NCBI GenBank assembly: GCA_964583975.1
Contig: CAZOXU010000003.1
Coordinates: forward strand, 7,805 to 71,804
Direction: 5' to 3'
Length of the DNA: 64,000 nt
Source: an uncultured Planctomycetales bacterium
GTDB lineage: Bacteria; Omnitrophota; Gorgyraeia; Zapsychrales; Fredricksoniimonadaceae
Numbering within the stretch: position 1 is the stretch's first letter; each line of letters begins with the position of its first letter. The position numbers and the translations under genes are program-made. A model generated the notes under the pieces. It was given only the letters and a program-made list of their open reading frames with translations, was not told the origin of the DNA and did no database searches. Below, one piece after another: positions 1-64,000 of the stretch.

Positions 1-613
1 CTTTAAAGGGCAACTTAACCATTTGTTGTTCAACCACAATCTGACTAAAACCTGCTTTTCTTAGCCTCGCTTCGATCTGATAAACATCGACAAAGCGATT
101 CAAATAATCGGTATCAAATCCTGCACGTTCAAGACTGTTAAACAATTCTTCACAAGTTCTTTCTCCAAACAAGGTTGCCTGAAGCAGTCCCCCGTCTTTA
201 AGAACGCGATGCGCCTCGCCAAAAGCCTCTAATAACTCGGGCATCCATTGAAAAGCAAAATTAGAGAACACCACATCAAAACTTTGATCAGCCAAGGGCA
301 TTTGCCTGGCATCAGCCAGAATAAAATTGATATCTTTATAATTGGTTTGCGCCTGTGTGATCATTCCTGGAGAGAAATCCAAGCCTGTCACTTGTGCTTG
401 CGCAAATCGCTGCCTGGCTTGAGCTGATAGATATCCTGTCCCACAACCAATATCCAAAATGTGCGTTGCCGGTTTTTTAGAATCATCAACTTCCTGGATC
501 AGCGAACGAGCAAATTGTTGATGAAGACTCGAAAGCTCATCGTATTGCCCAGCAGCCTGGCTAAAGGATCGGCTAACCTCTTCAGTTGATAAGAAAATTC
601 TCGAGAAGCTCAT
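1..613 (-). CDS. bioC: malonyl-ACP O-methyltransferase BioC (3' part runs off window start)
   Basis: Reverse-strand translation from ATG at 613..611 reads MSFSRIFLSTEEVSRSFSQAAGQYDELSSLHQQFARSLIQEV...ILDIGCGTGYLS (SAM motif I)...LKDGGLLQATLFGERT. This is a class I SAM-MTase of the BioC type. Start overlaps bioH stop. RBS AGAGGAAT upstream. Confidence 0.7.
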   Translation of the reverse strand, partial: MSFSRIFLSTEEVSRSFSQAAGQYDELSSLHQQFARSLIQEVDDSKKPATHILDIGCGTGYLSAQARQRFAQAQVTGLDFSPGMITQAQTNYKDINFILADARQMPLADQSFDVVFSNFAFQWMPELLEAFGEAHRVLKDGGLLQATLFGERTCEELFNSLERAGFDTDYLNRFVDVYQIEARLRKAGFSQIVVEQQMVKLPFK

Positions 614-1382
614 TATATTCCTCTGGCTTAGTTAAAAATGGCAGATGTCCACAACCGGCAATAAAATCAAGCCTGGCATTGAGCGCATGTTCTTGGATCC
701 AGTCCATGATTTGTCTTGGACACAAATAATCTTCTTCTCCAGTGATGTATTGCACAGGACAAATCAACGATGATAGCCGATCGCGCAAATCCGTGGTTTC
801 TAAAATCTTTAAAAACGACTGCAAGGCTTCGCGCTGTGGCAGCGGATCGGTAGCTCGTAAATCCTTAACCTTCTGATACGAAGGCAAACCTCTCTCCTTA
901 ACCGTAAAAAGCGAACGAAAGAAAATATCCAAGATCGACGCGTAATCACCTTCAAACTGATGCGAGAGTTTGCGGATATTATCAATATCAAGCCCAGCGG
1001 GATATGAGTCACTGCGGGCAAACTTAGGTAATGAGCCTACAAAGCTAATGCGAGAGACCCGCTCGGGATTAAGTCGATAGAGTTCCATCGCAACCAAACC
1101 ACCAAAGGAGCTCGCCACGATATTTAAATGAGCGATCTCAAGAATATCTAAGAGCTCACGCAAATCCTGGGCCATGCCTTGTAAAGTGACAGGCTGCCAC
1201 GAACTGCCTCCATGACCAGGCAGGTCGACTACGATCACAGAATAATGTCGATCTAAAAAGGCTTTTTGATTCGCCCACCAACGCACACTAGCGCCAAAAC
1301 CATGAATAAATAAAATAGCTTCGCCTTGACCAAAGGTCTCGTAGTGCCACTTAATACCTGAACGTGCTGTAAAATGATGCAT
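582..1382 (-). CDS. bioH: pimeloyl-ACP methyl ester esterase-like alpha/beta hydrolase (BioH-like)
   Basis: ORF 582..1505. Chosen start MHHFTARSGIKWHYETFGQGEAILFIHGFGAS (ATG 1382..1380) matches the BioH N-terminus and HGxG oxyanion region. GxSxG nucleophile motif present as SSFGG. Located between bioF and bioC. Confidence 0.6.
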   Translation of the reverse strand: MHHFTARSGIKWHYETFGQGEAILFIHGFGASVRWWANQKAFLDRHYSVIVVDLPGHGGSSWQPVTLQGMAQDLRELLDILEIAHLNIVASSFGGLVAMELYRLNPERVSRISFVGSLPKFARSDSYPAGLDIDNIRKLSHQFEGDYASILDIFFRSLFTVKERGLPSYQKVKDLRATDPLPQREALQSFLKILETTDLRDRLSSLICPVQYITGEEDYLCPRQIMDWIQEHALNARLDFIAGCGHLPFLTKPEEYNELLENFLIN

Positions 1383-1564
1383 GCTTAATCCTCTTAATGA
1401 TTCTAAGAACTTAGTTAGCATTTTTAAAGCGACTCTTGTCCCGACAATCTGCGTCGCTGATTCAGAAATACAGTCCGCAGGACGTTGTATTTCTGAAGGC
1501 ACCAAAAAACCTGCCTGCCGGCAGGCAGGGATTGGCGGAAAAAGACAAGCGGAGCGTAAAAATA

Positions 1565-2719
1565 CTAACTAAGTTCTTTTATAGCATCCAAAAGCTTATC
1601 CAAATCTCCCTGTGTATGCGTGGCCATGACCGTTACTCTCAATCGCGCCGTATTGACTGGCACGGTTGGCGGTCGAATGGCTTGCACAAAAATTCCTTTA
1701 AATCTCAAAGCTTCCGACACAGCCAGTGCTCGAGCTGCATCTTTCAATACCACTGGAATAATCGGAGTTGAGGAGTCCAGCGTATCAAAACCCAAATTCT
1801 TAAGACCTTGCCGAACATACTGCGCATTGTCTAAAACCTTCTGCCTGCGGTTGTCCTCTTGCTGAATGATATCGATAGCCTTTGAAGCTGCTGCGGCCAA
1901 GGCTGGCGGCAGAGATGTTGTATAAATAAAACTGCGTGCATGATTCACCAGATAATCGCAGAGCACCTTCGAGCCAGCCACATAAGCCCCATAACATCCA
2001 GCAGCCTTTGAGAAAGTTCCCATTTGAATATCGATCTTACGACTTAGGCCTTCTTCTTCAACCAAGCCTGCCCCGGTATTACCTAACACACCAAAGGCAT
2101 GAGCTTCATCGGTCATCACGTAGCACTGATAATGTTGAGCTAAGGCCACAATTTCTTTAAGCCTGGCTCGGTCGCCATCCATACTAAACACCGAGTCAGT
2201 CACAATCAGACGCTTTTTAAACTTAAGACTATCTTGCAAGGCTGCTTCGAGCGACTGCAGATCATTATGCGCATAACGTTTGAATTCGGCTCGGCTTAAG
2301 AGAATCCCATCAATAATCGAGGCATGATTGAGCCTATCTGAAAAAACAATATCTTCCCTACCAAACAAGGCTGGAATAATTCCAACATTGGCCATATAGC
2401 CACTGGAAAAAACTAAGGCTGCCTCGGTATTTTTAAACTTGGCAATCTTGCTCTCGAGCTGATGATGTGCCTGCATGCTGCCACACACCAATCGCGAAGC
2501 CCCGCTTCCAAAGCCGTCTTGACCAATCGCCGCTTTGGCAGCCTCTTTGATTCTTGGATCATCAGCGAGCCCCAGATAATTGTTCGAACAAAAATTAATG
2601 AGCCGCTCGCCTTCAATCACAATTTCGCGTGATTGAGAACCTTGCACCTCACGCAAGACCCGTAACATGGATTGGGATTCTAAAGCTTTTAAATCATCGG
2701 CTAAAATAGAATCGTTCAT
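1565..2719 (-). CDS. bioF: 8-amino-7-oxononanoate synthase
   Basis: 384 aa. PLP-dependent aminotransferase class II; lysine motif TFSKAAGCYGAY. Start ATG overlaps birA stop (ATGA). Confidence 0.85.
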   Translation of the reverse strand: MNDSILADDLKALESQSMLRVLREVQGSQSREIVIEGERLINFCSNNYLGLADDPRIKEAAKAAIGQDGFGSGASRLVCGSMQAHHQLESKIAKFKNTEAALVFSSGYMANVGIIPALFGREDIVFSDRLNHASIIDGILLSRAEFKRYAHNDLQSLEAALQDSLKFKKRLIVTDSVFSMDGDRARLKEIVALAQHYQCYVMTDEAHAFGVLGNTGAGLVEEEGLSRKIDIQMGTFSKAAGCYGAYVAGSKVLCDYLVNHARSFIYTTSLPPALAAAASKAIDIIQQEDNRRQKVLDNAQYVRQGLKNLGFDTLDSSTPIIPVVLKDAARALAVSEALRFKGIFVQAIRPPTVPVNTARLRVTVMATHTQGDLDKLLDAIKELS

Positions 2720-3669
2720 ATGTGTCGCACATCTCCGGCCATTTTCTTAATTATTTTTCCGTTGGCTAATCGAATAAGCAGCCCACCATCACTATCAATA
2801 TCCGTGGCCTTGCCTTCTAAGTTGCTGCTGCCTTCAATAATACGCACGCGCTGCTTTATAGTGGCAGAGTTCTTACGGACATATTTTAAAACATCGTCAA
2901 ATCGGCCTTTGAGTATTCGGGCGTACCAGTGTTCTAAAGACCTTAGAATTTCTTGAAAAAGCTCGATGCGATTCACGCTATGATGGGTCACATTTTTTAA
3001 AGAAGTAGCTGTATCGAGGATTTGGCTAGCTGTAGCATTCACATTAATCCCAAAACCCACCACCACAAAGGTTACCTGGTCTGCCTCGGCGCGCAGCTCG
3101 GTTAAAATACCAGCTAGTTTCTTGCCTCCTAGCATCAGATCATTGGGCCATTTGATTAAAGGTTTAAGTCCAGTCACCTTCTTGATAGCCTCGGCAATGG
3201 CAACTGCTGTCATGAGTGTCAAACGTGACATTTGATCGGTACTTAATTTAGGACGTAGAATAATTGAACAGTAAATACCCTTGCCCTTAGGTGACACCCA
3301 AACCCTGCCTAGCCTGCCTCGGCCCTTGGTCTGTCCCTCGGCACACACAACCGTTCCCTCAGGCGCGCCTTGCATGCCTAATCGAAAAGCTTCATCCATG
3401 GTCGAAGGTAGACTGTCAAAGGCATAAACCTTCTGCCCGATCGAATGGGTGTTTAATTTGAATTGAATTTCATGGGCTGATAAAAGATCAGGGGCTGCAA
3501 CTAGCTGATAGCCTAGGTGGGGAACAGCTGCGATCTCATAACCGTGGGACCGCAGATCCTGCATATGCTTCCAAACAGCAGCTCTCGACATATTAAGCTG
3601 CTGACTAATCTCTTCTCCCGAAACATACCCTTCGGTTTGTTTTAAAAATTGGATGATCCGCTCTTGCAT
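2716..3669 (-). CDS. birA: bifunctional biotin-[acetyl-CoA-carboxylase] ligase / bio operon repressor BirA (with N-terminal HTH)
   Basis: 317 aa. N-terminal winged HTH (VSGEEISQQLNMSRAAVWKHMQDLRSHGYEI). Ligase motif GRGRLGRVW. Immediately follows desulfurase stop. Confidence 0.85.
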   Translation of the reverse strand: MQERIIQFLKQTEGYVSGEEISQQLNMSRAAVWKHMQDLRSHGYEIAAVPHLGYQLVAAPDLLSAHEIQFKLNTHSIGQKVYAFDSLPSTMDEAFRLGMQGAPEGTVVCAEGQTKGRGRLGRVWVSPKGKGIYCSIILRPKLSTDQMSRLTLMTAVAIAEAIKKVTGLKPLIKWPNDLMLGGKKLAGILTELRAEADQVTFVVVGFGINVNATASQILDTATSLKNVTHHSVNRIELFQEILRSLEHWYARILKGRFDDVLKYVRKNSATIKQRVRIIEGSSNLEGKATDIDSDGGLLIRLANGKIIKKMAGDVRHI

Positions 3670-3670
3670 C

Positions 3671-4810
3671 TTACTTTCGCATTTTTTCTACAATTAACTT
3701 CAACTGCTGCAAGAAATAATCTACATCTTCTTGGGCGCTCCATCGACCTAGGCTCACACGCAAACTTCCTAAAGCCATCTGATCTGACAATCCCAAGGCC
3801 TTAAGCACATGCGAGGGCTCTAAAATTCCACGCGAACAAGCTGACCCCTGAGAAACGGCAATACCTACCATATCAAGAGCCACAACTAATTGTTCGCCCG
3901 TAATGCCTTCAAAACAAAAATGGGCGTTATTGGGCAGGCGCTGTTTGCGATGTCCATTAAGCAGCACGCCTGTGATATTCTTCAGTACAAAATCAATGAT
4001 ATGGTCTCTTAAAACAACTTGCTTCTGGGCTTCAGAATCCATCGTCTGCTTGCAAAGTTCAATGGCGCGTGCCATCCCCACAATACCTGGTAAATTCTGC
4101 GTGCCTGCCCTTCTGGAAGTTTCCTGATCCCCTCCATAAAGCCTTGGTTCAATCGTTAATCCTTCTCTAACAAATAAAGCGCCTATGCCTAAGGGGCCGT
4201 AAAATTTATGGGCTGAGAGCGAGAGTAAATCGCAATTGATGTGTCGAATATTCACAGGAACATGCCCTACACTTTGAGTTGCATCAACCAAAAAACACAC
4301 ACCACGAGCTCGTGTGACCTCGCCTATCTCTTCAACTGGCTGGATAACGCCAATTTCATTATTAGCATGCTGCACAATGACTAAAATCGTATCTTCTCTA
4401 ATTAAATCGATAACTGATTTGGGTTGGATAACACCATAAACATCAGGTTGGACAAAGCTCACTTCAAAACCTAATTTGGAGAGGCGTTTGGATGGTTCAT
4501 TGACACTGGCATGTTCGATCGCTGAAACAATGACATGACGGCCTTTACTAAACAAACTTAAAGCCAGTGTCAAAATTGCCTGATTGTTGGATTCTGTGGC
4601 TGCGGAAGTAAACACAATCTCGGAGGGCTTGGCTCCTATAAAATCAGCGAGTATTTTACGGCTATCTTCGATGGCGCTATGGGCCCTTCGACCAAAACTA
4701 TGGGGACTAGATGCATTGCCAAAACGGTCAAAATAAAAAGGTCGCATGGCCTCAACAACTTGAGGATCAGTTGGGGTGGTAGAAGCATAATCTAGGTAAA
4801 TGTCGTCCAT
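3671..4810 (-). CDS. cysteine desulfurase (NifS/IscS family, class V aminotransferase)
   Basis: ORF 3671..4984. Start trimmed to MDDIYLDYASTTPTDPQVVEAM (ATG 4810..4808) because the longer N-extension would overlap tRNA-Ala. PLP lysine motif SLSAHKFYGPLGIGALF; SxxC(S)xG region SQGSACS. Confidence 0.8.
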   Translation of the reverse strand: MDDIYLDYASTTPTDPQVVEAMRPFYFDRFGNASSPHSFGRRAHSAIEDSRKILADFIGAKPSEIVFTSAATESNNQAILTLALSLFSKGRHVIVSAIEHASVNEPSKRLSKLGFEVSFVQPDVYGVIQPKSVIDLIREDTILVIVQHANNEIGVIQPVEEIGEVTRARGVCFLVDATQSVGHVPVNIRHINCDLLSLSAHKFYGPLGIGALFVREGLTIEPRLYGGDQETSRRAGTQNLPGIVGMARAIELCKQTMDSEAQKQVVLRDHIIDFVLKNITGVLLNGHRKQRLPNNAHFCFEGITGEQLVVALDMVGIAVSQGSACSRGILEPSHVLKALGLSDQMALGSLRVSLGRWSAQEDVDYFLQQLKLIVEKMRK

Positions 4811-4819
4811 AGGGTTTAT

Positions 4820-4848
4820 ATAATAAATATTCGTTTGCTTATTGTCAA
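4820..4848 (-). promoter_or_regulatory. sigma-70-type promoter of the nifS-birA-bioFHC operon: TTGACA (4848..4843) - N17 - TATTAT (4825..4820)
   Basis: Read on minus strand: ttgacaATAAGCAAACGAATATTtattat, 17-nt spacer. Leaves almost no leader before ATG at 4810, so either leaderless or an alternative start. Confidence 0.4.
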
Positions 4849-4873
4849 CTAAGTTAGGGGTCGGTGGTTTACA
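4842..4873. promoter_or_regulatory. candidate BirA operator (bioO-like) TTGTCAAC-N16-GGTTTACA overlapping the -35
   Basis: Imperfect inverted repeat resembling the TGTAAACC-N14-16-GGTTTACA BirA box. BirA here carries a DNA-binding N-terminal domain. Confidence 0.4.
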
Positions 4874-4908
4874 TATGCCCTTTGGGTCGTTGTGTGCCTG
4901 TCTGCTGG

Positions 4909-4937
4909 TTGACAAACCAGATGGGCAATGGTATATT
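4909..4937 (+). promoter_or_regulatory. sigma-70 promoter for tRNA-Ala: TTGACA (4909-4914) - N17 - TATATT (4932-4937)
   Basis: Near-consensus hexamers with 17-nt spacer, about 14 nt upstream of tRNA 5' end. Divergent from the bio operon promoter. Confidence 0.55.
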
Positions 4938-4950
4938 GGCGTCTCTATTT

Positions 4951-5024
4951 GGGGTTGTAGCTCAGTTTGGGAGAGCGCCTGCATGGCATGCAGGAGGTCA
5001 GGGGTTCAATCCCCCTCAACTCCA
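4951..5024 (+). tRNA. tRNA-Ala (anticodon GGC)
   Basis: GGGGTTGTAGCTCAGTTTGGGAGAGCGCCTGCATGGCATGCAGGAGGTCAGGGGTTCAATCCCCCTCAACTCCA. Anticodon loop ATGGCAT as in E. coli alaW/X. G3:U70 pair present. CCA not encoded. Confidence 0.85.
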
Positions 5025-5034
5025 TTCTACTTCG

Positions 5035-5085
5035 CTCAAATACTTCGTATTTGAGCTTCGTAGAAACAAGCCCTCTGTTTCTACG
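5035..5085 (+). other. two tandem stem-loops after tRNA-Ala (first with UUCG-type loop)
   Basis: ctcaaatacTTCGgtatttgag and cgtagaaacaAGCCCTCtgtttctacg. No U-tract follows, so probably processing or stability elements rather than an intrinsic terminator. Confidence 0.35.
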
Positions 5086-5109
5086 TTAAGCAATGTAATT
5101 AAGAGGGCT

Positions 5110-5361
5110 ATGTATTTTGTTTATATTTTTAAAAGCTTAAAAGATTCCACACGTTACTATATTGGCATTACTTCTAATCTTGAGAAAAGATTAGCTGAAC
5201 ATAACGCAGAAGAGAGCACTTACAGTAAAAGATACGCACCCTGGGAAATAGAAACTTATATTTCCTTTAGAAATGAAACATTAGCATTTAGTTTTGAGCA
5301 GTATTTAAAAGCCGGATCTGGTGTGGCTTTTTTGAAAAAAAGATTTCTTCCTAAAATGTGA
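5110..5361 (+). CDS. small GIY-YIG nuclease-superfamily protein (UPF0213/YhbQ-like)
   Basis: 84 aa: MYFVYIFKSLKDSTRYYIGITSNLEKRLAEHN... carries the GIY...YIG motif plus the conserved Arg/Glu. RBS AAGAGGG 4 nt before ATG. Confidence 0.7.
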   Translation: MYFVYIFKSLKDSTRYYIGITSNLEKRLAEHNAEESTYSKRYAPWEIETYISFRNETLAFSFEQYLKAGSGVAFLKKRFLPKM

Positions 5362-5420
5362 CACGCTTTGCAGAGCTTGCTGCTGCGAAGCTAAAAGCGA
5401 AAGCATTTTAGCGAAGCAGA

Positions 5421-5507
5421 GCTGGGATGGCGGAACTGGTATACGCGCTGGTCTCAAAAACCAGTAGCTTCACGGCTGTGAGGGTTCGATTCCCTCTCCC
5501 AGCACCA
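5421..5507 (+). tRNA. tRNA-Leu (anticodon CAA), type II with long variable arm, CCA encoded
   Basis: GCTGGGATGGCGGAACTGGTATACGCGCTGGTCTCAAAAACCAGTAGCTTCACGGCTGTGAGGGTTCGATTCCCTCTCCCAGCACCA. D-arm GGCGGAA..GGTA.ACGC typical of Leu. Anticodon loop CTCAAAA. Confidence 0.8.
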
Positions 5508-5552
5508 ATAACCTTGGTTTTCATCTAAAAAAATGTTACACTTTTCTTAGAT

Positions 5553-5879
5553 ATGAAAAAACTCATCTTATTTCTCTTACTAATTACCTTTTTATCTCCT
5601 CGCCTGGCTTTTTGTGAAATAACTCCTGCTGCCAAAGAACAAGTCGAGGCTGCTCAAGCTCAAATGATGAATGATCCAGAAATCATGAGTGATATCCAAG
5701 AAATGATGAAGGATCCTGAAATGGTCAAACTTTTAACCGACCCAGAGTTGATGAAGAAAGTTACTAGCCACGATCTTGAAGCCATTGCCAAAGACCCTAA
5801 GGCCCAAGAGCTCATGAGAAATCCCAAAATGCTCGAGCTCATTCAAAAAATGCAGAGCAAGGTCTCTTCCCAACAATAA
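5553..5879 (+). CDS. secreted protein with STI1/DP-like repeats
   Basis: Signal peptide MKKLILFLLLITFLSPRLAFC. Repeated DPE(I/M)M...(L/M)M motifs (MMNDPEIMSDIQEMMKDPEMVKLLTDPELMKKV). Confidence 0.55.
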   Translation: MKKLILFLLLITFLSPRLAFCEITPAAKEQVEAAQAQMMNDPEIMSDIQEMMKDPEMVKLLTDPELMKKVTSHDLEAIAKDPKAQELMRNPKMLELIQKMQSKVSSQQ

Positions 5880-5889
5880 TTAATTCTTT

Positions 5890-6924
5890 TTATTTTTGAT
5901 GCTGATGTCTTAACTGCCCACAGGCAGCAGCTACGTCGCGGCCGCGTGGTGTACGGATGGTGGCATGGATCCCAGCCTCTTCTAAGCTGTCTTTGAAAGC
6001 ATTCATAGCCTTGCCCGAAGGGGTCTTGTGGTCAAATTCTGAGACAGGATTGTAAGGAATTAAATTCATCTTGCAGACCAAGCCTTTGAAAGCTTTCTTT
6101 AAACTCTCAACTGCTTTGGCTGTACAAGTAACATCTTCGATCAGGATGTACTCAAAGGTCAACTGACGTTTGGTTGCTTTGAAAAAATCGTGGCAGGCTG
6201 CAATTAATTCATCAAAAGGATATTTACGATTAACCGGCATGAGTGTGTTACGTGATTCATTATCATATCCATGCAAGGAAATGGCCAATTCAATCTGCAG
6301 CCCTTGCTGGGCTAATTCTTTGATCTTAGGTACCAACCCAACGGTGGAGACAGTAATATGGCGCGCCCCAATATTAATCCCCTGATTGGAATTAATAATA
6401 CGTATGGCTCGCATGAGATTCTCAAAGTTATCCAAAGGCTCGCCTGTACCCATAAACACAATATTGGTCAGTGGTCGCTTATGCTTAAGGGCCTCTTCTT
6501 TCACATGAAGCACTTGAGCCACAATTTCTGCACAGGTCAAGTTTCTCGACCATCCACCGATACCGCTGGCACAAAACTTGCAGCCGAATTTGCATCCTGC
6601 TTGAGTAGAAATACAAGCTGTAGTGCGTGTGGCTGTAGGAATCAATACGCTTTCGATCTTTTCGTGATCATGTAGATCGAATAAGAATTTAGTAGTGCCT
6701 TCTTTGGAGATTTGCTTCTCAGCAATAGTATTAGGCTTAAAATCAAAATCGATTTTTAATCGGTCTCTGACGGATTTAGGGATATTGGGCATATCATCAA
6801 AAGACCACACGCCCTTTTGATAAATCCATTGGGCCACTTGTTGGGAGCGAAATGTTTTTTCACCGATGGATTCAAAATAACGAGCTAACTCTTCGAAGGA
6901 AAGATTGAGGATATCCTGCTTCAT
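5890..6924 (-). CDS. rlmN: 23S rRNA m2A2503 / tRNA m2A37 methyltransferase RlmN (radical SAM)
   Basis: 344 aa. CKFGCKFCASG radical-SAM cysteine triad. C-terminal catalytic Cys region. Confidence 0.85.
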   Translation of the reverse strand: MKQDILNLSFEELARYFESIGEKTFRSQQVAQWIYQKGVWSFDDMPNIPKSVRDRLKIDFDFKPNTIAEKQISKEGTTKFLFDLHDHEKIESVLIPTATRTTACISTQAGCKFGCKFCASGIGGWSRNLTCAEIVAQVLHVKEEALKHKRPLTNIVFMGTGEPLDNFENLMRAIRIINSNQGINIGARHITVSTVGLVPKIKELAQQGLQIELAISLHGYDNESRNTLMPVNRKYPFDELIAACHDFFKATKRQLTFEYILIEDVTCTAKAVESLKKAFKGLVCKMNLIPYNPVSEFDHKTPSGKAMNAFKDSLEEAGIHATIRTPRGRDVAAACGQLRHQHQK

Positions 6925-7874
6925 TTTTTCTCAACAAACTGGCCGACACTGCGGAATTTCTCGTAACGTTTTTCTAAAAGTTTATCGGTGGAGAGATTGC
7001 TTAACTTCTTGATATTCTTTAAAAGACTGGCCTTTAAAGTTTCAGCGGCCTCTTCATGATTACGATGGGCCCCACCCATAGGTTCAGCTACAATTTCATC
7101 AACCACGCCATGCTTAATCAAATCTTCCCCATGGAGTTTCAAAGCCTTGGCTGCTTCAGGGGCTTTTAAGGAACTACGCCAAAGGATTGAGGCGCAACCT
7201 TCAGGAGAAATTACTGAATAGTAAGCATGTTCTAAAATCAGCACTGTATCAGCCACACCAATCCCTAAGGCGCCACCGCTTCCACCCTCACCAATAATGA
7301 CCGCTACAACAGGTGTCTCGATATTCGACATGTCACGCAAGTTCTCAGCAATGGCCTGGGCTTGCCCGCGCTCTTCAGCTCCAATGCCAGGATAAGCTCC
7401 TGGAGTATCAATCAAGCAAACAACAGGCACATGGAATTTTGCTGCCATTCTCATTAAACGCATGGCTTTGCGGTAACCTTCAGGATGCGCACAGCCAAAA
7501 TTACGTTGCACATTTTCCTTAGTATCGCGACCTTTTTGATGGCCAAAAATCATAACCTTCACTCCATCAATCTTGGCAAAACCTCCGACAATCGATAGAT
7601 CATCAGCAAACAAGCGATCGCCATGCAATTCTAGAAAATCATCGCTCATCATCTTGATGTAATCTAAGGTGTAAGGCCGGCCAGGGTGACGGGCAATCTG
7701 CACTCTTTGCCAGGCGGAAAGATTCGAATAAATATCATTCTTTAATTTTTCTAACTTGGTTTCTAGACGCTTGATCTCTGGCTCGAGGGTCACTTTCTTA
7801 GAACCCATTTTGCGAAGATCATTAATCTTATTTTCAAGTTCAAGAATAGGTTTTTCAAAATCTAATTTGCTCAT
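6921..7874 (-). CDS. accA: acetyl-CoA carboxylase carboxyltransferase alpha subunit
   Basis: 317 aa, full-length AccA-like. Stop overlaps rlmN start. Confidence 0.9.
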   Translation of the reverse strand: MSKLDFEKPILELENKINDLRKMGSKKVTLEPEIKRLETKLEKLKNDIYSNLSAWQRVQIARHPGRPYTLDYIKMMSDDFLELHGDRLFADDLSIVGGFAKIDGVKVMIFGHQKGRDTKENVQRNFGCAHPEGYRKAMRLMRMAAKFHVPVVCLIDTPGAYPGIGAEERGQAQAIAENLRDMSNIETPVVAVIIGEGGSGGALGIGVADTVLILEHAYYSVISPEGCASILWRSSLKAPEAAKALKLHGEDLIKHGVVDEIVAEPMGGAHRNHEEAAETLKASLLKNIKKLSNLSTDKLLEKRYEKFRSVGQFVEKK

Positions 7875-7876
7875 CT

Positions 7877-8707
7877 TTACTCCTGAATTGTTACCTTTGT
7901 TCCCATAGGTAGAAGATCAAAAAGCTCCTCGACATCCGCGTTGACCATACGCACGCAACCTGCTGTAGCGTTTTCACCAATCATATCTGGATGAATAGTC
8001 CCATGAATACCATAATGCGGGTCAGTATCAAATCCCATCCAACGCGAGCCTAATTCATTTTCTGGACTCTCAGGTGGAACAGGTTGGCCGCCTGGCTTAA
8101 ACCAAACAGGGTTGGCAATCTTAGAGGCAATTTTAAAAACCCCTGTGGGAGTAGCATTGTCTTTTTTATCTTTGCCAGTCGACACCCGATAGATTTTCAC
8201 AACCTCATCATTGGATTTAAGAACCATGGTATTTTGTGATTTACTGACGAAAACGGAAAATGGAGCTTTCCAAATGCGTAAATTCTCACCAACCCTGATC
8301 ACATCACTTTTTAGATTGTTACTTCTTTTGATTAATTCCTTGGTTGTATTATATTTCTTGGAAAGTTTGCCTAAAGAATCTCCAGGCTGCACTTGATATA
8401 CTTCGGTTTGAGGGGTAGGGGTTTTAGAAAATATGATGCCGATATTTAGATCACCTAATCGCTTTTGGACATCTTCAATCTTATCGTAATCAGGATGTTC
8501 GGCAATAATTTTACTTAAGGCTTCTTTGACTTTTAATTCCTCACCCTGGGTTTCATACTGCTGGGCTTGATCTAATAATTCTCTGACAGGCACTGGCGCT
8601 TGAGAAGATAATGACGCTCCACCATGCTTTATGACGTTAGCAACAACAAGGCCAATGGTGGCCAGTAAAATAACCGCAACAATAATAATGATCCATTGTT
8701 TTTTCAC
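7877..8707 (-). CDS. LysM-domain L,D-transpeptidase (YkuD family)
   Basis: N-terminal TM/signal. LysM (YQVQPGDSLGKLSKKYNTTKELIKRSNNL). Catalytic HGT...ATAGCVRM. Confidence 0.8.
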   Translation of the reverse strand: MKKQWIIIIVAVILLATIGLVVANVIKHGGASLSSQAPVPVRELLDQAQQYETQGEELKVKEALSKIIAEHPDYDKIEDVQKRLGDLNIGIIFSKTPTPQTEVYQVQPGDSLGKLSKKYNTTKELIKRSNNLKSDVIRVGENLRIWKAPFSVFVSKSQNTMVLKSNDEVVKIYRVSTGKDKKDNATPTGVFKIASKIANPVWFKPGGQPVPPESPENELGSRWMGFDTDPHYGIHGTIHPDMIGENATAGCVRMVNADVEELFDLLPMGTKVTIQE

Positions 8708-8723
8708 AAGCGCCTCCTTGAAC

Positions 8724-9182
8724 TTAATACAAAATTAGGGTGCAAATGATTCCAAATACAAAACCTGCCAGAACCTGTATGGGGGTGTGTCCCACTAGTT
8801 CTATAAGTCTTTTTTCTTGAAGATGCCCCATCCAAATGTCATCCATCATTTTATTAAGAATGGTAGCTTGTTGGCCAGCTGCTCGCCTGACTCCCTGCGC
8901 ATCAAACATAATGACAAGGGCAAACACAGAAGATATGGCGAACATAGCTCCATCAAATCCATCTTGTAACCCTACCGCTGTAGCCAAGGCTGTTACTCCA
9001 GCCGCATGACTCGAAGGCATTCCTCCTGTACCGATAAACCAACGAAAATTAAACTTCTTCTCCCTAATAACCCCCAAAATAACCTTGGTTGATTGAGCAA
9101 ATATCCAAACCAGCAGGGTTATGAAGAATATACGATTATGTAGGAATTCTCTGGCAAAGGAATGTGTTGTCTGCAGTTCCAT
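8724..9182 (-). CDS. divergent PAP2-family membrane protein (DUF212/YuiD-like)
   Basis: 152 aa, multi-TM. GGMPSSHAA phosphatase motif 2. Confidence 0.6.
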   Translation of the reverse strand: MELQTTHSFAREFLHNRIFFITLLVWIFAQSTKVILGVIREKKFNFRWFIGTGGMPSSHAAGVTALATAVGLQDGFDGAMFAISSVFALVIMFDAQGVRRAAGQQATILNKMMDDIWMGHLQEKRLIELVGHTPIQVLAGFVFGIICTLILY

Positions 9183-9383
9183 TAGTGCAATCTAATAAAA
9201 TATGACCCTTTCGCTTACGCTTCAGGGTTAACACTGAGTTTATTCGAAAATGTTGACGATAATACCTTAATTTGTTAGCCTGTATTATATCTTTGCTCCC
9301 CCAAAAAGCAAGGATTGGTTTCTTCAAGCTCCCCCCTTGTAATCCTAAAATTATCTAACTCCCCGTAAAATCTGAGGTTACGT

Positions 9384-10895
9384 ATGCTTGCCAAATCTTT
9401 TAGTTTTGCCCTGGCCGGGCTCGAGGCCTACTGCGTTACCATTGAAACCGACATAACCGATGGTCTTCCCCTAGTAACCATCGTTGGCCTGCCTGATAAT
9501 GCAGTCCGAGAAAGCCGCGAGCGAGTCAGGCTGGCCATTAAAAACAGCTCCTTGGGCTTTCCATCAGGACACCTAACCATCAATCTTGCCCCAGCTGATA
9601 TTAAAAAAGAAGGTCCGTCGTTTGATGTGGCCATTGCCTTAAGCGTGCTAGCCAGCAATGAACAAATCTCCTATGAATCCTTACGCCATTACGTTTTTTT
9701 AGGTGAGCTAGCACTCGATGGCAGCATCCGACCTATCAACGGAGCCCTTCCTATTGCCTTGGCCTGTGATCCTAAAGTATTTAAAGGTCTGATCGTTCCT
9801 GCAGCCAATGCCAAGGAAGCAGCCCTGGCTAATACGGTTAATATCTATGCTGCTAATTACCTTAAAGAAATTGTCCATTTTCTTTCTAACCCAGAGAGTA
9901 TAAAGCCAACCCCCTGCGAAGGAATAAATCTGCTTAATGAAAAAAGACGCTATCCCTTGGACTTTGCTGATGTCAAAGGCCAAATCCATGTCAAACGCGG
10001 TCTCGAAATTGCCGCGGCAGGCGGACACAACGTGCTAATGATCGGGCCACCAGGAAGCGGCAAAACCATGTTAGCCAAGCGCGTGCCCTCCATCTTACCT
10101 GATATGACCTTAAGTGAGGCCCTGGACATTACCAAGATCTATTCGGTGATGGGGCTTAACACCAAAGGCATTGTCACGGCTCGACCTTTTCGCTCGCCTC
10201 ATCACACAGCCTCGGATATTGCCTTGATTGGTGGCGGTTCAAACCCCAAACCCGGTGAAGTCAGCCTAGCCCATAACGGTGTTTTGTTTCTTGATGAATT
10301 AGGTGAATTCTCCAGGCATGTGCTGGAAGTTCTTCGCCAGCCCTTGGAAGATCATTGGGTAACCGTCTCCCGAGCCAGTCGAACGCTTCGCTTTCCAGCC
10401 GGCTTCATGCTGATTGCCGCAATGAACCCGTGTTTTTGTGGGTGGCTCATGAGCTCCCAGAGACGATGTCAATGCTCGCCAAACGATATCCAAAAATATC
10501 TCGCCAAAATTTCTGGCCCCATGCTTGATCGCATTGACCTACATCTACAAGTGCCAGGCCTTAAAACGCATGAGATGCTCCATGCTCCTTTAACTGAAAG
10601 TTCTAGTGAGATTAAACAACGGACAGCTAAGGCACGAAAGTTACAACAACGGCGTTTTAACAACACTAACGCCCACATGAATTCCGAACAATTAAAACAA
10701 TATTGTGCGCTTGATGAAGCTGCTCGCGAGCTCCTTAAAAAAGCGATTGATACGCTAGGTCTTTCGGCCCGCGCCCACGATAAGATTCTAAGAGTGGCTC
10801 GAACAATTGCGGATTTAGCAGACAGAGAAAACATCCAGCCCGAACATATTGCAGAGGCGATCAGCTATCGGGCGTTGGATAGGATACATCAATGA
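9384..10895 (+). CDS. comM: YifB/ComM family Mg-chelatase-like AAA+ ATPase
   Basis: 503 aa. N-terminal Lon-like domain. Walker A GPPGSGKT. C-terminal helical domain. Confidence 0.85.
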   Translation: MLAKSFSFALAGLEAYCVTIETDITDGLPLVTIVGLPDNAVRESRERVRLAIKNSSLGFPSGHLTINLAPADIKKEGPSFDVAIALSVLASNEQISYESLRHYVFLGELALDGSIRPINGALPIALACDPKVFKGLIVPAANAKEAALANTVNIYAANYLKEIVHFLSNPESIKPTPCEGINLLNEKRRYPLDFADVKGQIHVKRGLEIAAAGGHNVLMIGPPGSGKTMLAKRVPSILPDMTLSEALDITKIYSVMGLNTKGIVTARPFRSPHHTASDIALIGGGSNPKPGEVSLAHNGVLFLDELGEFSRHVLEVLRQPLEDHWVTVSRASRTLRFPAGFMLIAAMNPCFCGWLMSSQRRCQCSPNDIQKYLAKISGPMLDRIDLHLQVPGLKTHEMLHAPLTESSSEIKQRTAKARKLQQRRFNNTNAHMNSEQLKQYCALDEAARELLKKAIDTLGLSARAHDKILRVARTIADLADRENIQPEHIAEAISYRALDRIHQ

Positions 10896-11353
10896 GAAAA
10901 CCTTCTCGGAAGAATTTAAGATTGAAAAATTGGGATTATTCTTCGGCAGGATATTATTTTGTAACCATATGCACACAAAATCGTTTTCCATATTTAAAAA
11001 ATCCTGACATAAACAATATACTCCATCAAACGTGGTGTGAATTAAAACAGAAATATGACAATATTGTGTTGGATGAATTTATCATCCTGCCCAATCATAT
11101 TCATGGAATCATTATCATCGTAGGGGCGGACCTATGTGTCCGCCCACAATTAGGGTCGACCCCTACGTTGGGCGAAATGATCCGTTGGTTCAAAACAATG
11201 ACCACAAATTATTTTATTCACGGGGTAAATAAATCTGGATGGAAACCATTCTTGGGTAGATTATGGCAACGCAATTATTACGAACATATCATCCGTAATG
11301 AACGATCTCTTTACGACATGCGACGATATATCACACATAATCATATGGAATAA
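10892..11353 (+). CDS. REP-associated tyrosine transposase (RAYT; IS200/IS605-like Y1 HUH transposase)
   Basis: 153 aa. HUH motif LPNHIHGII. Catalytic Tyr region WQRNYYEHIIRN. ATG overlaps comM stop (ATGA). Confidence 0.7.
   Translation: MRKPSRKNLRLKNWDYSSAGYYFVTICTQNRFPYLKNPDINNILHQTWCELKQKYDNIVLDEFIILPNHIHGIIIIVGADLCVRPQLGSTPTLGEMIRWFKTMTTNYFIHGVNKSGWKPFLGRLWQRNYYEHIIRNERSLYDMRRYITHNHME
11120..11166. repeat. REP-like palindrome GTAGGGGCGGAC..GTCCGCCC..GGGTCGACCCCTAC embedded in-frame in the RAYT gene
   Basis: Perfect outer inverted repeat GTAGGGG/CCCCTAC and inner GGGCGGAC/GTCCGCCC. Encodes VGADLCVRPQLGSTPT, inserted between the HUH motif and the downstream conserved helix. Confidence 0.6.
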
Positions 11354-11368
11354 TTACCGTTGAAACAA

Positions 11369-11404
11369 AAAAGAGGTTATCGGTATTAGCGATAACCTCT
11401 TTTT
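11369..11404. terminator. bidirectional intrinsic terminator hairpin (AAGAGGTTATCG-GTATTAG-CGATAACCTCTT + T-run)
   Basis: 12-bp perfect stem flanked by A-run and T-run, between convergent genes (RAYT on plus, coiled-coil gene on minus). Confidence 0.7.
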
Positions 11405-11419
11405 AATTATAACCGTCTT

Positions 11420-14392
11420 CTACGAAGCGTTTTGAAGAGATTGGATCTTTTGTGTTAAATCTTGGACTTTTTTATTAAGAACCGTGATTTGCTTGCTCAG
11501 TTCTTGGGCTTGATCATTTTTATTCTTGGCTGCATCGCGGGCTTGTTCTACTTCTTTTCTAGCATCAGCCAGTTGTTGCTTTAAATCTTCTAAATTTCTC
11601 TGGTCTTTTTGAGCTGGCGTTAAGGCAACAGGCTTATTTTTTTCTTCTAACTGCATCTTAAGCCGGGCAATCTGCTTATCCTTGTAATAAATATCTTCCA
11701 TCAATTTTTCTATTTTAGCTTGGGTCTCTTTTAATTCTTTTTGGCGCACGCTATTGGTTAATTTATCTTGTTTCAACTGTTCAATTTGTTCATTGCTTTG
11801 CTTAAGGGAAGACTTTAATTCCTCAACTTCCTTAGTCGCTGACTTTACAAAAAGCTTGGTCTGTTCTACCTCAGACTGATCTACTGAATTCTTTAAACGT
11901 GTTTCTGCAACGGTCAACTTTTCTTGCAACTCTTCTAAACGCTTAGTTTGCTTGGTTAACTCTTCTTGGCTCACCGAATTCTTTAATTTTTGCTGAGCTG
12001 CTGCAAGTTTGTCACCAATCTCACTGAGTTCTGCTTTTTTATTGTCTAATGAAGCATTCAATAACGCCAACTGCTGATTCTTATCGCGTAATTCTTGAGT
12101 TTTTTCTGAAGATTTCTTCTCTAGTTCAAAGAAGAAAGCTTGTACCTTCTTTAAATCTTTGGTTTTTTGATCAATATCATCTTGGGCGGTCTGCAAATCA
12201 CCTTGCAACTTATTGATTTCCAAAACTCTGTCCTTGATTTGCACGTCTTTATCATCCATTTTTTGTTGATAAACATCTAACATGCTCTCTAACTGAGTCG
12301 CCTTGTCTCGGCTTTCTTGTAATTGTTTTTGCAAGCTTTCAACTTCTCCCTGCTTGTTGCCAACTTCCTTTTTAAAATTCTCCAGCTGACTATCATTTTT
12401 ACTGTTTAAATCTTGCCAATACACAACCGTCTTTTGCAATTCGTTTCGATAACGATCTGTATTATCTCGGTGCTTGATAGCTAATTGCAGCAGCAAATCG
12501 CATTTCTCAGCAGCTAAATCTTCTAAAATGCGATACTTAGATAGTAATTGATCTTCTAATTCCCCGCGTTCTTTCAGGCGTTGATATTCACTGACAATGC
12601 CTTTTAGATTTTCAATTTGTGCAGATAGACCTTTAATATTCTCCTGAAGATGTTTAACCATCCCCATATAGCTAGACTTGTCTTGCACATCTTTTTGTAG
12701 TTTAGATATCTGTGTATCTTTCTCTTGCAGATCTTTATCTTTAGCAGCCATTTGTCCTGTTAAGGATTTAATGGTCATTTGCTGCTTCTTATTTTGCTCT
12801 TGATATTCTTTTAAATCTGCTTGGGCTTGTTGCAATTGCTGTTTTAATTCGACAATGTTGCCCTTAATCCGGGTAAGATCTTCTAAATCTTTAAGCGCAG
12901 GTCTTTCTTGAAGTTGTTTTTGTAAGTCAACAACCATAGTGCCTTTTTCCTGCAAATCTTTTTCCTGAGAAGTTATTTGAGCGCTCAGGGCTTTAATGGT
13001 TGCTGTTTGCTTCTTAATATGCTCTTGATATTCCTTAAGATCTTCTTGTGAGTTTTGCAATTGATATGTTAAGGCTGCAATATCGCCTTTGACCTTAATT
13101 AAATCATTTTCTTGTGCATCCACATCTGCCGCGCGTCTTTTAGCAGCAGCTAACTGTCCTTTAAGATCAACGATCTTTTCACGAATCTGATCAAATCCCT
13201 GATTATAGTTGTCATAATTAGCACGCAGGTCTGTAACTTTCTGTCGGGTTTGAGTAATATCTTCATTAAGCACATTCATTAACTGTTGTTGGTTGACAAG
13301 TTCTTTTTCTTTGCCGGCAATCGCCTTGTCTTTTTCTTCAATTTGTCGTTGGGCTACAGACAATTGATCTTGGGCAGCTGCCAAATCTTTTTTAATTTGG
13401 ACCACATTGGCTGGCTCGGGTTGATTGGCTAATTGCTCATCTTTCTGGGCAATGATCTTGTCTTTATCAGCGATTTGCTTTTGTGCTTGCTGTAATTGTT
13501 CACGGGCAGCAGCTAAATCCCCTTTATACTGGGCGATCATCTGGTCTTTTTCGAGTAACAACTTTTCTAGCTCGCTAATTTTCTGGTCTTTTAAAGCTAA
13601 GGAAGCCTGATACTCACCAACACTTTTGATTTGAGCTTTTAAATTAGCAATGGTCTGTGCAACTTCTTCATTATCCGTATTTTTTGCGTTGTTATTTACG
13701 ACAGGTGCCGGCGATGCTTTGGATTGTTCGTAAAGCGCCTGTAATTTCTGCAATTGTTCCTTGGTATTGGCTAACTGTTCTTTATAGGAAGCAAGTTCTT
13801 GATACTTTTCTGAAAGAAATTTAATTTTAGAAACCAACTCTTCTTTTTGATTATCTAATCCTTCAACTAATTGCTGGGTCTGGGTGTTTGCAGTGGCTGG
13901 CAAATTCTTTAAACCTTCAACGTCCTTGGTTAACTTAATGACTTCATCAAATAAGTGTTCTAGCTTATCAATGCGAGCTCTTAAAAACGCTGTTTCTTCA
14001 TTACGGTGCATCATGCTGCGGTTACGTTCATCTAATTTTTGGCTATACTTCTCAAGTATTTCTTTTAGTTGGCTTAAGGTATTAACGGCAATGACCCAAT
14101 CGCCTGGTTTTCTCACCCCCGCATCGCGCACCACATTCTGCTGCATTCTTGAAATTGTTCCGATCAAAGCTGAATTTTCTTGGGCCAATTCACGAGCAAT
14201 AAGTTCTTCATCACGAAGGGTTCGTTCTTGATTAAGGGCATCTTTTTTTAACTGAACAACTTCATTATTTAACTCAAGAGCTCGCACATAAATCGGTGGA
14301 GCTTGGATAATCTCTGTAGCCGCCAAAACATTGGCAGGCACTGTATTTAACAAAAATAAAACTGATAGGGTACTATGAACAATTCTCTTCAT
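11420..14392 (-). CDS. secreted giant coiled-coil protein (990 aa)
   Basis: Signal peptide MKRIVHSTLSVLFLLNTVPANVLAA. Almost entirely heptad-like E/K/Q/L-rich sequence. Confidence 0.7.
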   Translation of the reverse strand: MKRIVHSTLSVLFLLNTVPANVLAATEIIQAPPIYVRALELNNEVVQLKKDALNQERTLRDEELIARELAQENSALIGTISRMQQNVVRDAGVRKPGDWVIAVNTLSQLKEILEKYSQKLDERNRSMMHRNEETAFLRARIDKLEHLFDEVIKLTKDVEGLKNLPATANTQTQQLVEGLDNQKEELVSKIKFLSEKYQELASYKEQLANTKEQLQKLQALYEQSKASPAPVVNNNAKNTDNEEVAQTIANLKAQIKSVGEYQASLALKDQKISELEKLLLEKDQMIAQYKGDLAAAREQLQQAQKQIADKDKIIAQKDEQLANQPEPANVVQIKKDLAAAQDQLSVAQRQIEEKDKAIAGKEKELVNQQQLMNVLNEDITQTRQKVTDLRANYDNYNQGFDQIREKIVDLKGQLAAAKRRAADVDAQENDLIKVKGDIAALTYQLQNSQEDLKEYQEHIKKQTATIKALSAQITSQEKDLQEKGTMVVDLQKQLQERPALKDLEDLTRIKGNIVELKQQLQQAQADLKEYQEQNKKQQMTIKSLTGQMAAKDKDLQEKDTQISKLQKDVQDKSSYMGMVKHLQENIKGLSAQIENLKGIVSEYQRLKERGELEDQLLSKYRILEDLAAEKCDLLLQLAIKHRDNTDRYRNELQKTVVYWQDLNSKNDSQLENFKKEVGNKQGEVESLQKQLQESRDKATQLESMLDVYQQKMDDKDVQIKDRVLEINKLQGDLQTAQDDIDQKTKDLKKVQAFFFELEKKSSEKTQELRDKNQQLALLNASLDNKKAELSEIGDKLAAAQQKLKNSVSQEELTKQTKRLEELQEKLTVAETRLKNSVDQSEVEQTKLFVKSATKEVEELKSSLKQSNEQIEQLKQDKLTNSVRQKELKETQAKIEKLMEDIYYKDKQIARLKMQLEEKNKPVALTPAQKDQRNLEDLKQQLADARKEVEQARDAAKNKNDQAQELSKQITVLNKKVQDLTQKIQSLQNAS

Positions 14393-14403
14393 GGGGATTA
14401 TCC

Positions 14404-14904
14404 TTATTGTGTGAGGTCTTTTTGTCCTTCGGCGATCTGACTCCTTAAGGCAGCTACTTGACTTTTAAGTTCACCAATGGATCGATCAGCTTCTTGAAGA
14501 TCATTTTTCAAATCTTCATTATTGTAGGTAGATTTAGTTACTTCTTGGGTTGCTTCTTTTTTAGGTTGTTCTACTATCTTCTTAACCACTCCCTTTGGGG
14601 TTACCATAATCGGTGCTGAAGCAATCACAGGATTAGTAGGCATAGGTGGAATCACAATTTGCTGTCCCTTGGCATTCAATTTCTTAGCATAGCTTCTGGC
14701 TGCGGAATTGGCTGGATCCATGGCTAGTATTCTCGAGAATATGGTAGCAGCTTGGGCGTAATCACCTCGATCATACACTGCCTGAGCATACTGGTAAAGT
14801 TGGGTGACTGCCAAGGATCGCATCGAACCTTGGTCTTGAGCAGCATTAACTGTAAAAGGAATTAATAAAAGGATAAGGACGATGATGGGAAATATTTTTT
14901 TCAT
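14404..14904 (-). CDS. secreted TPR-like / coiled-coil protein (166 aa)
   Basis: Signal peptide MKKIFPIIVLILLLIPFTVNA. TPR-like YAQAVYDRGDYAQAATIFSRILAMDP. 11 nt upstream of the coiled-coil gene (probable operon). Confidence 0.6.
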   Translation of the reverse strand: MKKIFPIIVLILLLIPFTVNAAQDQGSMRSLAVTQLYQYAQAVYDRGDYAQAATIFSRILAMDPANSAARSYAKKLNAKGQQIVIPPMPTNPVIASAPIMVTPKGVVKKIVEQPKKEATQEVTKSTYNNEDLKNDLQEADRSIGELKSQVAALRSQIAEGQKDLTQ

Positions 14905-15012
14905 AATTATAAACCGTTGTAAATAAATAACTTATGTTATTCTTGGTTAATGAGAGTTAGTTGATGTTTTTATCAAACTTGAGGAAGTATAACATCCCTG
15001 ATAGCCAAATGC

Positions 15013-15060
15013 AAGTAGGGGCCCTGTGTGGTCTTCCACTATAAAGATAAGCCCTACGGC
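15013..15060. repeat. REP element (GTAGGGGCC...GCCCTAC)
   Basis: gtaggggccctgtgtggtcttccactataaagataagccctacgg. Same GTAGGGGC/GCCCTAC termini as the mutS-flanking REPs. Confidence 0.5.
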
Positions 15061-15064
15061 AGGA

Positions 15065-17839
15065 TTATTTTCTATTTTTATCTTTTGAAGTATCCACCTT
15101 CTCACTCATTTTCTTTTTAATCTTGGTAAAACTAACTGTGTTCGTCTTGGTGCTTTTTTGCACAATCTTTTCTGGAGACTTGATGGGTTGTGGTGAAGCA
15201 TTTTTAAGAGTACCCGTGCCAGGAGTAGTCGAACCAGAAGTAAAGCTTGCTCCAGAGCTTGATCCACCCGATTCTGGGCCAGGACCAGAGCCAGAACCAG
15301 AACCCGAGCCAGAACTTGAACCAGAACCCGAGCTAGAACTTGAACCAGAACCCGAGCCTGAGCCTCCCGAAGGATTGCTAATCACATAATTAAAGCTTTG
15401 CGGTGTTGTTCCTGCCCATGTCCTTATCTTAATATTGTAGGTGGTCGCAGGAGCATAATTGGGCGCATGTAAAACAATGCTCGTTGGAGAGACTGAGTGA
15501 ACATATAGCATGTCAAGGTTATATTGCCGGCCCATGTAAGTCAATAACACATTGTTCCAATTATTAGTATATTCACTTAAATTTCCCAAATTCACTCCTG
15601 TGATCGTGATATAAGCTTCGACACCTGCAACGCCTGTCGTAGAGCTTATACTTGTCAAAGATGGTAAATAAGCGGGGTCTTGATTAACCACAAGATTGAC
15701 TGCCGCACTTATTTGTCCACCTGGATTTTCAACAAAAACATTATATGTCCCAGCAAAAAACTGGGCTGGGAACATGAAATCTATTCGGCCAGGATTAACA
15801 AAAGTCACCTTATTACTATCAACATAAACTGAACCCACATTCGGCAAAGTAAGTTTTACCTTGGCTGCAGGATCTAAATTAGCACCCTCAATATGAATAG
15901 GGATTTCCTGAAGACCATTTTGAATATTATTAGGAACAAGACCATTGATGGTTGGTGGAGTACTGCCAGAAGAACTATACTCATACACACCCGCATCAGG
16001 CAAACCAACACGTGGGTTCCCCTTCAAATCAGTCGCAGGAGCCACAGCACTTAAACCCACATCAATATTGGGACTGGTAGGCATTGGAGCAAAGTTATAA
16101 AGCCAGCTCGTCATTCGATAGTTTATATTGAAATCTGCAAATTGCGGATCACCCAAGACATTGTTTCTAAATTGAGGTCGGTAGGATTGATTCTGCATAT
16201 CAGCTAAATCATATCCGTAAGCATTCGGACACCACGAGAACGTATGCGGACCGCTTGTAGCCCCCACCCCCGTATCATTACAGACTAACATGCCTGCTTG
16301 GTCATGTCCGACGGCATGAGAGTCTCGATAAAAAACATTATTTTCTATATGAAATTCTTGCAAATCATTAACAAATCCCAATCCATACCCAAAACGAATT
16401 GGATAATTACTTTGCGAGCGCATAATATTATTCTTTATTTCAAAATTTTCGTGAGAATAAGGAATTGGCAGTGCTTCTCCATGTTGAATATTGATAGCCG
16501 AATATTCCCCCCCGCCACCATTTTGCCCATTTGTCCCACTTAAACCCAAAAGAATATTATTAATGATCTTAATATTCTTAAGTGGCCGCTGCATAGACAT
16601 TCCATCTTCATTCCAAAAAGTAAGAGCATTTCTTCCAACGTTAAAGATTAAGTTGTTTTCAATAAGCATATCTTGAGTTCCATTTTTAACCTCAATGCCT
16701 TCCCAGGCAGTTCCCCAAATCATATTTCCCTTGATAATAACATTTGTGCCATCGCGCAAATGAATACCGTGACCTCCTTCGTGACCACAATAATTTAATC
16801 TGCTATTTTCAACTTTAAAATATGTGTCGGTGGCATTTAAAGGATGACCAAAGGCAGGGTACATATTTCCATTTTTATATAAACAATGCTCGTAGCCTGT
16901 GTCATGAATAGTAATATTATCTAATGTAACGTAATGACGTTGATATCCCCCTGTCCAAAACATGCCCCATCTGTCACCATTTCTAAATTCACTGTTTTTT
17001 ATGGTGACATGAGAAAAATTATCCCCCATTAATGCCACCCGATAAACCAAATGCTGCGAATCATACCTGCCATCAAATTCAAAACCATCAATAATGACAT
17101 GTTGTGTGGTGGGTGTAATACCAAATATATTATCTACGTTTGCTAATCCTGGCTTAAAAATGACCCGCTTGCCTGGTTCATTCATAATAACAATGGGCCT
17201 CTCTTGTGTTCCCTGATAACCTACCGAATAAGTTCCAACTCCTGGTGCCCAACCGTAATGAGAAAGAGTATTTAATCCCCCAGAAGTGTTTGTAACAAAA
17301 TATGTCCCTTCCAGATAAACTATAACATCTCCTGGTAACACGACAGCAGGCCCATAATAGGGTGTAGGAACGCTATTTAAATATGGCAGGTTAATATTAT
17401 TTGGTTGTGCCGTGCTATTATTCCCATTGGGTGAAACAAAGAAAACATTACCGATTTCATGGGTATAACCAATATCATGCAAATAATTTTTAAAATTCTG
17501 AATGTTGGTAAATGAACCATAGCGAGCAGTTACTGAAGCCGGTGTATTAATAGTCGAATCATTATCATTAGCATCAGGAGCCATGTGCTCGGGATTAGGA
17601 TTGACATTGAAAAGCGGAGTAATCACACTCCCATCTCGATTACCTGTGCTGATATATCCATCGCCATCATTATCTGTATTAAAAACATCGGTATGCCCTT
17701 TTCCTAAATAGGGGAATTGCGTAGCGAAAGCCTTCTTAGCCCCACCCATACTTAAAAGAAGTGCAGCTAAAATGATCAGTAGATATATTTTTATATTGGT
17801 ATTATTTTGGATATGAAATATTGCCATAGTTCTGTACAT
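15065..17839 (-). CDS. secreted right-handed parallel beta-helix repeat protein with C-terminal Gly/Ser linker and Lys-rich tail
   Basis: 924 aa. N-terminal signal/TM. Many NxxxG/asparagine-ladder beta-helix repeats (NNLIFNVGRNALTFWNEDG...IINNILLG). 60-aa SG(S/G)n linker. KKxK tail. Confidence 0.7.
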   Translation of the reverse strand: MYRTMAIFHIQNNTNIKIYLLIILAALLLSMGGAKKAFATQFPYLGKGHTDVFNTDNDGDGYISTGNRDGSVITPLFNVNPNPEHMAPDANDNDSTINTPASVTARYGSFTNIQNFKNYLHDIGYTHEIGNVFFVSPNGNNSTAQPNNINLPYLNSVPTPYYGPAVVLPGDVIVYLEGTYFVTNTSGGLNTLSHYGWAPGVGTYSVGYQGTQERPIVIMNEPGKRVIFKPGLANVDNIFGITPTTQHVIIDGFEFDGRYDSQHLVYRVALMGDNFSHVTIKNSEFRNGDRWGMFWTGGYQRHYVTLDNITIHDTGYEHCLYKNGNMYPAFGHPLNATDTYFKVENSRLNYCGHEGGHGIHLRDGTNVIIKGNMIWGTAWEGIEVKNGTQDMLIENNLIFNVGRNALTFWNEDGMSMQRPLKNIKIINNILLGLSGTNGQNGGGGEYSAINIQHGEALPIPYSHENFEIKNNIMRSQSNYPIRFGYGLGFVNDLQEFHIENNVFYRDSHAVGHDQAGMLVCNDTGVGATSGPHTFSWCPNAYGYDLADMQNQSYRPQFRNNVLGDPQFADFNINYRMTSWLYNFAPMPTSPNIDVGLSAVAPATDLKGNPRVGLPDAGVYEYSSSGSTPPTINGLVPNNIQNGLQEIPIHIEGANLDPAAKVKLTLPNVGSVYVDSNKVTFVNPGRIDFMFPAQFFAGTYNVFVENPGGQISAAVNLVVNQDPAYLPSLTSISSTTGVAGVEAYITITGVNLGNLSEYTNNWNNVLLTYMGRQYNLDMLYVHSVSPTSIVLHAPNYAPATTYNIKIRTWAGTTPQSFNYVISNPSGGSGSGSGSSSSSGSGSSSGSGSGSGSGPGPESGGSSSGASFTSGSTTPGTGTLKNASPQPIKSPEKIVQKSTKTNTVSFTKIKKKMSEKVDTSKDKNRK
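15255..15370. repeat. GGYTCNGAR-type simple repeat encoding (SGSG)n linker
   Basis: ccagaacccgagccagaacttgaaccagaa... repeated units. Antisense reads PEPEPE. Confidence 0.7.
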
Positions 17840-18072
17840 ATTTTTGCCTCCTAAAACCTTTTTAATTCAAGACGACTCTAGTTCAAATATATCATCTCAA
17901 GGAGTGAATAACAAGGCTTTGAACCCCCAACTGAGAAAACGCTTCCTGATAGATAAAATATATGTAATATGCTCATATTAAATAAGTTATAGAAAGTACT
18001 AAAATATCTGAAATGTTAAATTCATATAAAGATTTAATTTATCGAGAAAATGATCCGTTCTTTTTCTTGCAT

Positions 18073-18135
18073 GTAGGGGCCGGCCTCTGTGCCTGCCCTT
18101 TTGATTATTGGGCAACCACGGAGGGTTGCCCCTAC
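18073..18135. repeat. REP doublet (REPIN-like): GTAGGGGCCGGCCTCTGTGCCTGCCC - spacer - GGGCAACCACGGAGGGTTGCCCCTAC
   Basis: Two REP units in inverted orientation upstream of mutS. Confidence 0.65.
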
Positions 18136-18183
18136 ATTTTTCTAATTTACCTAAATTAATTTCTATGTTATAAAGATGCGCTT

Positions 18184-20700
18184 ATGGAAACAACCCCCAT
18201 GCTTAAGCAGTACCATGAAATCAAATCCCGACATAAAGATGCGATCGTTTTTTTTCGTCTAGGTGATTTTTATGAAATGTTCTTTGATGATGCCAAGGAT
18301 GCTTCGTCTATTCTTGATCTGGTCTTAACTTCTCGCGGGCAGGATGCCAGTCGAGTTCCCATGTGTGGCATACCTTATCATGCCTGCGAAGGGTATATCT
18401 CCAAACTGATCAAGGCTGGCCGTAAAATTGCCATCTGTGAGCAAGTGGAAGACCCTGCTGTGGCCAAGGGCATTGTCCGACGCGATGTGATTCGGGTCAT
18501 TTCAGCTGGCACATATCTAGATGAAGAAACCCGGACCCGCTACCTGCTTTCTCTATATATAGGCAAAAATGGGCTAGGCTTTAGCTTTTGCGATAATACC
18601 AGTGGCGTTCTCTGGGCCAATGAAGTAACTAATTCCAGGATCGCCTTAGAATCAATCTCTAAACTGGCCATTTACGAATGTGTTTATCCAGCAGCCCAGG
18701 AAGAACAGATTCGTTCTTTATTTGCCCACCCTCTTTTGAAACTTAAGAATGTTACCCTAAGCCCCATGGAAGACTGGCATTTTCATTTTGATGCCGCTAA
18801 CCAAAATCTCTGCGCCCACTTTGAAGTATTAAATCTCAATGGTTTTGGATTAGAAAATAAGAATTCGGCCATTGCCTGCGCCGGTGCTCTCTTAGAATAC
18901 TTACGCACAGCCAACAAAACTCCTTTGAAACATATTCACCGCATGGCTCTTTACACGGCCGATGATTATGTTTTTATCTCTCCTGCAGCACACTATGGAC
19001 TAGAACTTGAAGAAGTTTTAAAGACCTTGGATCTAACGCAGACATCTATGGGGCATCGCTTATTTCGATTTTGGATGTTTCATCCGCTTAAGAATATCCA
19101 GGCGATTGCTGATCGTCAAAGCGCCATCCAAACACTCAATAAGGCAAAAACCCGTAATAAAATCAACGAATGCTTGCAAAATATGCCTGATTTGGAAAAA
19201 GCACTATCAAGAATCAGCTGTGGCTGCTGCAGCATCAAAGATATCTTAAACCTACGTAATGGACTTTTACGTGGGCCGCTAATCCAAGAAAACCTGACAC
19301 CCATGAATCATCCTCTGTTAATGGTGCATGATTTAACGGCCTTACGCGATCTTTTAACACGCACCATCGATCCTGAAACTCCTTTAGCCAAACCTGAAGG
19401 AAAAATCATTCTACCGGGCATCGATAAAGAATTAGATGAATTACGCAATCTACAAGATAACAGCCGCACCTGGCTAGCTAATTATCAGGCTGAAGAAATT
19501 CGACGCACAGGGATCAATTCTTTAAAAGTTGGTTTTAATAATGTCTTTGGCTATTACCTGGAAATTACCAAGACCCATCAAAAGTCTGCCCCGGCTAATT
19601 ACATCCGTAAACAAACCCTGGCAAATGCTGAACGCTATATCACCCCTGAACTTAAAGAATATGAGGAGAAATTCCTTACAGCCCAGGATAAAATTTTAAG
19701 TATTGAACGGCGAATCCTTAATTCCATAGAAAAAGCCATTCTTTTAGAAGTCAATCAGCTACATGCCTATGCTTCACAAATTGCTCACCTGGACTGTCTG
19801 TTGTCTCTTTGCACTTTGAGTCAACGGCCAGGTTATGTCTTTGCTCAAGTCAATGATTCCATGACCATTGATATCCGAGATGGTCGACATCCAGTGGTGG
19901 AAAAGACCGTAACTGAAAATTTTATTGCCAATGACACCTTGCTCGATGATACCGATAATCATTTGATCATCTTAACCGGTCCTAATATGGCTGGCAAAAG
20001 TACCTACATTCGCCAGACGGCCATTTTAGTTCTAATGGCTCAGATGGGCGCACCGATTCCGGCTGGCTCGGCCACGATTGGTTTGGTTGATAAAATCTTC
20101 ACCCGCATCGGCGCTCATGATGATATTGCCAAAAACCAAAGCACATTCATGGTGGAAATGACCGAGGCTGCTGATATTCTCAATAATCTGACAGCCCGCT
20201 CGCTAGTAATTCTTGATGAAATCGGACGTGGAACTTCCACCAGCGATGGGCTCTCCTTGGCCTGGGCCTTGGCAGAACATTTCCAGAAGCAAAAAGCCCG
20301 CACGTTATTTGCCACCCATTTTCATGAACTAGTGGCTCTAGCCGATAGACTCCCTGGAATTAAAAATTACAACGTGGCTGTGAAAGAATGGCGAGATCAA
20401 ATTATATTTATGCATAAGATTGTGGCTGGTGGCTGTGATGATTCCTACGGAATTTATGTGGCTAAACTGGCTGGTATTCCAGAAAGCGTGATCAAGCGTT
20501 CAAAAGCAATCTTAAGTGAATTAGAACTTGGGAGCACAACGCCAATAAAACGGCATGAACGACAGATTGATCTGTTTACACCTCATTCTGATCCTGTATT
20601 GGAAGATTTGCGCTCGGTTGTGGAAGCCATTGATATCAACAATATAACACCGCTAGATGCGTTAAAGAAATTGGATGAGATAAAACGCAAATTAACGTAG
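18184..20700 (+). CDS. mutS: DNA mismatch repair protein MutS
   Basis: 838 aa. N-terminal mismatch-binding domain. Walker A GPNMAGKST. Walker B/DE, C-terminal HTH. Stop codon TAG forms the first bases of the downstream REP. Confidence 0.9.
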   Translation: METTPMLKQYHEIKSRHKDAIVFFRLGDFYEMFFDDAKDASSILDLVLTSRGQDASRVPMCGIPYHACEGYISKLIKAGRKIAICEQVEDPAVAKGIVRRDVIRVISAGTYLDEETRTRYLLSLYIGKNGLGFSFCDNTSGVLWANEVTNSRIALESISKLAIYECVYPAAQEEQIRSLFAHPLLKLKNVTLSPMEDWHFHFDAANQNLCAHFEVLNLNGFGLENKNSAIACAGALLEYLRTANKTPLKHIHRMALYTADDYVFISPAAHYGLELEEVLKTLDLTQTSMGHRLFRFWMFHPLKNIQAIADRQSAIQTLNKAKTRNKINECLQNMPDLEKALSRISCGCCSIKDILNLRNGLLRGPLIQENLTPMNHPLLMVHDLTALRDLLTRTIDPETPLAKPEGKIILPGIDKELDELRNLQDNSRTWLANYQAEEIRRTGINSLKVGFNNVFGYYLEITKTHQKSAPANYIRKQTLANAERYITPELKEYEEKFLTAQDKILSIERRILNSIEKAILLEVNQLHAYASQIAHLDCLLSLCTLSQRPGYVFAQVNDSMTIDIRDGRHPVVEKTVTENFIANDTLLDDTDNHLIILTGPNMAGKSTYIRQTAILVLMAQMGAPIPAGSATIGLVDKIFTRIGAHDDIAKNQSTFMVEMTEAADILNNLTARSLVILDEIGRGTSTSDGLSLAWALAEHFQKQKARTLFATHFHELVALADRLPGIKNYNVAVKEWRDQIIFMHKIVAGGCDDSYGIYVAKLAGIPESVIKRSKAILSELELGSTTPIKRHERQIDLFTPHSDPVLEDLRSVVEAIDINNITPLDALKKLDEIKRKLT

Positions 20701-20759
20701 GGGCAACCCCCCGTGGTTGCCCAATAATTAAAAGGGCAGACACAGGGGCCTGCCCCTAC
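20697..20759. repeat. REP doublet, reverse-complement arrangement of the upstream doublet
   Basis: GTAGGGGCAACCCCCCGTGGTTGCCC - spacer - GGGCAGACACAGGGGCCTGCCCCTAC. Together with 18073..18135 forms an inverted pair bracketing mutS. Confidence 0.65.
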
Positions 20760-20773
20760 GAATTGGAAACAAA

Positions 20774-22543
20774 ATGCCCGTAAAAATATTACCCCCCGAA
20801 GTCATTGCTAAAATCGCCGCTGGTGAAGTGGTTGAACGTCCAGCTTCGGTAGTCAAAGAATTGATTGAAAACTCAATCGATGCCGGGGCTAAAGCAATCG
20901 AGATCCATTTAAAAGATGCTGGTAAGGAATTGATCCATATTAAAGACGATGGCTGCGGGATCGCTAAAGAAGATCTTGAGCAAATTTTTCAGCGTCATGC
21001 CACAAGCAAACTTCGATCGATTGATGATTTAGAAAAGCTCGCTTCGATGGGATTTCGTGGTGAAGCTCTTTACTCTGTTGCTGCTGTCTCAGACATCATC
21101 TTACGCAGTAAGGTCACTTCCAAGGACGGCTGGGAAATACATTTACAAGGCAGCAAGCGCCTAGAGCTCAAACCAACTGCTCTGTCTGGCCCTGGCACAG
21201 AAATCAAGATCACCCAGCTTTTTTTTAATACACCGGCCCGTCGTAAATTTCTTAAAAGCACTACCTCTGAAATGCAGCAGATTTTTAATGTGGTTTTCCC
21301 TTATACGCTTTTGTATCCCCAAAAACATTTTGTGTTAACTCACGCTGGTAAATCTATGTTGGATGTCAGGCCTGCTATCTGCGCTGTTGATCGTATGGCT
21401 GAAGCTCTCAATCTGGAGAGCCGTGATTTGATCGAAGCCACCCAGGATTTTGCTGATCTCAATGCCCAGGTGCGCATGCTCTTAAGCAATATCAATGTGC
21501 AGCGCCCACGCCGGGATTTGCAGTTTATCTTTGTGAATAATCGCCCTGTAGAGAACAAAAACTTGAGCTTTAACATTAATGATATTTATCGTTTGATTCT
21601 GCCGCCTGGGGTTTATCCGGCCTTTGTCTTAGATATACAAATTGATCCAGCAGAAGTTGATGTGAATATTCACCCAACCAAACGTGAGGTGCGTATTCGC
21701 CAAGAATCTAGATTAGTCTCGTTTGTACGTCATATGACTGAGTACACGCTTCTGCAGCAAGGACAAGCTAAGGCACTCACCAGTTTACCAGTTAATCCTT
21801 CGTGGATCAGTGATACTACACCAGCCCAGAACATTACGTCCCCTGAACAAATCGTCTTTGATCCCACAGGAGAACAAGCTTCCTTTTCACCCAGCTCTTA
21901 CTCAACGTCTGGGCGTAACTTTGAAGCCAGTCACTGGCAAAGCGCTGTTCCTCAGGACCTTTTTAAATCATCGGATAATTTACACAACAAATTTGCGAAA
22001 GCGCGCTACGTAGGGCAATTCATCAACAAATATCTGATTTTTGAAGCTGATCAATCGTTATTTTTAGTCGACCAGCATGCAGCGCAAGAACGTATTATGT
22101 TTGAAAAATTCCAGAATCAAATTGAACAAGGAAAGATAGAAATTCAACCGCTTCTAACACCCGTTTTGCTTAAACTGTCTGCTTCTGAAAAAATCGCTTG
22201 GGAAGAGTCAGGTGAGAAATTAAAAGAAGTAGGGATTGAAACGTCGCTGTTTGATGACGATACACTGGCCATCCAAACTCAGCCTGTGCTTCTTAAAAAG
22301 ATTGATATTACTGTTCGAACACTTCTTGCTGGCGATGCTATTAGCCGCTGTGATCGTGCCACTATCGCTAGGCGTGCTTGCAAGGCCTCTATTGTCACAG
22401 GTGATCGACTGGATAGCACGCAGGCTGATTATCAACGTCGCCAACTTCTAGCCTGTCACGATCCTTTCACCTGTCCACACGGCCGACCCACGGTTGTAGA
22501 AATCAAAGAATCCTTTCTGGATCGACAGTTCTTACGGACATAA
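20774..22543 (+). CDS. mutL: DNA mismatch repair protein MutL
   Basis: 589 aa. GHKL ATPase N-terminus (ELIENSIDAGA, DDGCGI). C-terminal dimerisation domain; no endonuclease DQHA(X)2E(X)4E motif seen, though DQHAAQERIMFE is present, so it may be endonuclease-proficient. Confidence 0.85.
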   Translation: MPVKILPPEVIAKIAAGEVVERPASVVKELIENSIDAGAKAIEIHLKDAGKELIHIKDDGCGIAKEDLEQIFQRHATSKLRSIDDLEKLASMGFRGEALYSVAAVSDIILRSKVTSKDGWEIHLQGSKRLELKPTALSGPGTEIKITQLFFNTPARRKFLKSTTSEMQQIFNVVFPYTLLYPQKHFVLTHAGKSMLDVRPAICAVDRMAEALNLESRDLIEATQDFADLNAQVRMLLSNINVQRPRRDLQFIFVNNRPVENKNLSFNINDIYRLILPPGVYPAFVLDIQIDPAEVDVNIHPTKREVRIRQESRLVSFVRHMTEYTLLQQGQAKALTSLPVNPSWISDTTPAQNITSPEQIVFDPTGEQASFSPSSYSTSGRNFEASHWQSAVPQDLFKSSDNLHNKFAKARYVGQFINKYLIFEADQSLFLVDQHAAQERIMFEKFQNQIEQGKIEIQPLLTPVLLKLSASEKIAWEESGEKLKEVGIETSLFDDDTLAIQTQPVLLKKIDITVRTLLAGDAISRCDRATIARRACKASIVTGDRLDSTQADYQRRQLLACHDPFTCPHGRPTVVEIKESFLDRQFLRT

Positions 22544-22553
22544 ACCGCATTTA

Positions 22554-22582
22554 TTGACATGCCCCAACCAAAATTGTAATAT
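22554..22582 (+). promoter_or_regulatory. sigma-70 promoter TTGACA (22554-22559) - N17 - TAATAT (22577-22582)
   Basis: Consensus -35, 17-nt spacer, good -10, about 75 nt upstream of the small membrane-peptide operon. Confidence 0.5.
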
Positions 22583-22658
22583 TATTTCCATCAATCAAGG
22601 AATCCCCTTCCTTTAGAAACATACTATCAAACCTCCCCGAAATATCACAGGAATCCAC

Positions 22659-22847
22659 ATGATTAAATTTAATCAAAATCAAAAATTAGAATTAAGCAAA
22701 GCTATTTTTAACTTCGGAAACATTCTTGGTGGGACATTAATTGTAAATGAGGCTGTTTCAGGAAATCTAACTCTGTCCGGTTGGGTTTTTGGAGTGTTTT
22801 GTTTTGCAGCAATCTTTACAACTGCTACAATACTCATTAAAGACTGA
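22659..22847 (+). CDS. small hydrophobic membrane protein (62 aa)
   Basis: MIKFNQNQ... followed by two predicted TM helices. Confidence 0.4.
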   Translation: MIKFNQNQKLELSKAIFNFGNILGGTLIVNEAVSGNLTLSGWVFGVFCFAAIFTTATILIKD

Positions 22848-22859
22848 AAGGAGACCCTT

Positions 22860-22964
22860 ATGAAACCTGGTGTAGAATTAATTTATGGTTCTTTAACCTT
22901 CGTTGTTATGATTATGGTCTTTATCGTTATGAAATACAGCGAATCAGACACTCCCAAAAAGTAG
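22860..22964 (+). CDS. 34-aa single-TM peptide (not in ORF track)
   Basis: Strong RBS AAAGGAGA 7 nt upstream. MKPGVELIYGSLTFVVMIMVFIVMKYSESDTPKK. Starts 13 nt after the previous stop. Confidence 0.4.
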   Translation: MKPGVELIYGSLTFVVMIMVFIVMKYSESDTPKK

Positions 22965-23007
22965 GGATCGATCTGATTATGTTATAGGCAGATACCTGGT
23001 CTTGACT

Positions 23008-23367
23008 CTACGCTTCCTTCGGCCACCAGTGGCTTCTGATTTGATCTGCACAAGTTCTGGATAAATACTGACTGATTTCTTGCTTATCATCATCTTTGAT
23101 TCTACTAAATTCCATACCATAAAAATAACGTCCTTCAATTTCTTTATTCCAACGCACCTGGGCTTGAATATTTAGAACAAGATCGTCTTTTAAGTCTAAC
23201 AGCACATCAAACACATAAGCATCAGGTAATGGTTCTTTAGAGGAAATCTTAATTCCTTTTAAATTCATGTCCTCAATACAGCATTTTCGTTCCCATTCAT
23301 GTTCTCTTATTTTCATTTTTGCTTTTTCACCTATTTGCCAACGGGGGATTTGGCGAAGTTCAGTCAT
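23008..23367 (-). CDS. PilZ-domain-like protein (c-di-GMP binding family)
   Basis: 119 aa. RxxxR-like IPRWQIGEK and D/NxSxxG-like EDMNLKGIKI motifs in the right order and spacing. Confidence 0.4.
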   Translation of the reverse strand: MTELRQIPRWQIGEKAKMKIREHEWERKCCIEDMNLKGIKISSKEPLPDAYVFDVLLDLKDDLVLNIQAQVRWNKEIEGRYFYGMEFSRIKDDDKQEISQYLSRTCADQIRSHWWPKEA

Positions 23368-23410
23368 TTGCGACTCCTTTCTTAGGTACTCTAATTATAG
23401 TTAATTTTTA

Positions 23411-26400
23411 CTACCTTCTATAGTTGATTCTAAGAAATCCTCTGAGCCATACCCAGAGCCAAAAATAAAATCTACCGATCTTTTGAAGAATCTCTTCTAA
23501 TCTATTGGTCTCTGCCAAGGGCAAGATAGTATCCACTAGTGGCTCTAAAGATAACTGCTGTTCATCGTTGCTCCTTTGAAAAAATCTACTTTCACCATTG
23601 TTCATTCGATTTTCTCGATAATTCACTATTCTATTTTCTTCAATGGCGCTAGGATCCGCCAGCAGTGTACGTATGGCATCAAAAAACATCCCGTGGCCAA
23701 AGACAATGATTGTTTTGCCTGGATAAGATGCATTTAATTCATCAATAAATCTCTTGGCGCGAATAAGCAAGGCAATAAAATTCTCCCCACCCTCATAGGC
23801 TGCGGTCGCATCCATCAAAACCAATCGATCATAAACTTTCTTTGGCCCTGTCGGCAGCTCTTTGATGGCTACATTTCCTGCAACACCGATATTCATTTCT
23901 TTAATCCCCTGGTGGACAATGATCTGATGCTGTGCGATACCAGATAAAGTTAAAAATGCCTGGGCTGTCTGTAATGCTCTGCCCAAAGGTGAACTAATAA
24001 TCACTACCTTCTTTGCAACAATAGCTTGTCGATACTTTTGCCACAACCGTTGTGCCAAGAATCCAGCTTGGCTATGCCCCGTTGCATTTAAGCCATTAAA
24101 TTTAGGATCATCCTGGGCACCTTGCAGACAATGCTGAAAATTCGCATCAGTTTCACCATGACGAGCAATTTCTAAATCAAAATTAATTTTTAGGTTGCCT
24201 TTTGATCTTAGACGACCAGTTAATGGATTTATTTCAAGCAAATCTTCCATTTCTTCCAAAGTTTGCCACTTCCACCCGTTGGTTAAATCAAAACGAAGGC
24301 CAGGACCATAAGGCTTGAAACCCATTTTAGCAAGATTATCTCCTGCCTTTGAGGTCAAGCGTACGATCCAAGCTACGCTAAATCCGCGTCCTGCTAAAAA
24401 TGGAAACAACATGCACTTAAAATATTTCTCCATAAAACGCCAATCTAATTCTCCTCTACGGCTTCTTAACTTCCCATCACTGATAATGGCTTTATCATCC
24501 TTTCTTGTAATATGAATGAACATTATTGCATCGAGGCTTGATTGAGAATCAGAACGAAGCACAAAGGTTAAATAATTCTGATTATTGCTTACAATTCCTA
24601 AGGTAAAACCCCTTAATGATTTGGGAACCAAGTTCTGTAAAATCCATTGTTGAGGATCAGCATCGGTGATCTGCAAGCTCAGATTATGACGAGAATGTCG
24701 CAGATCTTGTGAAGCGGCTCCGACCCAGGCATTATGAGGATCTGGAACTTGATTAATGTCTAGGTAGTGAGATTGTTCTTCGATTGAGAGTGCTGCGTAT
24801 TCTTCAGGAGTAATTAAATGCCAAATGGGTTGATTCTCATCTGTGACAAATCGGGTTTTCTTAACCCATTTAGGCTTTTCCTTCAAGCCTGATTTTTGAT
24901 TCATCCATTGAATGACCGCCTGGATCTGTTCAATAAACTGACCTCTCTTTGTAAGAAATTTTCGCGCATTTTTCTTTATAAACTCTTTATGTCTAGATAG
25001 ATTCAAATGACCTAACTTAAAATGCGCCACAAATTGATCCACACACATACGTTGCGTAAAGGCAATTTCAAATCTTTGAGCGCCCTCACGAACAACTAAT
25101 AACGGCGCGTGCGCCAAACGCCGCTTAACCAAAACAACTGGGTCGTTCTTCTCTCCAATGATTTGCCAATAACGAAAACCCAGTAATGTACGACGCAATT
25201 TAACCTGGGGCTCATGATTAAAATGAAGCTCTACGTTATATTCTTTAAGCCAAGGGAGTTGAAAGACGCCTTTTCTGATTCTAAAAGGTGCGACATCTTC
25301 AAAACCTTTCGGAGGCATTAAAAATAGCGTGATATTATCAGATATTCTTCGACGTAAAGGACGGATGGATGAAGCAATCTTAGGAAAATTCTCTTTTTGA
25401 ATTTCTAAACAGTACTCTGCTCCTTCTCCAAAAAACACCGCATATAGAATCCAATTTAGAATATTAGCGACACCCAAAACAACAAACAATACAAACAATA
25501 CGTTAAGATCCCCATACAAATAAATGCCATAACCAATCGCAAAACTTGCTAAATGCACAAAATTGTCAAACAACGTGTAGACATTCACTAACACATGGCT
25601 GATACTGGCAAAGCCTCTCTTGACACTTTTAGGTGAATACTCAATCTCTCCCCAGTCGATTTCAGTAATTACTTCATGATAAAACTCATGTGTAACATCG
25701 AGAATAATGTCCCAAACAAGCAAAACAATAAAATAGGCGCTTGCACTTAAGGCAAACCAATATCCTGCGGACCAATGACCTTCAAAAGAACTTCTGGGAA
25801 TTGCTGCATAATTAATAGCCACAAGAATGATTTCAACAAGTGCATACACCAGAATAAAATTCTTCATATTCCTCAGTACTCGTAAATTAGCAACCTTACG
25901 CGGATAAAGACTTCCCTCTGGCTCAGAACTTCGACGATCTCTCCTATCTTGAGCAAATTTAACAGCCAACCTGGAAGACATTGGGCAAATGAACAATGCA
26001 ATTAATATGGATAAGACATGATTGTTTAAGATTTCATATGAAGCTAATACCCCTAATTCTTGCGCTTCATTTAAAATCATCGGCAGGAAAACTCCTTGTA
26101 AAATCGAACCGAAGAAAGTACCTGTTAAATAAAATAAAACGCTATTTCGATATACTTGAGAAAATCGCATAGCTGCAAAGAAATATCTGACTTGTAAAAC
26201 AAAACTCAATTTCTCATGCTTGTAAACAAAGGCGTCTAAGCCTTCTGAAGAAGACAAACCATCTTCGATATCTTCTCGACCATTAATATTTGAAAACTTG
26301 TGATTAGGAAGAAGTACGTTGATTCGGTTAAAAACTTTTAGAAATTGACTCTTAAGCTCTTCTAAAGGAATCTGCCCATTTTCATGCACCAAATTAACTA

Positions 26401-29400
26401 CTTTAAAGATTATTGTCCTAGGTGTAGATTCTTTAATATTCTCTGATAGAAATTGATCTGGCAGACGTCTTAAATCACTATTTTTGTCCCTATAAAATAC
26501 GACTTCTCGTTGTTGTTTGCTATCCAACACCTTGATCAGCGCACCTACACGCCAAGTGTTCTCATCTTGAGGATAAATCACCACATAAACCTTAGACTGT
26601 GGGGTGCTAAAGGTTAATCGATCCTCAAAATTCTCTAAACCTATTAATCGATTATTGTATTCATGACGATTGGCCTCATTCCAAAGTAGCGGAAATTCAT
26701 AAACGGGCAATTCTTTAACATGCTCTTCCACTTCCTCTTCATCATCCCCTTGTATTTTTTTATTACTTAGTCCCAGACCTATTTTTGATTTTAACCCAGC
26801 ATAAAACAAGAAAATTAATGCAAGACTAACCAGCAGACCAGCAACTATTAAAGGAATGGCATAAGGTCTATGATCACTTTCCTCATCATCTTGATTCTCC
26901 CGATTACTTAACTCTTGTTGTTCATTGACTTTATTATTGGGATTTTGTCTGTGGGGTAAGTCGAAGGTAAAGTTTGTTTCTTGAGTAGATCTTGAAGAAG
27001 TAATACCAGGTGCTGCCGTAACAATTGTTTGTGCTGAAGCGGATTGTACGGCAATGCTTAAGAATACAAACAACAGAACTACGGATCTTGTACCTGCTTT
27101 TAAAATTTGCGCAAATGCACCTCCATCCGTACCACCAGTACTGCTCGCTGGACCGCCAACTAAGAGAGGCTCACCATCTGGTGTGGCATCATCTCCTTGC
27201 CAATCTTGTGCATCTTCTTGGGGCACATCTCGATAGTCTGTGCTATTAGTTATAATTAAGGCATCAAGGATTCCTTCGGCACTCTGATCTTTATCTAGTT
27301 TTGAAAATGTCTTTGGATATTCTTCTCTGAAAATCTCTAATTCGGGTCTCTCCTTAATGCTTTTCTCTAACCGACCGTCTTTGATGGGAATGACCGAAGA
27401 TAAATGTACGCCAAAAATCTTATCCAAGCCTACCAGATACGCCGCATGTCTTACCATATCCATAAGATTAGTCTGTTCCGCATCCCGCTGAGAACGTAAC
27501 ACTGTTGTATGGCCAATCCAGAATCCTTCATTAGTGTATTCTTCCAAGGCGTTTTGCATCTTTTTACGACCATTGAGCATAAAAGCACTCAAAAGGAGTC
27601 TGCCTTCATCCTTATTACGTTTCATCCATCGCTCAAAATTTTCTCCTTTTAACGTCGTGTTATCATCAAAAAGAATGACTGTAGCCTTTGTTTTCATTCT
27701 AGCTTGTTTAACGCCATCCCAAAATTTAATGGCCTGCGTAATAATAGGACGCCTTCTGTAATAATCTCCCATATGCTCTGGTGCGCGCTTTTCTCTTGCA
27801 TCGTCCTCTAGTTCAGAAATCTCAAACCACACTTTGAAAGCAATCTTACGATCATTGTTTAAGAAAACTTCAATCTTCTCTAAAGCATCTTCTATGCTTT
27901 TAGAAGCTCCTCTGGCAAAAAGATACTCAGCTAAGGTTCTGATAGCTCCTACATCGATTGTAATGGCCCATTGTTTAAAAGCATCTTCACCTTGGCCCAT
28001 CTGTTCTAACCAATCTAAATAGAAATCCCACACTTTAGGAAACTCATTGTAGTACGCAAGTCTCTCATTAATTTGCCAATCCTTAGGAATCCAATCAAAA
28101 TAAAAGATTCCACTTTTATTGTCTAAAACCACAAATCGATGTTTTCTGGCTTTTTTCACCAGATGATTCACTGGATCTTCCCAAGCTTGAATTTCAGGAT
28201 AGGTCTTGGGCTTGATAGCTTGCTGCAAACTGTCACTCCTTCTAACAAACTCACGTTGTTCTATCGCATCTTCAATAATATCTTCTGAACTCCTTTGGGG
28301 AAACTGTATCTTAGTAGCCCCTTCTTTGGCAGCAGCTTCTTTCTTGGGAGGAAACATAATATCTCGTCCTGCTTGAGAATGTTCTTTCCAAGAGCCTACG
28401 AAAGCAAGGATTCTCTGGTTAATATGAGGATGTTGTCTAAATCTAGACAAGTGCTGATAAACATACATCTCAAATGCATCTCTTGCTTTCTCCTCAAATG
28501 AACATTGATCGAGTTTATAAGCTAAGACCTTGTAAATCTTCTGGATCAGTTTTAGATGTACTCGATGGTATTGCAAATTTCTCGCATTTTGAATTGTAAT
28601 CGATTCTTCTAACACGATCAGTCTTAAAAGCCAGTACCACATCGCTTCGGATGGTTGTTCAAGAATATTGAACATATATAAAGGTGAGGCTGGTTTAATC
28701 TTATCAACATTAAAAACCAATCGTAGGATCATTTTCTCAAATCGATCTGCATCTTCTTGTGTTAAACGTACATATGATTTTCCAAAGTTTTCTATGGCCC
28801 AAAATAGAAGATATGCGTTGGAAGTTGTGAATGTCTCGGGTCTTTCATATAAAAGCGCAATCAAAGCATAAATATAATGTTCCAATCTTTTAAAGAATGA
28901 CTTGGCCAAATCTTTTCCCCTCAAAACCAAGTCATTGTGATTACTTAACATTCTTAAAGGGTCCCACTCAATGACTGTCTTAAGCTTCTTAGCTATGTCT
29001 TCACGGACCATAATGCTCAAGGAAGGATCAACACGACTGATAGAAAGTTCTATTTCTGGTCTTTTTTGATGAGACTTTTCATCATCCGCTCCGACAAAAC
29101 AATTCTTCATATCTTTCAATCGGTAAATTGGCAAAGCCTTACCATTATTAGCTTGGGCAGACTCTTCTTTAAAAACCACGTGATACACCATTGATCCTTC
29201 TTGGGTTTCCCCAACCTTCTTAACATAAATTTGTCGTGCAATGTCCAGCCAATTGCGTCCGATAAGTTTCATGGCTTCTGAAATATTATAAATGCTCTGG
29301 CCATTCCAAATTCTAGGCTCAAGTCTCCCTGAGATATCCTCAGCTATCCCCATAAATCCTAAATCTTCTAAAGCAGCTATTAAACAATTGACCGTATCTG

Positions 29401-32400
29401 TTGAGCTGGCCTCACTTTTGGATGGTTGGCCTCTATTTAAACTTTTTGAATTCGATGCTTCAGGAATACCGATCATATATTCCCCAAAGAAAGGATCATT
29501 GCGAATAAGTTCTAGAATTCTTAAAACATCTCTAAATGGTATGTCTGCACCTTCAGCGAGACTTCGTTCGGTTGCGAAATCCCCGTTCACAAGCATGAGA
29601 CGCAGAATTCCTTCTGCTGCTGTCTTGTCGTCTTCTGAAAAACTTTCTAAGATTCTGGCAACCACTTCTAAAACACGCTCAACAAATCTTTCTGGCATAG
29701 GCTCACGTCCATCACCACGATTTAGCTCTGCATGCCTGAACTTTCCAAACAAAATTTGGAAATGGTTATACGTGACTCGCCTAACATCTTTGAACCAAAA
29801 TTGCTTTCGAACGTCTCTCGGATTTAATCCAGCCTCCTTTAGAAAATTGTCCCAAGATCCAAATTCACGGATAACTTCGATAACAATTAATTTCCCATCC
29901 AAACGAATGTTATGCATTTTTCTATCTGCTATAGAACCTAAGAACACTGCGCTATGCTGCTTCATGGCATATGAAGCAAGAGCCACCTGTCCTTGTGCTA
30001 AGGTTTGGATAATTTCAATTAACTCTTGATATCGAATATGTTTTCTAGATTCGGCTTTTGCCTGAGCCCAGGAGGTAAAAAACTTCTTTGAGACAACTAT
30101 TTTATATAAAGCCTTGCCGCTAACTGGCTGTTTAAACAATTTTGTTAACACAGCTTTAACCTTACCCTCTGGATCACCCTTAATGATACTAGGGCATAAA
30201 TAGAGTGGATCTAATTCTTTAGAAATTGCACCGATGGCCTTTAAGATTTTATTCTTTGACCACCGAATAGTCTTTGGAGCTTTTCGTATGTCTTTAGGAT
30301 TAAGTCCTAACTGTTCCAAAAACTTATCCCAAGATTTAAAAATACGTCCCACAGCTAAATAAACAGAATTAGTGCTAACTTTCTTAAGTTTATATCCATG
30401 TTCTTCTAGATAGGCTTTAATTAAAATCTTTAATTGATCGTTCTTATTCTTCTTAAACTCATATAAATTTAATTGAGCATTCTGTGATACTAAATACCTA
30501 CCAATATTAATAAGTAGCTCGTGTGTCCAGAGTTGCTGATGTGGCTTTTTAATATCTTTTTGATATTCGATTTTTTCTTGGGCAAGTGCTGTATTCACAG
30601 CTTTTTCCCAAGAACAAAGTTCTTTATTGTGGCGAGAAGCTTGATACAAAGACAAACCATTAAGTGGTTTTTCAAAATGCTTTGTTAAAACATCTTTTAC
30701 CTGTACCTCCTTACAAATAAAAGTGTTATTCAAAGAACTCAAACCTAACTGCGTACGTATAACCACAATTGCTTCAAGAATCTTCTGGGTGGTCCAAAAT
30801 TTCTTCCTTCCTTTCTCTTGTGCTCCGACCCAGGCATTTTGTGGATCAGGAACTTGGGTAATATCTATGTAGTGGATTTGTTCTTCGGTTGAGAGTGCTG
30901 CGTATTCTTGAGGAGTGATTAAGTGCCAGATGGCTTCGCCTTGGTCCGTCTTAAATCCAGTCAATTTGACAAATTTAAGCTTATCCTTTAATCCACTTTG
31001 ATTCTCTATCCATCGAATAACAGCATCAATCTGTTCAACAAACTGTCCGCGATTTCTGACAAACTTACGAGCACCGCTATCTCTAAATGCTTGCTGTCTT
31101 GTTTTATTAAGATGTTCTAAACCAAAGCTCGAAACATAGCGATCAACGCAAGTCGAAACTACAGAGGATGCAAAACGCCATTCCTCTGGCGTATTAATGT
31201 TTAAAACATCATCTTTTTCTGTTGAACAATAAAAACTAGCCATGCCAAAACCAATCATCCCCTTCCATCTTGCTACCCTTTGATTGATTCTACCCATTGC
31301 CAAAGGATCCTCGGGCAACAAAGGACGAGGATCATCAGATGTTTTGTTAGGTTGTAAAAGTGATCTTATTTTATGAAAAAGATTCTGCAGACGATAAGCC
31401 CAGCGACTCACAATAAATACACCCGTCCAAATTTCATCAATCTTTTCAAGTTGATGCGCATCATAACTGGTGCCATTAGGTAGGGTAATTTTTTGATTGG
31501 TCGAACGTAAATAATCAATCTCGCTTTGGGCAATGGTAAATTCAACTTCTTTCCAAGAATTGCGTACGACACGATCTTCTCCATGTGGATGCGAAACAAC
31601 TGTACTTAAAGCCATAAACGGTGGTGAACGGCCTGAAGAATTAAAAGCACTGTGCTCTATGAAATTGCGTAATGTTTCCTGGCTACGAATAATCGTGTCG
31701 CCAGGAGCAACTACAATTCGCTTGGCCGAAGTTGGAATAGCTCCTTTAGCACTAAATAAGGCATTGCTAACGCCCATTTTAGCAGTTGTAACAAAAACAT
31801 TGCCAGAGCCGCTAATTGCCTCTTCAAAAACTCGATGGTATTGAGGTCTAACTACACTAATTGTTCTAATACCTATTTGAGCTGCTGTGCCATTGATATA
31901 AGAAATCAGGGGCTGGCCTCCCACAGGAATCAATGGCTTAGGCAGATTAAAACCTAGGGATTGGATTCGTTTACCTTCACCTGCAGCCAAACGTATAACA
32001 ACCCAGTCTTGAGGATCAATCTCTTGCTTCTTATCTTCTTCAAAGGCATGGCGCAGGTCTTCACGGGACAATTTACCGAACTTCATACAGCTGAAATTCA
32101 AAACGACGTTATTATTCTTTCTTTTAGCATCTTTTAATCTTTGTCGATCTCCTTTGTGTTCTAGTGCAATGCCCCCTAATTCCCATATAAAAAATATTAA
32201 ACCTACAATGATTTTGGAAAATATGCTTTCCCGATGACCTTTTTCAAGAGGAGTAAAAGAACGATAAAATACATTGGCTATTCTCGTAATAAGGCTGGCC
32301 CTATGGTACAAGAATAAATCTGCTTCAATTCCCCATTCAGACAAATATTCCAAGCTCTGTCCCTCTAAGATCACGATCTTCTTGGTTTTATCGACAAGAA

Positions 32401-35400
32401 ACGTTCTTGCATCACGCAGATAATCTTCCCAGACCGCATAACTATTCGTAAGATTTAAAACTTTGATCTCATTAGCTGGAATACCAGACAGACCGCTACT
32501 GAGAATCTGGGATAATGTTGATTTTCTCGTTCCTCTTTCTCCTGCGATTACAATCACATACGGTCTTGTTATTTGATCCTCAGATATGGATATTTTCCTT
32601 ACACCATCAAGTATCCTGTCGCGGATATTGCGCAGAATCATGAGTTGGTCATCCTTATTATTAAATCGGTGATGAATGTAGGTGGTGATCACAAAGGCGA
32701 AACCTTGCCGGAAACCGAATTGCGGGAAGAATAAAATAGCTAAATAATTAAACAAAGTAATAAACAAAATATTATGCCATGGTGGTGGCTGAGGAGCATT
32801 TTTCGTACGCACAAAATGCAATGCAAAAAACACACTCCATGTGACTAGTGTTGCCAACCATACTGGCCATACGATCATGAGCACTAGATTTGCGCTCCAA
32901 CCTAATACTTGCTCAATCCAGGCTTGATGCTTACGATTAACACCCAATCGGTCTAATACAACTGTCAGCAATGGGATCATCCCACCTGTTGGTTGATCTT
33001 CTTGAGAGTTTTTGATTAAATTTCTCCAATCGATCCCTTCACTTTCAGCAATAGATGTCAAGAATACCGATACTCGTCGTCGGTTTATAACAGTAGAGGT
33101 GACATCATCATTATAAAAAACCCTGTCGTTATTTATCTTCAACAATCTTTTGATCATCGTTTTCGATAGTCTTTTTAATCCATGTCTCACACTCAGCGCT
33201 TGGAATATAATTTCCAATTGTGAGCCTGACAATCGAACAGAAGATTCATCAATAGCATCTGCTCTCCTTACATGCTCAGCAAAATCTTCCTCTGTTTTCT
33301 CAACAGCTGGAATTTCTTCACCCACCATCTCTCGCCAATTAATTCTTAAATGTTCTGCAACTAAAATCACAAATGCGCAGATGTATTGCAATTTTTCTAA
33401 AGAAATACCTAGAGAACGGACAAAAGCTCTATCAACGACAAGTTGAGGCACGCCTAAAATGTAAGCAATCATTGATCGCTGCAAGAATTTGAATTTTGTC
33501 ACAGCATTAATGCTTTCAAGAATTCGTTCTAACTGAACAGGTTCTAAGATAGGAGTTTTGGGTGCTCTTTCGCGTGCTGGCTTAACAAACGTTCTAAAAA
33601 ACTTAACCAATTCCATTCTTTGTTGGGACGCTCTTTTAGCTGAAGGCCACAAACATGGACTTAAGCTTTCAATAGTAGTTTTATAAAATTGAATAAGCCT
33701 GAGACGGAATTCTTTGTACTTTTCTCCCGTTGTATCAGACTCTATTTCCGACAACATTTTCTCATTGATGCCTATCCTGTGAGCGATATCCTTATTTTTC
33801 AAAGATTTATCAAACAAAAGCTGAACAAAAGATCTTATGAAAAATAGCTCTATTCCTCTTAATGAGTTGTTTTCAATGATATCTTCATCAGCTTTCTCAA
33901 GACCTAAAATCCTCTTCCAAGGAATACGATTGGTTTCAGTGAGAGCGATCAGGGTTTGTGTGACGCGTTTTTGACGTTCTAATACTGCAGCAGGTCCCTT
34001 ATCCTTAATATTCGTCAAAAGATACGTTTGTACTCCTGCATGTTGGGCTATATCAGCCTGGGTCAAGCCTGCTTCCATGGAAAGAACCTTAAATAAAACA
34101 ACAAGCTGTTCTTGAGTAAATACCAACACTGGAACTTGCGCCTCTACTTCCTTTTCCAATTCATCTAATATCCCCATCCACCTTAGACGAACTTCTTCTC
34201 CGGCTTGATATAAATCTTTTGCATTCTCTGTGCGTCGAACACCAGCAGAAGAATATCCTAATTTTTCAGCCATATAATCAGTTGATACATATCGCAAAGT
34301 CTGTTTTATTTTTAAACGGCGTTCTCTTAATTTATTTCCATCTTGTACCACCACCTTAGGTGATTCTGCTGCAATTGAGACGACCGATACTGCTTGAAGT
34401 TGAGTAGGCAAAATTTCAGTAACCTTTCGGGAAACTAAGGCTTCTTCCTGCTGACGAATTCTATCTTGTTCAATATGTTGTAATTCCCTGATTCTTACTA
34501 AGATTCCTTTTTCTCTTAATAAACTCTCTAAAACGTGATCATCAGAGATCTGTAATATCTGCTTAAACATATCCCAATCAAACCTGGCTTCATCGGTAAA
34601 GATGCCAATCAAGACTTCAGGAGTAAATTGGTGCGGATCTCGATGGTCGCGTTTTCGTTGCACGTCCTGATGGGCTGCTCGTTGTCGACCTTCGCGTTGG
34701 TTTTTCTTCCATGTGGCACCAACCAAATCATTCGAACCTATCATTCCACGATATTGAGAAAATGGAAGGTAGCCATTCTTTGCGCTTCGGCTATAAATCA
34801 TATGCCAACGATTTTGGCCTACTTTGCGAATATAAATGTGCTCCATATCTAGTTTTAATCTTGTAAAAACATCGATGACCTTAAAGAAATTCAAATAATA
34901 CTTCTTACCTTCTATGGTAATGGAGAAGTGTTTGAGATAGGTCAGCGCTTTGTGATTAGCATCTTTAACTTTTTGACTCTTCAATACTAAACAAAGTGCT
35001 TCATAAGCACAGTTTTGTTCATACATTTTCTCTTTTTTCTTATCGGCAACTATTTTCTCTTGCTCTAAAACTTGATCGATATTAGGAATCTTTGCTCGGC
35101 CGCTTTTCATAAGCTCCCAAGCTTGTAGTTTTAACCACTGGGCATCGGCTTTATTGATAATCGTTCCATTGCATACAGCCACTAAATAAGCTTCTGGCCA
35201 ATCTCTTTGGGCAGCTACATCAGCCAAACTGTACCCATACTCCCTAAATGTTCTGGGAACCCCTCTTAAATCCATAGCATCAAATTCTTTATAATCAATA
35301 GTTGGTACAAGACCTGTGGGAGCTGCCTTAGGTTCTGTTTTGATCTCTTCTTTAGGTTTTACCTTGGGCTTAAGTATCACAACAGACTTTTTGATATCAG

Positions 35401-38400
35401 GCTTTTTATCAGCTTTGGGTTGAGGTTCAGTAGGCTCACGTTTACGTTGAACCGATTTTGGTTTAGGTACTCTAGGTGGTTGTGGACGAGGGAATTGTGG
35501 CCTTAAACTCAATTGCTGTGAATCAGCCGCTGGATTAGATTCATCAGTCCTCTTGGCTCTACCCAATATAATATCCTCCAAAGCTTCCTTGATGCTTTTA
35601 AGCAGAGCTTCATCTCGCACAAAATTATTAATCAAATTCCTTATAGAAAAATCTGGTACATTTAAGCGTCTAGCAACACGCGTAAGCATCTCACCCTGTA
35701 AAAAAGGTTTTAATTCAGGACCTGTCTTGATCCTTATAATTTCATCTAAAGAAATTCTATCGGCACCGATCCAGGCATTGCGGGGGAATTGGTCGAATGG
35801 GATTGCATCTTTCAAATCATTCTGACTTAAATTAATCCTAGAAAGATCCTGACAATACGTAACGTGAAAATGATTTATGATTATTTGATGATCAAAAGTC
35901 TCAAGCAAGGTGGGTTTGTAATAAAGAATACCGGTAGATAAAATGACTACAAAATGCTGCGCATCATCGCGCCTGATTTTATACAGCTTTAGCTGACTAC
36001 CAAATGTCTGCTGCATTGCGTCCCAAGCGAATCCTGATAACATCAAGACCCTCTTGTTACCATCTTTAAGGGTCACAATATTGATCTGATCTACCGGAAT
36101 CTTGGCCTGATAATGTCGGACGATTGTTCGGAGCTCTGGCTCGGTCACATCAATTCTTTGATGCACTGCCTGCGTGTATGCCATTACCTGACAATTCTGA
36201 TACAACAAAGCCAAAACATCTAAACCATCTAAGTAATGATCAGGGATTCTTTCTACCGCATCGATATTCTGTGCACCTATAAACGCACGCGCTGATTGAT
36301 CGTCTTTTATATTTTGATAAGTATCCCACAGTGAAATGTACATATACTTATTGGCTAAATCCGTATGATAAAGAATTCCCTTCTCAAATGTTAAAGGATT
36401 AATGGTGATAAACACTTTGCGGGCGATTTCTTCGGTCAATACATCTCCTACTTTCTCAAAAACCTCGATGATATCGTAAATGACGCGATGGTTATAGCTA
36501 TGAGCCGTAACCTTTTCCCTGATTTTCTGGGCAATGTCTGTGTATCCCAACTGCTCCAAAACTACTTCCAAGCAATTTTTGAGCGGCAGCCATGTTGCTG
36601 GAGCTTCCAAAAGATACAAGGCTGTCTTTTTGTTTGTGTCCGGATAAACTCTACAGGGACAATCAGCCGCTGATAAAATCTGCGTAATTACCTTTTGCAT
36701 ATCACCCGTGCTATTGAAACGGTTCCTCAATAAAACTTTCCCTCCTTCTTTTAATACCAATGGTAAATCTCGTACAAACTGGACTAAATCTTCTGCATAA
36801 AAATCTACCTGCCATCGCGAAGCATATCCTGCATATGGCCGGCGTTGTGTTATGTACTGGTCTAATTTATGTGCAAGCTCACTGCCTTGCGCATACTCGG
36901 GCATGGCCCACAATATTCGGTCAAACTTATTCCAAACGCCGCTTTGGATAAACTCAGAAGGATACAAACCTGTCTGTGCTTCGACCATGAATCCGCCAAT
37001 GCGTGCAGATACTTTTATATTGGCTGTTTCTAATGAATTACGCGCCAGAACATGAACAGGTCTATCCATATGTAAAGATGCCAACCAGACATTAATACCG
37101 AAGCCTGGCTCGATAGCCAAGACATCCCCACCCGTAACAAAATCAAATGATTCTGGATAATTCTGATCCTTTCCTATCCAACGAGATTTAAAGCTCGAAG
37201 GTGGCAATACTGTTGGGAAGATGGGAAACATCATGCGGTGTAGGCTAGTGGATGAAGCGCTTGCCTTGAGATGCTCATAACCCTGGGCATCAAATTCCTG
37301 CATAGTAACTAACGACGTTTTTTCATCATATTCGACATATACAAAAGGTTTTCGCTTGCCTCCAATGGGGAAAATAATTTGGCCTAAAGACTTATCCTGG
37401 ATATATTGCGCAATGATGCTTTGGTCGCTGGCATACTGCTGAGCTAAGGCTGCCCATTGCTTGGCTGCGCCAAGTCTCATGGAAGAAATTTCAACATAAT
37501 AAGGACTTAAATCAAAATAATGAGGGTATTCATGATGTTTTCCAAGCAGAAGCTCCCTGAGCAGAGATTCACAGAGAACAGGAAAGACAGCAAGCAATCG
37601 ACCATCCGATGAGAACAATAAATCAAAAGAATCAACTTCTTTCGAGTATCCAAAATCGGATAACTCGTTATGTAACAACTGGATTCCTGTGGGAGGTCGA
37701 GGAGGATACAACTTCTGCTCAACCTTCATACGTACCACCATCTCACCAGCAGACATATTTTCTAGACCCAATGTTTTGATCAATTCAGCCGCGACACTTT
37801 CACCCCAAGCTTGATACAAGGCTGGCACAGTCTCTGGAAAACTACGTACAGTCTTAGTAAAACGGTACAAACCTATTTGATAATTACGTCCATTCTTAAT
37901 CTTAACCGATGCTACCTCCTTCATATCAAAAAGATACTCTTCAGCCAAATCTTTAAGAACTTTCTCGCCACGCCGCGGAAAAATTAAATAGATCTCACCT
38001 TTGTCTCGTAGAAATATGGGAGCTGTTTGAAGGAATCGACGTAAAGTCCTATAGTCACTATCAACAATCGCCATATCAAAATACGACAATGGTATGGCGC
38101 CATTTTCATTAGGGTACCATGGCGGATTCCAAAGGATTCGATTAAATCGCTCTCCTTCTTTAACTGGCGCAAAAAGATCACCTTCGCGAACTTCAACCAT
38201 CGTAAAATTACTTAACAAAGCAGCAGCCTCAGATACAGATCTTGGATTAATGTCTATTGCTACATACGTTACATCTTTAGATTGTGTTTGTGTAGCCATC
38301 GACTTGGTTAATTCACCTGAACCTGTACCCATTTCTAACACATGTTCGCCCGGTTGAATCAATGAGGCTAATTGCCTTTCTACAAGTCCAATAATATGAG

Positions 38401-41400
38401 GATCAGCCCGTAACACTGAATCATTGTTCTTTAAAAAGAAATCGGGTTGTTCAATTAAATCAGCGAGTTCTTCAACAGCGCTTTTCTTGTGCAAATGCTT
38501 CATACCACGCTGGCGCACCAGGAAGCTAGTAATTTCACTAGCCAAGAAATCTAAATCTTTTTTACTTAATTCCAGACTATTAAGCTCAATAAAGTTACGT
38601 TGCACAGTTTCATCTCCTGGAGCGTGTAAAAATCTTTCTTTAAATCCTTTTCTTAACTTCAAAAGCTTTAATCTTAAATTCTGCAAGCGTTGATCCCACT
38701 TATAATCCGGCCACAGTTCGTACAGATTACGTAAAACTTTTCCTTTTTTCGATGAATAAAACAATAGCAGCGGCACCAAGTAATCTTCGACATTGTGATA
38801 TCCGATTTGTTCGCCCAAATCTACCAACACCGCTCGACCATCTCTTAGATTACTATCAAAGAATTTCTGAGGAATATGCAGCTCATCAAACATAATAAAG
38901 GATTGCTCAAGCATTTGCTTTGCTACCTTCCCTATCTCTGGAGCCCTCCACACCTCTGGATACTTCATAACAACATTTCCACGATGGAGATCATATGGTG
39001 CGACAAAATCTTTTGTTTTTCCCTTATTTAATTCAAAGAAAACATTCATCAGAAGAACAAACACTTTATCGGCAAAAACCGGATCGATGTATTTAGTCTT
39101 TTGAATTTCTCGAATAGGTCGTCCATCAATTAATTGTTCTAATGAGACAATATAATGAGGCCCTTGGATAGGTTGAGTGCGGACCTTTCCAAATTTACCT
39201 TTTTTCTTCTTCTCGACGTAAATAACCTTTGAGATTCTGGGAACTAAGCCACTGTGTTCCAGTCTTTGGTGGGCCTCGAGCTCTCCTGGCTCATACAATG
39301 GCAAACCACGCCTTACGTCAGTTTTAATTAAAAGTTCAAATGTATAGTTCAAACCCTGATCATTCCGTAAAGTAACTGCATAAACGTCTTTGCGCATTCC
39401 GTACCCATGTAACCCCAGACCAACATATACAGTTCCCATAATATTAGGATTCTGCAGAATACTTTCGAGACGATCTTGGAAAACACCACGACCAAACTGA
39501 AGAATATGTGTAACTAACTCTAGAGCAAGGCTAGTGTCTTTTGTAACGTCTTTTAGGTCGATATCCCTAACAATTTTGAAACTGCCTATCGGGCGGGGTT
39601 CATCTGGAGGCTGACCTTTAGACTCCTCCGCCCCGATGTAATCTGTTAAAGGAAGATCGGTAAGCAATTTATTTGGCTCATTCCAAACATTTTTATCCCA
39701 CGATGTTGCATGCAGCCTGCCATTCTGAAATGTCATAACATAAATCCTCTGCAATAATTTAGGCGCATGATTTTTTAAAAACTCGACTATAAAATAAACT
39801 TGAAAATACGGATGCCCATCAATGACTCGCACATTTCGCAGTTCGTTTGAATAGATATATTTATAAAATCGGCGTGCAAGATCATCGGATACTTTCATCA
39901 ATATCTTAAATACACAGTTTCGGCAATTACGCCACTCTTGCGAATCTTCCTCAGGTTCTAGATTATCACTCGTTGTTCTTATATCTAAATATCCGTCATC
40001 TAACAAATCCCCATCATATTCATCTGAGGTGATTGCAGCCGGGTTCGTGCTTCTTTCAACAACATCTATTGGCCGTATAATTAGGTAAGGTTTTTCTATA
40101 GAATTATTATTGAGTAAACGAACAACTAAACTTTCAATCAATTCAAGTCCTAAGAATAAGATAAAAAGTATGAACCCTCCTATAACATAGGTAGAAAGGA
40201 CAAATTGGAAAGGAAAGATCGATGGGGGAAGAGGTTCCAAATATATCCAATCGTTCAATATGCTCAATACAACAATACTTATCGCTACAGGTTCTGCCTG
40301 TATCTTTTTACCCCAAATAAGAAACAAGCTAGATATAACTCCCACAATAGCTATAGGTAAAACCATGTTGGGCCATATCCAGAAAACTCTTTCAGGGACA
40401 GTGACCAAAACGATGTTTTCACTACGAAAATCTATGAGTTTATCAGTCCCTAGAACTATGGCCCCTACTAATAACGATTGAATAGTCGCAATAATGAGGC
40501 GATGTAAAATCTTAAGATCCTTGATACTCTTTTCAACATGAAATGTGTTAAGGAATGCTTGCCACCACAAATTAACCTTCCAGGGGAATAGTTGCGGCAC
40601 GCCACTTTGCTGATAGATGTGATAAGCTAGACCGAAACGCTTACCAAGCTCCTTTTCTTCTTGAATCGTGTGATAATAAGTCTGTATGACCGCAACAAGA
40701 CATAGAGCAAATAATAATACATTAGGATATATTAAAACCATCGACCCCATCATCAACGTCTGTAAGAAATATTGTGGATGGCGCACTAGTTGATATGGTC
40801 CATAGGTGATCGGTTGACCTTTATCAATACGCATTCCTTCTTGGCGGGTTTTTGAAAACCATCGATTAAGTTTTACTAAGGCTGCTGTACTTAAAACCAT
40901 TAACGACATGCCAATAGTAAAGGTGCTCCAATTAAATCCTTGTAAAATTCCTAGACTGGAAGATTTTTCTAACGGCAAAGCCATTAAAATCCCACTCGAC
41001 ACTTTTTGGTTTCTGTCCGGCGGGCCGCGCTGTGAGGCAGAATCCCCTACCCCTGTCAAACCAGAATAACTTCTATGTGTAATTCTTCTTTTTAATACCG
41101 CTAGAATAGAGACCTTTAAAGCCCTCCATGTAATTAGGGCCATTAATCCCAAAGACCAATGTTGAATTTCGAAATTGTTGCACCTGATGATTTGCTGCAA
41201 CATTCTTCTTATTTCAGAAGAATCAGAAATGGTTGAACTTTTAAACTCTACCTTTGTTGCAAAAATTCCAAGCACTCCTGGTTTCCTTCTTAAGAGTGAC
41301 TCGGGCAGGCGTTCCGGAAAGAATTTTTTCCAAAGAGGACGGTATCCAAAAATTGCCATGTCACCTTTGAGTATATTAAAAATCTGAGGAAGCTCGTCTA

Positions 41401-44400
41401 ACCCTGTCTTACGTAAAAATCTACCTATTCGTGTAGCTTGTCCTTTTCGTGGGCCTTTTTGAATCAAGGTAATAAATTTGTATATCTTAAATTTTTTCCC
41501 CAACAAACCTACTCGTCTTTGGGTAAAGAGGATCTTCTTTTCTTCGGAAAATACGAGGATGGAAACAGCAACAACAATCATCAATGGAAGTATAAAAATA
41601 AAAGCTATGCTACCAACGATTAAATCAAACGCCCGCATATTCAAAGGTTGCAAGTGTTCTAAAAACCAACGCCTAGCTTGTTTTAATTGAGAGAATGCGA
41701 AGAAATATAAATAAAGCAAACCTGCCCCTACTCCATAAGCCAAGATATCAAACCAATCAAAAACCATTCCCATATCATTTGGTTCACGAAAAGACGTCAG
41801 AGGCATTAAAACTTCAATGAGGCTACTTATAAATAGTGAAAGCAAGGTTATTTGTACTGCAGAAAGTTTTACATCAAGAATCCAATCCCACAAATATATC
41901 ACCATAGCAAGTAAGAACGGTAAAGAAACATCTGGCAATGAACCATTGAGGATGCCATCTACTTGTGTAATTTCAAAATTACTCTGGCGAAAATTCATAC
42001 CCCAAGCAGAGAGCCACAAGAATAATCCTGACAACAAGAAAAGTTCAATGAATTTATTCAGCCAATCTTTTCTGTGCGGATGCGCATATCTTGCAATAAT
42101 TCCCCAAAGAATCACAATTCCCAAAATTGCCCAAGTGGAACCCTCAAGATCAATGACATAAAAATATTCCTGAGCCAAAGCATTGCTTAAGATAAATCCT
42201 AGCAAGAGCATTAAACTTACGATTCCTACAAGAAAAACAACCGAAACAGATCCGACTTCAGCACAGCGATCTGTCGACTGAAGCCTGGCAATTGTCCTTT
42301 TAATCCACCAAACTCTTAGAAATGCCGGAGGATGTGATGTTTGCAAAATGTTTTCTTTGAAATAATTTCCTATCGTATCGGTTACATCGTAACCTGCTTC
42401 ATAAGCATAGGTAGCTCCCCAATAATCCGCCCTTAACTCCTTAAACCAACAGACCAACAATTCAGCGAAAACGATAGGAATCAATAAAACAATAGGGATC
42501 CCTAAATACCAAGCTATCATTGAAGCTAACGGAACGAGGAAAGGAAACGGAATAAGTGCTTGAGACATGTTACGAACAATTTTAAAGAATCTGTTTTCTT
42601 GCAAAGCATTGTTTCTAAAAGCGGTTTCTCTGAGATGAGCAATTTCATGGCCAAAAACAAAAGCATGATCTTTCTCACCCCTTTGCTTCATGTCATCTTG
42701 ATCCAGGGTAATTAATGCAGGTATACAATAATAAATCTGACTTCGTTGACCATAGCCTAATACGAATGGTACTTCTTCCAGGGGTTGATACGCCTTTGCT
42801 GCAGCATGTACGTTATCAAATATTCTTAAGATTGTTTGATCCTCAATGACTTCATATGTAGATGGGTTCTTAGATTTGAATGGATAAAAGAAACATCGTG
42901 CAGCGGCATACACAGCCATGCCGACCATGATTAAATCGTCAACCACAGAAAGCAGAACTATTTGGAAGCCCATGGCGATCCCTAATGACATGGATGGGAT
43001 AAGACGAATGTCTATCTTATTTTTATAGTACCTCTGTGTAAGCTTCGTCAGCAAAAATATCACAATACCGTAGGCAAACACATAAAAAATAAAATGAGGA
43101 TGGCGTTCTTGAAATGTTTGAGAAGATTTAAAGGTAGCCTTTATTGCAGACCACCGATTTACTAAATGCGCAGGAACATTTATGAGAAATTCTTCAACTT
43201 GCGGTTTGATTTTAACGATGAGATCTTTGAAGCTATTTAATTGTTGCTGAGTAATATCAGCATTCAATTTATTAATATACTGCGCTAGAAATGTTCTTAT
43301 CGCATCGCTATGCGCGAAACCACCAAACCCAACCGAAGCTTTCCTTCTAACATCAAAGAATGGATTGTTAGGATAAATTTCTTCTGTTGGCCAATTTAAA
43401 GGAAACTTTTTAAAGAACTCATCCCAAGTTAACCGTAATAAACCAACCCACTCATATGTTTGCTCTTCCTTTACTCTAAAAACAGGGGACCCGCTATCAC
43501 CACAAAACACAACCAGCGTTGAGAAATAAACTAATTTATGATATGTTTCATCGGTATGAGCTTGATCGAGAACAAATCCTTCAGGTAATTGTTTTTCTTC
43601 TTTGGCCATGACCCGACCATAACGTCCTTCCAAAAGAGAATCAGAAGGAATATGGATCCTACCCCACACTAAATTATTGGATATTAAATCAAACTCATAC
43701 GACTTAGATCTCAAATTCTTGATGGCTAGGGCAGCATCTGAATCCGCGATTTGATAAAATAAAACGATCGGATCTTCATCTTTAACCTTAGGTGCCAAGG
43801 AAAATGTGATACCCTTTGGCATAGGAACATCGTCTTGTGTTCGTAATAAAGACAGATCTCCTTGGGCTTTATCAAACTCATTAACTACTACAAACGTATG
43901 CCAGTCGTTCTTATCCGTACTGCCACGTTTTTTCTGCTGAACTAATTTAAAATCCTTCTCACATTTAGAGCAGACAACATGATACTCCGTTAGAAAAAGA
44001 TTATCAGCTATTTGAACGGCCCTACCTATTGAATATTCTGAATCAACATCATAAAGCAGCCCGCTAATATCAGCTTGGGTAAGTGAGTCTTGAGAATTTA
44101 AGATGCTTTGTAAATCTCGCAAATGGGATTGTTTTTGTCTAAGAGTTAAAGTAATCGCAGGTGCAGCAGCACTTTCAATCTGTGCTGATCTTCCCATCAT
44201 TGGTGGATGCTGAGCAAAAGCTGGAGCTGAAGCAAAACAAAGAACGGTCAAAACCCCTAGCCAGGCTTGACGCAAAGCATTATTGGTAGTACCCTTAATT
44301 ATATGATTAAACCATCTGCAGGTTACGTCTCTAATATCAAAAAAGCCATTGCTAAACTTCCCCCGAAAGAACGTGTTCAATTGATTGACTCTTTGCAAAG

Positions 44401-47400
44401 AGAAAGTTGGGCTCAAAGATTTAAGCAGCTTCTCAAACGCATCAATGCCCGCTTTGCCAAACATCCCCTGTCTGCTAAAGAGCTCAATAAAATTATTGAA
44501 GACGCTCGGGAAGAATATCATGCTAAAGGCAGTCGTTGATACTAATGTCCTCGTTAGTTCGCTTCTAAAAGGTACGACTGCTAGAAATATCATCGCCACA
44601 CTCACCCTCAATAAATTTACTCTTGTACTCAGCGAAGATATTTTTGAAGAGATTGTATTTACCTTACGAAAACCTCGATTAGCAGAATTTATTCCTGAAT
44701 CAGATATAATTGTGCTGTTTGCGTTACTGCACCAACGTAGTTTATTTGTTAAACCGAGCAACATTGTTAACATTTGCAGAGACAAGAAAGATAATAAGTT
44801 CCTGTCTTGCGCTTTAGCGGCTAAAGCTGACGTTATCGTCAGCGGAGATAAAGATCTGCTCGTGCTTAATCCCTTCGAAGGTATTGCAATTATTTCTCCT
44901 ACAGAATTTCTGATCATGCTGTACAAGGTTTGAATCCGAACTATCGCTTTTTTATTCCATGGCGTCCAGTCTTTGAGTGGAACAATGAAGGTTCCCAGAA
45001 ATGGACCAAACAAACGCCAAAGGTAAGCTTCTTCATATAAGAAAACAACCTGGCCTGACCAATTCAAATGAACAGCTTTGGGAGGAATTGCCCCTAAATT
45101 TTGTTTAAACCGTATAGGAGAAACAAGACAGAAGAATATAAAATGCACCATATATAAGCCAAAAAATATAAAAGCAAAATGTCCTACTATCGGTAAATAA
45201 AAATTAGTGAGGAATAAAACCATTAGTGATGGCAAGGCAATTATAAGACTTGCAAATTTATTGATCATTAAAAGAGCAAAAATCCAAGTGTCGTTATATT
45301 TAGATGGATTTTGCTTAAGATATTCCCCCCATGAAAGCGATCTAGTAGGCACATTTCTCTTCTCCCAAATCATCCAATAGACTGTTAACAGCGATAATGC
45401 CATTCCCAATGTAGTAAAGCCCACCGTGCTTCCACTAGCTACCAAAGCCGCTGATCCAATAATTCCTATTGGCAGAGCTGCGAATGTAAAACCACCTTGG
45501 GTTGATTGAGGGGTTGGATCTTTTTGAAGGTTTTGGACAGTCGGTCTTTGGGTCCATTGTTTTAATTTATTCCAGACAAGTGAAGCTCTAGCCTGCCGCA
45601 AGGCACCTTCCACCCTTTCTTTTAAATGTTCCAGCAACAGTCTGACATAAAGCTCCTCAGGGTGTTGAACAGCAGCTAATTTCACAGTATTAATCAAATA
45701 ATCTTCAACCACGCTCGAAGCATCGATCTTACCGATCAGAAGATTTGCTTCATCTAAACGGCGCAAAACCTTGCCCACTAAAAGTTCTCTGTTCTCTGGA
45801 TTTTGATCTACTTCCTCTAAGCGGCGCTGGGCGACATCAAGCAATTGCTCAGCCCAAGTTAAACGATTTTCATCAGAAGATCGTATCTCCTGCCGAGCTA
45901 AATCAAGCAAGGCCCCATGTTGCAAAGCAATCCCAGCATTGGCAATTTTTACCGAGTTGATATTGGCGCTTAATAAATGACTTGGTGTAATGAAAGAAAT
46001 GTCTGCTTTTCTAGTGAAACGTGTGTAATTCGAATATGAAAAAACACTAACTGGAAGATCAAGATCGTAAACGCCTTTAGGTTCTTTCATTGCTCCATCA
46101 ACAACAATGACTAGATCTAAATCCGGAGGGAATTCACGGAAACCATAAATATAGCTTCCCAAAACATAAATACTCCACACTTTCACATTAGGACCGATAT
46201 GTTTATAAGCCATGTCTTGAGCCCATTTGACAAGCACATCAGAATTAATACTATTAAGTCTCTCCACAAAAATAGTCTTGGCCCCGTCACTAAATGGGCC
46301 GTAAATAGTTTGGTTGATCTGTTGCAAATATTCCGGGGGCATCAAACGTTTAAAACGAGGATCTAATACCATCGGTTTAAATTGCCTTTGCCGTCGAGAT
46401 ATCCAAGTTAATTCAGATAACTGCGCAAGTGTCAAGTCATAGCGCCTGGCCAACAAACTTCGTACTTTTTGTACAGAAAGTCCACTATTACCCGATGCCT
46501 GCTCCCGACCCACTAAAATGGCAGCGACACTACGCAAATCTCCTTCAGTCAGCCAGAAAATCAGTTCATCATTAATTCTTGTGGTTAGGGCTGGATTATC
46601 TAATGTTGTTCCAGCTAAACCATGAAGAAGTGAAATAGCTATTTCACCTGGTGATTTACGACGAGATCGATAAAGAAATCCTAGAACTTTATCAAGATCT
46701 CTTTCAAGAAACGATTTTGGAAAATCTAAATACGCTGGGAATGTAAGAAATTCTTTGGTGTGCGAAGAGTTGCGCAAAAATTCTTTGATCTTACGTGTGA
46801 TGCGGACAATCCAAAACCAGTGTCTAGAGAATTCAAAACGGGATGAGTTATCTTCAATCAATTTAAACTTTGCTGTTCTCCAACCAATCCAATGCGCCAA
46901 CCAACTCACAAGACTTCCAATACGATGTTGGAAAATAATGCTTAAGAAGATTGCAAGAATGAGCACGGCATCAACTAATCGTGTGGATATTCCCAGAAAA
47001 GGTGCCGACAGCCCACTGAAGAATCCACCAATACCAAGGACCGTCAAAATCTTAGAAACAACTCTATTGTGAGAATCCTGGGAATCTGCTTTTTGCAAAA
47101 ATTCACTCATACTATCATCGGTGCGGATCCATATATCTAAAGAATCAACACCTTCGGTCAGTACGAATGTTACACTTACATTATTGTGTTCTTCATTAAT
47201 ATAATAGTTGACCCATGGCGGGATGTAACTCTCTCCATTGATAAGAATCACTGGCAGACCTTTAGGATCAGAACGAGGTTGATCTTCTTTTACTACCTGC
47301 CCCACATAACTTATTTTAAGGTCTAAATGATGCCTATCTTTTCTATCTATAACAAACAGATTAAGTTCGCCGTCTTTGTCTAAATAAAACACCCCTTCAT

Positions 47401-50400
47401 TATATGGATTGATGGCACACCCAATGGTTTGCCGTTTCTCTAAATGAATCGTGGTCCTAGCTAAACCTTTAGAAGAAGCCTGTAATTTGATTGTCTTAAG
47501 ATGCGGCTTGGGACGCTGTAAAATTCTTTGCTGCAACATTCCCGATTCAAAATCAATAATAGAACCTCGTCCCCACAAATAGGACAAAGTAATTTCCCAA
47601 TAAATAAATAATAAGTTGTGTGCATAAACGATAGCCCAGACATACTTGGTACACCCCGTAAAGAAATCTACGAAGAATAAAAAGTTTAATACAAGCACAA
47701 TAGAGGCATTGGCCATTACTCCCACAAGCGCTTTAAGACCATGGACCTTCCAGGGCATACCATGAAATAAACCAACCCCGATTCGCTTCCAACCATAATC
47801 ACTGCGTCGCCCATTTTCTGGCCCCACAACAAACTGTGCTAAATGATTTGGAATAAGGGCTGCTATAAATAAAATCTGTATGGTAAAAATTTGTAGGGAA
47901 CTTGAATTTCCTAACATCATAGGTAGATTAGCGACCATGGAGGTAGCTTGTTTCCTATTGCGTCGAGTCTTCACTGAAAACCAAGCATACACAACTAAGA
48001 AAATAAGCCATCCCCAAATCCATACTTCAGCCCAATTCCTTACTAACCAATCCCATAAGTTACTTCCCCATCCAGCTGATGCCAAAACGGTTATACCAAC
48101 GATCCCCAAAGGTAGGGCTGCAAATATAAAAACATGCATTTTAAGATAATATCTCAATAAATATAGGCTTAATGCTGCAACGCTAAGCAGGATAATGCTA
48201 GTATTGCTCCAGAAATTATTGCCATCTGCTTCAAGCAATCCTACCCAGGCCTTCTCAGGATTAGGAACTTGCTTAATATCTATATATTGGCTTTTTTCTT
48301 TGGAACTCAGTGCGGCGTACTCTTGTGGGGCAATTAAATGATAAATAAATTGACCATCCTCTGTTTTAAATTCAGTAAGCTTGACGTATTTGAGTTGATC
48401 TTTTAAACCACTTTGACTCTCCATCCACTGAATAACTGCTTGTATCTGTTCAACATGCTGATTAAGAGCGTGCACAAATTTACGCGCACCCATTTTATTT
48501 AAAATCTCATGTCGTTTTTGGTTTTGGTTCTCTAGCCCAAAGACCGTAACGTACCTATCTACGCACATGGGTAAAGATAAACGTGGAGTTAAAGCTATAA
48601 ACCTAGCAGGATCCATCGACAAAGACCTGGCTGCATCCGCATTTAACGGCAGGATTATTGATATTTGGCTTGCCCTTCTTGGCTCGCTTACAATATGAAG
48701 CTTTCCTTGATATAAAAACTCCGCAACCATTCGGGCCGCTTGCAAACCAGTTCCAGCACCATAAGCAAAACCCTGAGCCATTTGTCCTCTAAAGCCATAA
48801 TTCCCTAAACTCAATTTTTCATTCTGGTCAATCCCAATGCCAGTATCTGCAACTGTAATAATTACAATTCCATCATGTTTTTGTAAGCTAATGGCAACTG
48901 TTGAATTTACTAAAGAATATTTAATGGCATTGTGAATCACTTCTCCAATTACAACGTCCTTTAAATTAAGTTCGCCATCTTTAGATTTGATAAAAATCTT
49001 CTGATCAGGAAGATCCATCTTTAAAGTGATGTTTTTGCTTTTAGCAAAGCCTCCTAGATACGTCCCTTGAACCAATTGCATAATCAATTCATTTAAATCC
49101 AAGAGGTTTTCTGTAATATCGCAAGCCGTGCTAGTGGCTGTGACTTTGGACTGATTAAAATTAGCGCCTGACACTAGTTTTTCTGGTTCTTCACTCTTTA
49201 CAAACGGCTTAAACGATAAATACTTCATAGCCCAGAATGTCAAGACAGCCGAAGCGATATGGACCCAGAAATTAATGTATAAACTTTCACCTTCAAGGAT
49301 TCGAGTGCGGAAATTGTCCTTGGTCTTACCCATCTCAACCAAATTAGCCAAGATCCACAGGAAGCTAGCAACGCTCAAACGGATCATCAGTGAACGTCGT
49401 TTTGATTGCTTATCCGTTCCATTAAGGTTTAAATCTTTGCCCTTACGCATAAACCCGAACACAGATATAAGATAGAAATATCCGGTAAGGGCTGGAATAC
49501 TTAAAATCCTTAAATACTGTGCATTAAACTGACTCCACAAGCTTCCATCAGCATCCATACGTTTAAAATAACGGAGGAAACTGTTATTAATGAGATCCCA
49601 ATTACCAACGATATCTTTGCGAATAATAACAAGAATGGTTAAGGCTATAGCAGAAACGAAAGAAATTACCGTTGGCCAATAAATAAACGGACGTGTTTTT
49701 ATCAAAGACTGCTTCTGATAGAACTGTTTATAAAATACATACCCACCTAAGACAACAGCATCCAAAGCCAACATGACAAACATCAGATTCTCATAAATAA
49801 ACGGCCTAGCAATGGTGGATATTGGGGTCACCAACCACGTTATTGTAGTTAGAATGCCCAGCAATGCCATTCGTAGAGCCCAAGGCATCTTTAAAATTTG
49901 CGGTTCTTTGTAATCTACAGATTTTTGTGCTAGAAACACACTACGAATACGGCGAACATGTGGAGCATCAATTTCCTCACGCTTAACTTCCCGATGGATC
50001 GCCTGAATATTTTCAAAACCAATCTTCTTTAGCATTCCTGGAATTCGTCTGGCAGATTGACGATTGGTGCGGCTTACCCAACGTGGCGGAAGAATATTGG
50101 TGATAATAATCCATCCGCCGGGCTTCAATTCATTAAACGCATGGCGATAAGCCGCTCTTACTCTTGACCAACGTTCAAACCAAATGTATTTAAGCCAATT
50201 AAAAAGCTCTACTACAGGCCCTTCAATAGAATGATATAGGTTTGTATTAATGAGCTGCAACCATGACAGTGGATCATTCCATCGTGGCTGTGCATTCCAA
50301 GCTACAAAATCACTGACTCGATGAAACACAACAGCATTACTGCCTGGATATTCTTCTTTAGGAAACCAACGTTTTTGGGTAGCTACATCAATACCAGTCC

Positions 50401-53400
50401 ATCCATACTGGATTTCAGTATCATCAGTACCAAATAATCCATCGTCCCATCTTTCCGTTCTATACTCAAATGCCACATGACGATGCTCGCTAGCCCCTGC
50501 AGCCTTCAAACCTCGGTAAGGCGAACCATTTTGCCCTGCTCCAACTTCCGTGACTACCCCGCCATTGATCTGAATCTTCTGTCCAATCAATTCAAACAGA
50601 GCATCTTCATGTTCATTTCCACTGACACCTGTTGAAAATTCACCTAATAGCTCCTTTGCTTGAGCCAATTCTTCTTTACTCCATCCTTGATCTAAATCTG
50701 GACGAAGTTTGAAATCTTCAATTTGTCTAATGAGATACAAATCATTAAATAAATGAATGCCAATAACAATCAGAGCAGTAAGGCTAAAAGGTTGGGTGAT
50801 TAAAATATACGGTAATAATGGCAGGGCAAAACGAAGTGCAGAGATTATGTCATTCCCGAATGCTTTTATCGGGAATCTAGTGCCTGGATCCCCGATTAAG
50901 ACTTTCGGGGATGACAATAAGTTTCCTCTCTTCTCTATATAGACATGCCAATAACCGAGGCCTAAAGCAACCAGCGCAAAGGTTGCATAGGATAAGCCCC
51001 ATGGCAATGCTGCATTTAACCCAAGGGCGATAGCTACTAACGCTGGTGCCTCTAAGAACAAGACACTTAACAATCCAATGACTGGTTGTTGAATATAAAG
51101 ATACATTAAACTTGATGGCGCTTGGGGGGCCTCTCGAACAACAGTCTGTGCCGGAAGGTGGGCTGGCGCTGGTTTTTCTGCTTTAAAAACACTTTTAATA
51201 TATTTCAACACCCACATCAACGCTGTTGCAACAGCAATTCTCTTTTGCTTCTTAAACATTCTTAAGAATATTGCTGCTGATAACATGAGTGTTCGAATCA
51301 AGGTTTTTGGCATAATGACCAGAAACTTCAACTGACCCCAGACTCCTTTAAAATCTCCACCCTCTGTTATAAATTTCACAAGGCGCTTGAATTCTCTTGG
51401 ATAAAATTCTTTGGCTAATGACCAAATTAAGGAAGGTTGATTATTAAAATCTGCTTTGGTATCAGACAATTCATCAGAAATTTGTAAAAATAACATGAAA
51501 TCGTTTCCAAATTCGACGTCCTGTACTTTGTCCTGTGGAAAACGACCTGCAAAAATATTCTCTAATTCCAAAAGACCACCAAGACGCGTTTTCGCTTTTA
51601 GAATCTCCCACATTTTCTCTACAGTTGGATATAATCCGCTTTCTCGCTCTAGAATGTACGACTCAAATAATTCTTGTGAGACTCTAAGCAAAATATCGCG
51701 TAACTTCTTTGTATCAATTTCGTCCTGCGGCATTTGCACTAAAATCTGGTTGGCCTTGTTTTCAAAATCTTCAACAATCTCTGCTCGATCTCGTTTATCA
51801 TCTTTTGCAACCAATGGAGCTTCGATTTCCTGTAATTGCCTTTGAGTTACACCCTTACTTATTAAAAGACTAGATGGAATCACTGGGAATCGACAAAAAA
51901 GCCGAGACTCAGCAAGAATACCCTTCACTTCATCCAAAGATAATTTATGTCCGAATGTGTCTAAAACTACATCTCCTGTGCGCACATATTGGGTCCAAAG
52001 AATCATCAGTAAATCAAATCTAGACTGCTTCACTATATTTAAATCAACACTCAGCATTTTTACCGCAATATATCCAAAAATACGTGTGGTTGAGTTTACC
52101 TTAATTCCATAACCGCTCCCGTCTTGGGTATCTCTTTTACCATTCATCCAGATTTCTCTAATAAGTTTGAGAAAACTAAATCGACGATCTGAATTTTTCT
52201 GTATTAACCAAAACATGTAAACAAAGATACTAATTACTAAGAAGGCTATTGCGCCCCATACCCAATACCCTGAAAGAACAACCCATGGATAAGCTAACCA
52301 TACCCCAAATACCAAAATACCAACAGTTGTAAGGAATGCTGATAAGACATGCCCACTTTGCGCATTGTTTAACTCAACCCCATCGTTTGTTGCTGTCAAA
52401 TCATGGGCAGGTTGTTCTGGGGTTTCTGGCTTCTTGAGAATTAAGATTGTTGATTCTTTTATTAAGAATTTATACCCGAATTCCTTTTGGATAATTAATA
52501 GAGCCCGCTCTAACTGAGCAATCATCCGGATGACATAAAATTTATCAACCAGTTCCTGAAGTATTTTGTGTTTCTTTATTTCTAATTCTATGACCCCATG
52601 CTCTAAATATGGTAGAAGCACTTCATAAATATCATGCTTTTCTAATTCCGCTATCGACCCAGGTGCTTTTAAGCTTCCCTTTTTACGACGATCGGAAATC
52701 CATTCTTTAATATTAGCGATTTCCTCAATATCAAATAAAAGCGAGGGAGGTTCTTTCTTTGCTTTGGCAGGTCTACCGCCAAGTAAAGTTAAATTTAATT
52801 TCAAAGACTTTGCCCGAGAAAAGATAGCAGTAGGAGTAACACCAAAATATTTCGCTAATTGTGAAGCAGTGGGTGGTTGTTCTTTCGTACTAAATAATTT
52901 ATGTGCCTTACGGAATTTAGATACGGTCAACGTTTTTCTTCCAGGGCTTAACTTTAACCGCAATTGTTTTGCTTTGTTAATTACTTGCTTACCAGTGATC
53001 TTTAAAACTGTAGCCAATTCAAAAGCCGTAGGAGCTTTTGCGGATTTCATTAGTTTCTGATAGGTCTCTCTAAATTGTTTTTTCGACACCTTTTCAGTCT
53101 CAGACCTTAGTTTTAATCGAAGAGCATCCGCACGCTTCATAACGGCTCGGTACTTCAAACCAGTAGCTTTGGCTAATTCTCTTCCCGTTGGCAACCGAGC
53201 TCCATCTATCAAACTCCTATAAATAGCGCGGAATTGTTTCTTAGGCAAAACTTTACGCATCGGAGTCAGTTTTAATTTCAAGTCTTTGCTTCGTTGGCGC
53301 ACAACGTCTGGGGACAATTTAAGCTTCCTAGCCAATTCATCTTTATTTGGTTGCTTGCCTTGGCTTGATAAGTCTTTATAGGCAGCAATAATATCCTTAT

Positions 53401-56400
53401 TACTTATGACCTGTTTTTTGTCTCTTACAGGAAGCTGCAATTCATTTAGTCTTTTATTAACAGCTTGGCGGCTAATTGATAACTTATTCATTAGATCTCT
53501 TTTTGTTGGCAATCTTTCTCCAACGCGTAACTCTTGATAGGCTGAAATAAAAACTGATTTACTGACTAGGTAACGTTTAAATAATCTCTTAAATACTAAT
53601 AAATTATGCCGTACATGTACTTCGATGGCCGCCTCTAAGGCTAATTCTCGACTTTTTGTCTTCTGGAATACTTTTTGGAAGGCACGGTTTGTGCGGGTAA
53701 CCAAATCACGTAGTTGTTTTTTATCTGCTGCGGTCAAATCTTCAACAACAAGATTTTTCGGATCGATTTTCTTGTCCTTATGCAACGTTACTAGCGCATC
53801 TGGTGGCGGCAAATCAGTAGATTGACGAATGAATCTCTCTTCCTCCCTGGCGGCTTGGAAAATAAAATCTCTCACAGTACCTGTTTTTATAGCTTTAAGT
53901 AATCGGGGCAAGAATTCAATATTCATACCCGCAACAGCTGACTCACTCTTTAAAATTTCTTTTCTCTTCGCAAGAAGCTCTTTAAGCAATTGAAGTCTAG
54001 CAAGTCTGTTTTTTGCAGCAATTCTACTAGCTAAATCTGCTTGCGCTTGCCTTGCCATCTGACGTTCATGTTCTTCTTGAAGCTTTTGTGCCTTCTGCAA
54101 TTGGCGTTCAATGCGTTTAGATTCTTTTTCAATGGCAGAATCCTTTCTGGACTTTCTTTCCTTAGAATGCTTCTGCTGTGCTCTAGCCATTCGTCTGGCT
54201 TCTTTTTCTTGTGCGTCTTGCATTTTTTGTTGTTCTTTTTCTTTGCGCTTGGCTTCTTTTTGTTGTGCCTTCAGTATTTCTTGCTGTTGTTTTGCTAACT
54301 GACGAGCTTGTTTTTCTTGGGCAAGTCGTTCATTGCGGGCAATTGAAATTACCGATTTTGTGTGCATTTGCGAAGGAATATTTTGGGTTAAATTGATCAA
54401 TAGCCTCTTACCCTCGACATCTTTAATCGGATTACCCTCTGCATCAGCAATGAAAATAGCCCAGGTTCCAACGCCATTAACAAAACGCACATCAACTATG
54501 GAATCAGGATAATCACCAACGATCACTTCTATTCCAGCGAATTTAAGTCTTCTTCCTGTTAACTTTCGGTTAGGATAAATAAAATCTTTTAGAGTTTCTC
54601 TTAGATTAGTTCTGCCAATATCCGCTACCATTTCAACCAGTTCCCCTAAAACAAATGAATCAGGGGTTGTTGCAGGCTTTGGAGCATAAACAGGGTTTAA
54701 CTCTATGGCTCTGCCTGTGCTCAATGATACGGTTGTTTTAAATAATAGGCGCTTAGGTGTGACTTTAAGAATATTTTTAACAAGCACCCGGCCATTATTT
54801 TCACCAAAAAAGGCGATCGATTCTTTGCCGCCAAAAGTCAAATACCCAGCCCCATTCAATTTCTGACCATAAAATTCCATGTGCTTGGTTACCAAATGGT
54901 ATTCCTCATCAACAACGTAATTAAGATAGCAGGAAACAAATTTAGCTTTCTTGTTATCCCAAACCAAAGCAAAGCGTTCATTTAAATCAGATGTTAATGA
55001 CCAAATTTTAATAACTAAGCCATCTCTAAAATAAATAAGGACACGTTGATTTCTATAAGCTTCCAGGCGTCCCCAAGACTTTTGTTCTTGACGATTGGGC
55101 ATTGAACCATCTACCAACATGCGACCGCCGCCAAAACGTAGATTACCAATAGGATCAAGCTGCGTCTCCAATACGACATCACCAAAGCTCAAGAGCTTCT
55201 CACGTTGCAAGCTTCCAGCATAGACATGCAGCACCTTACCTGAGTAAGCTTGCATGATCCTAAAGAACGGATAAACCTTACCGGTTTTGGTCATCTTAAT
55301 TCTAACGGGTAAACCTTCAGACATTTCAAGTTCATAATTCTCGTTGCCATGCGCTGTAAACTTCCCTAAATATTTTCCTACGATAAGCTTACCGCTGAGC
55401 GTCAAACGTCCAGTAATGATCACATGCCCAAGCGCTTTAAGTTGATGCTCGGTTGGATTAGACGGTAAATTTCCTAAAGCAATCTTCTTTAATGAATTCT
55501 TCGTAGGCGTAACCCAAGGAGAGTTCTTGTTATGTCGAAGGGCCATTGCCTTCTTGATATCTTCCTCAAGAGCTTGATATTGAGGCAGATTGCCCGATAG
55601 ATCCTCAACCTTTAGCTTCTTAGCTGCCATCCCCATCATGCCCTTACCTTCTCGCCAAACGTTTAAGTTATGTTTCAAATGCACGATAATAGCGGCCAAA
55701 TAACCCCCAACCCAGAAACCTTTCAATCGCCCTATTTTATATGCTTCTGTTGCACGAGCGGCTAAGTCTGTAAGTTGCGTTAAACATTCGTTTTGTTCTG
55801 TGGCAGATAATTCATCGACTTTAACCCAACCTCTCTCAAAAATAAGCACTTCAGAATCATGGCCCTGTATAAATTTCAAATCTCCATTAATTGTATGTGC
55901 GCGCAACTCCTCTACTACGGCCGCCATCATCCAAATAAGAATACCGAGATTGTATCGACCAACGCCAACTCTTGATGCTAAATTGTATAACCACTTCCAG
56001 CGTGACTGCAGACCAGCGACATGACGTGGGCCATAATGCATCTTTGTCTGTGTATTAAATCTCAACCCTGCAATACTCATTAAAAAGAACGTTATTGCCA
56101 TCAAAATTAGGGATAGCGCCCTATTATTAGACGTAAATGTCATTCCCGAATGCTTTTGTCGGTAATCTAGAACCTGAGTGACTGGATCCCCGATAGAAAC
56201 TTTCGGGGATGACAATAATAGGGCGCTGTCCCCTATTTTTTGAATTACTTTCCCAATCGGTTTAGGATTATGTGTCCGATAAAAATTACGCAAACGTTCT
56301 ACGGTCCACTGGTAAGGAGATTGGATGAGCTCTACATCGATATTGGTTTTGAGTAATTGCAATAAACCTGGTCCAACTATATCATTATCAAAAATCAATA

Positions 56401-59400
56401 ATACCTCTATATGTCCAGCAGCTCCTTCAACTTCTACTGCAAATCTTTTATAGCTCACTTGGGCTTGCTCATCTTGTGCGATCTTAAATTCCCTGGCGTC
56501 TTGAGGGTCATTAATTCCTTGCCTTAATAAAGCGTATCGCTGCTCTTTTCCTTCTTGATCCTTGATGACTAAATAAGGTCTAACGCCAATCGGCTTGATC
56601 TTTATGAAATCAAATAAGAATCCTTCCCAAACTCCTTCGGCATAAGCATAGAATTTCTGGTCAAAAATGGTCTTTAGAATTCCTTCCTCGGGCATATTCT
56701 TACACGTAATAACCACTAATACTTCGTGCCCCTTGTTATCACCAACACGATACATGCTTTGATTGTCTGCAGTCTCTACCATCTCCAATAAACCCCCACT
56801 ATTTTCGACAATGAACATGCCCACCTTGCTGAAATATTGGAAGTTTAATTCATCCATTAGTTGACGGAATCTTGGATATTTCTTAGCATCATCCCCCACC
56901 AAAATATCTATTAGTTCACCGAGCTTTTCAGCCAAATCAACAGAACTTTCCTTAGCTAAATCAATTAAATCATCACGCAATTTTTGGACTGTTGCCAAAT
57001 CTTCATTGACTTTACTTATTTGCTTGGAAAGTTCCTCTTGGGCAGCCAGCGATGCTTGCACGGCTTTTTCATAATCTTCTCCCGCATGGCCTTCGGCTGC
57101 CAGATGCTTGGCCTTATCTAATTTCTTATGTGCTTCTTTTTCTAATTCTTTAGCTTTGGTGAAACTTACTGAGGGGTTTTTAAACATTCGGAAATCTTTT
57201 ACCAACTTATCAACGAGTTTGACTACTTGAGCAGCTCGCTCATGGTAGGCAATGATGTCTTTGATTTCTGTGGAATCATAAGGAACCCGGCCAAAACTCA
57301 AACGGCGGGAAATGGCCTCAGGTGCTGAGCAAGCACTTAAGAAAAATGCAAAAAATAGGCTAATCAATGCCATCAGACTCCAAGGCATTGATCCAGATTG
57401 TGCTGATGCTTGGGCTTCTTTAACAGTATGGGCTTTTAATTTTTGCCACACCATGCTCGCACGAGTGAAGACCAGAGCAATTTTTAAATCTTGATAATAC
57501 GCTTCTAAGATTTCACGGATTTGTTCATCAGAATAATATCCATCTAAATATCGAATGGTTTCACTGAAATAGAGATGTTTTATAGCTGGTAGAAGCAAAG
57601 CTGAAGATGGGTCAATGCCTATGAGAAGAAGGTTTGCTTCCATCATCCGACGAGCTGATTTCGAACGCAAGGTCAAAAAATCACCTTCATCGCTTGTTGG
57701 GTTTTCTTTCGTGATACTCATAGCACTCTTCGCATCCTTAAGAAGCTCCGCTGCCGTGACCACATTATTATCAGAATGTTTGCGAATTCCCGTCATCGGC
57801 CAATCTCGCAGACCGTCTGCTTTTAAGAAAACACCAACATTAGCGATGATGGTTAAATGATGGGTTTTCTTTGCCAATGACTCAGCAGTCATAAAAAGAA
57901 TGTCCGCACGAGATGTATGCAAGGCATACTCACCATTAAAAATTCTCCTGTTTAATGGCATAATTCTTACTTTTAGGGTGTCTTGTAAATTAATCCCTTC
58001 AACAATGACTTCAATATCAAGATCTGCTGGAGATTGTTTAAACCCATAAACAAAACTTCCTACCAAAATAATACTAACGATACGGCCTTGGCGATTGGTA
58101 TGTTTATACAGCTCTTGGGTCAACATTTCTCTTAAAGCTTCTACATCAATCATTTCAACGCGTTTAACAAATTCAGCAATTTGTTGATTGTCCATTCTTC
58201 CATAAATCGTACGTTGTCTGATTTGCTCTGAATAAGAGGGCGACGGTCCAGCTTCTGCAAATTCTTCTAATAAGCGAACATATTCTAATTGGGTCAGTTT
58301 ACTAAAGGCCGGAGATTTAACCCATTTCATTAATGAACGAATTTCGTCACGGCGTTTCTTGTTAACGTTTTTATCATCAGATTTTACAAGTTGAACGTAA
58401 TAATCTTGCACCATAGGCACATAAGATTGGGCTCCTTCCCCTTGTGATGCTCCGGCGATGATAACCGCCCAGGCACGCCAATTATTCATTCGTAACCAAG
58501 CTATTAATTCTTTCTTGATTTGACCATTGATTGATTCATCTTCAACAAAGCTATAGCTTAAGCGGAAAAGGTCTTGCAACCTTGCATCGGTAGCTAAAAA
58601 TCCGAATCGACGGGCACGTTGCAATTTTTTAAGGAGTTTAGGAATCTCTTTAACTTTGAAAGCTTGTAGATTTTCAGGATATTTTGCTCCACCCAAGAAT
58701 AATCTTGTTTCAGATGATAAATGACGCCAATTATCAAGTAGTTGTTTGAGCTTGTGCACTATTCCAGTTATTTGGTAAATAGTAATTATGACAACCGTCA
58801 GTATCCCAATGTCAATTAATGCATAAAGGACACCTTTCATTCCTTCTGCCTTTTGCAAGATAAGGAAAAATGAACTTTCAAGTAGTGTGGCTGCTAGAAA
58901 CAATAGTACTGCTGGGACAGAAATCATGGCGCGAACCTTAGGTAAACTAAAATACGGTCGTTCTTCGCGAAGCAGAATGTCGATTTGCTCATCAGGATTA
59001 ACTAGTACTACCGTCACCTTATTTTTTGGTTCCAGATATAGCTGAAATAGGTTTGGAATATGTTCCCCTTTCACCTGAGCAACGGGAACATAATCACCTG
59101 TTGTCCCCTGATTACTTGGCACAGTAAAATCAATTCTTCGTCCTTCATGGGGAATGACAAATGGCGTCTCAGTATCAAATTTAATACCCTCACCTAAATC
59201 GCGATATTCCTGCATCACACATAATTGTCCTGCTTGATTAAAATAGACAATTACGTCATTTTTGTGGTTAATCAAACGAATTCTCAGGGTTTCTTTCCTA
59301 TTGAGATTAATGCGATAAATACTCGCTGGAAATTCCTGAACGCGCACCTGAAGGGCATCGAAAGTTAATGCAGCACTTGATTTTCTTCTAGGATGTCCTG

Positions 59401-62400
59401 GTTCATATGGAACTCGATAAGTAATAACACCTTCTTTATTAATGATTTCAGTAGGTATTTGGGAAGCTGCAAATCTAATCCATGTACCTCTTCGGGGAGA
59501 AAATTCTGTGACAGCCACATCTTGAGGATCAATGGACAAGCGTTGTTCTTCATAACGCATCGAGAGTTTTTGTTGATACCAATCTCCTAAGAAATTAATT
59601 AAATCACCTTCGTTACTGTAGACAGCTATCAAAACTTCAAAGACAATCATGCCAAGATTTAAGGCTGCCAAAAACTCTGCTAATCGAGGCGCAATAACAC
59701 CTTTCGATAGAACATCAATAATAATAGCAGCCAATATATTACCCATAAACCCGGCTAGGGCCCGTATGCCCTTAGTTTCCCACGGCATGCCGTAGAACAA
59801 CCCTTTTAAAATGCGCCCAACGCCATAATCACGTCTGCGTCCTTGATCGGGTCCGGCAATCAAGTGGCCAAGTTCGTGAGGAATAATAGCTGGGCTCAAA
59901 ACAATTCGTGCAATCCAATTCCCCCACCAACCACGACCTATATGCTCAAATAAACTGGCTGCTAGCGATGGTGTCGGTGCCAAAGAAGTATTAGAAGCAG
60001 CGGCAGACCGAGTTTCAGGTTTTTTTAGAATTTTCACCTCAAGTTGGGTTACTTCAAACTCATACCCATGTCTTTGCTGAATAATCCCTAGAGCCTTCTG
60101 TAATTGGGGATAATTACGAATTATAAGGAATTGATCTCGCAACATATTAAGTATGCTGCTTTTTAACGTTTCTACCGGCATTCTTTCTACGTACATCAAA
60201 AGAAGCTCAATATCATGTTCTTCTAATTCCAGTAGTGAACCTTCAACCTTCAAGCTGCCCTTATTCCTACGATAATCAATCCAATATTCAATATCAGGAA
60301 CTTCTGACGCTTCAAATAAGAGTGAAGCTGTACTGCTTATAGGTTCTTTAGCAACAACAGTGGTGCTTAGAAGAGAATCTGTTGCATGGGGCTTAATCTC
60401 AGGAACAAGGATTTTAGTTACATATTGTTTCATCTTCAGCCTAGTTTTTCTTTTGGGTATAACAATTGGCTTAGGCTGCTGCTTAGGCAGAACCACAGAT
60501 TCTTGACCTTTTAATCGCAAAACTAATCCCAGAACCTTGCTACGAACGCGTACAGCTTTAATTTTCATTCGTAATTTATCAGCGAGTTGACGGGCTGAAG
60601 GGGGAACTCCTTTGTTTTGTATCATCAAACGCTTATAGGCCATGCCAAAAGACTTTCGCGAAACTTCTTTTCTAGAAAGGCGTAATTTCAAGCCTAATAA
60701 ATTGGCTCTGCGACGAACCCTGACTTCAGTGATCTTAAGTTCTTCGCCCATGGCTTTAGGCGTAGGGTATCTATTCTTTTGGGACTTTAACCGTGTATAA
60801 ACCTCTTTATATTTCTCGTCAGAGACATGATTTCTAGCTGGACGAAGTCTTATTCCTAACGCTTTATAGCGTTGCATAAAGGATTCATATGATAGGACAA
60901 GCGCTCTGGCCATCTGTCGTCCGGTTGGAAGCTGTCCTTTGTGTGTTTTCTTAAATATCCTGTATGCACGTTTTATTTCCTTGTCTGAGACTGTCTTTTT
61001 TAAAGGTTTGAGTTTTAAATTCAATGCTCTGCTTTTCTTACCTACCCATTCTTGAGACATTGTAAGGATCTTCGCCAGCTGAATAGAAGTAGGCGCTCTG
61101 CCCTTATGTCGTCGTTTGAATTCACGGTAAGCAGCTCTGAAATCTTTTGCTTTAACTGGAGACCGTCTTTTTCCACCTAACTTTAATTTGAGTTCTTTGG
61201 CTTTGCGGGATGCTGCCTTGTGTGTCATGCCAACCGAATCAGCCAGTTGCTTTAAAGTGGGGATGCTCTTACCCTTCGACAATGCACGATAAGAGGTTAG
61301 AAATTCTTTCTTGGTAACTCTATGTTTGAAAGCTAAATAATTGTATTTGGCATGAACTTGAATAGCTGCTTCAAGGGCTTGTTGGCGATTATTGGTCTTT
61401 TGGAAAACTTTCTGGAAGGCACAATTGGTTCGCTGAACTATTTTAAGTAATTGTTTTCGATTAGTAAATGTCAGTGCTTGGATTTGCAACGACTTTGGAT
61501 TAATTTTGCGGCCTTGATGCAATTTAATCAACGCATCAGGGGGCGGCAGATTCGTTCTTCGACGAATAAACGTCTCTTCTGTCCTGGCTTCTTGAAGCAG
61601 AAACTCTCTTAATTTACCCGCTGCCATGGCTTCTTTCAGCTGAGGCAAACGTAAGGGATTTAAACCAAGCGCAACTGCTTGACTATCTCTATCTACATTA
61701 AACTGAATAATTTCTGCACCGCCAGTCTCATCTAGATCTTCAACATCATCATTCATTCGAGAAGCTCCACGCAAAACAGTGTCCAGCAATGAGGCATCTT
61801 GATTAGAATCTTCCTCTTCTTGACCTTTTAAAAAGTATTCTTTTAATTTTCGTAATGCTCGATCTTCAAGCTGCTGGATCCGTGATCGTCGAATTTCTGG
61901 ATAAAATCTCTCGCTGATTTGTTTAAAAGTTAATGGATGGGTTCTAAAATACCTTAAGAAAATAATATTAGCTTCCCTCTCACTTAAAATCTGAAAAAGC
62001 CTTCTCTTCCAGGCACTATTCAAGTCTTCTAAATCACTTCGCACAAAATCATCCTTACTTCGAGGGTCTGCCACACGATCTTCAAAGCCCCTATGATCGC
62101 CTTTATTATCCATCCAGCCTTTATCTGAAAATAATTTCACCCTTTGGCGTTCTTTACGAGACTTAGTAATGACTTCATTAAATTCCTTACGAATCCACCA
62201 TTCTGCATAGGCTGCAAAACCACTGTTTTTCTTTAACATCTCTAGGTCGCTAGCTTTTTGGGAGGCTCGAAACAGTCCTAGATTACCTGCTAGAATCAAT
62301 TCCATGCTCGAGATTCCAACACGATAAGCACTAGCAAAATATCCATATTTATTAGCGATATAAATGACATACGGAAGGTTGGCATTAACCAAACGAGTAA

Positions 62401-64000: not shown

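Follow-up and report, generated by a model that had tools for sequence, protein, structure and literature searches.

Organization of the giant open reading frame

The window analyzed here, a stretch of 64,000 nucleotides, contains an ORF of unusual length on the reverse strand, whose frame remains free of stop codons for 40.5 kb in a gene with a G+C content of 39%. A Kyte-Doolittle scan revealed 58 hydrophobic segments in the 13,519-aa product. The annotation and coordinates of its main features are provided in Table 1. Among the domains recognised by Pfam, the M48 peptidase was the sole protease domain within the giant polypeptide. The 30 nt that precede the ATG contain no in-frame stop codon, and the ORF could therefore begin outside the window, where the promoter region of the gene also lies.

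Table 1. Annotated features of the giant ORF and of the sigma module that it contains; residues are numbered along the protein and nucleotides along the window.
Feature	Residues (aa)	Position in the window	Strand	Basis or remarks
Giant ORF, 13,519 aa		23411..63970	(-)	Uninterrupted frame; multi-pass membrane protein
First hydrophobic segment, probable N-terminal anchor	15-33	63872..63928	(-)	Hydropathy
N-rep, three tandem repeats of ~125 aa, uncharacterised domain	~60-435	62666..63793	(-)	No match in Pfam
Sigma-70-family cassette	469-719	61814..62566	(-)	TIGR02937, Pfam, PDB search, custom profile, AlphaFold, Foldseek
Probable region 1.2 (FAIYLKQ...LSREEELSLAQRIREG), 11-aa insertion	469-507	62450..62566	(-)	Sigma70_r1_2
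Region 2.1-2.4, insertions of 6 and 4 aa	520-604	62159..62413	(-)	Taq SigA alignment, custom profile
Linker of ~45 aa standing in for region 3.0/3.1/3.2	605-650	62021..62158	(-)	Low-confidence model
Region 4, recognition helix R694-R695-S696-R697-I698-Q699-Q700	651-715	61826..62020	(-)	Sigma70_r4
Acidic linker between sigma cassette and module A, net charge -12	716-762	61685..61825	(-)	
Conserved opening domain of module A, ~120 aa	763-884	61319..61684	(-)	52% identical to aa 3342-3468
Array A, five tandem basic HTH repeats of ~53 aa, net charge +59	885-1157	60500..61318	(-)	
Conserved tail of module A	1208-1329	59984..60349	(-)	46% identical to aa 3739-3859
Next hydrophobic pair, end of the N-terminal soluble block	1404-1443	59642..59761	(-)	Hydropathy
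Module B, paralogous, lacking the sigma cassette	3342-3900	52271..53947	(-)	
Array B, five HTH repeats, net charge +45	3469-3732	52775-53566	(-)	Within module B
HATPase_c	5007-5110			
Peptidase_M48 (HtpX-like), HEIAH at aa 7108	7098-7221	42308..42679	(-)	Pfam and motif
Bac_transf	7446-7620			
PEMT/ICMT	7687-7780			
SAM methyltransferase	~8541-8666			
NTP_transferase	10661-10775			
His_Phos_1	13268-13438			

The neighbors of the sigma module on both sides are coding in its own frame, upstream in the form of N-terminal repeats with homologues and downstream in the form of module A, for which a paralogue and an external homologue exist, and this supports a single polypeptide. Further long proteins carry the upstream domain in repeated form as well, and P0015 and P0017 among them come from Candidatus Omnitrophota MAGs. 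Promoter-like and terminator-like sites inside the giant gene were counted at the level expected by chance, and no start or promoter signal above chance was found around the sigma module. A separate sigma gene with an internal promoter or terminator was rejected on the basis of these counts. Being internal to a stop-free ORF, the module is not encoded as an independent, dissociable subunit.

Identity of the sigma module

At aa 469-719, the giant multi-pass membrane protein contains a genuine module of the sigma-70 family. A previous sequence-only reading of this DNA had placed at 61830-62510, corresponding to aa 488-714 of the giant ORF, a sigma-70 domain (residues ~490-715) with regions 2.1-2.4 and 4.2. 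This assignment was borne out by the NCBIfam model of the sigma-70 superfamily, TIGR02937, which scored 56.7 bits (cut-off 42.9) over positions 2-164 of its 165, spanning regions 2 and 4, and by a sequence search of the PDB, in which Thermus SigA was the top match (E 2e-12). The two Pfam models that had been suggested as a check behaved differently: Sigma70_r4 exceeded its cut-off (37.3 vs. 24.1 bits, aa 660-711), whereas Sigma70_r2 was sub-threshold (14.6 vs. 24 bits), probably because of the two insertions in region 2. Sigma70_r1_2 gave 23.7 bits in one search and 20.8-21.0 in another at aa 489-507, on either side of its cut-off of 22, and the LSREEELSLAQRIREG motif is plain by eye. A custom sigma profile, built from 30 related sigma factors, gave 80.0 bits at aa 486-605 and 42.8 bits at aa 624-719, and located only one cassette of this type in the 13,519 aa. 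Structure prediction, also proposed in the earlier reading, led to the same assignment, since sigma-2 and sigma-4 were confidently modeled by AlphaFold and sigma factors accounted for all 50 of the top 50 Foldseek matches in the PDB (probability 1.00).

With respect to its class, the equivalog models of sigma groups 1-3 all scored far under their cut-offs; the SigK models reached 43.0 and 34.4 bits and SigE 33 bits, the cut-offs being 252-339. The best scores with specific models were of the RpoD/RpoH/RpoS type and not ECF-specific. The two-domain build of the module (sigma-2 plus sigma-4) is ECF-like, yet region 1.2 also appears to be present. An assignment to the anti-phage sigma MzaA was discarded, given that the module scored 52 bits against a cut-off of 800 and that the nearest ordinary sigma factors score higher with this model.

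The order of the module is a probable region 1.2, region 2, the ~45-aa linker and region 4. The HTH of region 3 (3.0/3.1) is absent between regions 2 and 4, where positions 120-186 of the custom profile were skipped. The absence of region 3 from its usual place, and the fact that the module amounts to a complete compact sigma factor, had been overlooked in the sequence-only reading.

Region 2 retains N531, G562-N563, Y588, W591, W592, and R594, the WWIR motif being at aa 591-594. Residues Y588, W591, and W592 align with Y253, W256, and W257 of Taq, the melting aromatics of region 2.3 (Y430, W433, and W434 in E. coli numbering). Compared with Taq sigma-A, nine residues are replaced: Q229 by L560, E230 by A561, F242 by A573, E243 by S574, R246 by K581, F248 by S583, K249 by G584, Q260 by K595, and R264 by E599. 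L560 and A561 are the equivalents of Q406 and E407 of sigma-70, which contact the beta-prime coiled coil; it should be noted that alanine at the second of these positions, that of E407, is also found in several of the nearest free-standing sigma factors. As for the -10 recognition residues, whose conservation had been raised as a further check, the answer was mixed, as the aromatic melting residues are retained and those of the group-1 A(-11) pocket and of position -12 are mostly changed. In region 4, the HTH of -35 recognition and beta-flap binding, R584, R586, and Q589 of E. coli are kept as R695, R697, and Q700, and K593 is replaced by R704, while E585 and R588 are changed to S696 and Q699, respectively; these positions have established roles in -35 contact.

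When family-conserved positions were defined as columns with conservation across ≥75% of the free-standing compact factors, the module retained 28 of 33 (85%), including the Y..WWIR motif, and the leave-one-out retention among the free-standing factors themselves ranged from 66 to 97%. The module is apparently undecayed, with the melting aromatics, the G-N core-binding motif and most of the region-4 DNA contacts kept. In addition, the altered -12, -10-pocket and -35 contact residues would imply a promoter specificity unlike that of a housekeeping sigma factor.

Relatives of the sigma module

The module aligned in one stretch (aa ~485-716), with 24-32% identity, to 22 free-standing sigma factors of 205-260 aa. 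Compact sigma-70 factors of this size (for example P0038, P0046, P0061, and P0080), some of which bear the IMG name 'RNA polymerase primary sigma factor', have the same order of regions (1.2, 2, short linker, 4) and, like the module, have no region 3. They are independent and soluble, whereas the module has ~470 aa before it and ~12,800 after it, and it also differs from them in its extra insertions in regions 1.2 and 2. At the level of sequence, the module is the end-to-end counterpart of a complete compact sigma factor, and it is because of this match that an entire sigma gene seems to have been joined, in frame, to the gene of a giant multi-enzyme membrane protein.

A word-indexed search of 5.8 billion proteins for close relatives of the cassette yielded ordinary sigma factors only, with identities of at most 37% in partial alignments. 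No match was obtained with a longer query (aa 470-1360) or with the N-terminal repeats in the word-indexed protein search, with the cassette in scans of genome and metagenome contigs, or with a conserved module domain used as query. In an exhaustive search of 1.84 billion representatives, the sigma-type matches were confined to proteins of 134-729 aa, and the only one of 22 long matches with a sigma domain was P0075, an ordinary RpoD-type factor of 729 aa. None of the collections searched contained a relative of the cassette embedded in a second long protein.

Membrane topology, HTH arrays and paralogous modules

The lysine and arginine residues around the first hydrophobic segment are asymmetrically distributed, with none in the 14 aa before it and three in the 15 aa after it, so that, according to the positive-inside rule, the ~1370 aa that follow would be cytoplasmic. 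The net charge of array A was likewise counted in favor of a cytoplasmic location. From this hydropathy heuristic and charge count, the sigma module would lie within a ~1370-aa cytoplasmic block, alongside the three repeats of the uncharacterised domain and the basic five-HTH array. Six strong hydrophobic segments, an even number, separate blocks A and B, in agreement with a placement of the two basic arrays on one side of the membrane. The sigma domain had been described from the sequence alone as flanked by TM segments. This is true only at a distance, with the segments at aa 15-33 and aa 1404-1443 being ~450 aa away on the N-side and ~690 aa away on the C-side.

The same reading had noted a downstream array of region-4-like HTH repeats, of which the array itself stands but not the likeness to region 4. 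The profile of the repeats aligned with sigma region 3.0/3.1 (hhalign 87.9%, E 3.3e-6), and the repeats also matched region 3 of sigma-F and of HrdB/SigA in the PDB; with Pfam Sigma70_r3 they were only sub-threshold. A single repeat was modeled as a confident three-helix HTH (pLDDT 82.6). The Foldseek matches of one repeat were non-significant and generic, so the fold alone cannot separate region 3 from other HTH classes. Arrays A and B consist of generic three-helix HTH units that resemble sigma region 3 by profile, and it is most likely that they bind DNA. The same ~55-aa unit, composed of a helix, G-R-x-P-T/S and a helix-turn-helix and arranged head-to-tail, is shared by P0033, a protein of 705 aa with 12 repeats whose IMG name is 'DNA-directed RNA polymerase specialized sigma subunit', and repeats of this type matched the region-3 columns of the sigma profile. 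P0033 is a stand-alone array, whereas the giant protein carries two arrays of five units within a membrane protein, one of them beside the sigma cassette.

Modules A (aa 763-1359) and B (aa 3342-3900) share 33-46% identity across separate BLAST pieces, and the opening domain of module A is 40% identical to the ENA fragment P0035. This domain also resembled the N-terminus of the kleisin ScpA in a single PDB match (E 0.01) that lacked Pfam support, and we treat the resemblance as a weak lead. The absence of the sigma domain from module B, previously pointed out, was confirmed, as profile searches of aa 2641-3341, upstream of it, gave no sigma signal. The homology between both modules begins only at aa 763, which means that module B lacks the whole block of aa 34-762, with the N-terminal repeats and the sigma module, and not sigma alone. 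In this regard, the earlier view of the sigma domain as an inserted cassette found no support: in G+C content, GC3 and codon usage, the sigma stretch departs from the remainder of the gene by less than one standard deviation and there are no meaningful flanking repeats around it, so a recent insertion is unsupported. Gain of the sigma block in A and its loss in B are equally possible.

Proposed fate of the sigma module

As the best explanation, which we put forward tentatively, a sigma factor fused into the giant protein would be held at the membrane and freed by proteolysis. The membrane-protein context would keep the module at the membrane and away from free RNA polymerase, following the logic by which membrane anti-sigma factors sequester their sigma factors and by which pro-sigma factors are kept inactive. 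Activation would consist of cleavage in the charged linkers at aa 436-468 and aa 716-762, possibly by the protein's own M48 domain or a protease of the host, and would release a sigma factor of ~250 aa that redirects core RNA polymerase to a specific set of promoters of its own. The M48 domain should be regarded as a candidate, no more, for processing in cis. The cleavage of giant proteins into smaller polypeptides has been raised as an untested suggestion (bioRxiv 10.1101/2023.11.21.568195). Our searches revealed neither an anti-sigma domain nor a site-2 protease or a cleavage motif. A HELGH sequence at aa 1365, beside the membrane pair, was rejected as a site-2 protease, as it had no Pfam M50 match and the paralogous segment reads NHLAQ. 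The idea of an anti-sigma kinase was also abandoned, the HATPase_c domain being generic and HATPase_c_2 scoring just 11.9 bits.

A different possibility, which we consider unlikely, is that the sigma factor is never released and engages core RNA polymerase from within the membrane protein, drawing the transcription of particular genes to the membrane. It would act in the manner of ToxR or CadC, with the basic HTH arrays holding DNA, and its own 40-kb gene, whose product is inserted co-translationally, could be among the targets. The ends of sigma are solvent-exposed in the holoenzyme and extensions are tolerated. Group-1 sigma factors carry the N-terminal region 1.1 and the non-conserved region as extensions. 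C-terminal extensions are borne by ECF41/42 sigma factors (PMC7826278). Tethering would also be favored by the length of the spacers to the membrane (~450 and ~690 aa), the retention of the melting residues, the ten basic HTH units held by the same polypeptide and the failure to find dedicated cleavage machinery beside the cassette. On the other hand, the linker for the RNA exit channel is short, bulky domains lie on both flanks, and we know of no sigma factor that functions with both of its ends built into a polytopic membrane protein.

We assign a similarly low probability to a sigma fold that has lost RNA polymerase binding and, together with the HTH arrays, anchors nucleoid DNA or another partner to a membrane complex. 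The replacement of the Q406/E407 core-binding equivalents and of most of the group-1 A(-11)-pocket residues, the sub-threshold score of Pfam region 2, and the DNA-binding-type units with a net charge of +59 around the cassette would be in agreement with such an exaptation. Chromosome tethering would fit the borderline likeness to the N-terminus of ScpA (E 0.01) shown by the domain that follows, although Pfam does not support this likeness. Nevertheless, the 85% of family-conserved positions kept is a rate typical of free-standing sigma factors, and Y588, W591, and W592 have been maintained when residues for strand separation would be superfluous for plain binding. Doubtful to the same degree is that the cassette is an evolutionary passenger, accidentally fused in frame into a fast-evolving mosaic gene and with no selected role, or else that it derives from an assembly chimera. 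Its layout within a giant protein is a singleton in every collection searched. Long proteins of this sort are reported to be sequence singletons in ~80% of cases and to combine hundreds of Pfam families in mosaic form (bioRxiv 10.64898/2026.06.07.730766); furthermore, the query had no self-match in the collections searched with which the assembly could be cross-checked. However, the frame is open along the 40.5 kb of a gene with 39% G+C, the composition of the cassette is fully ameliorated and its conserved positions are intact, whereas decay, or toxicity, is what one would anticipate for a sigma-like segment of no use. In the case of a chimera, the frame would have to be maintained across both junctions.

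Finally, it is quite improbable that the sigma-2/sigma-4 cassette, which has no region 3 of its own, and the five downstream region-3-like HTH units form a 'split' sigma factor, with the giant ORF as a polyprotein or a membrane-bound transcription platform. Such a factor, either cut out by the protease domain of the protein itself or tethered, would link transcription of its own regulon to the synthesis and membrane insertion of the giant protein.

Comparison with known systems

Pro-sigma-K/SpoIVFB and pro-sigma-E/SpoIIGA of Bacillus and BldN of Streptomyces are cases in which an inactive membrane-associated precursor becomes active after cleavage. The release proposed for the module of the giant protein would follow the same logic by analogy. 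These precursors have merely a short N-terminal pro-sequence, unlike the embedding described here, and, in contrast with the pro-sigma-K and pro-sigma-E systems, Pfam gave no M50 site-2 protease or SpoIIGA match in aa 1-1800 of the giant protein. BldN is mentioned in PMC7826278, where ECF263 is described as having 5 or 7 transmembrane helices in a fused C-terminal extension, with a proposed regulatory role. Extended ECFs of the ECF263 type likewise have sigma-2 and sigma-4 covalently linked to membrane-spanning sequence. The module differs from ECFs with C-terminal extensions in its probable region 1.2 and in its best scores of RpoD/RpoH/RpoS type; moreover, those ECFs carry a short sensory part, while the module is flanked on both sides by a giant multi-enzyme protein.

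The giant ORF has the traits of Omnitrophota-type giant proteins, namely a length of at least 10,000 aa, many hydrophobic segments and a chain tiled with domains of the transferase, methyltransferase, peptidase and HATPase_c types. The Candidatus Omnitrophota proteins of the 'Archaeovorin' type (bioRxiv 10.1101/2023.11.21.568195) and of the 'class 1 multi-enzyme' type (bioRxiv 10.64898/2026.06.07.730766) similarly exceed 10,000 aa and have many predicted TM helices, and this domain tiling, the internal paralogous modules and the status of sequence orphan are common to them and to the giant ORF, as is the N-terminal repeat domain to the giant ORF and Omnitrophota proteins. Unlike those giants, no SecA_DEAD-like or C39 peptidase domain was reported by Pfam in the whole protein (E ≤ 0.01). 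The main texts of both studies do not mention sigma-factor, HTH or DNA-binding domains in such proteins.

The sigma module bears on the question of whether bacterial proteins longer than 10,000 residues function intact or are processed into smaller active parts. As a sigma factor is sensible only where it has access to cytoplasmic RNA polymerase and DNA, an intact module would be a built-in reporter: if it were free on RNA polymerase, this would indicate processing of the giant protein, and if RNA polymerase were instead at the membrane, it would represent a new way to localise transcription. To the known modes of sigma regulation, by anti-sigma factors, pro-sequences and fused extensions, this architecture would add the complete enclosure of a sigma factor within a polytopic membrane protein. 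Attention is also drawn to the tandem region-3-like HTH arrays as an unstudied family.

With respect to MutS, the nearest relative (58% identity) is labeled 'uncultured Planctomycetales', and the remaining ones do not exceed 46%. Synteny with this nearest relative was discarded, since the large convergent ORF in L001 is repetitive, has neither TM segments nor similarity to the giant protein, and probably represents a shadow ORF.

Identity and completeness of the sigma cassette

The giant membrane protein contains, in frame and beside DNA-binding-type repeats, a compact sigma factor that is complete and not degenerate (see table). The sequence-only reading had placed a sigma-70-family domain at 61830-62510, which corresponds to aa 488-714 of the giant ORF, and this identity was upheld by profiles, PDB searches and fold. 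The NCBIfam sigma-70 superfamily model TIGR02937 scored 56.7 bits against a cut-off of 42.9, with profile positions 2-164 of 165 aligned. Of the two Pfam families proposed as a check, Sigma70_r4 exceeded its cut-off at aa 660-711 (37.3 vs. 24.1 bits) and Sigma70_r2 alone stayed below it (14.6 vs. 24 bits); Sigma70_r1_2 gave 20.8-23.7 bits at aa 489-507 (cut-off 22). The PDB sequence search returned Thermus SigA (E 2e-12) and 61 sigma chains at E < 0.01. A custom profile of 30 related sigma factors matched in two pieces, aa 486-605 (80.0 bits) and aa 624-719 (42.8 bits), and it revealed no second sigma cassette across all 13,519 aa. Structure prediction agreed: in the AlphaFold model (mean pLDDT 71.6) sigma-2 and sigma-4 were confident and the linker was disordered, and the best 50 Foldseek matches in the PDB were all sigma factors (probability 1.00). 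By criteria of sequence and fold, the cassette belongs to the sigma-70 superfamily.

Region 3 is absent, as seen in the alignment with full-length relatives and in the custom profile, which skips positions 120-186; about 45 aa (aa 605-650) link region 2.4 to region 4. In an exhaustive search of 1.84 billion representatives, many sigma factors that stand alone at 205-260 aa, also devoid of region 3, matched aa ~485-716 in one stretch; the cassette is thus equivalent to a whole compact factor from N- to C-terminus and not to a fragment. The cassette falls outside sigma groups 1-3 by their region-3 criterion, and it is not clearly an ECF factor because it carries region 1.2 and its best specific matches are RpoD/RpoH/RpoS-like. 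The nearest architectural precedent is ECF263, ECF factors with fused transmembrane extensions (PMC7826278); unlike the cassette within its giant protein, these are short and extended at the C-terminus only. A SigK/SigE-type pro-sigma identity was ruled out by NCBIfam model scores.

Residues of region 2 were mapped on Taq sigma-A and those of region 4 in E. coli numbering, with roles assigned from well-established structures of the sigma-A/-10 and sigma-4/-35 complexes. N531, G562-N563, Y588, W591, W592 and R594 are kept in region 2. None is kept of the beta-prime contact pair Q229/E230 (here L560/A561), of the group-1 A(-11) pocket (F242 to A573, E243 to S574, R246 to K581, F248 to S583, K249 to G584) or of the -12 contacts (Q260 to K595, R264 to E599). 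As to -10 recognition, for which a check of region 2.4 had been proposed, the melting aromatics Y588, W591 and W592 of region 2.3 stand and the listed pocket and -12 residues are replaced. In region 4, R584, R586 and Q589 are kept, K593 is R, and E585 and R588 are S and Q. Among 22 compact, free-standing sigma factors, 33 positions are conserved in at least 75%; the cassette retains 28 of them (85%), and the same leave-one-out test on the 22 gave 66-97%. This pattern points to an alternative sigma factor with its own promoter specificity, not to a wreck.

The surrounding block and its repeats

Flanking transmembrane segments had been proposed. Hydropathy places hydrophobic segments on both sides, but only at aa 15-33 and aa 1404-1443, with none between. 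No lysine or arginine precedes the first anchor, and three follow it closely; together with the sigma module and the very basic HTH array, this leads us to infer that aa 34-1403 are cytoplasmic. The ~120-aa domain that opens both paralogous modules also occurs in P0035, a 240-aa ENA fragment (40% identity), and its core motif is LPPPDAL..LH..KI.P. A likeness to the ScpA N-terminus came from one borderline PDB match (6ivh_A, E 0.01), to which Pfam gives no support.

The tandem repeats, previously read as region-4-like, resemble region 3 in sequence profiles. In the PDB, a ten-repeat profile finds sigma-F at its region 3 (1l0o_C aa 115-147, E 6e-4) and HrdB/SigA chains likewise, in a list that also contains other HTH proteins. 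With hhalign against the profile of 30 whole sigma factors, the repeat aligns to columns 141-175 of 296 (region 3.0/3.1; probability 87.9%, E 3.3e-6). The best Pfam match, Sigma70_r3, is sub-threshold (22.9 vs. 25.3 bits). P0033, a stand-alone protein of 12 such repeats, is named a specialised sigma subunit in IMG. AlphaFold models a single repeat as a confident three-helix HTH with generic, non-significant Foldseek matches, so the predicted region-3 likeness derives from the sequence profiles and not from the fold.

Features of the giant gene and its window neighbours
Feature	aa in giant protein	Window position	Strand	Remarks
IS200-like Y1 transposase ORF		10892-11353	plus	Pfam Y1_Tnp 29.6 bits; directly after yifB
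Coiled-coil protein, 990 aa		11420-14392	minus	Partial SMC/Rad50-like matches, far under family cut-offs
PilZ-domain ORF, 119 aa		23008-23367	minus	Pfam PilZ 42.2 bits, cut-off 22.5
Giant ORF, 13,519 aa		23411-63970	minus	Single ORF; contains the cassette
Three ~125-aa repeats, unknown domain	~60-435	62666-63793	minus	No Pfam match
Lys/Glu-rich linker	436-468
Sigma cassette	469-719	61814-62566	minus
Acidic linker	716-762			Net charge -12
Conserved ~120-aa domain, module A	763-884	61319-61684	minus
Same domain, module B		53567-53947	minus
Five tandem ~53-aa repeats	885-1157			Net charge +59
Conserved tail	1208-1329
Second long paralogous pair	1732-2198; 5719-6156	57377-58777; 45503-46816	minus	28-31% identity
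~125-aa triple segment	5123-5260; 10941-11065; 12966-13099	48191-48604; 30776-31150; 24674-25075	minus	50-74% identity
HNH_repeat surroundings	~11059-11382	~29800-30800	minus

Internal paralogy and origin

Self-comparison confirmed module B (aa 3342-3900) as a paralogue of module A (aa 763-1359), at 33-46% identity by BLAST piece and with five repeats of its own (aa 3469-3732). The 700 aa preceding it show no sigma signal, in keeping with the sequence-only reading that this module lacks the domain. For the proposed insertion of a cassette no support emerged: the cassette's GC (0.383), GC3 (0.30) and codon usage differ by less than one standard deviation from those of the gene, no meaningful flanking repeats were found around it, and module B lacks the entire aa 34-762 rather than the cassette alone, so insertion is only possible. 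The giant gene is assembled from several duplicated supermodules. A short paralogous pair (aa 1355-1399 and 5365-5409) shares 49%, and the ~125-aa triple segment, its identity far above that of the other internal paralogies, may be recently duplicated or strongly constrained. Further DNA-binding-type units may lie far downstream: HTH_19 matches at aa ~10055-10097, and Pfam's homing-endonuclease-associated HNH_repeat at aa 11366-11382 (26 bits, exactly the threshold) adjoins the internal repeat pair aa 11059-11141 / 11237-11319.

Possible mode of action

Being cytoplasmic and membrane-held, as the topology suggests, the cassette would be withheld from free RNA polymerase. Our preferred, though tentative, reading is sequestration at the membrane within the giant protein followed by a proteolytic cut at the charged linkers, which would free the cassette; the protease could be a host enzyme or the giant protein's own M48 domain (HEIAH at aa 7108). 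This logic is like that of pro-sigma factors and of sigma factors under membrane anti-sigma factors, and the possibility that giant proteins are cut into smaller polypeptides has been raised before (West-Roberts et al., bioRxiv 10.1101/2023.11.21.568195). It is rather unlikely that the factor acts while tethered, bringing transcription to the membrane. We hold it similarly doubtful that an exapted DNA- or partner-binding module has lost RNA polymerase binding, and there is a comparably small chance that the cassette is a passenger without function, carried in a mosaic gene that evolves fast, or that it reflects an assembly chimera. What stands out is a well-known domain in a setting of which no precedent is known and which has so far been seen once, with a mechanism that we infer.

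Relatives and genomic context

None of the searches of protein collections and contigs turned up a close relative of the cassette or another long protein bearing a related sigma module. The N-terminal repeat domain recurs at 2-7 copies in other long proteins (P0015-P0034), the longest of 7,822 aa; the two that are named come from Candidatus Omnitrophota MAGs. In two matched proteins it is followed by an HTH (P0037) or by a stretch region-4-like by eye (P0017). The giant protein has 58 hydrophobic segments by hydropathy and Bac_transf, PEMT/ICMT, methyltransferase, M48 peptidase, HATPase_c, NTP_transferase and His_Phos_1 domains. It is like the multi-enzyme, multi-transmembrane giants of Omnitrophota in its hydrophobic segments, enzyme-domain set, internal paralogous modules and orphan sequence, and unlike them in that Pfam reported no SecA_DEAD or C39 domain at E ≤ 0.01 over the whole protein. 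The main texts on those giants (bioRxiv 10.1101/2023.11.21.568195 and 10.64898/2026.06.07.730766) make no mention of sigma, HTH or DNA-binding domains.

Neither an obvious Shine-Dalgarno sequence nor an in-frame stop lies in the 30 nt that precede the giant ORF's ATG at 63970 (63971-64000), and the ORF may continue past the window end. The PilZ ORF starts 44 nt past the giant-gene stop on the same strand; co-transcription is therefore probable, which hints at a c-di-GMP link to the giant protein. The remaining genes are those of an ordinary bacterial chromosome (BioF, BirA-like ligase, NifS/IscS, RlmN, AccA, L,D-transpeptidase, YifB, IS200-like transposase, SMC-like coiled-coil protein, MutS and MutL). 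The coiled-coil ORF is 9 kb away from the giant gene's C-terminal end and ~47 kb from the cassette. The nearest MutS (58% identity; every other at most 46%) is labelled 'uncultured Planctomycetales'. In L001, from this nearest relative, a frame that runs for at least 2,717 codons without a stop (14393-22547, minus) occupies the syntenic position, convergent to mutL. This frame is repetitive, has no hydrophobic segments and shows no resemblance to the giant protein; it probably shadows a repetitive gene encoded on the opposite strand.
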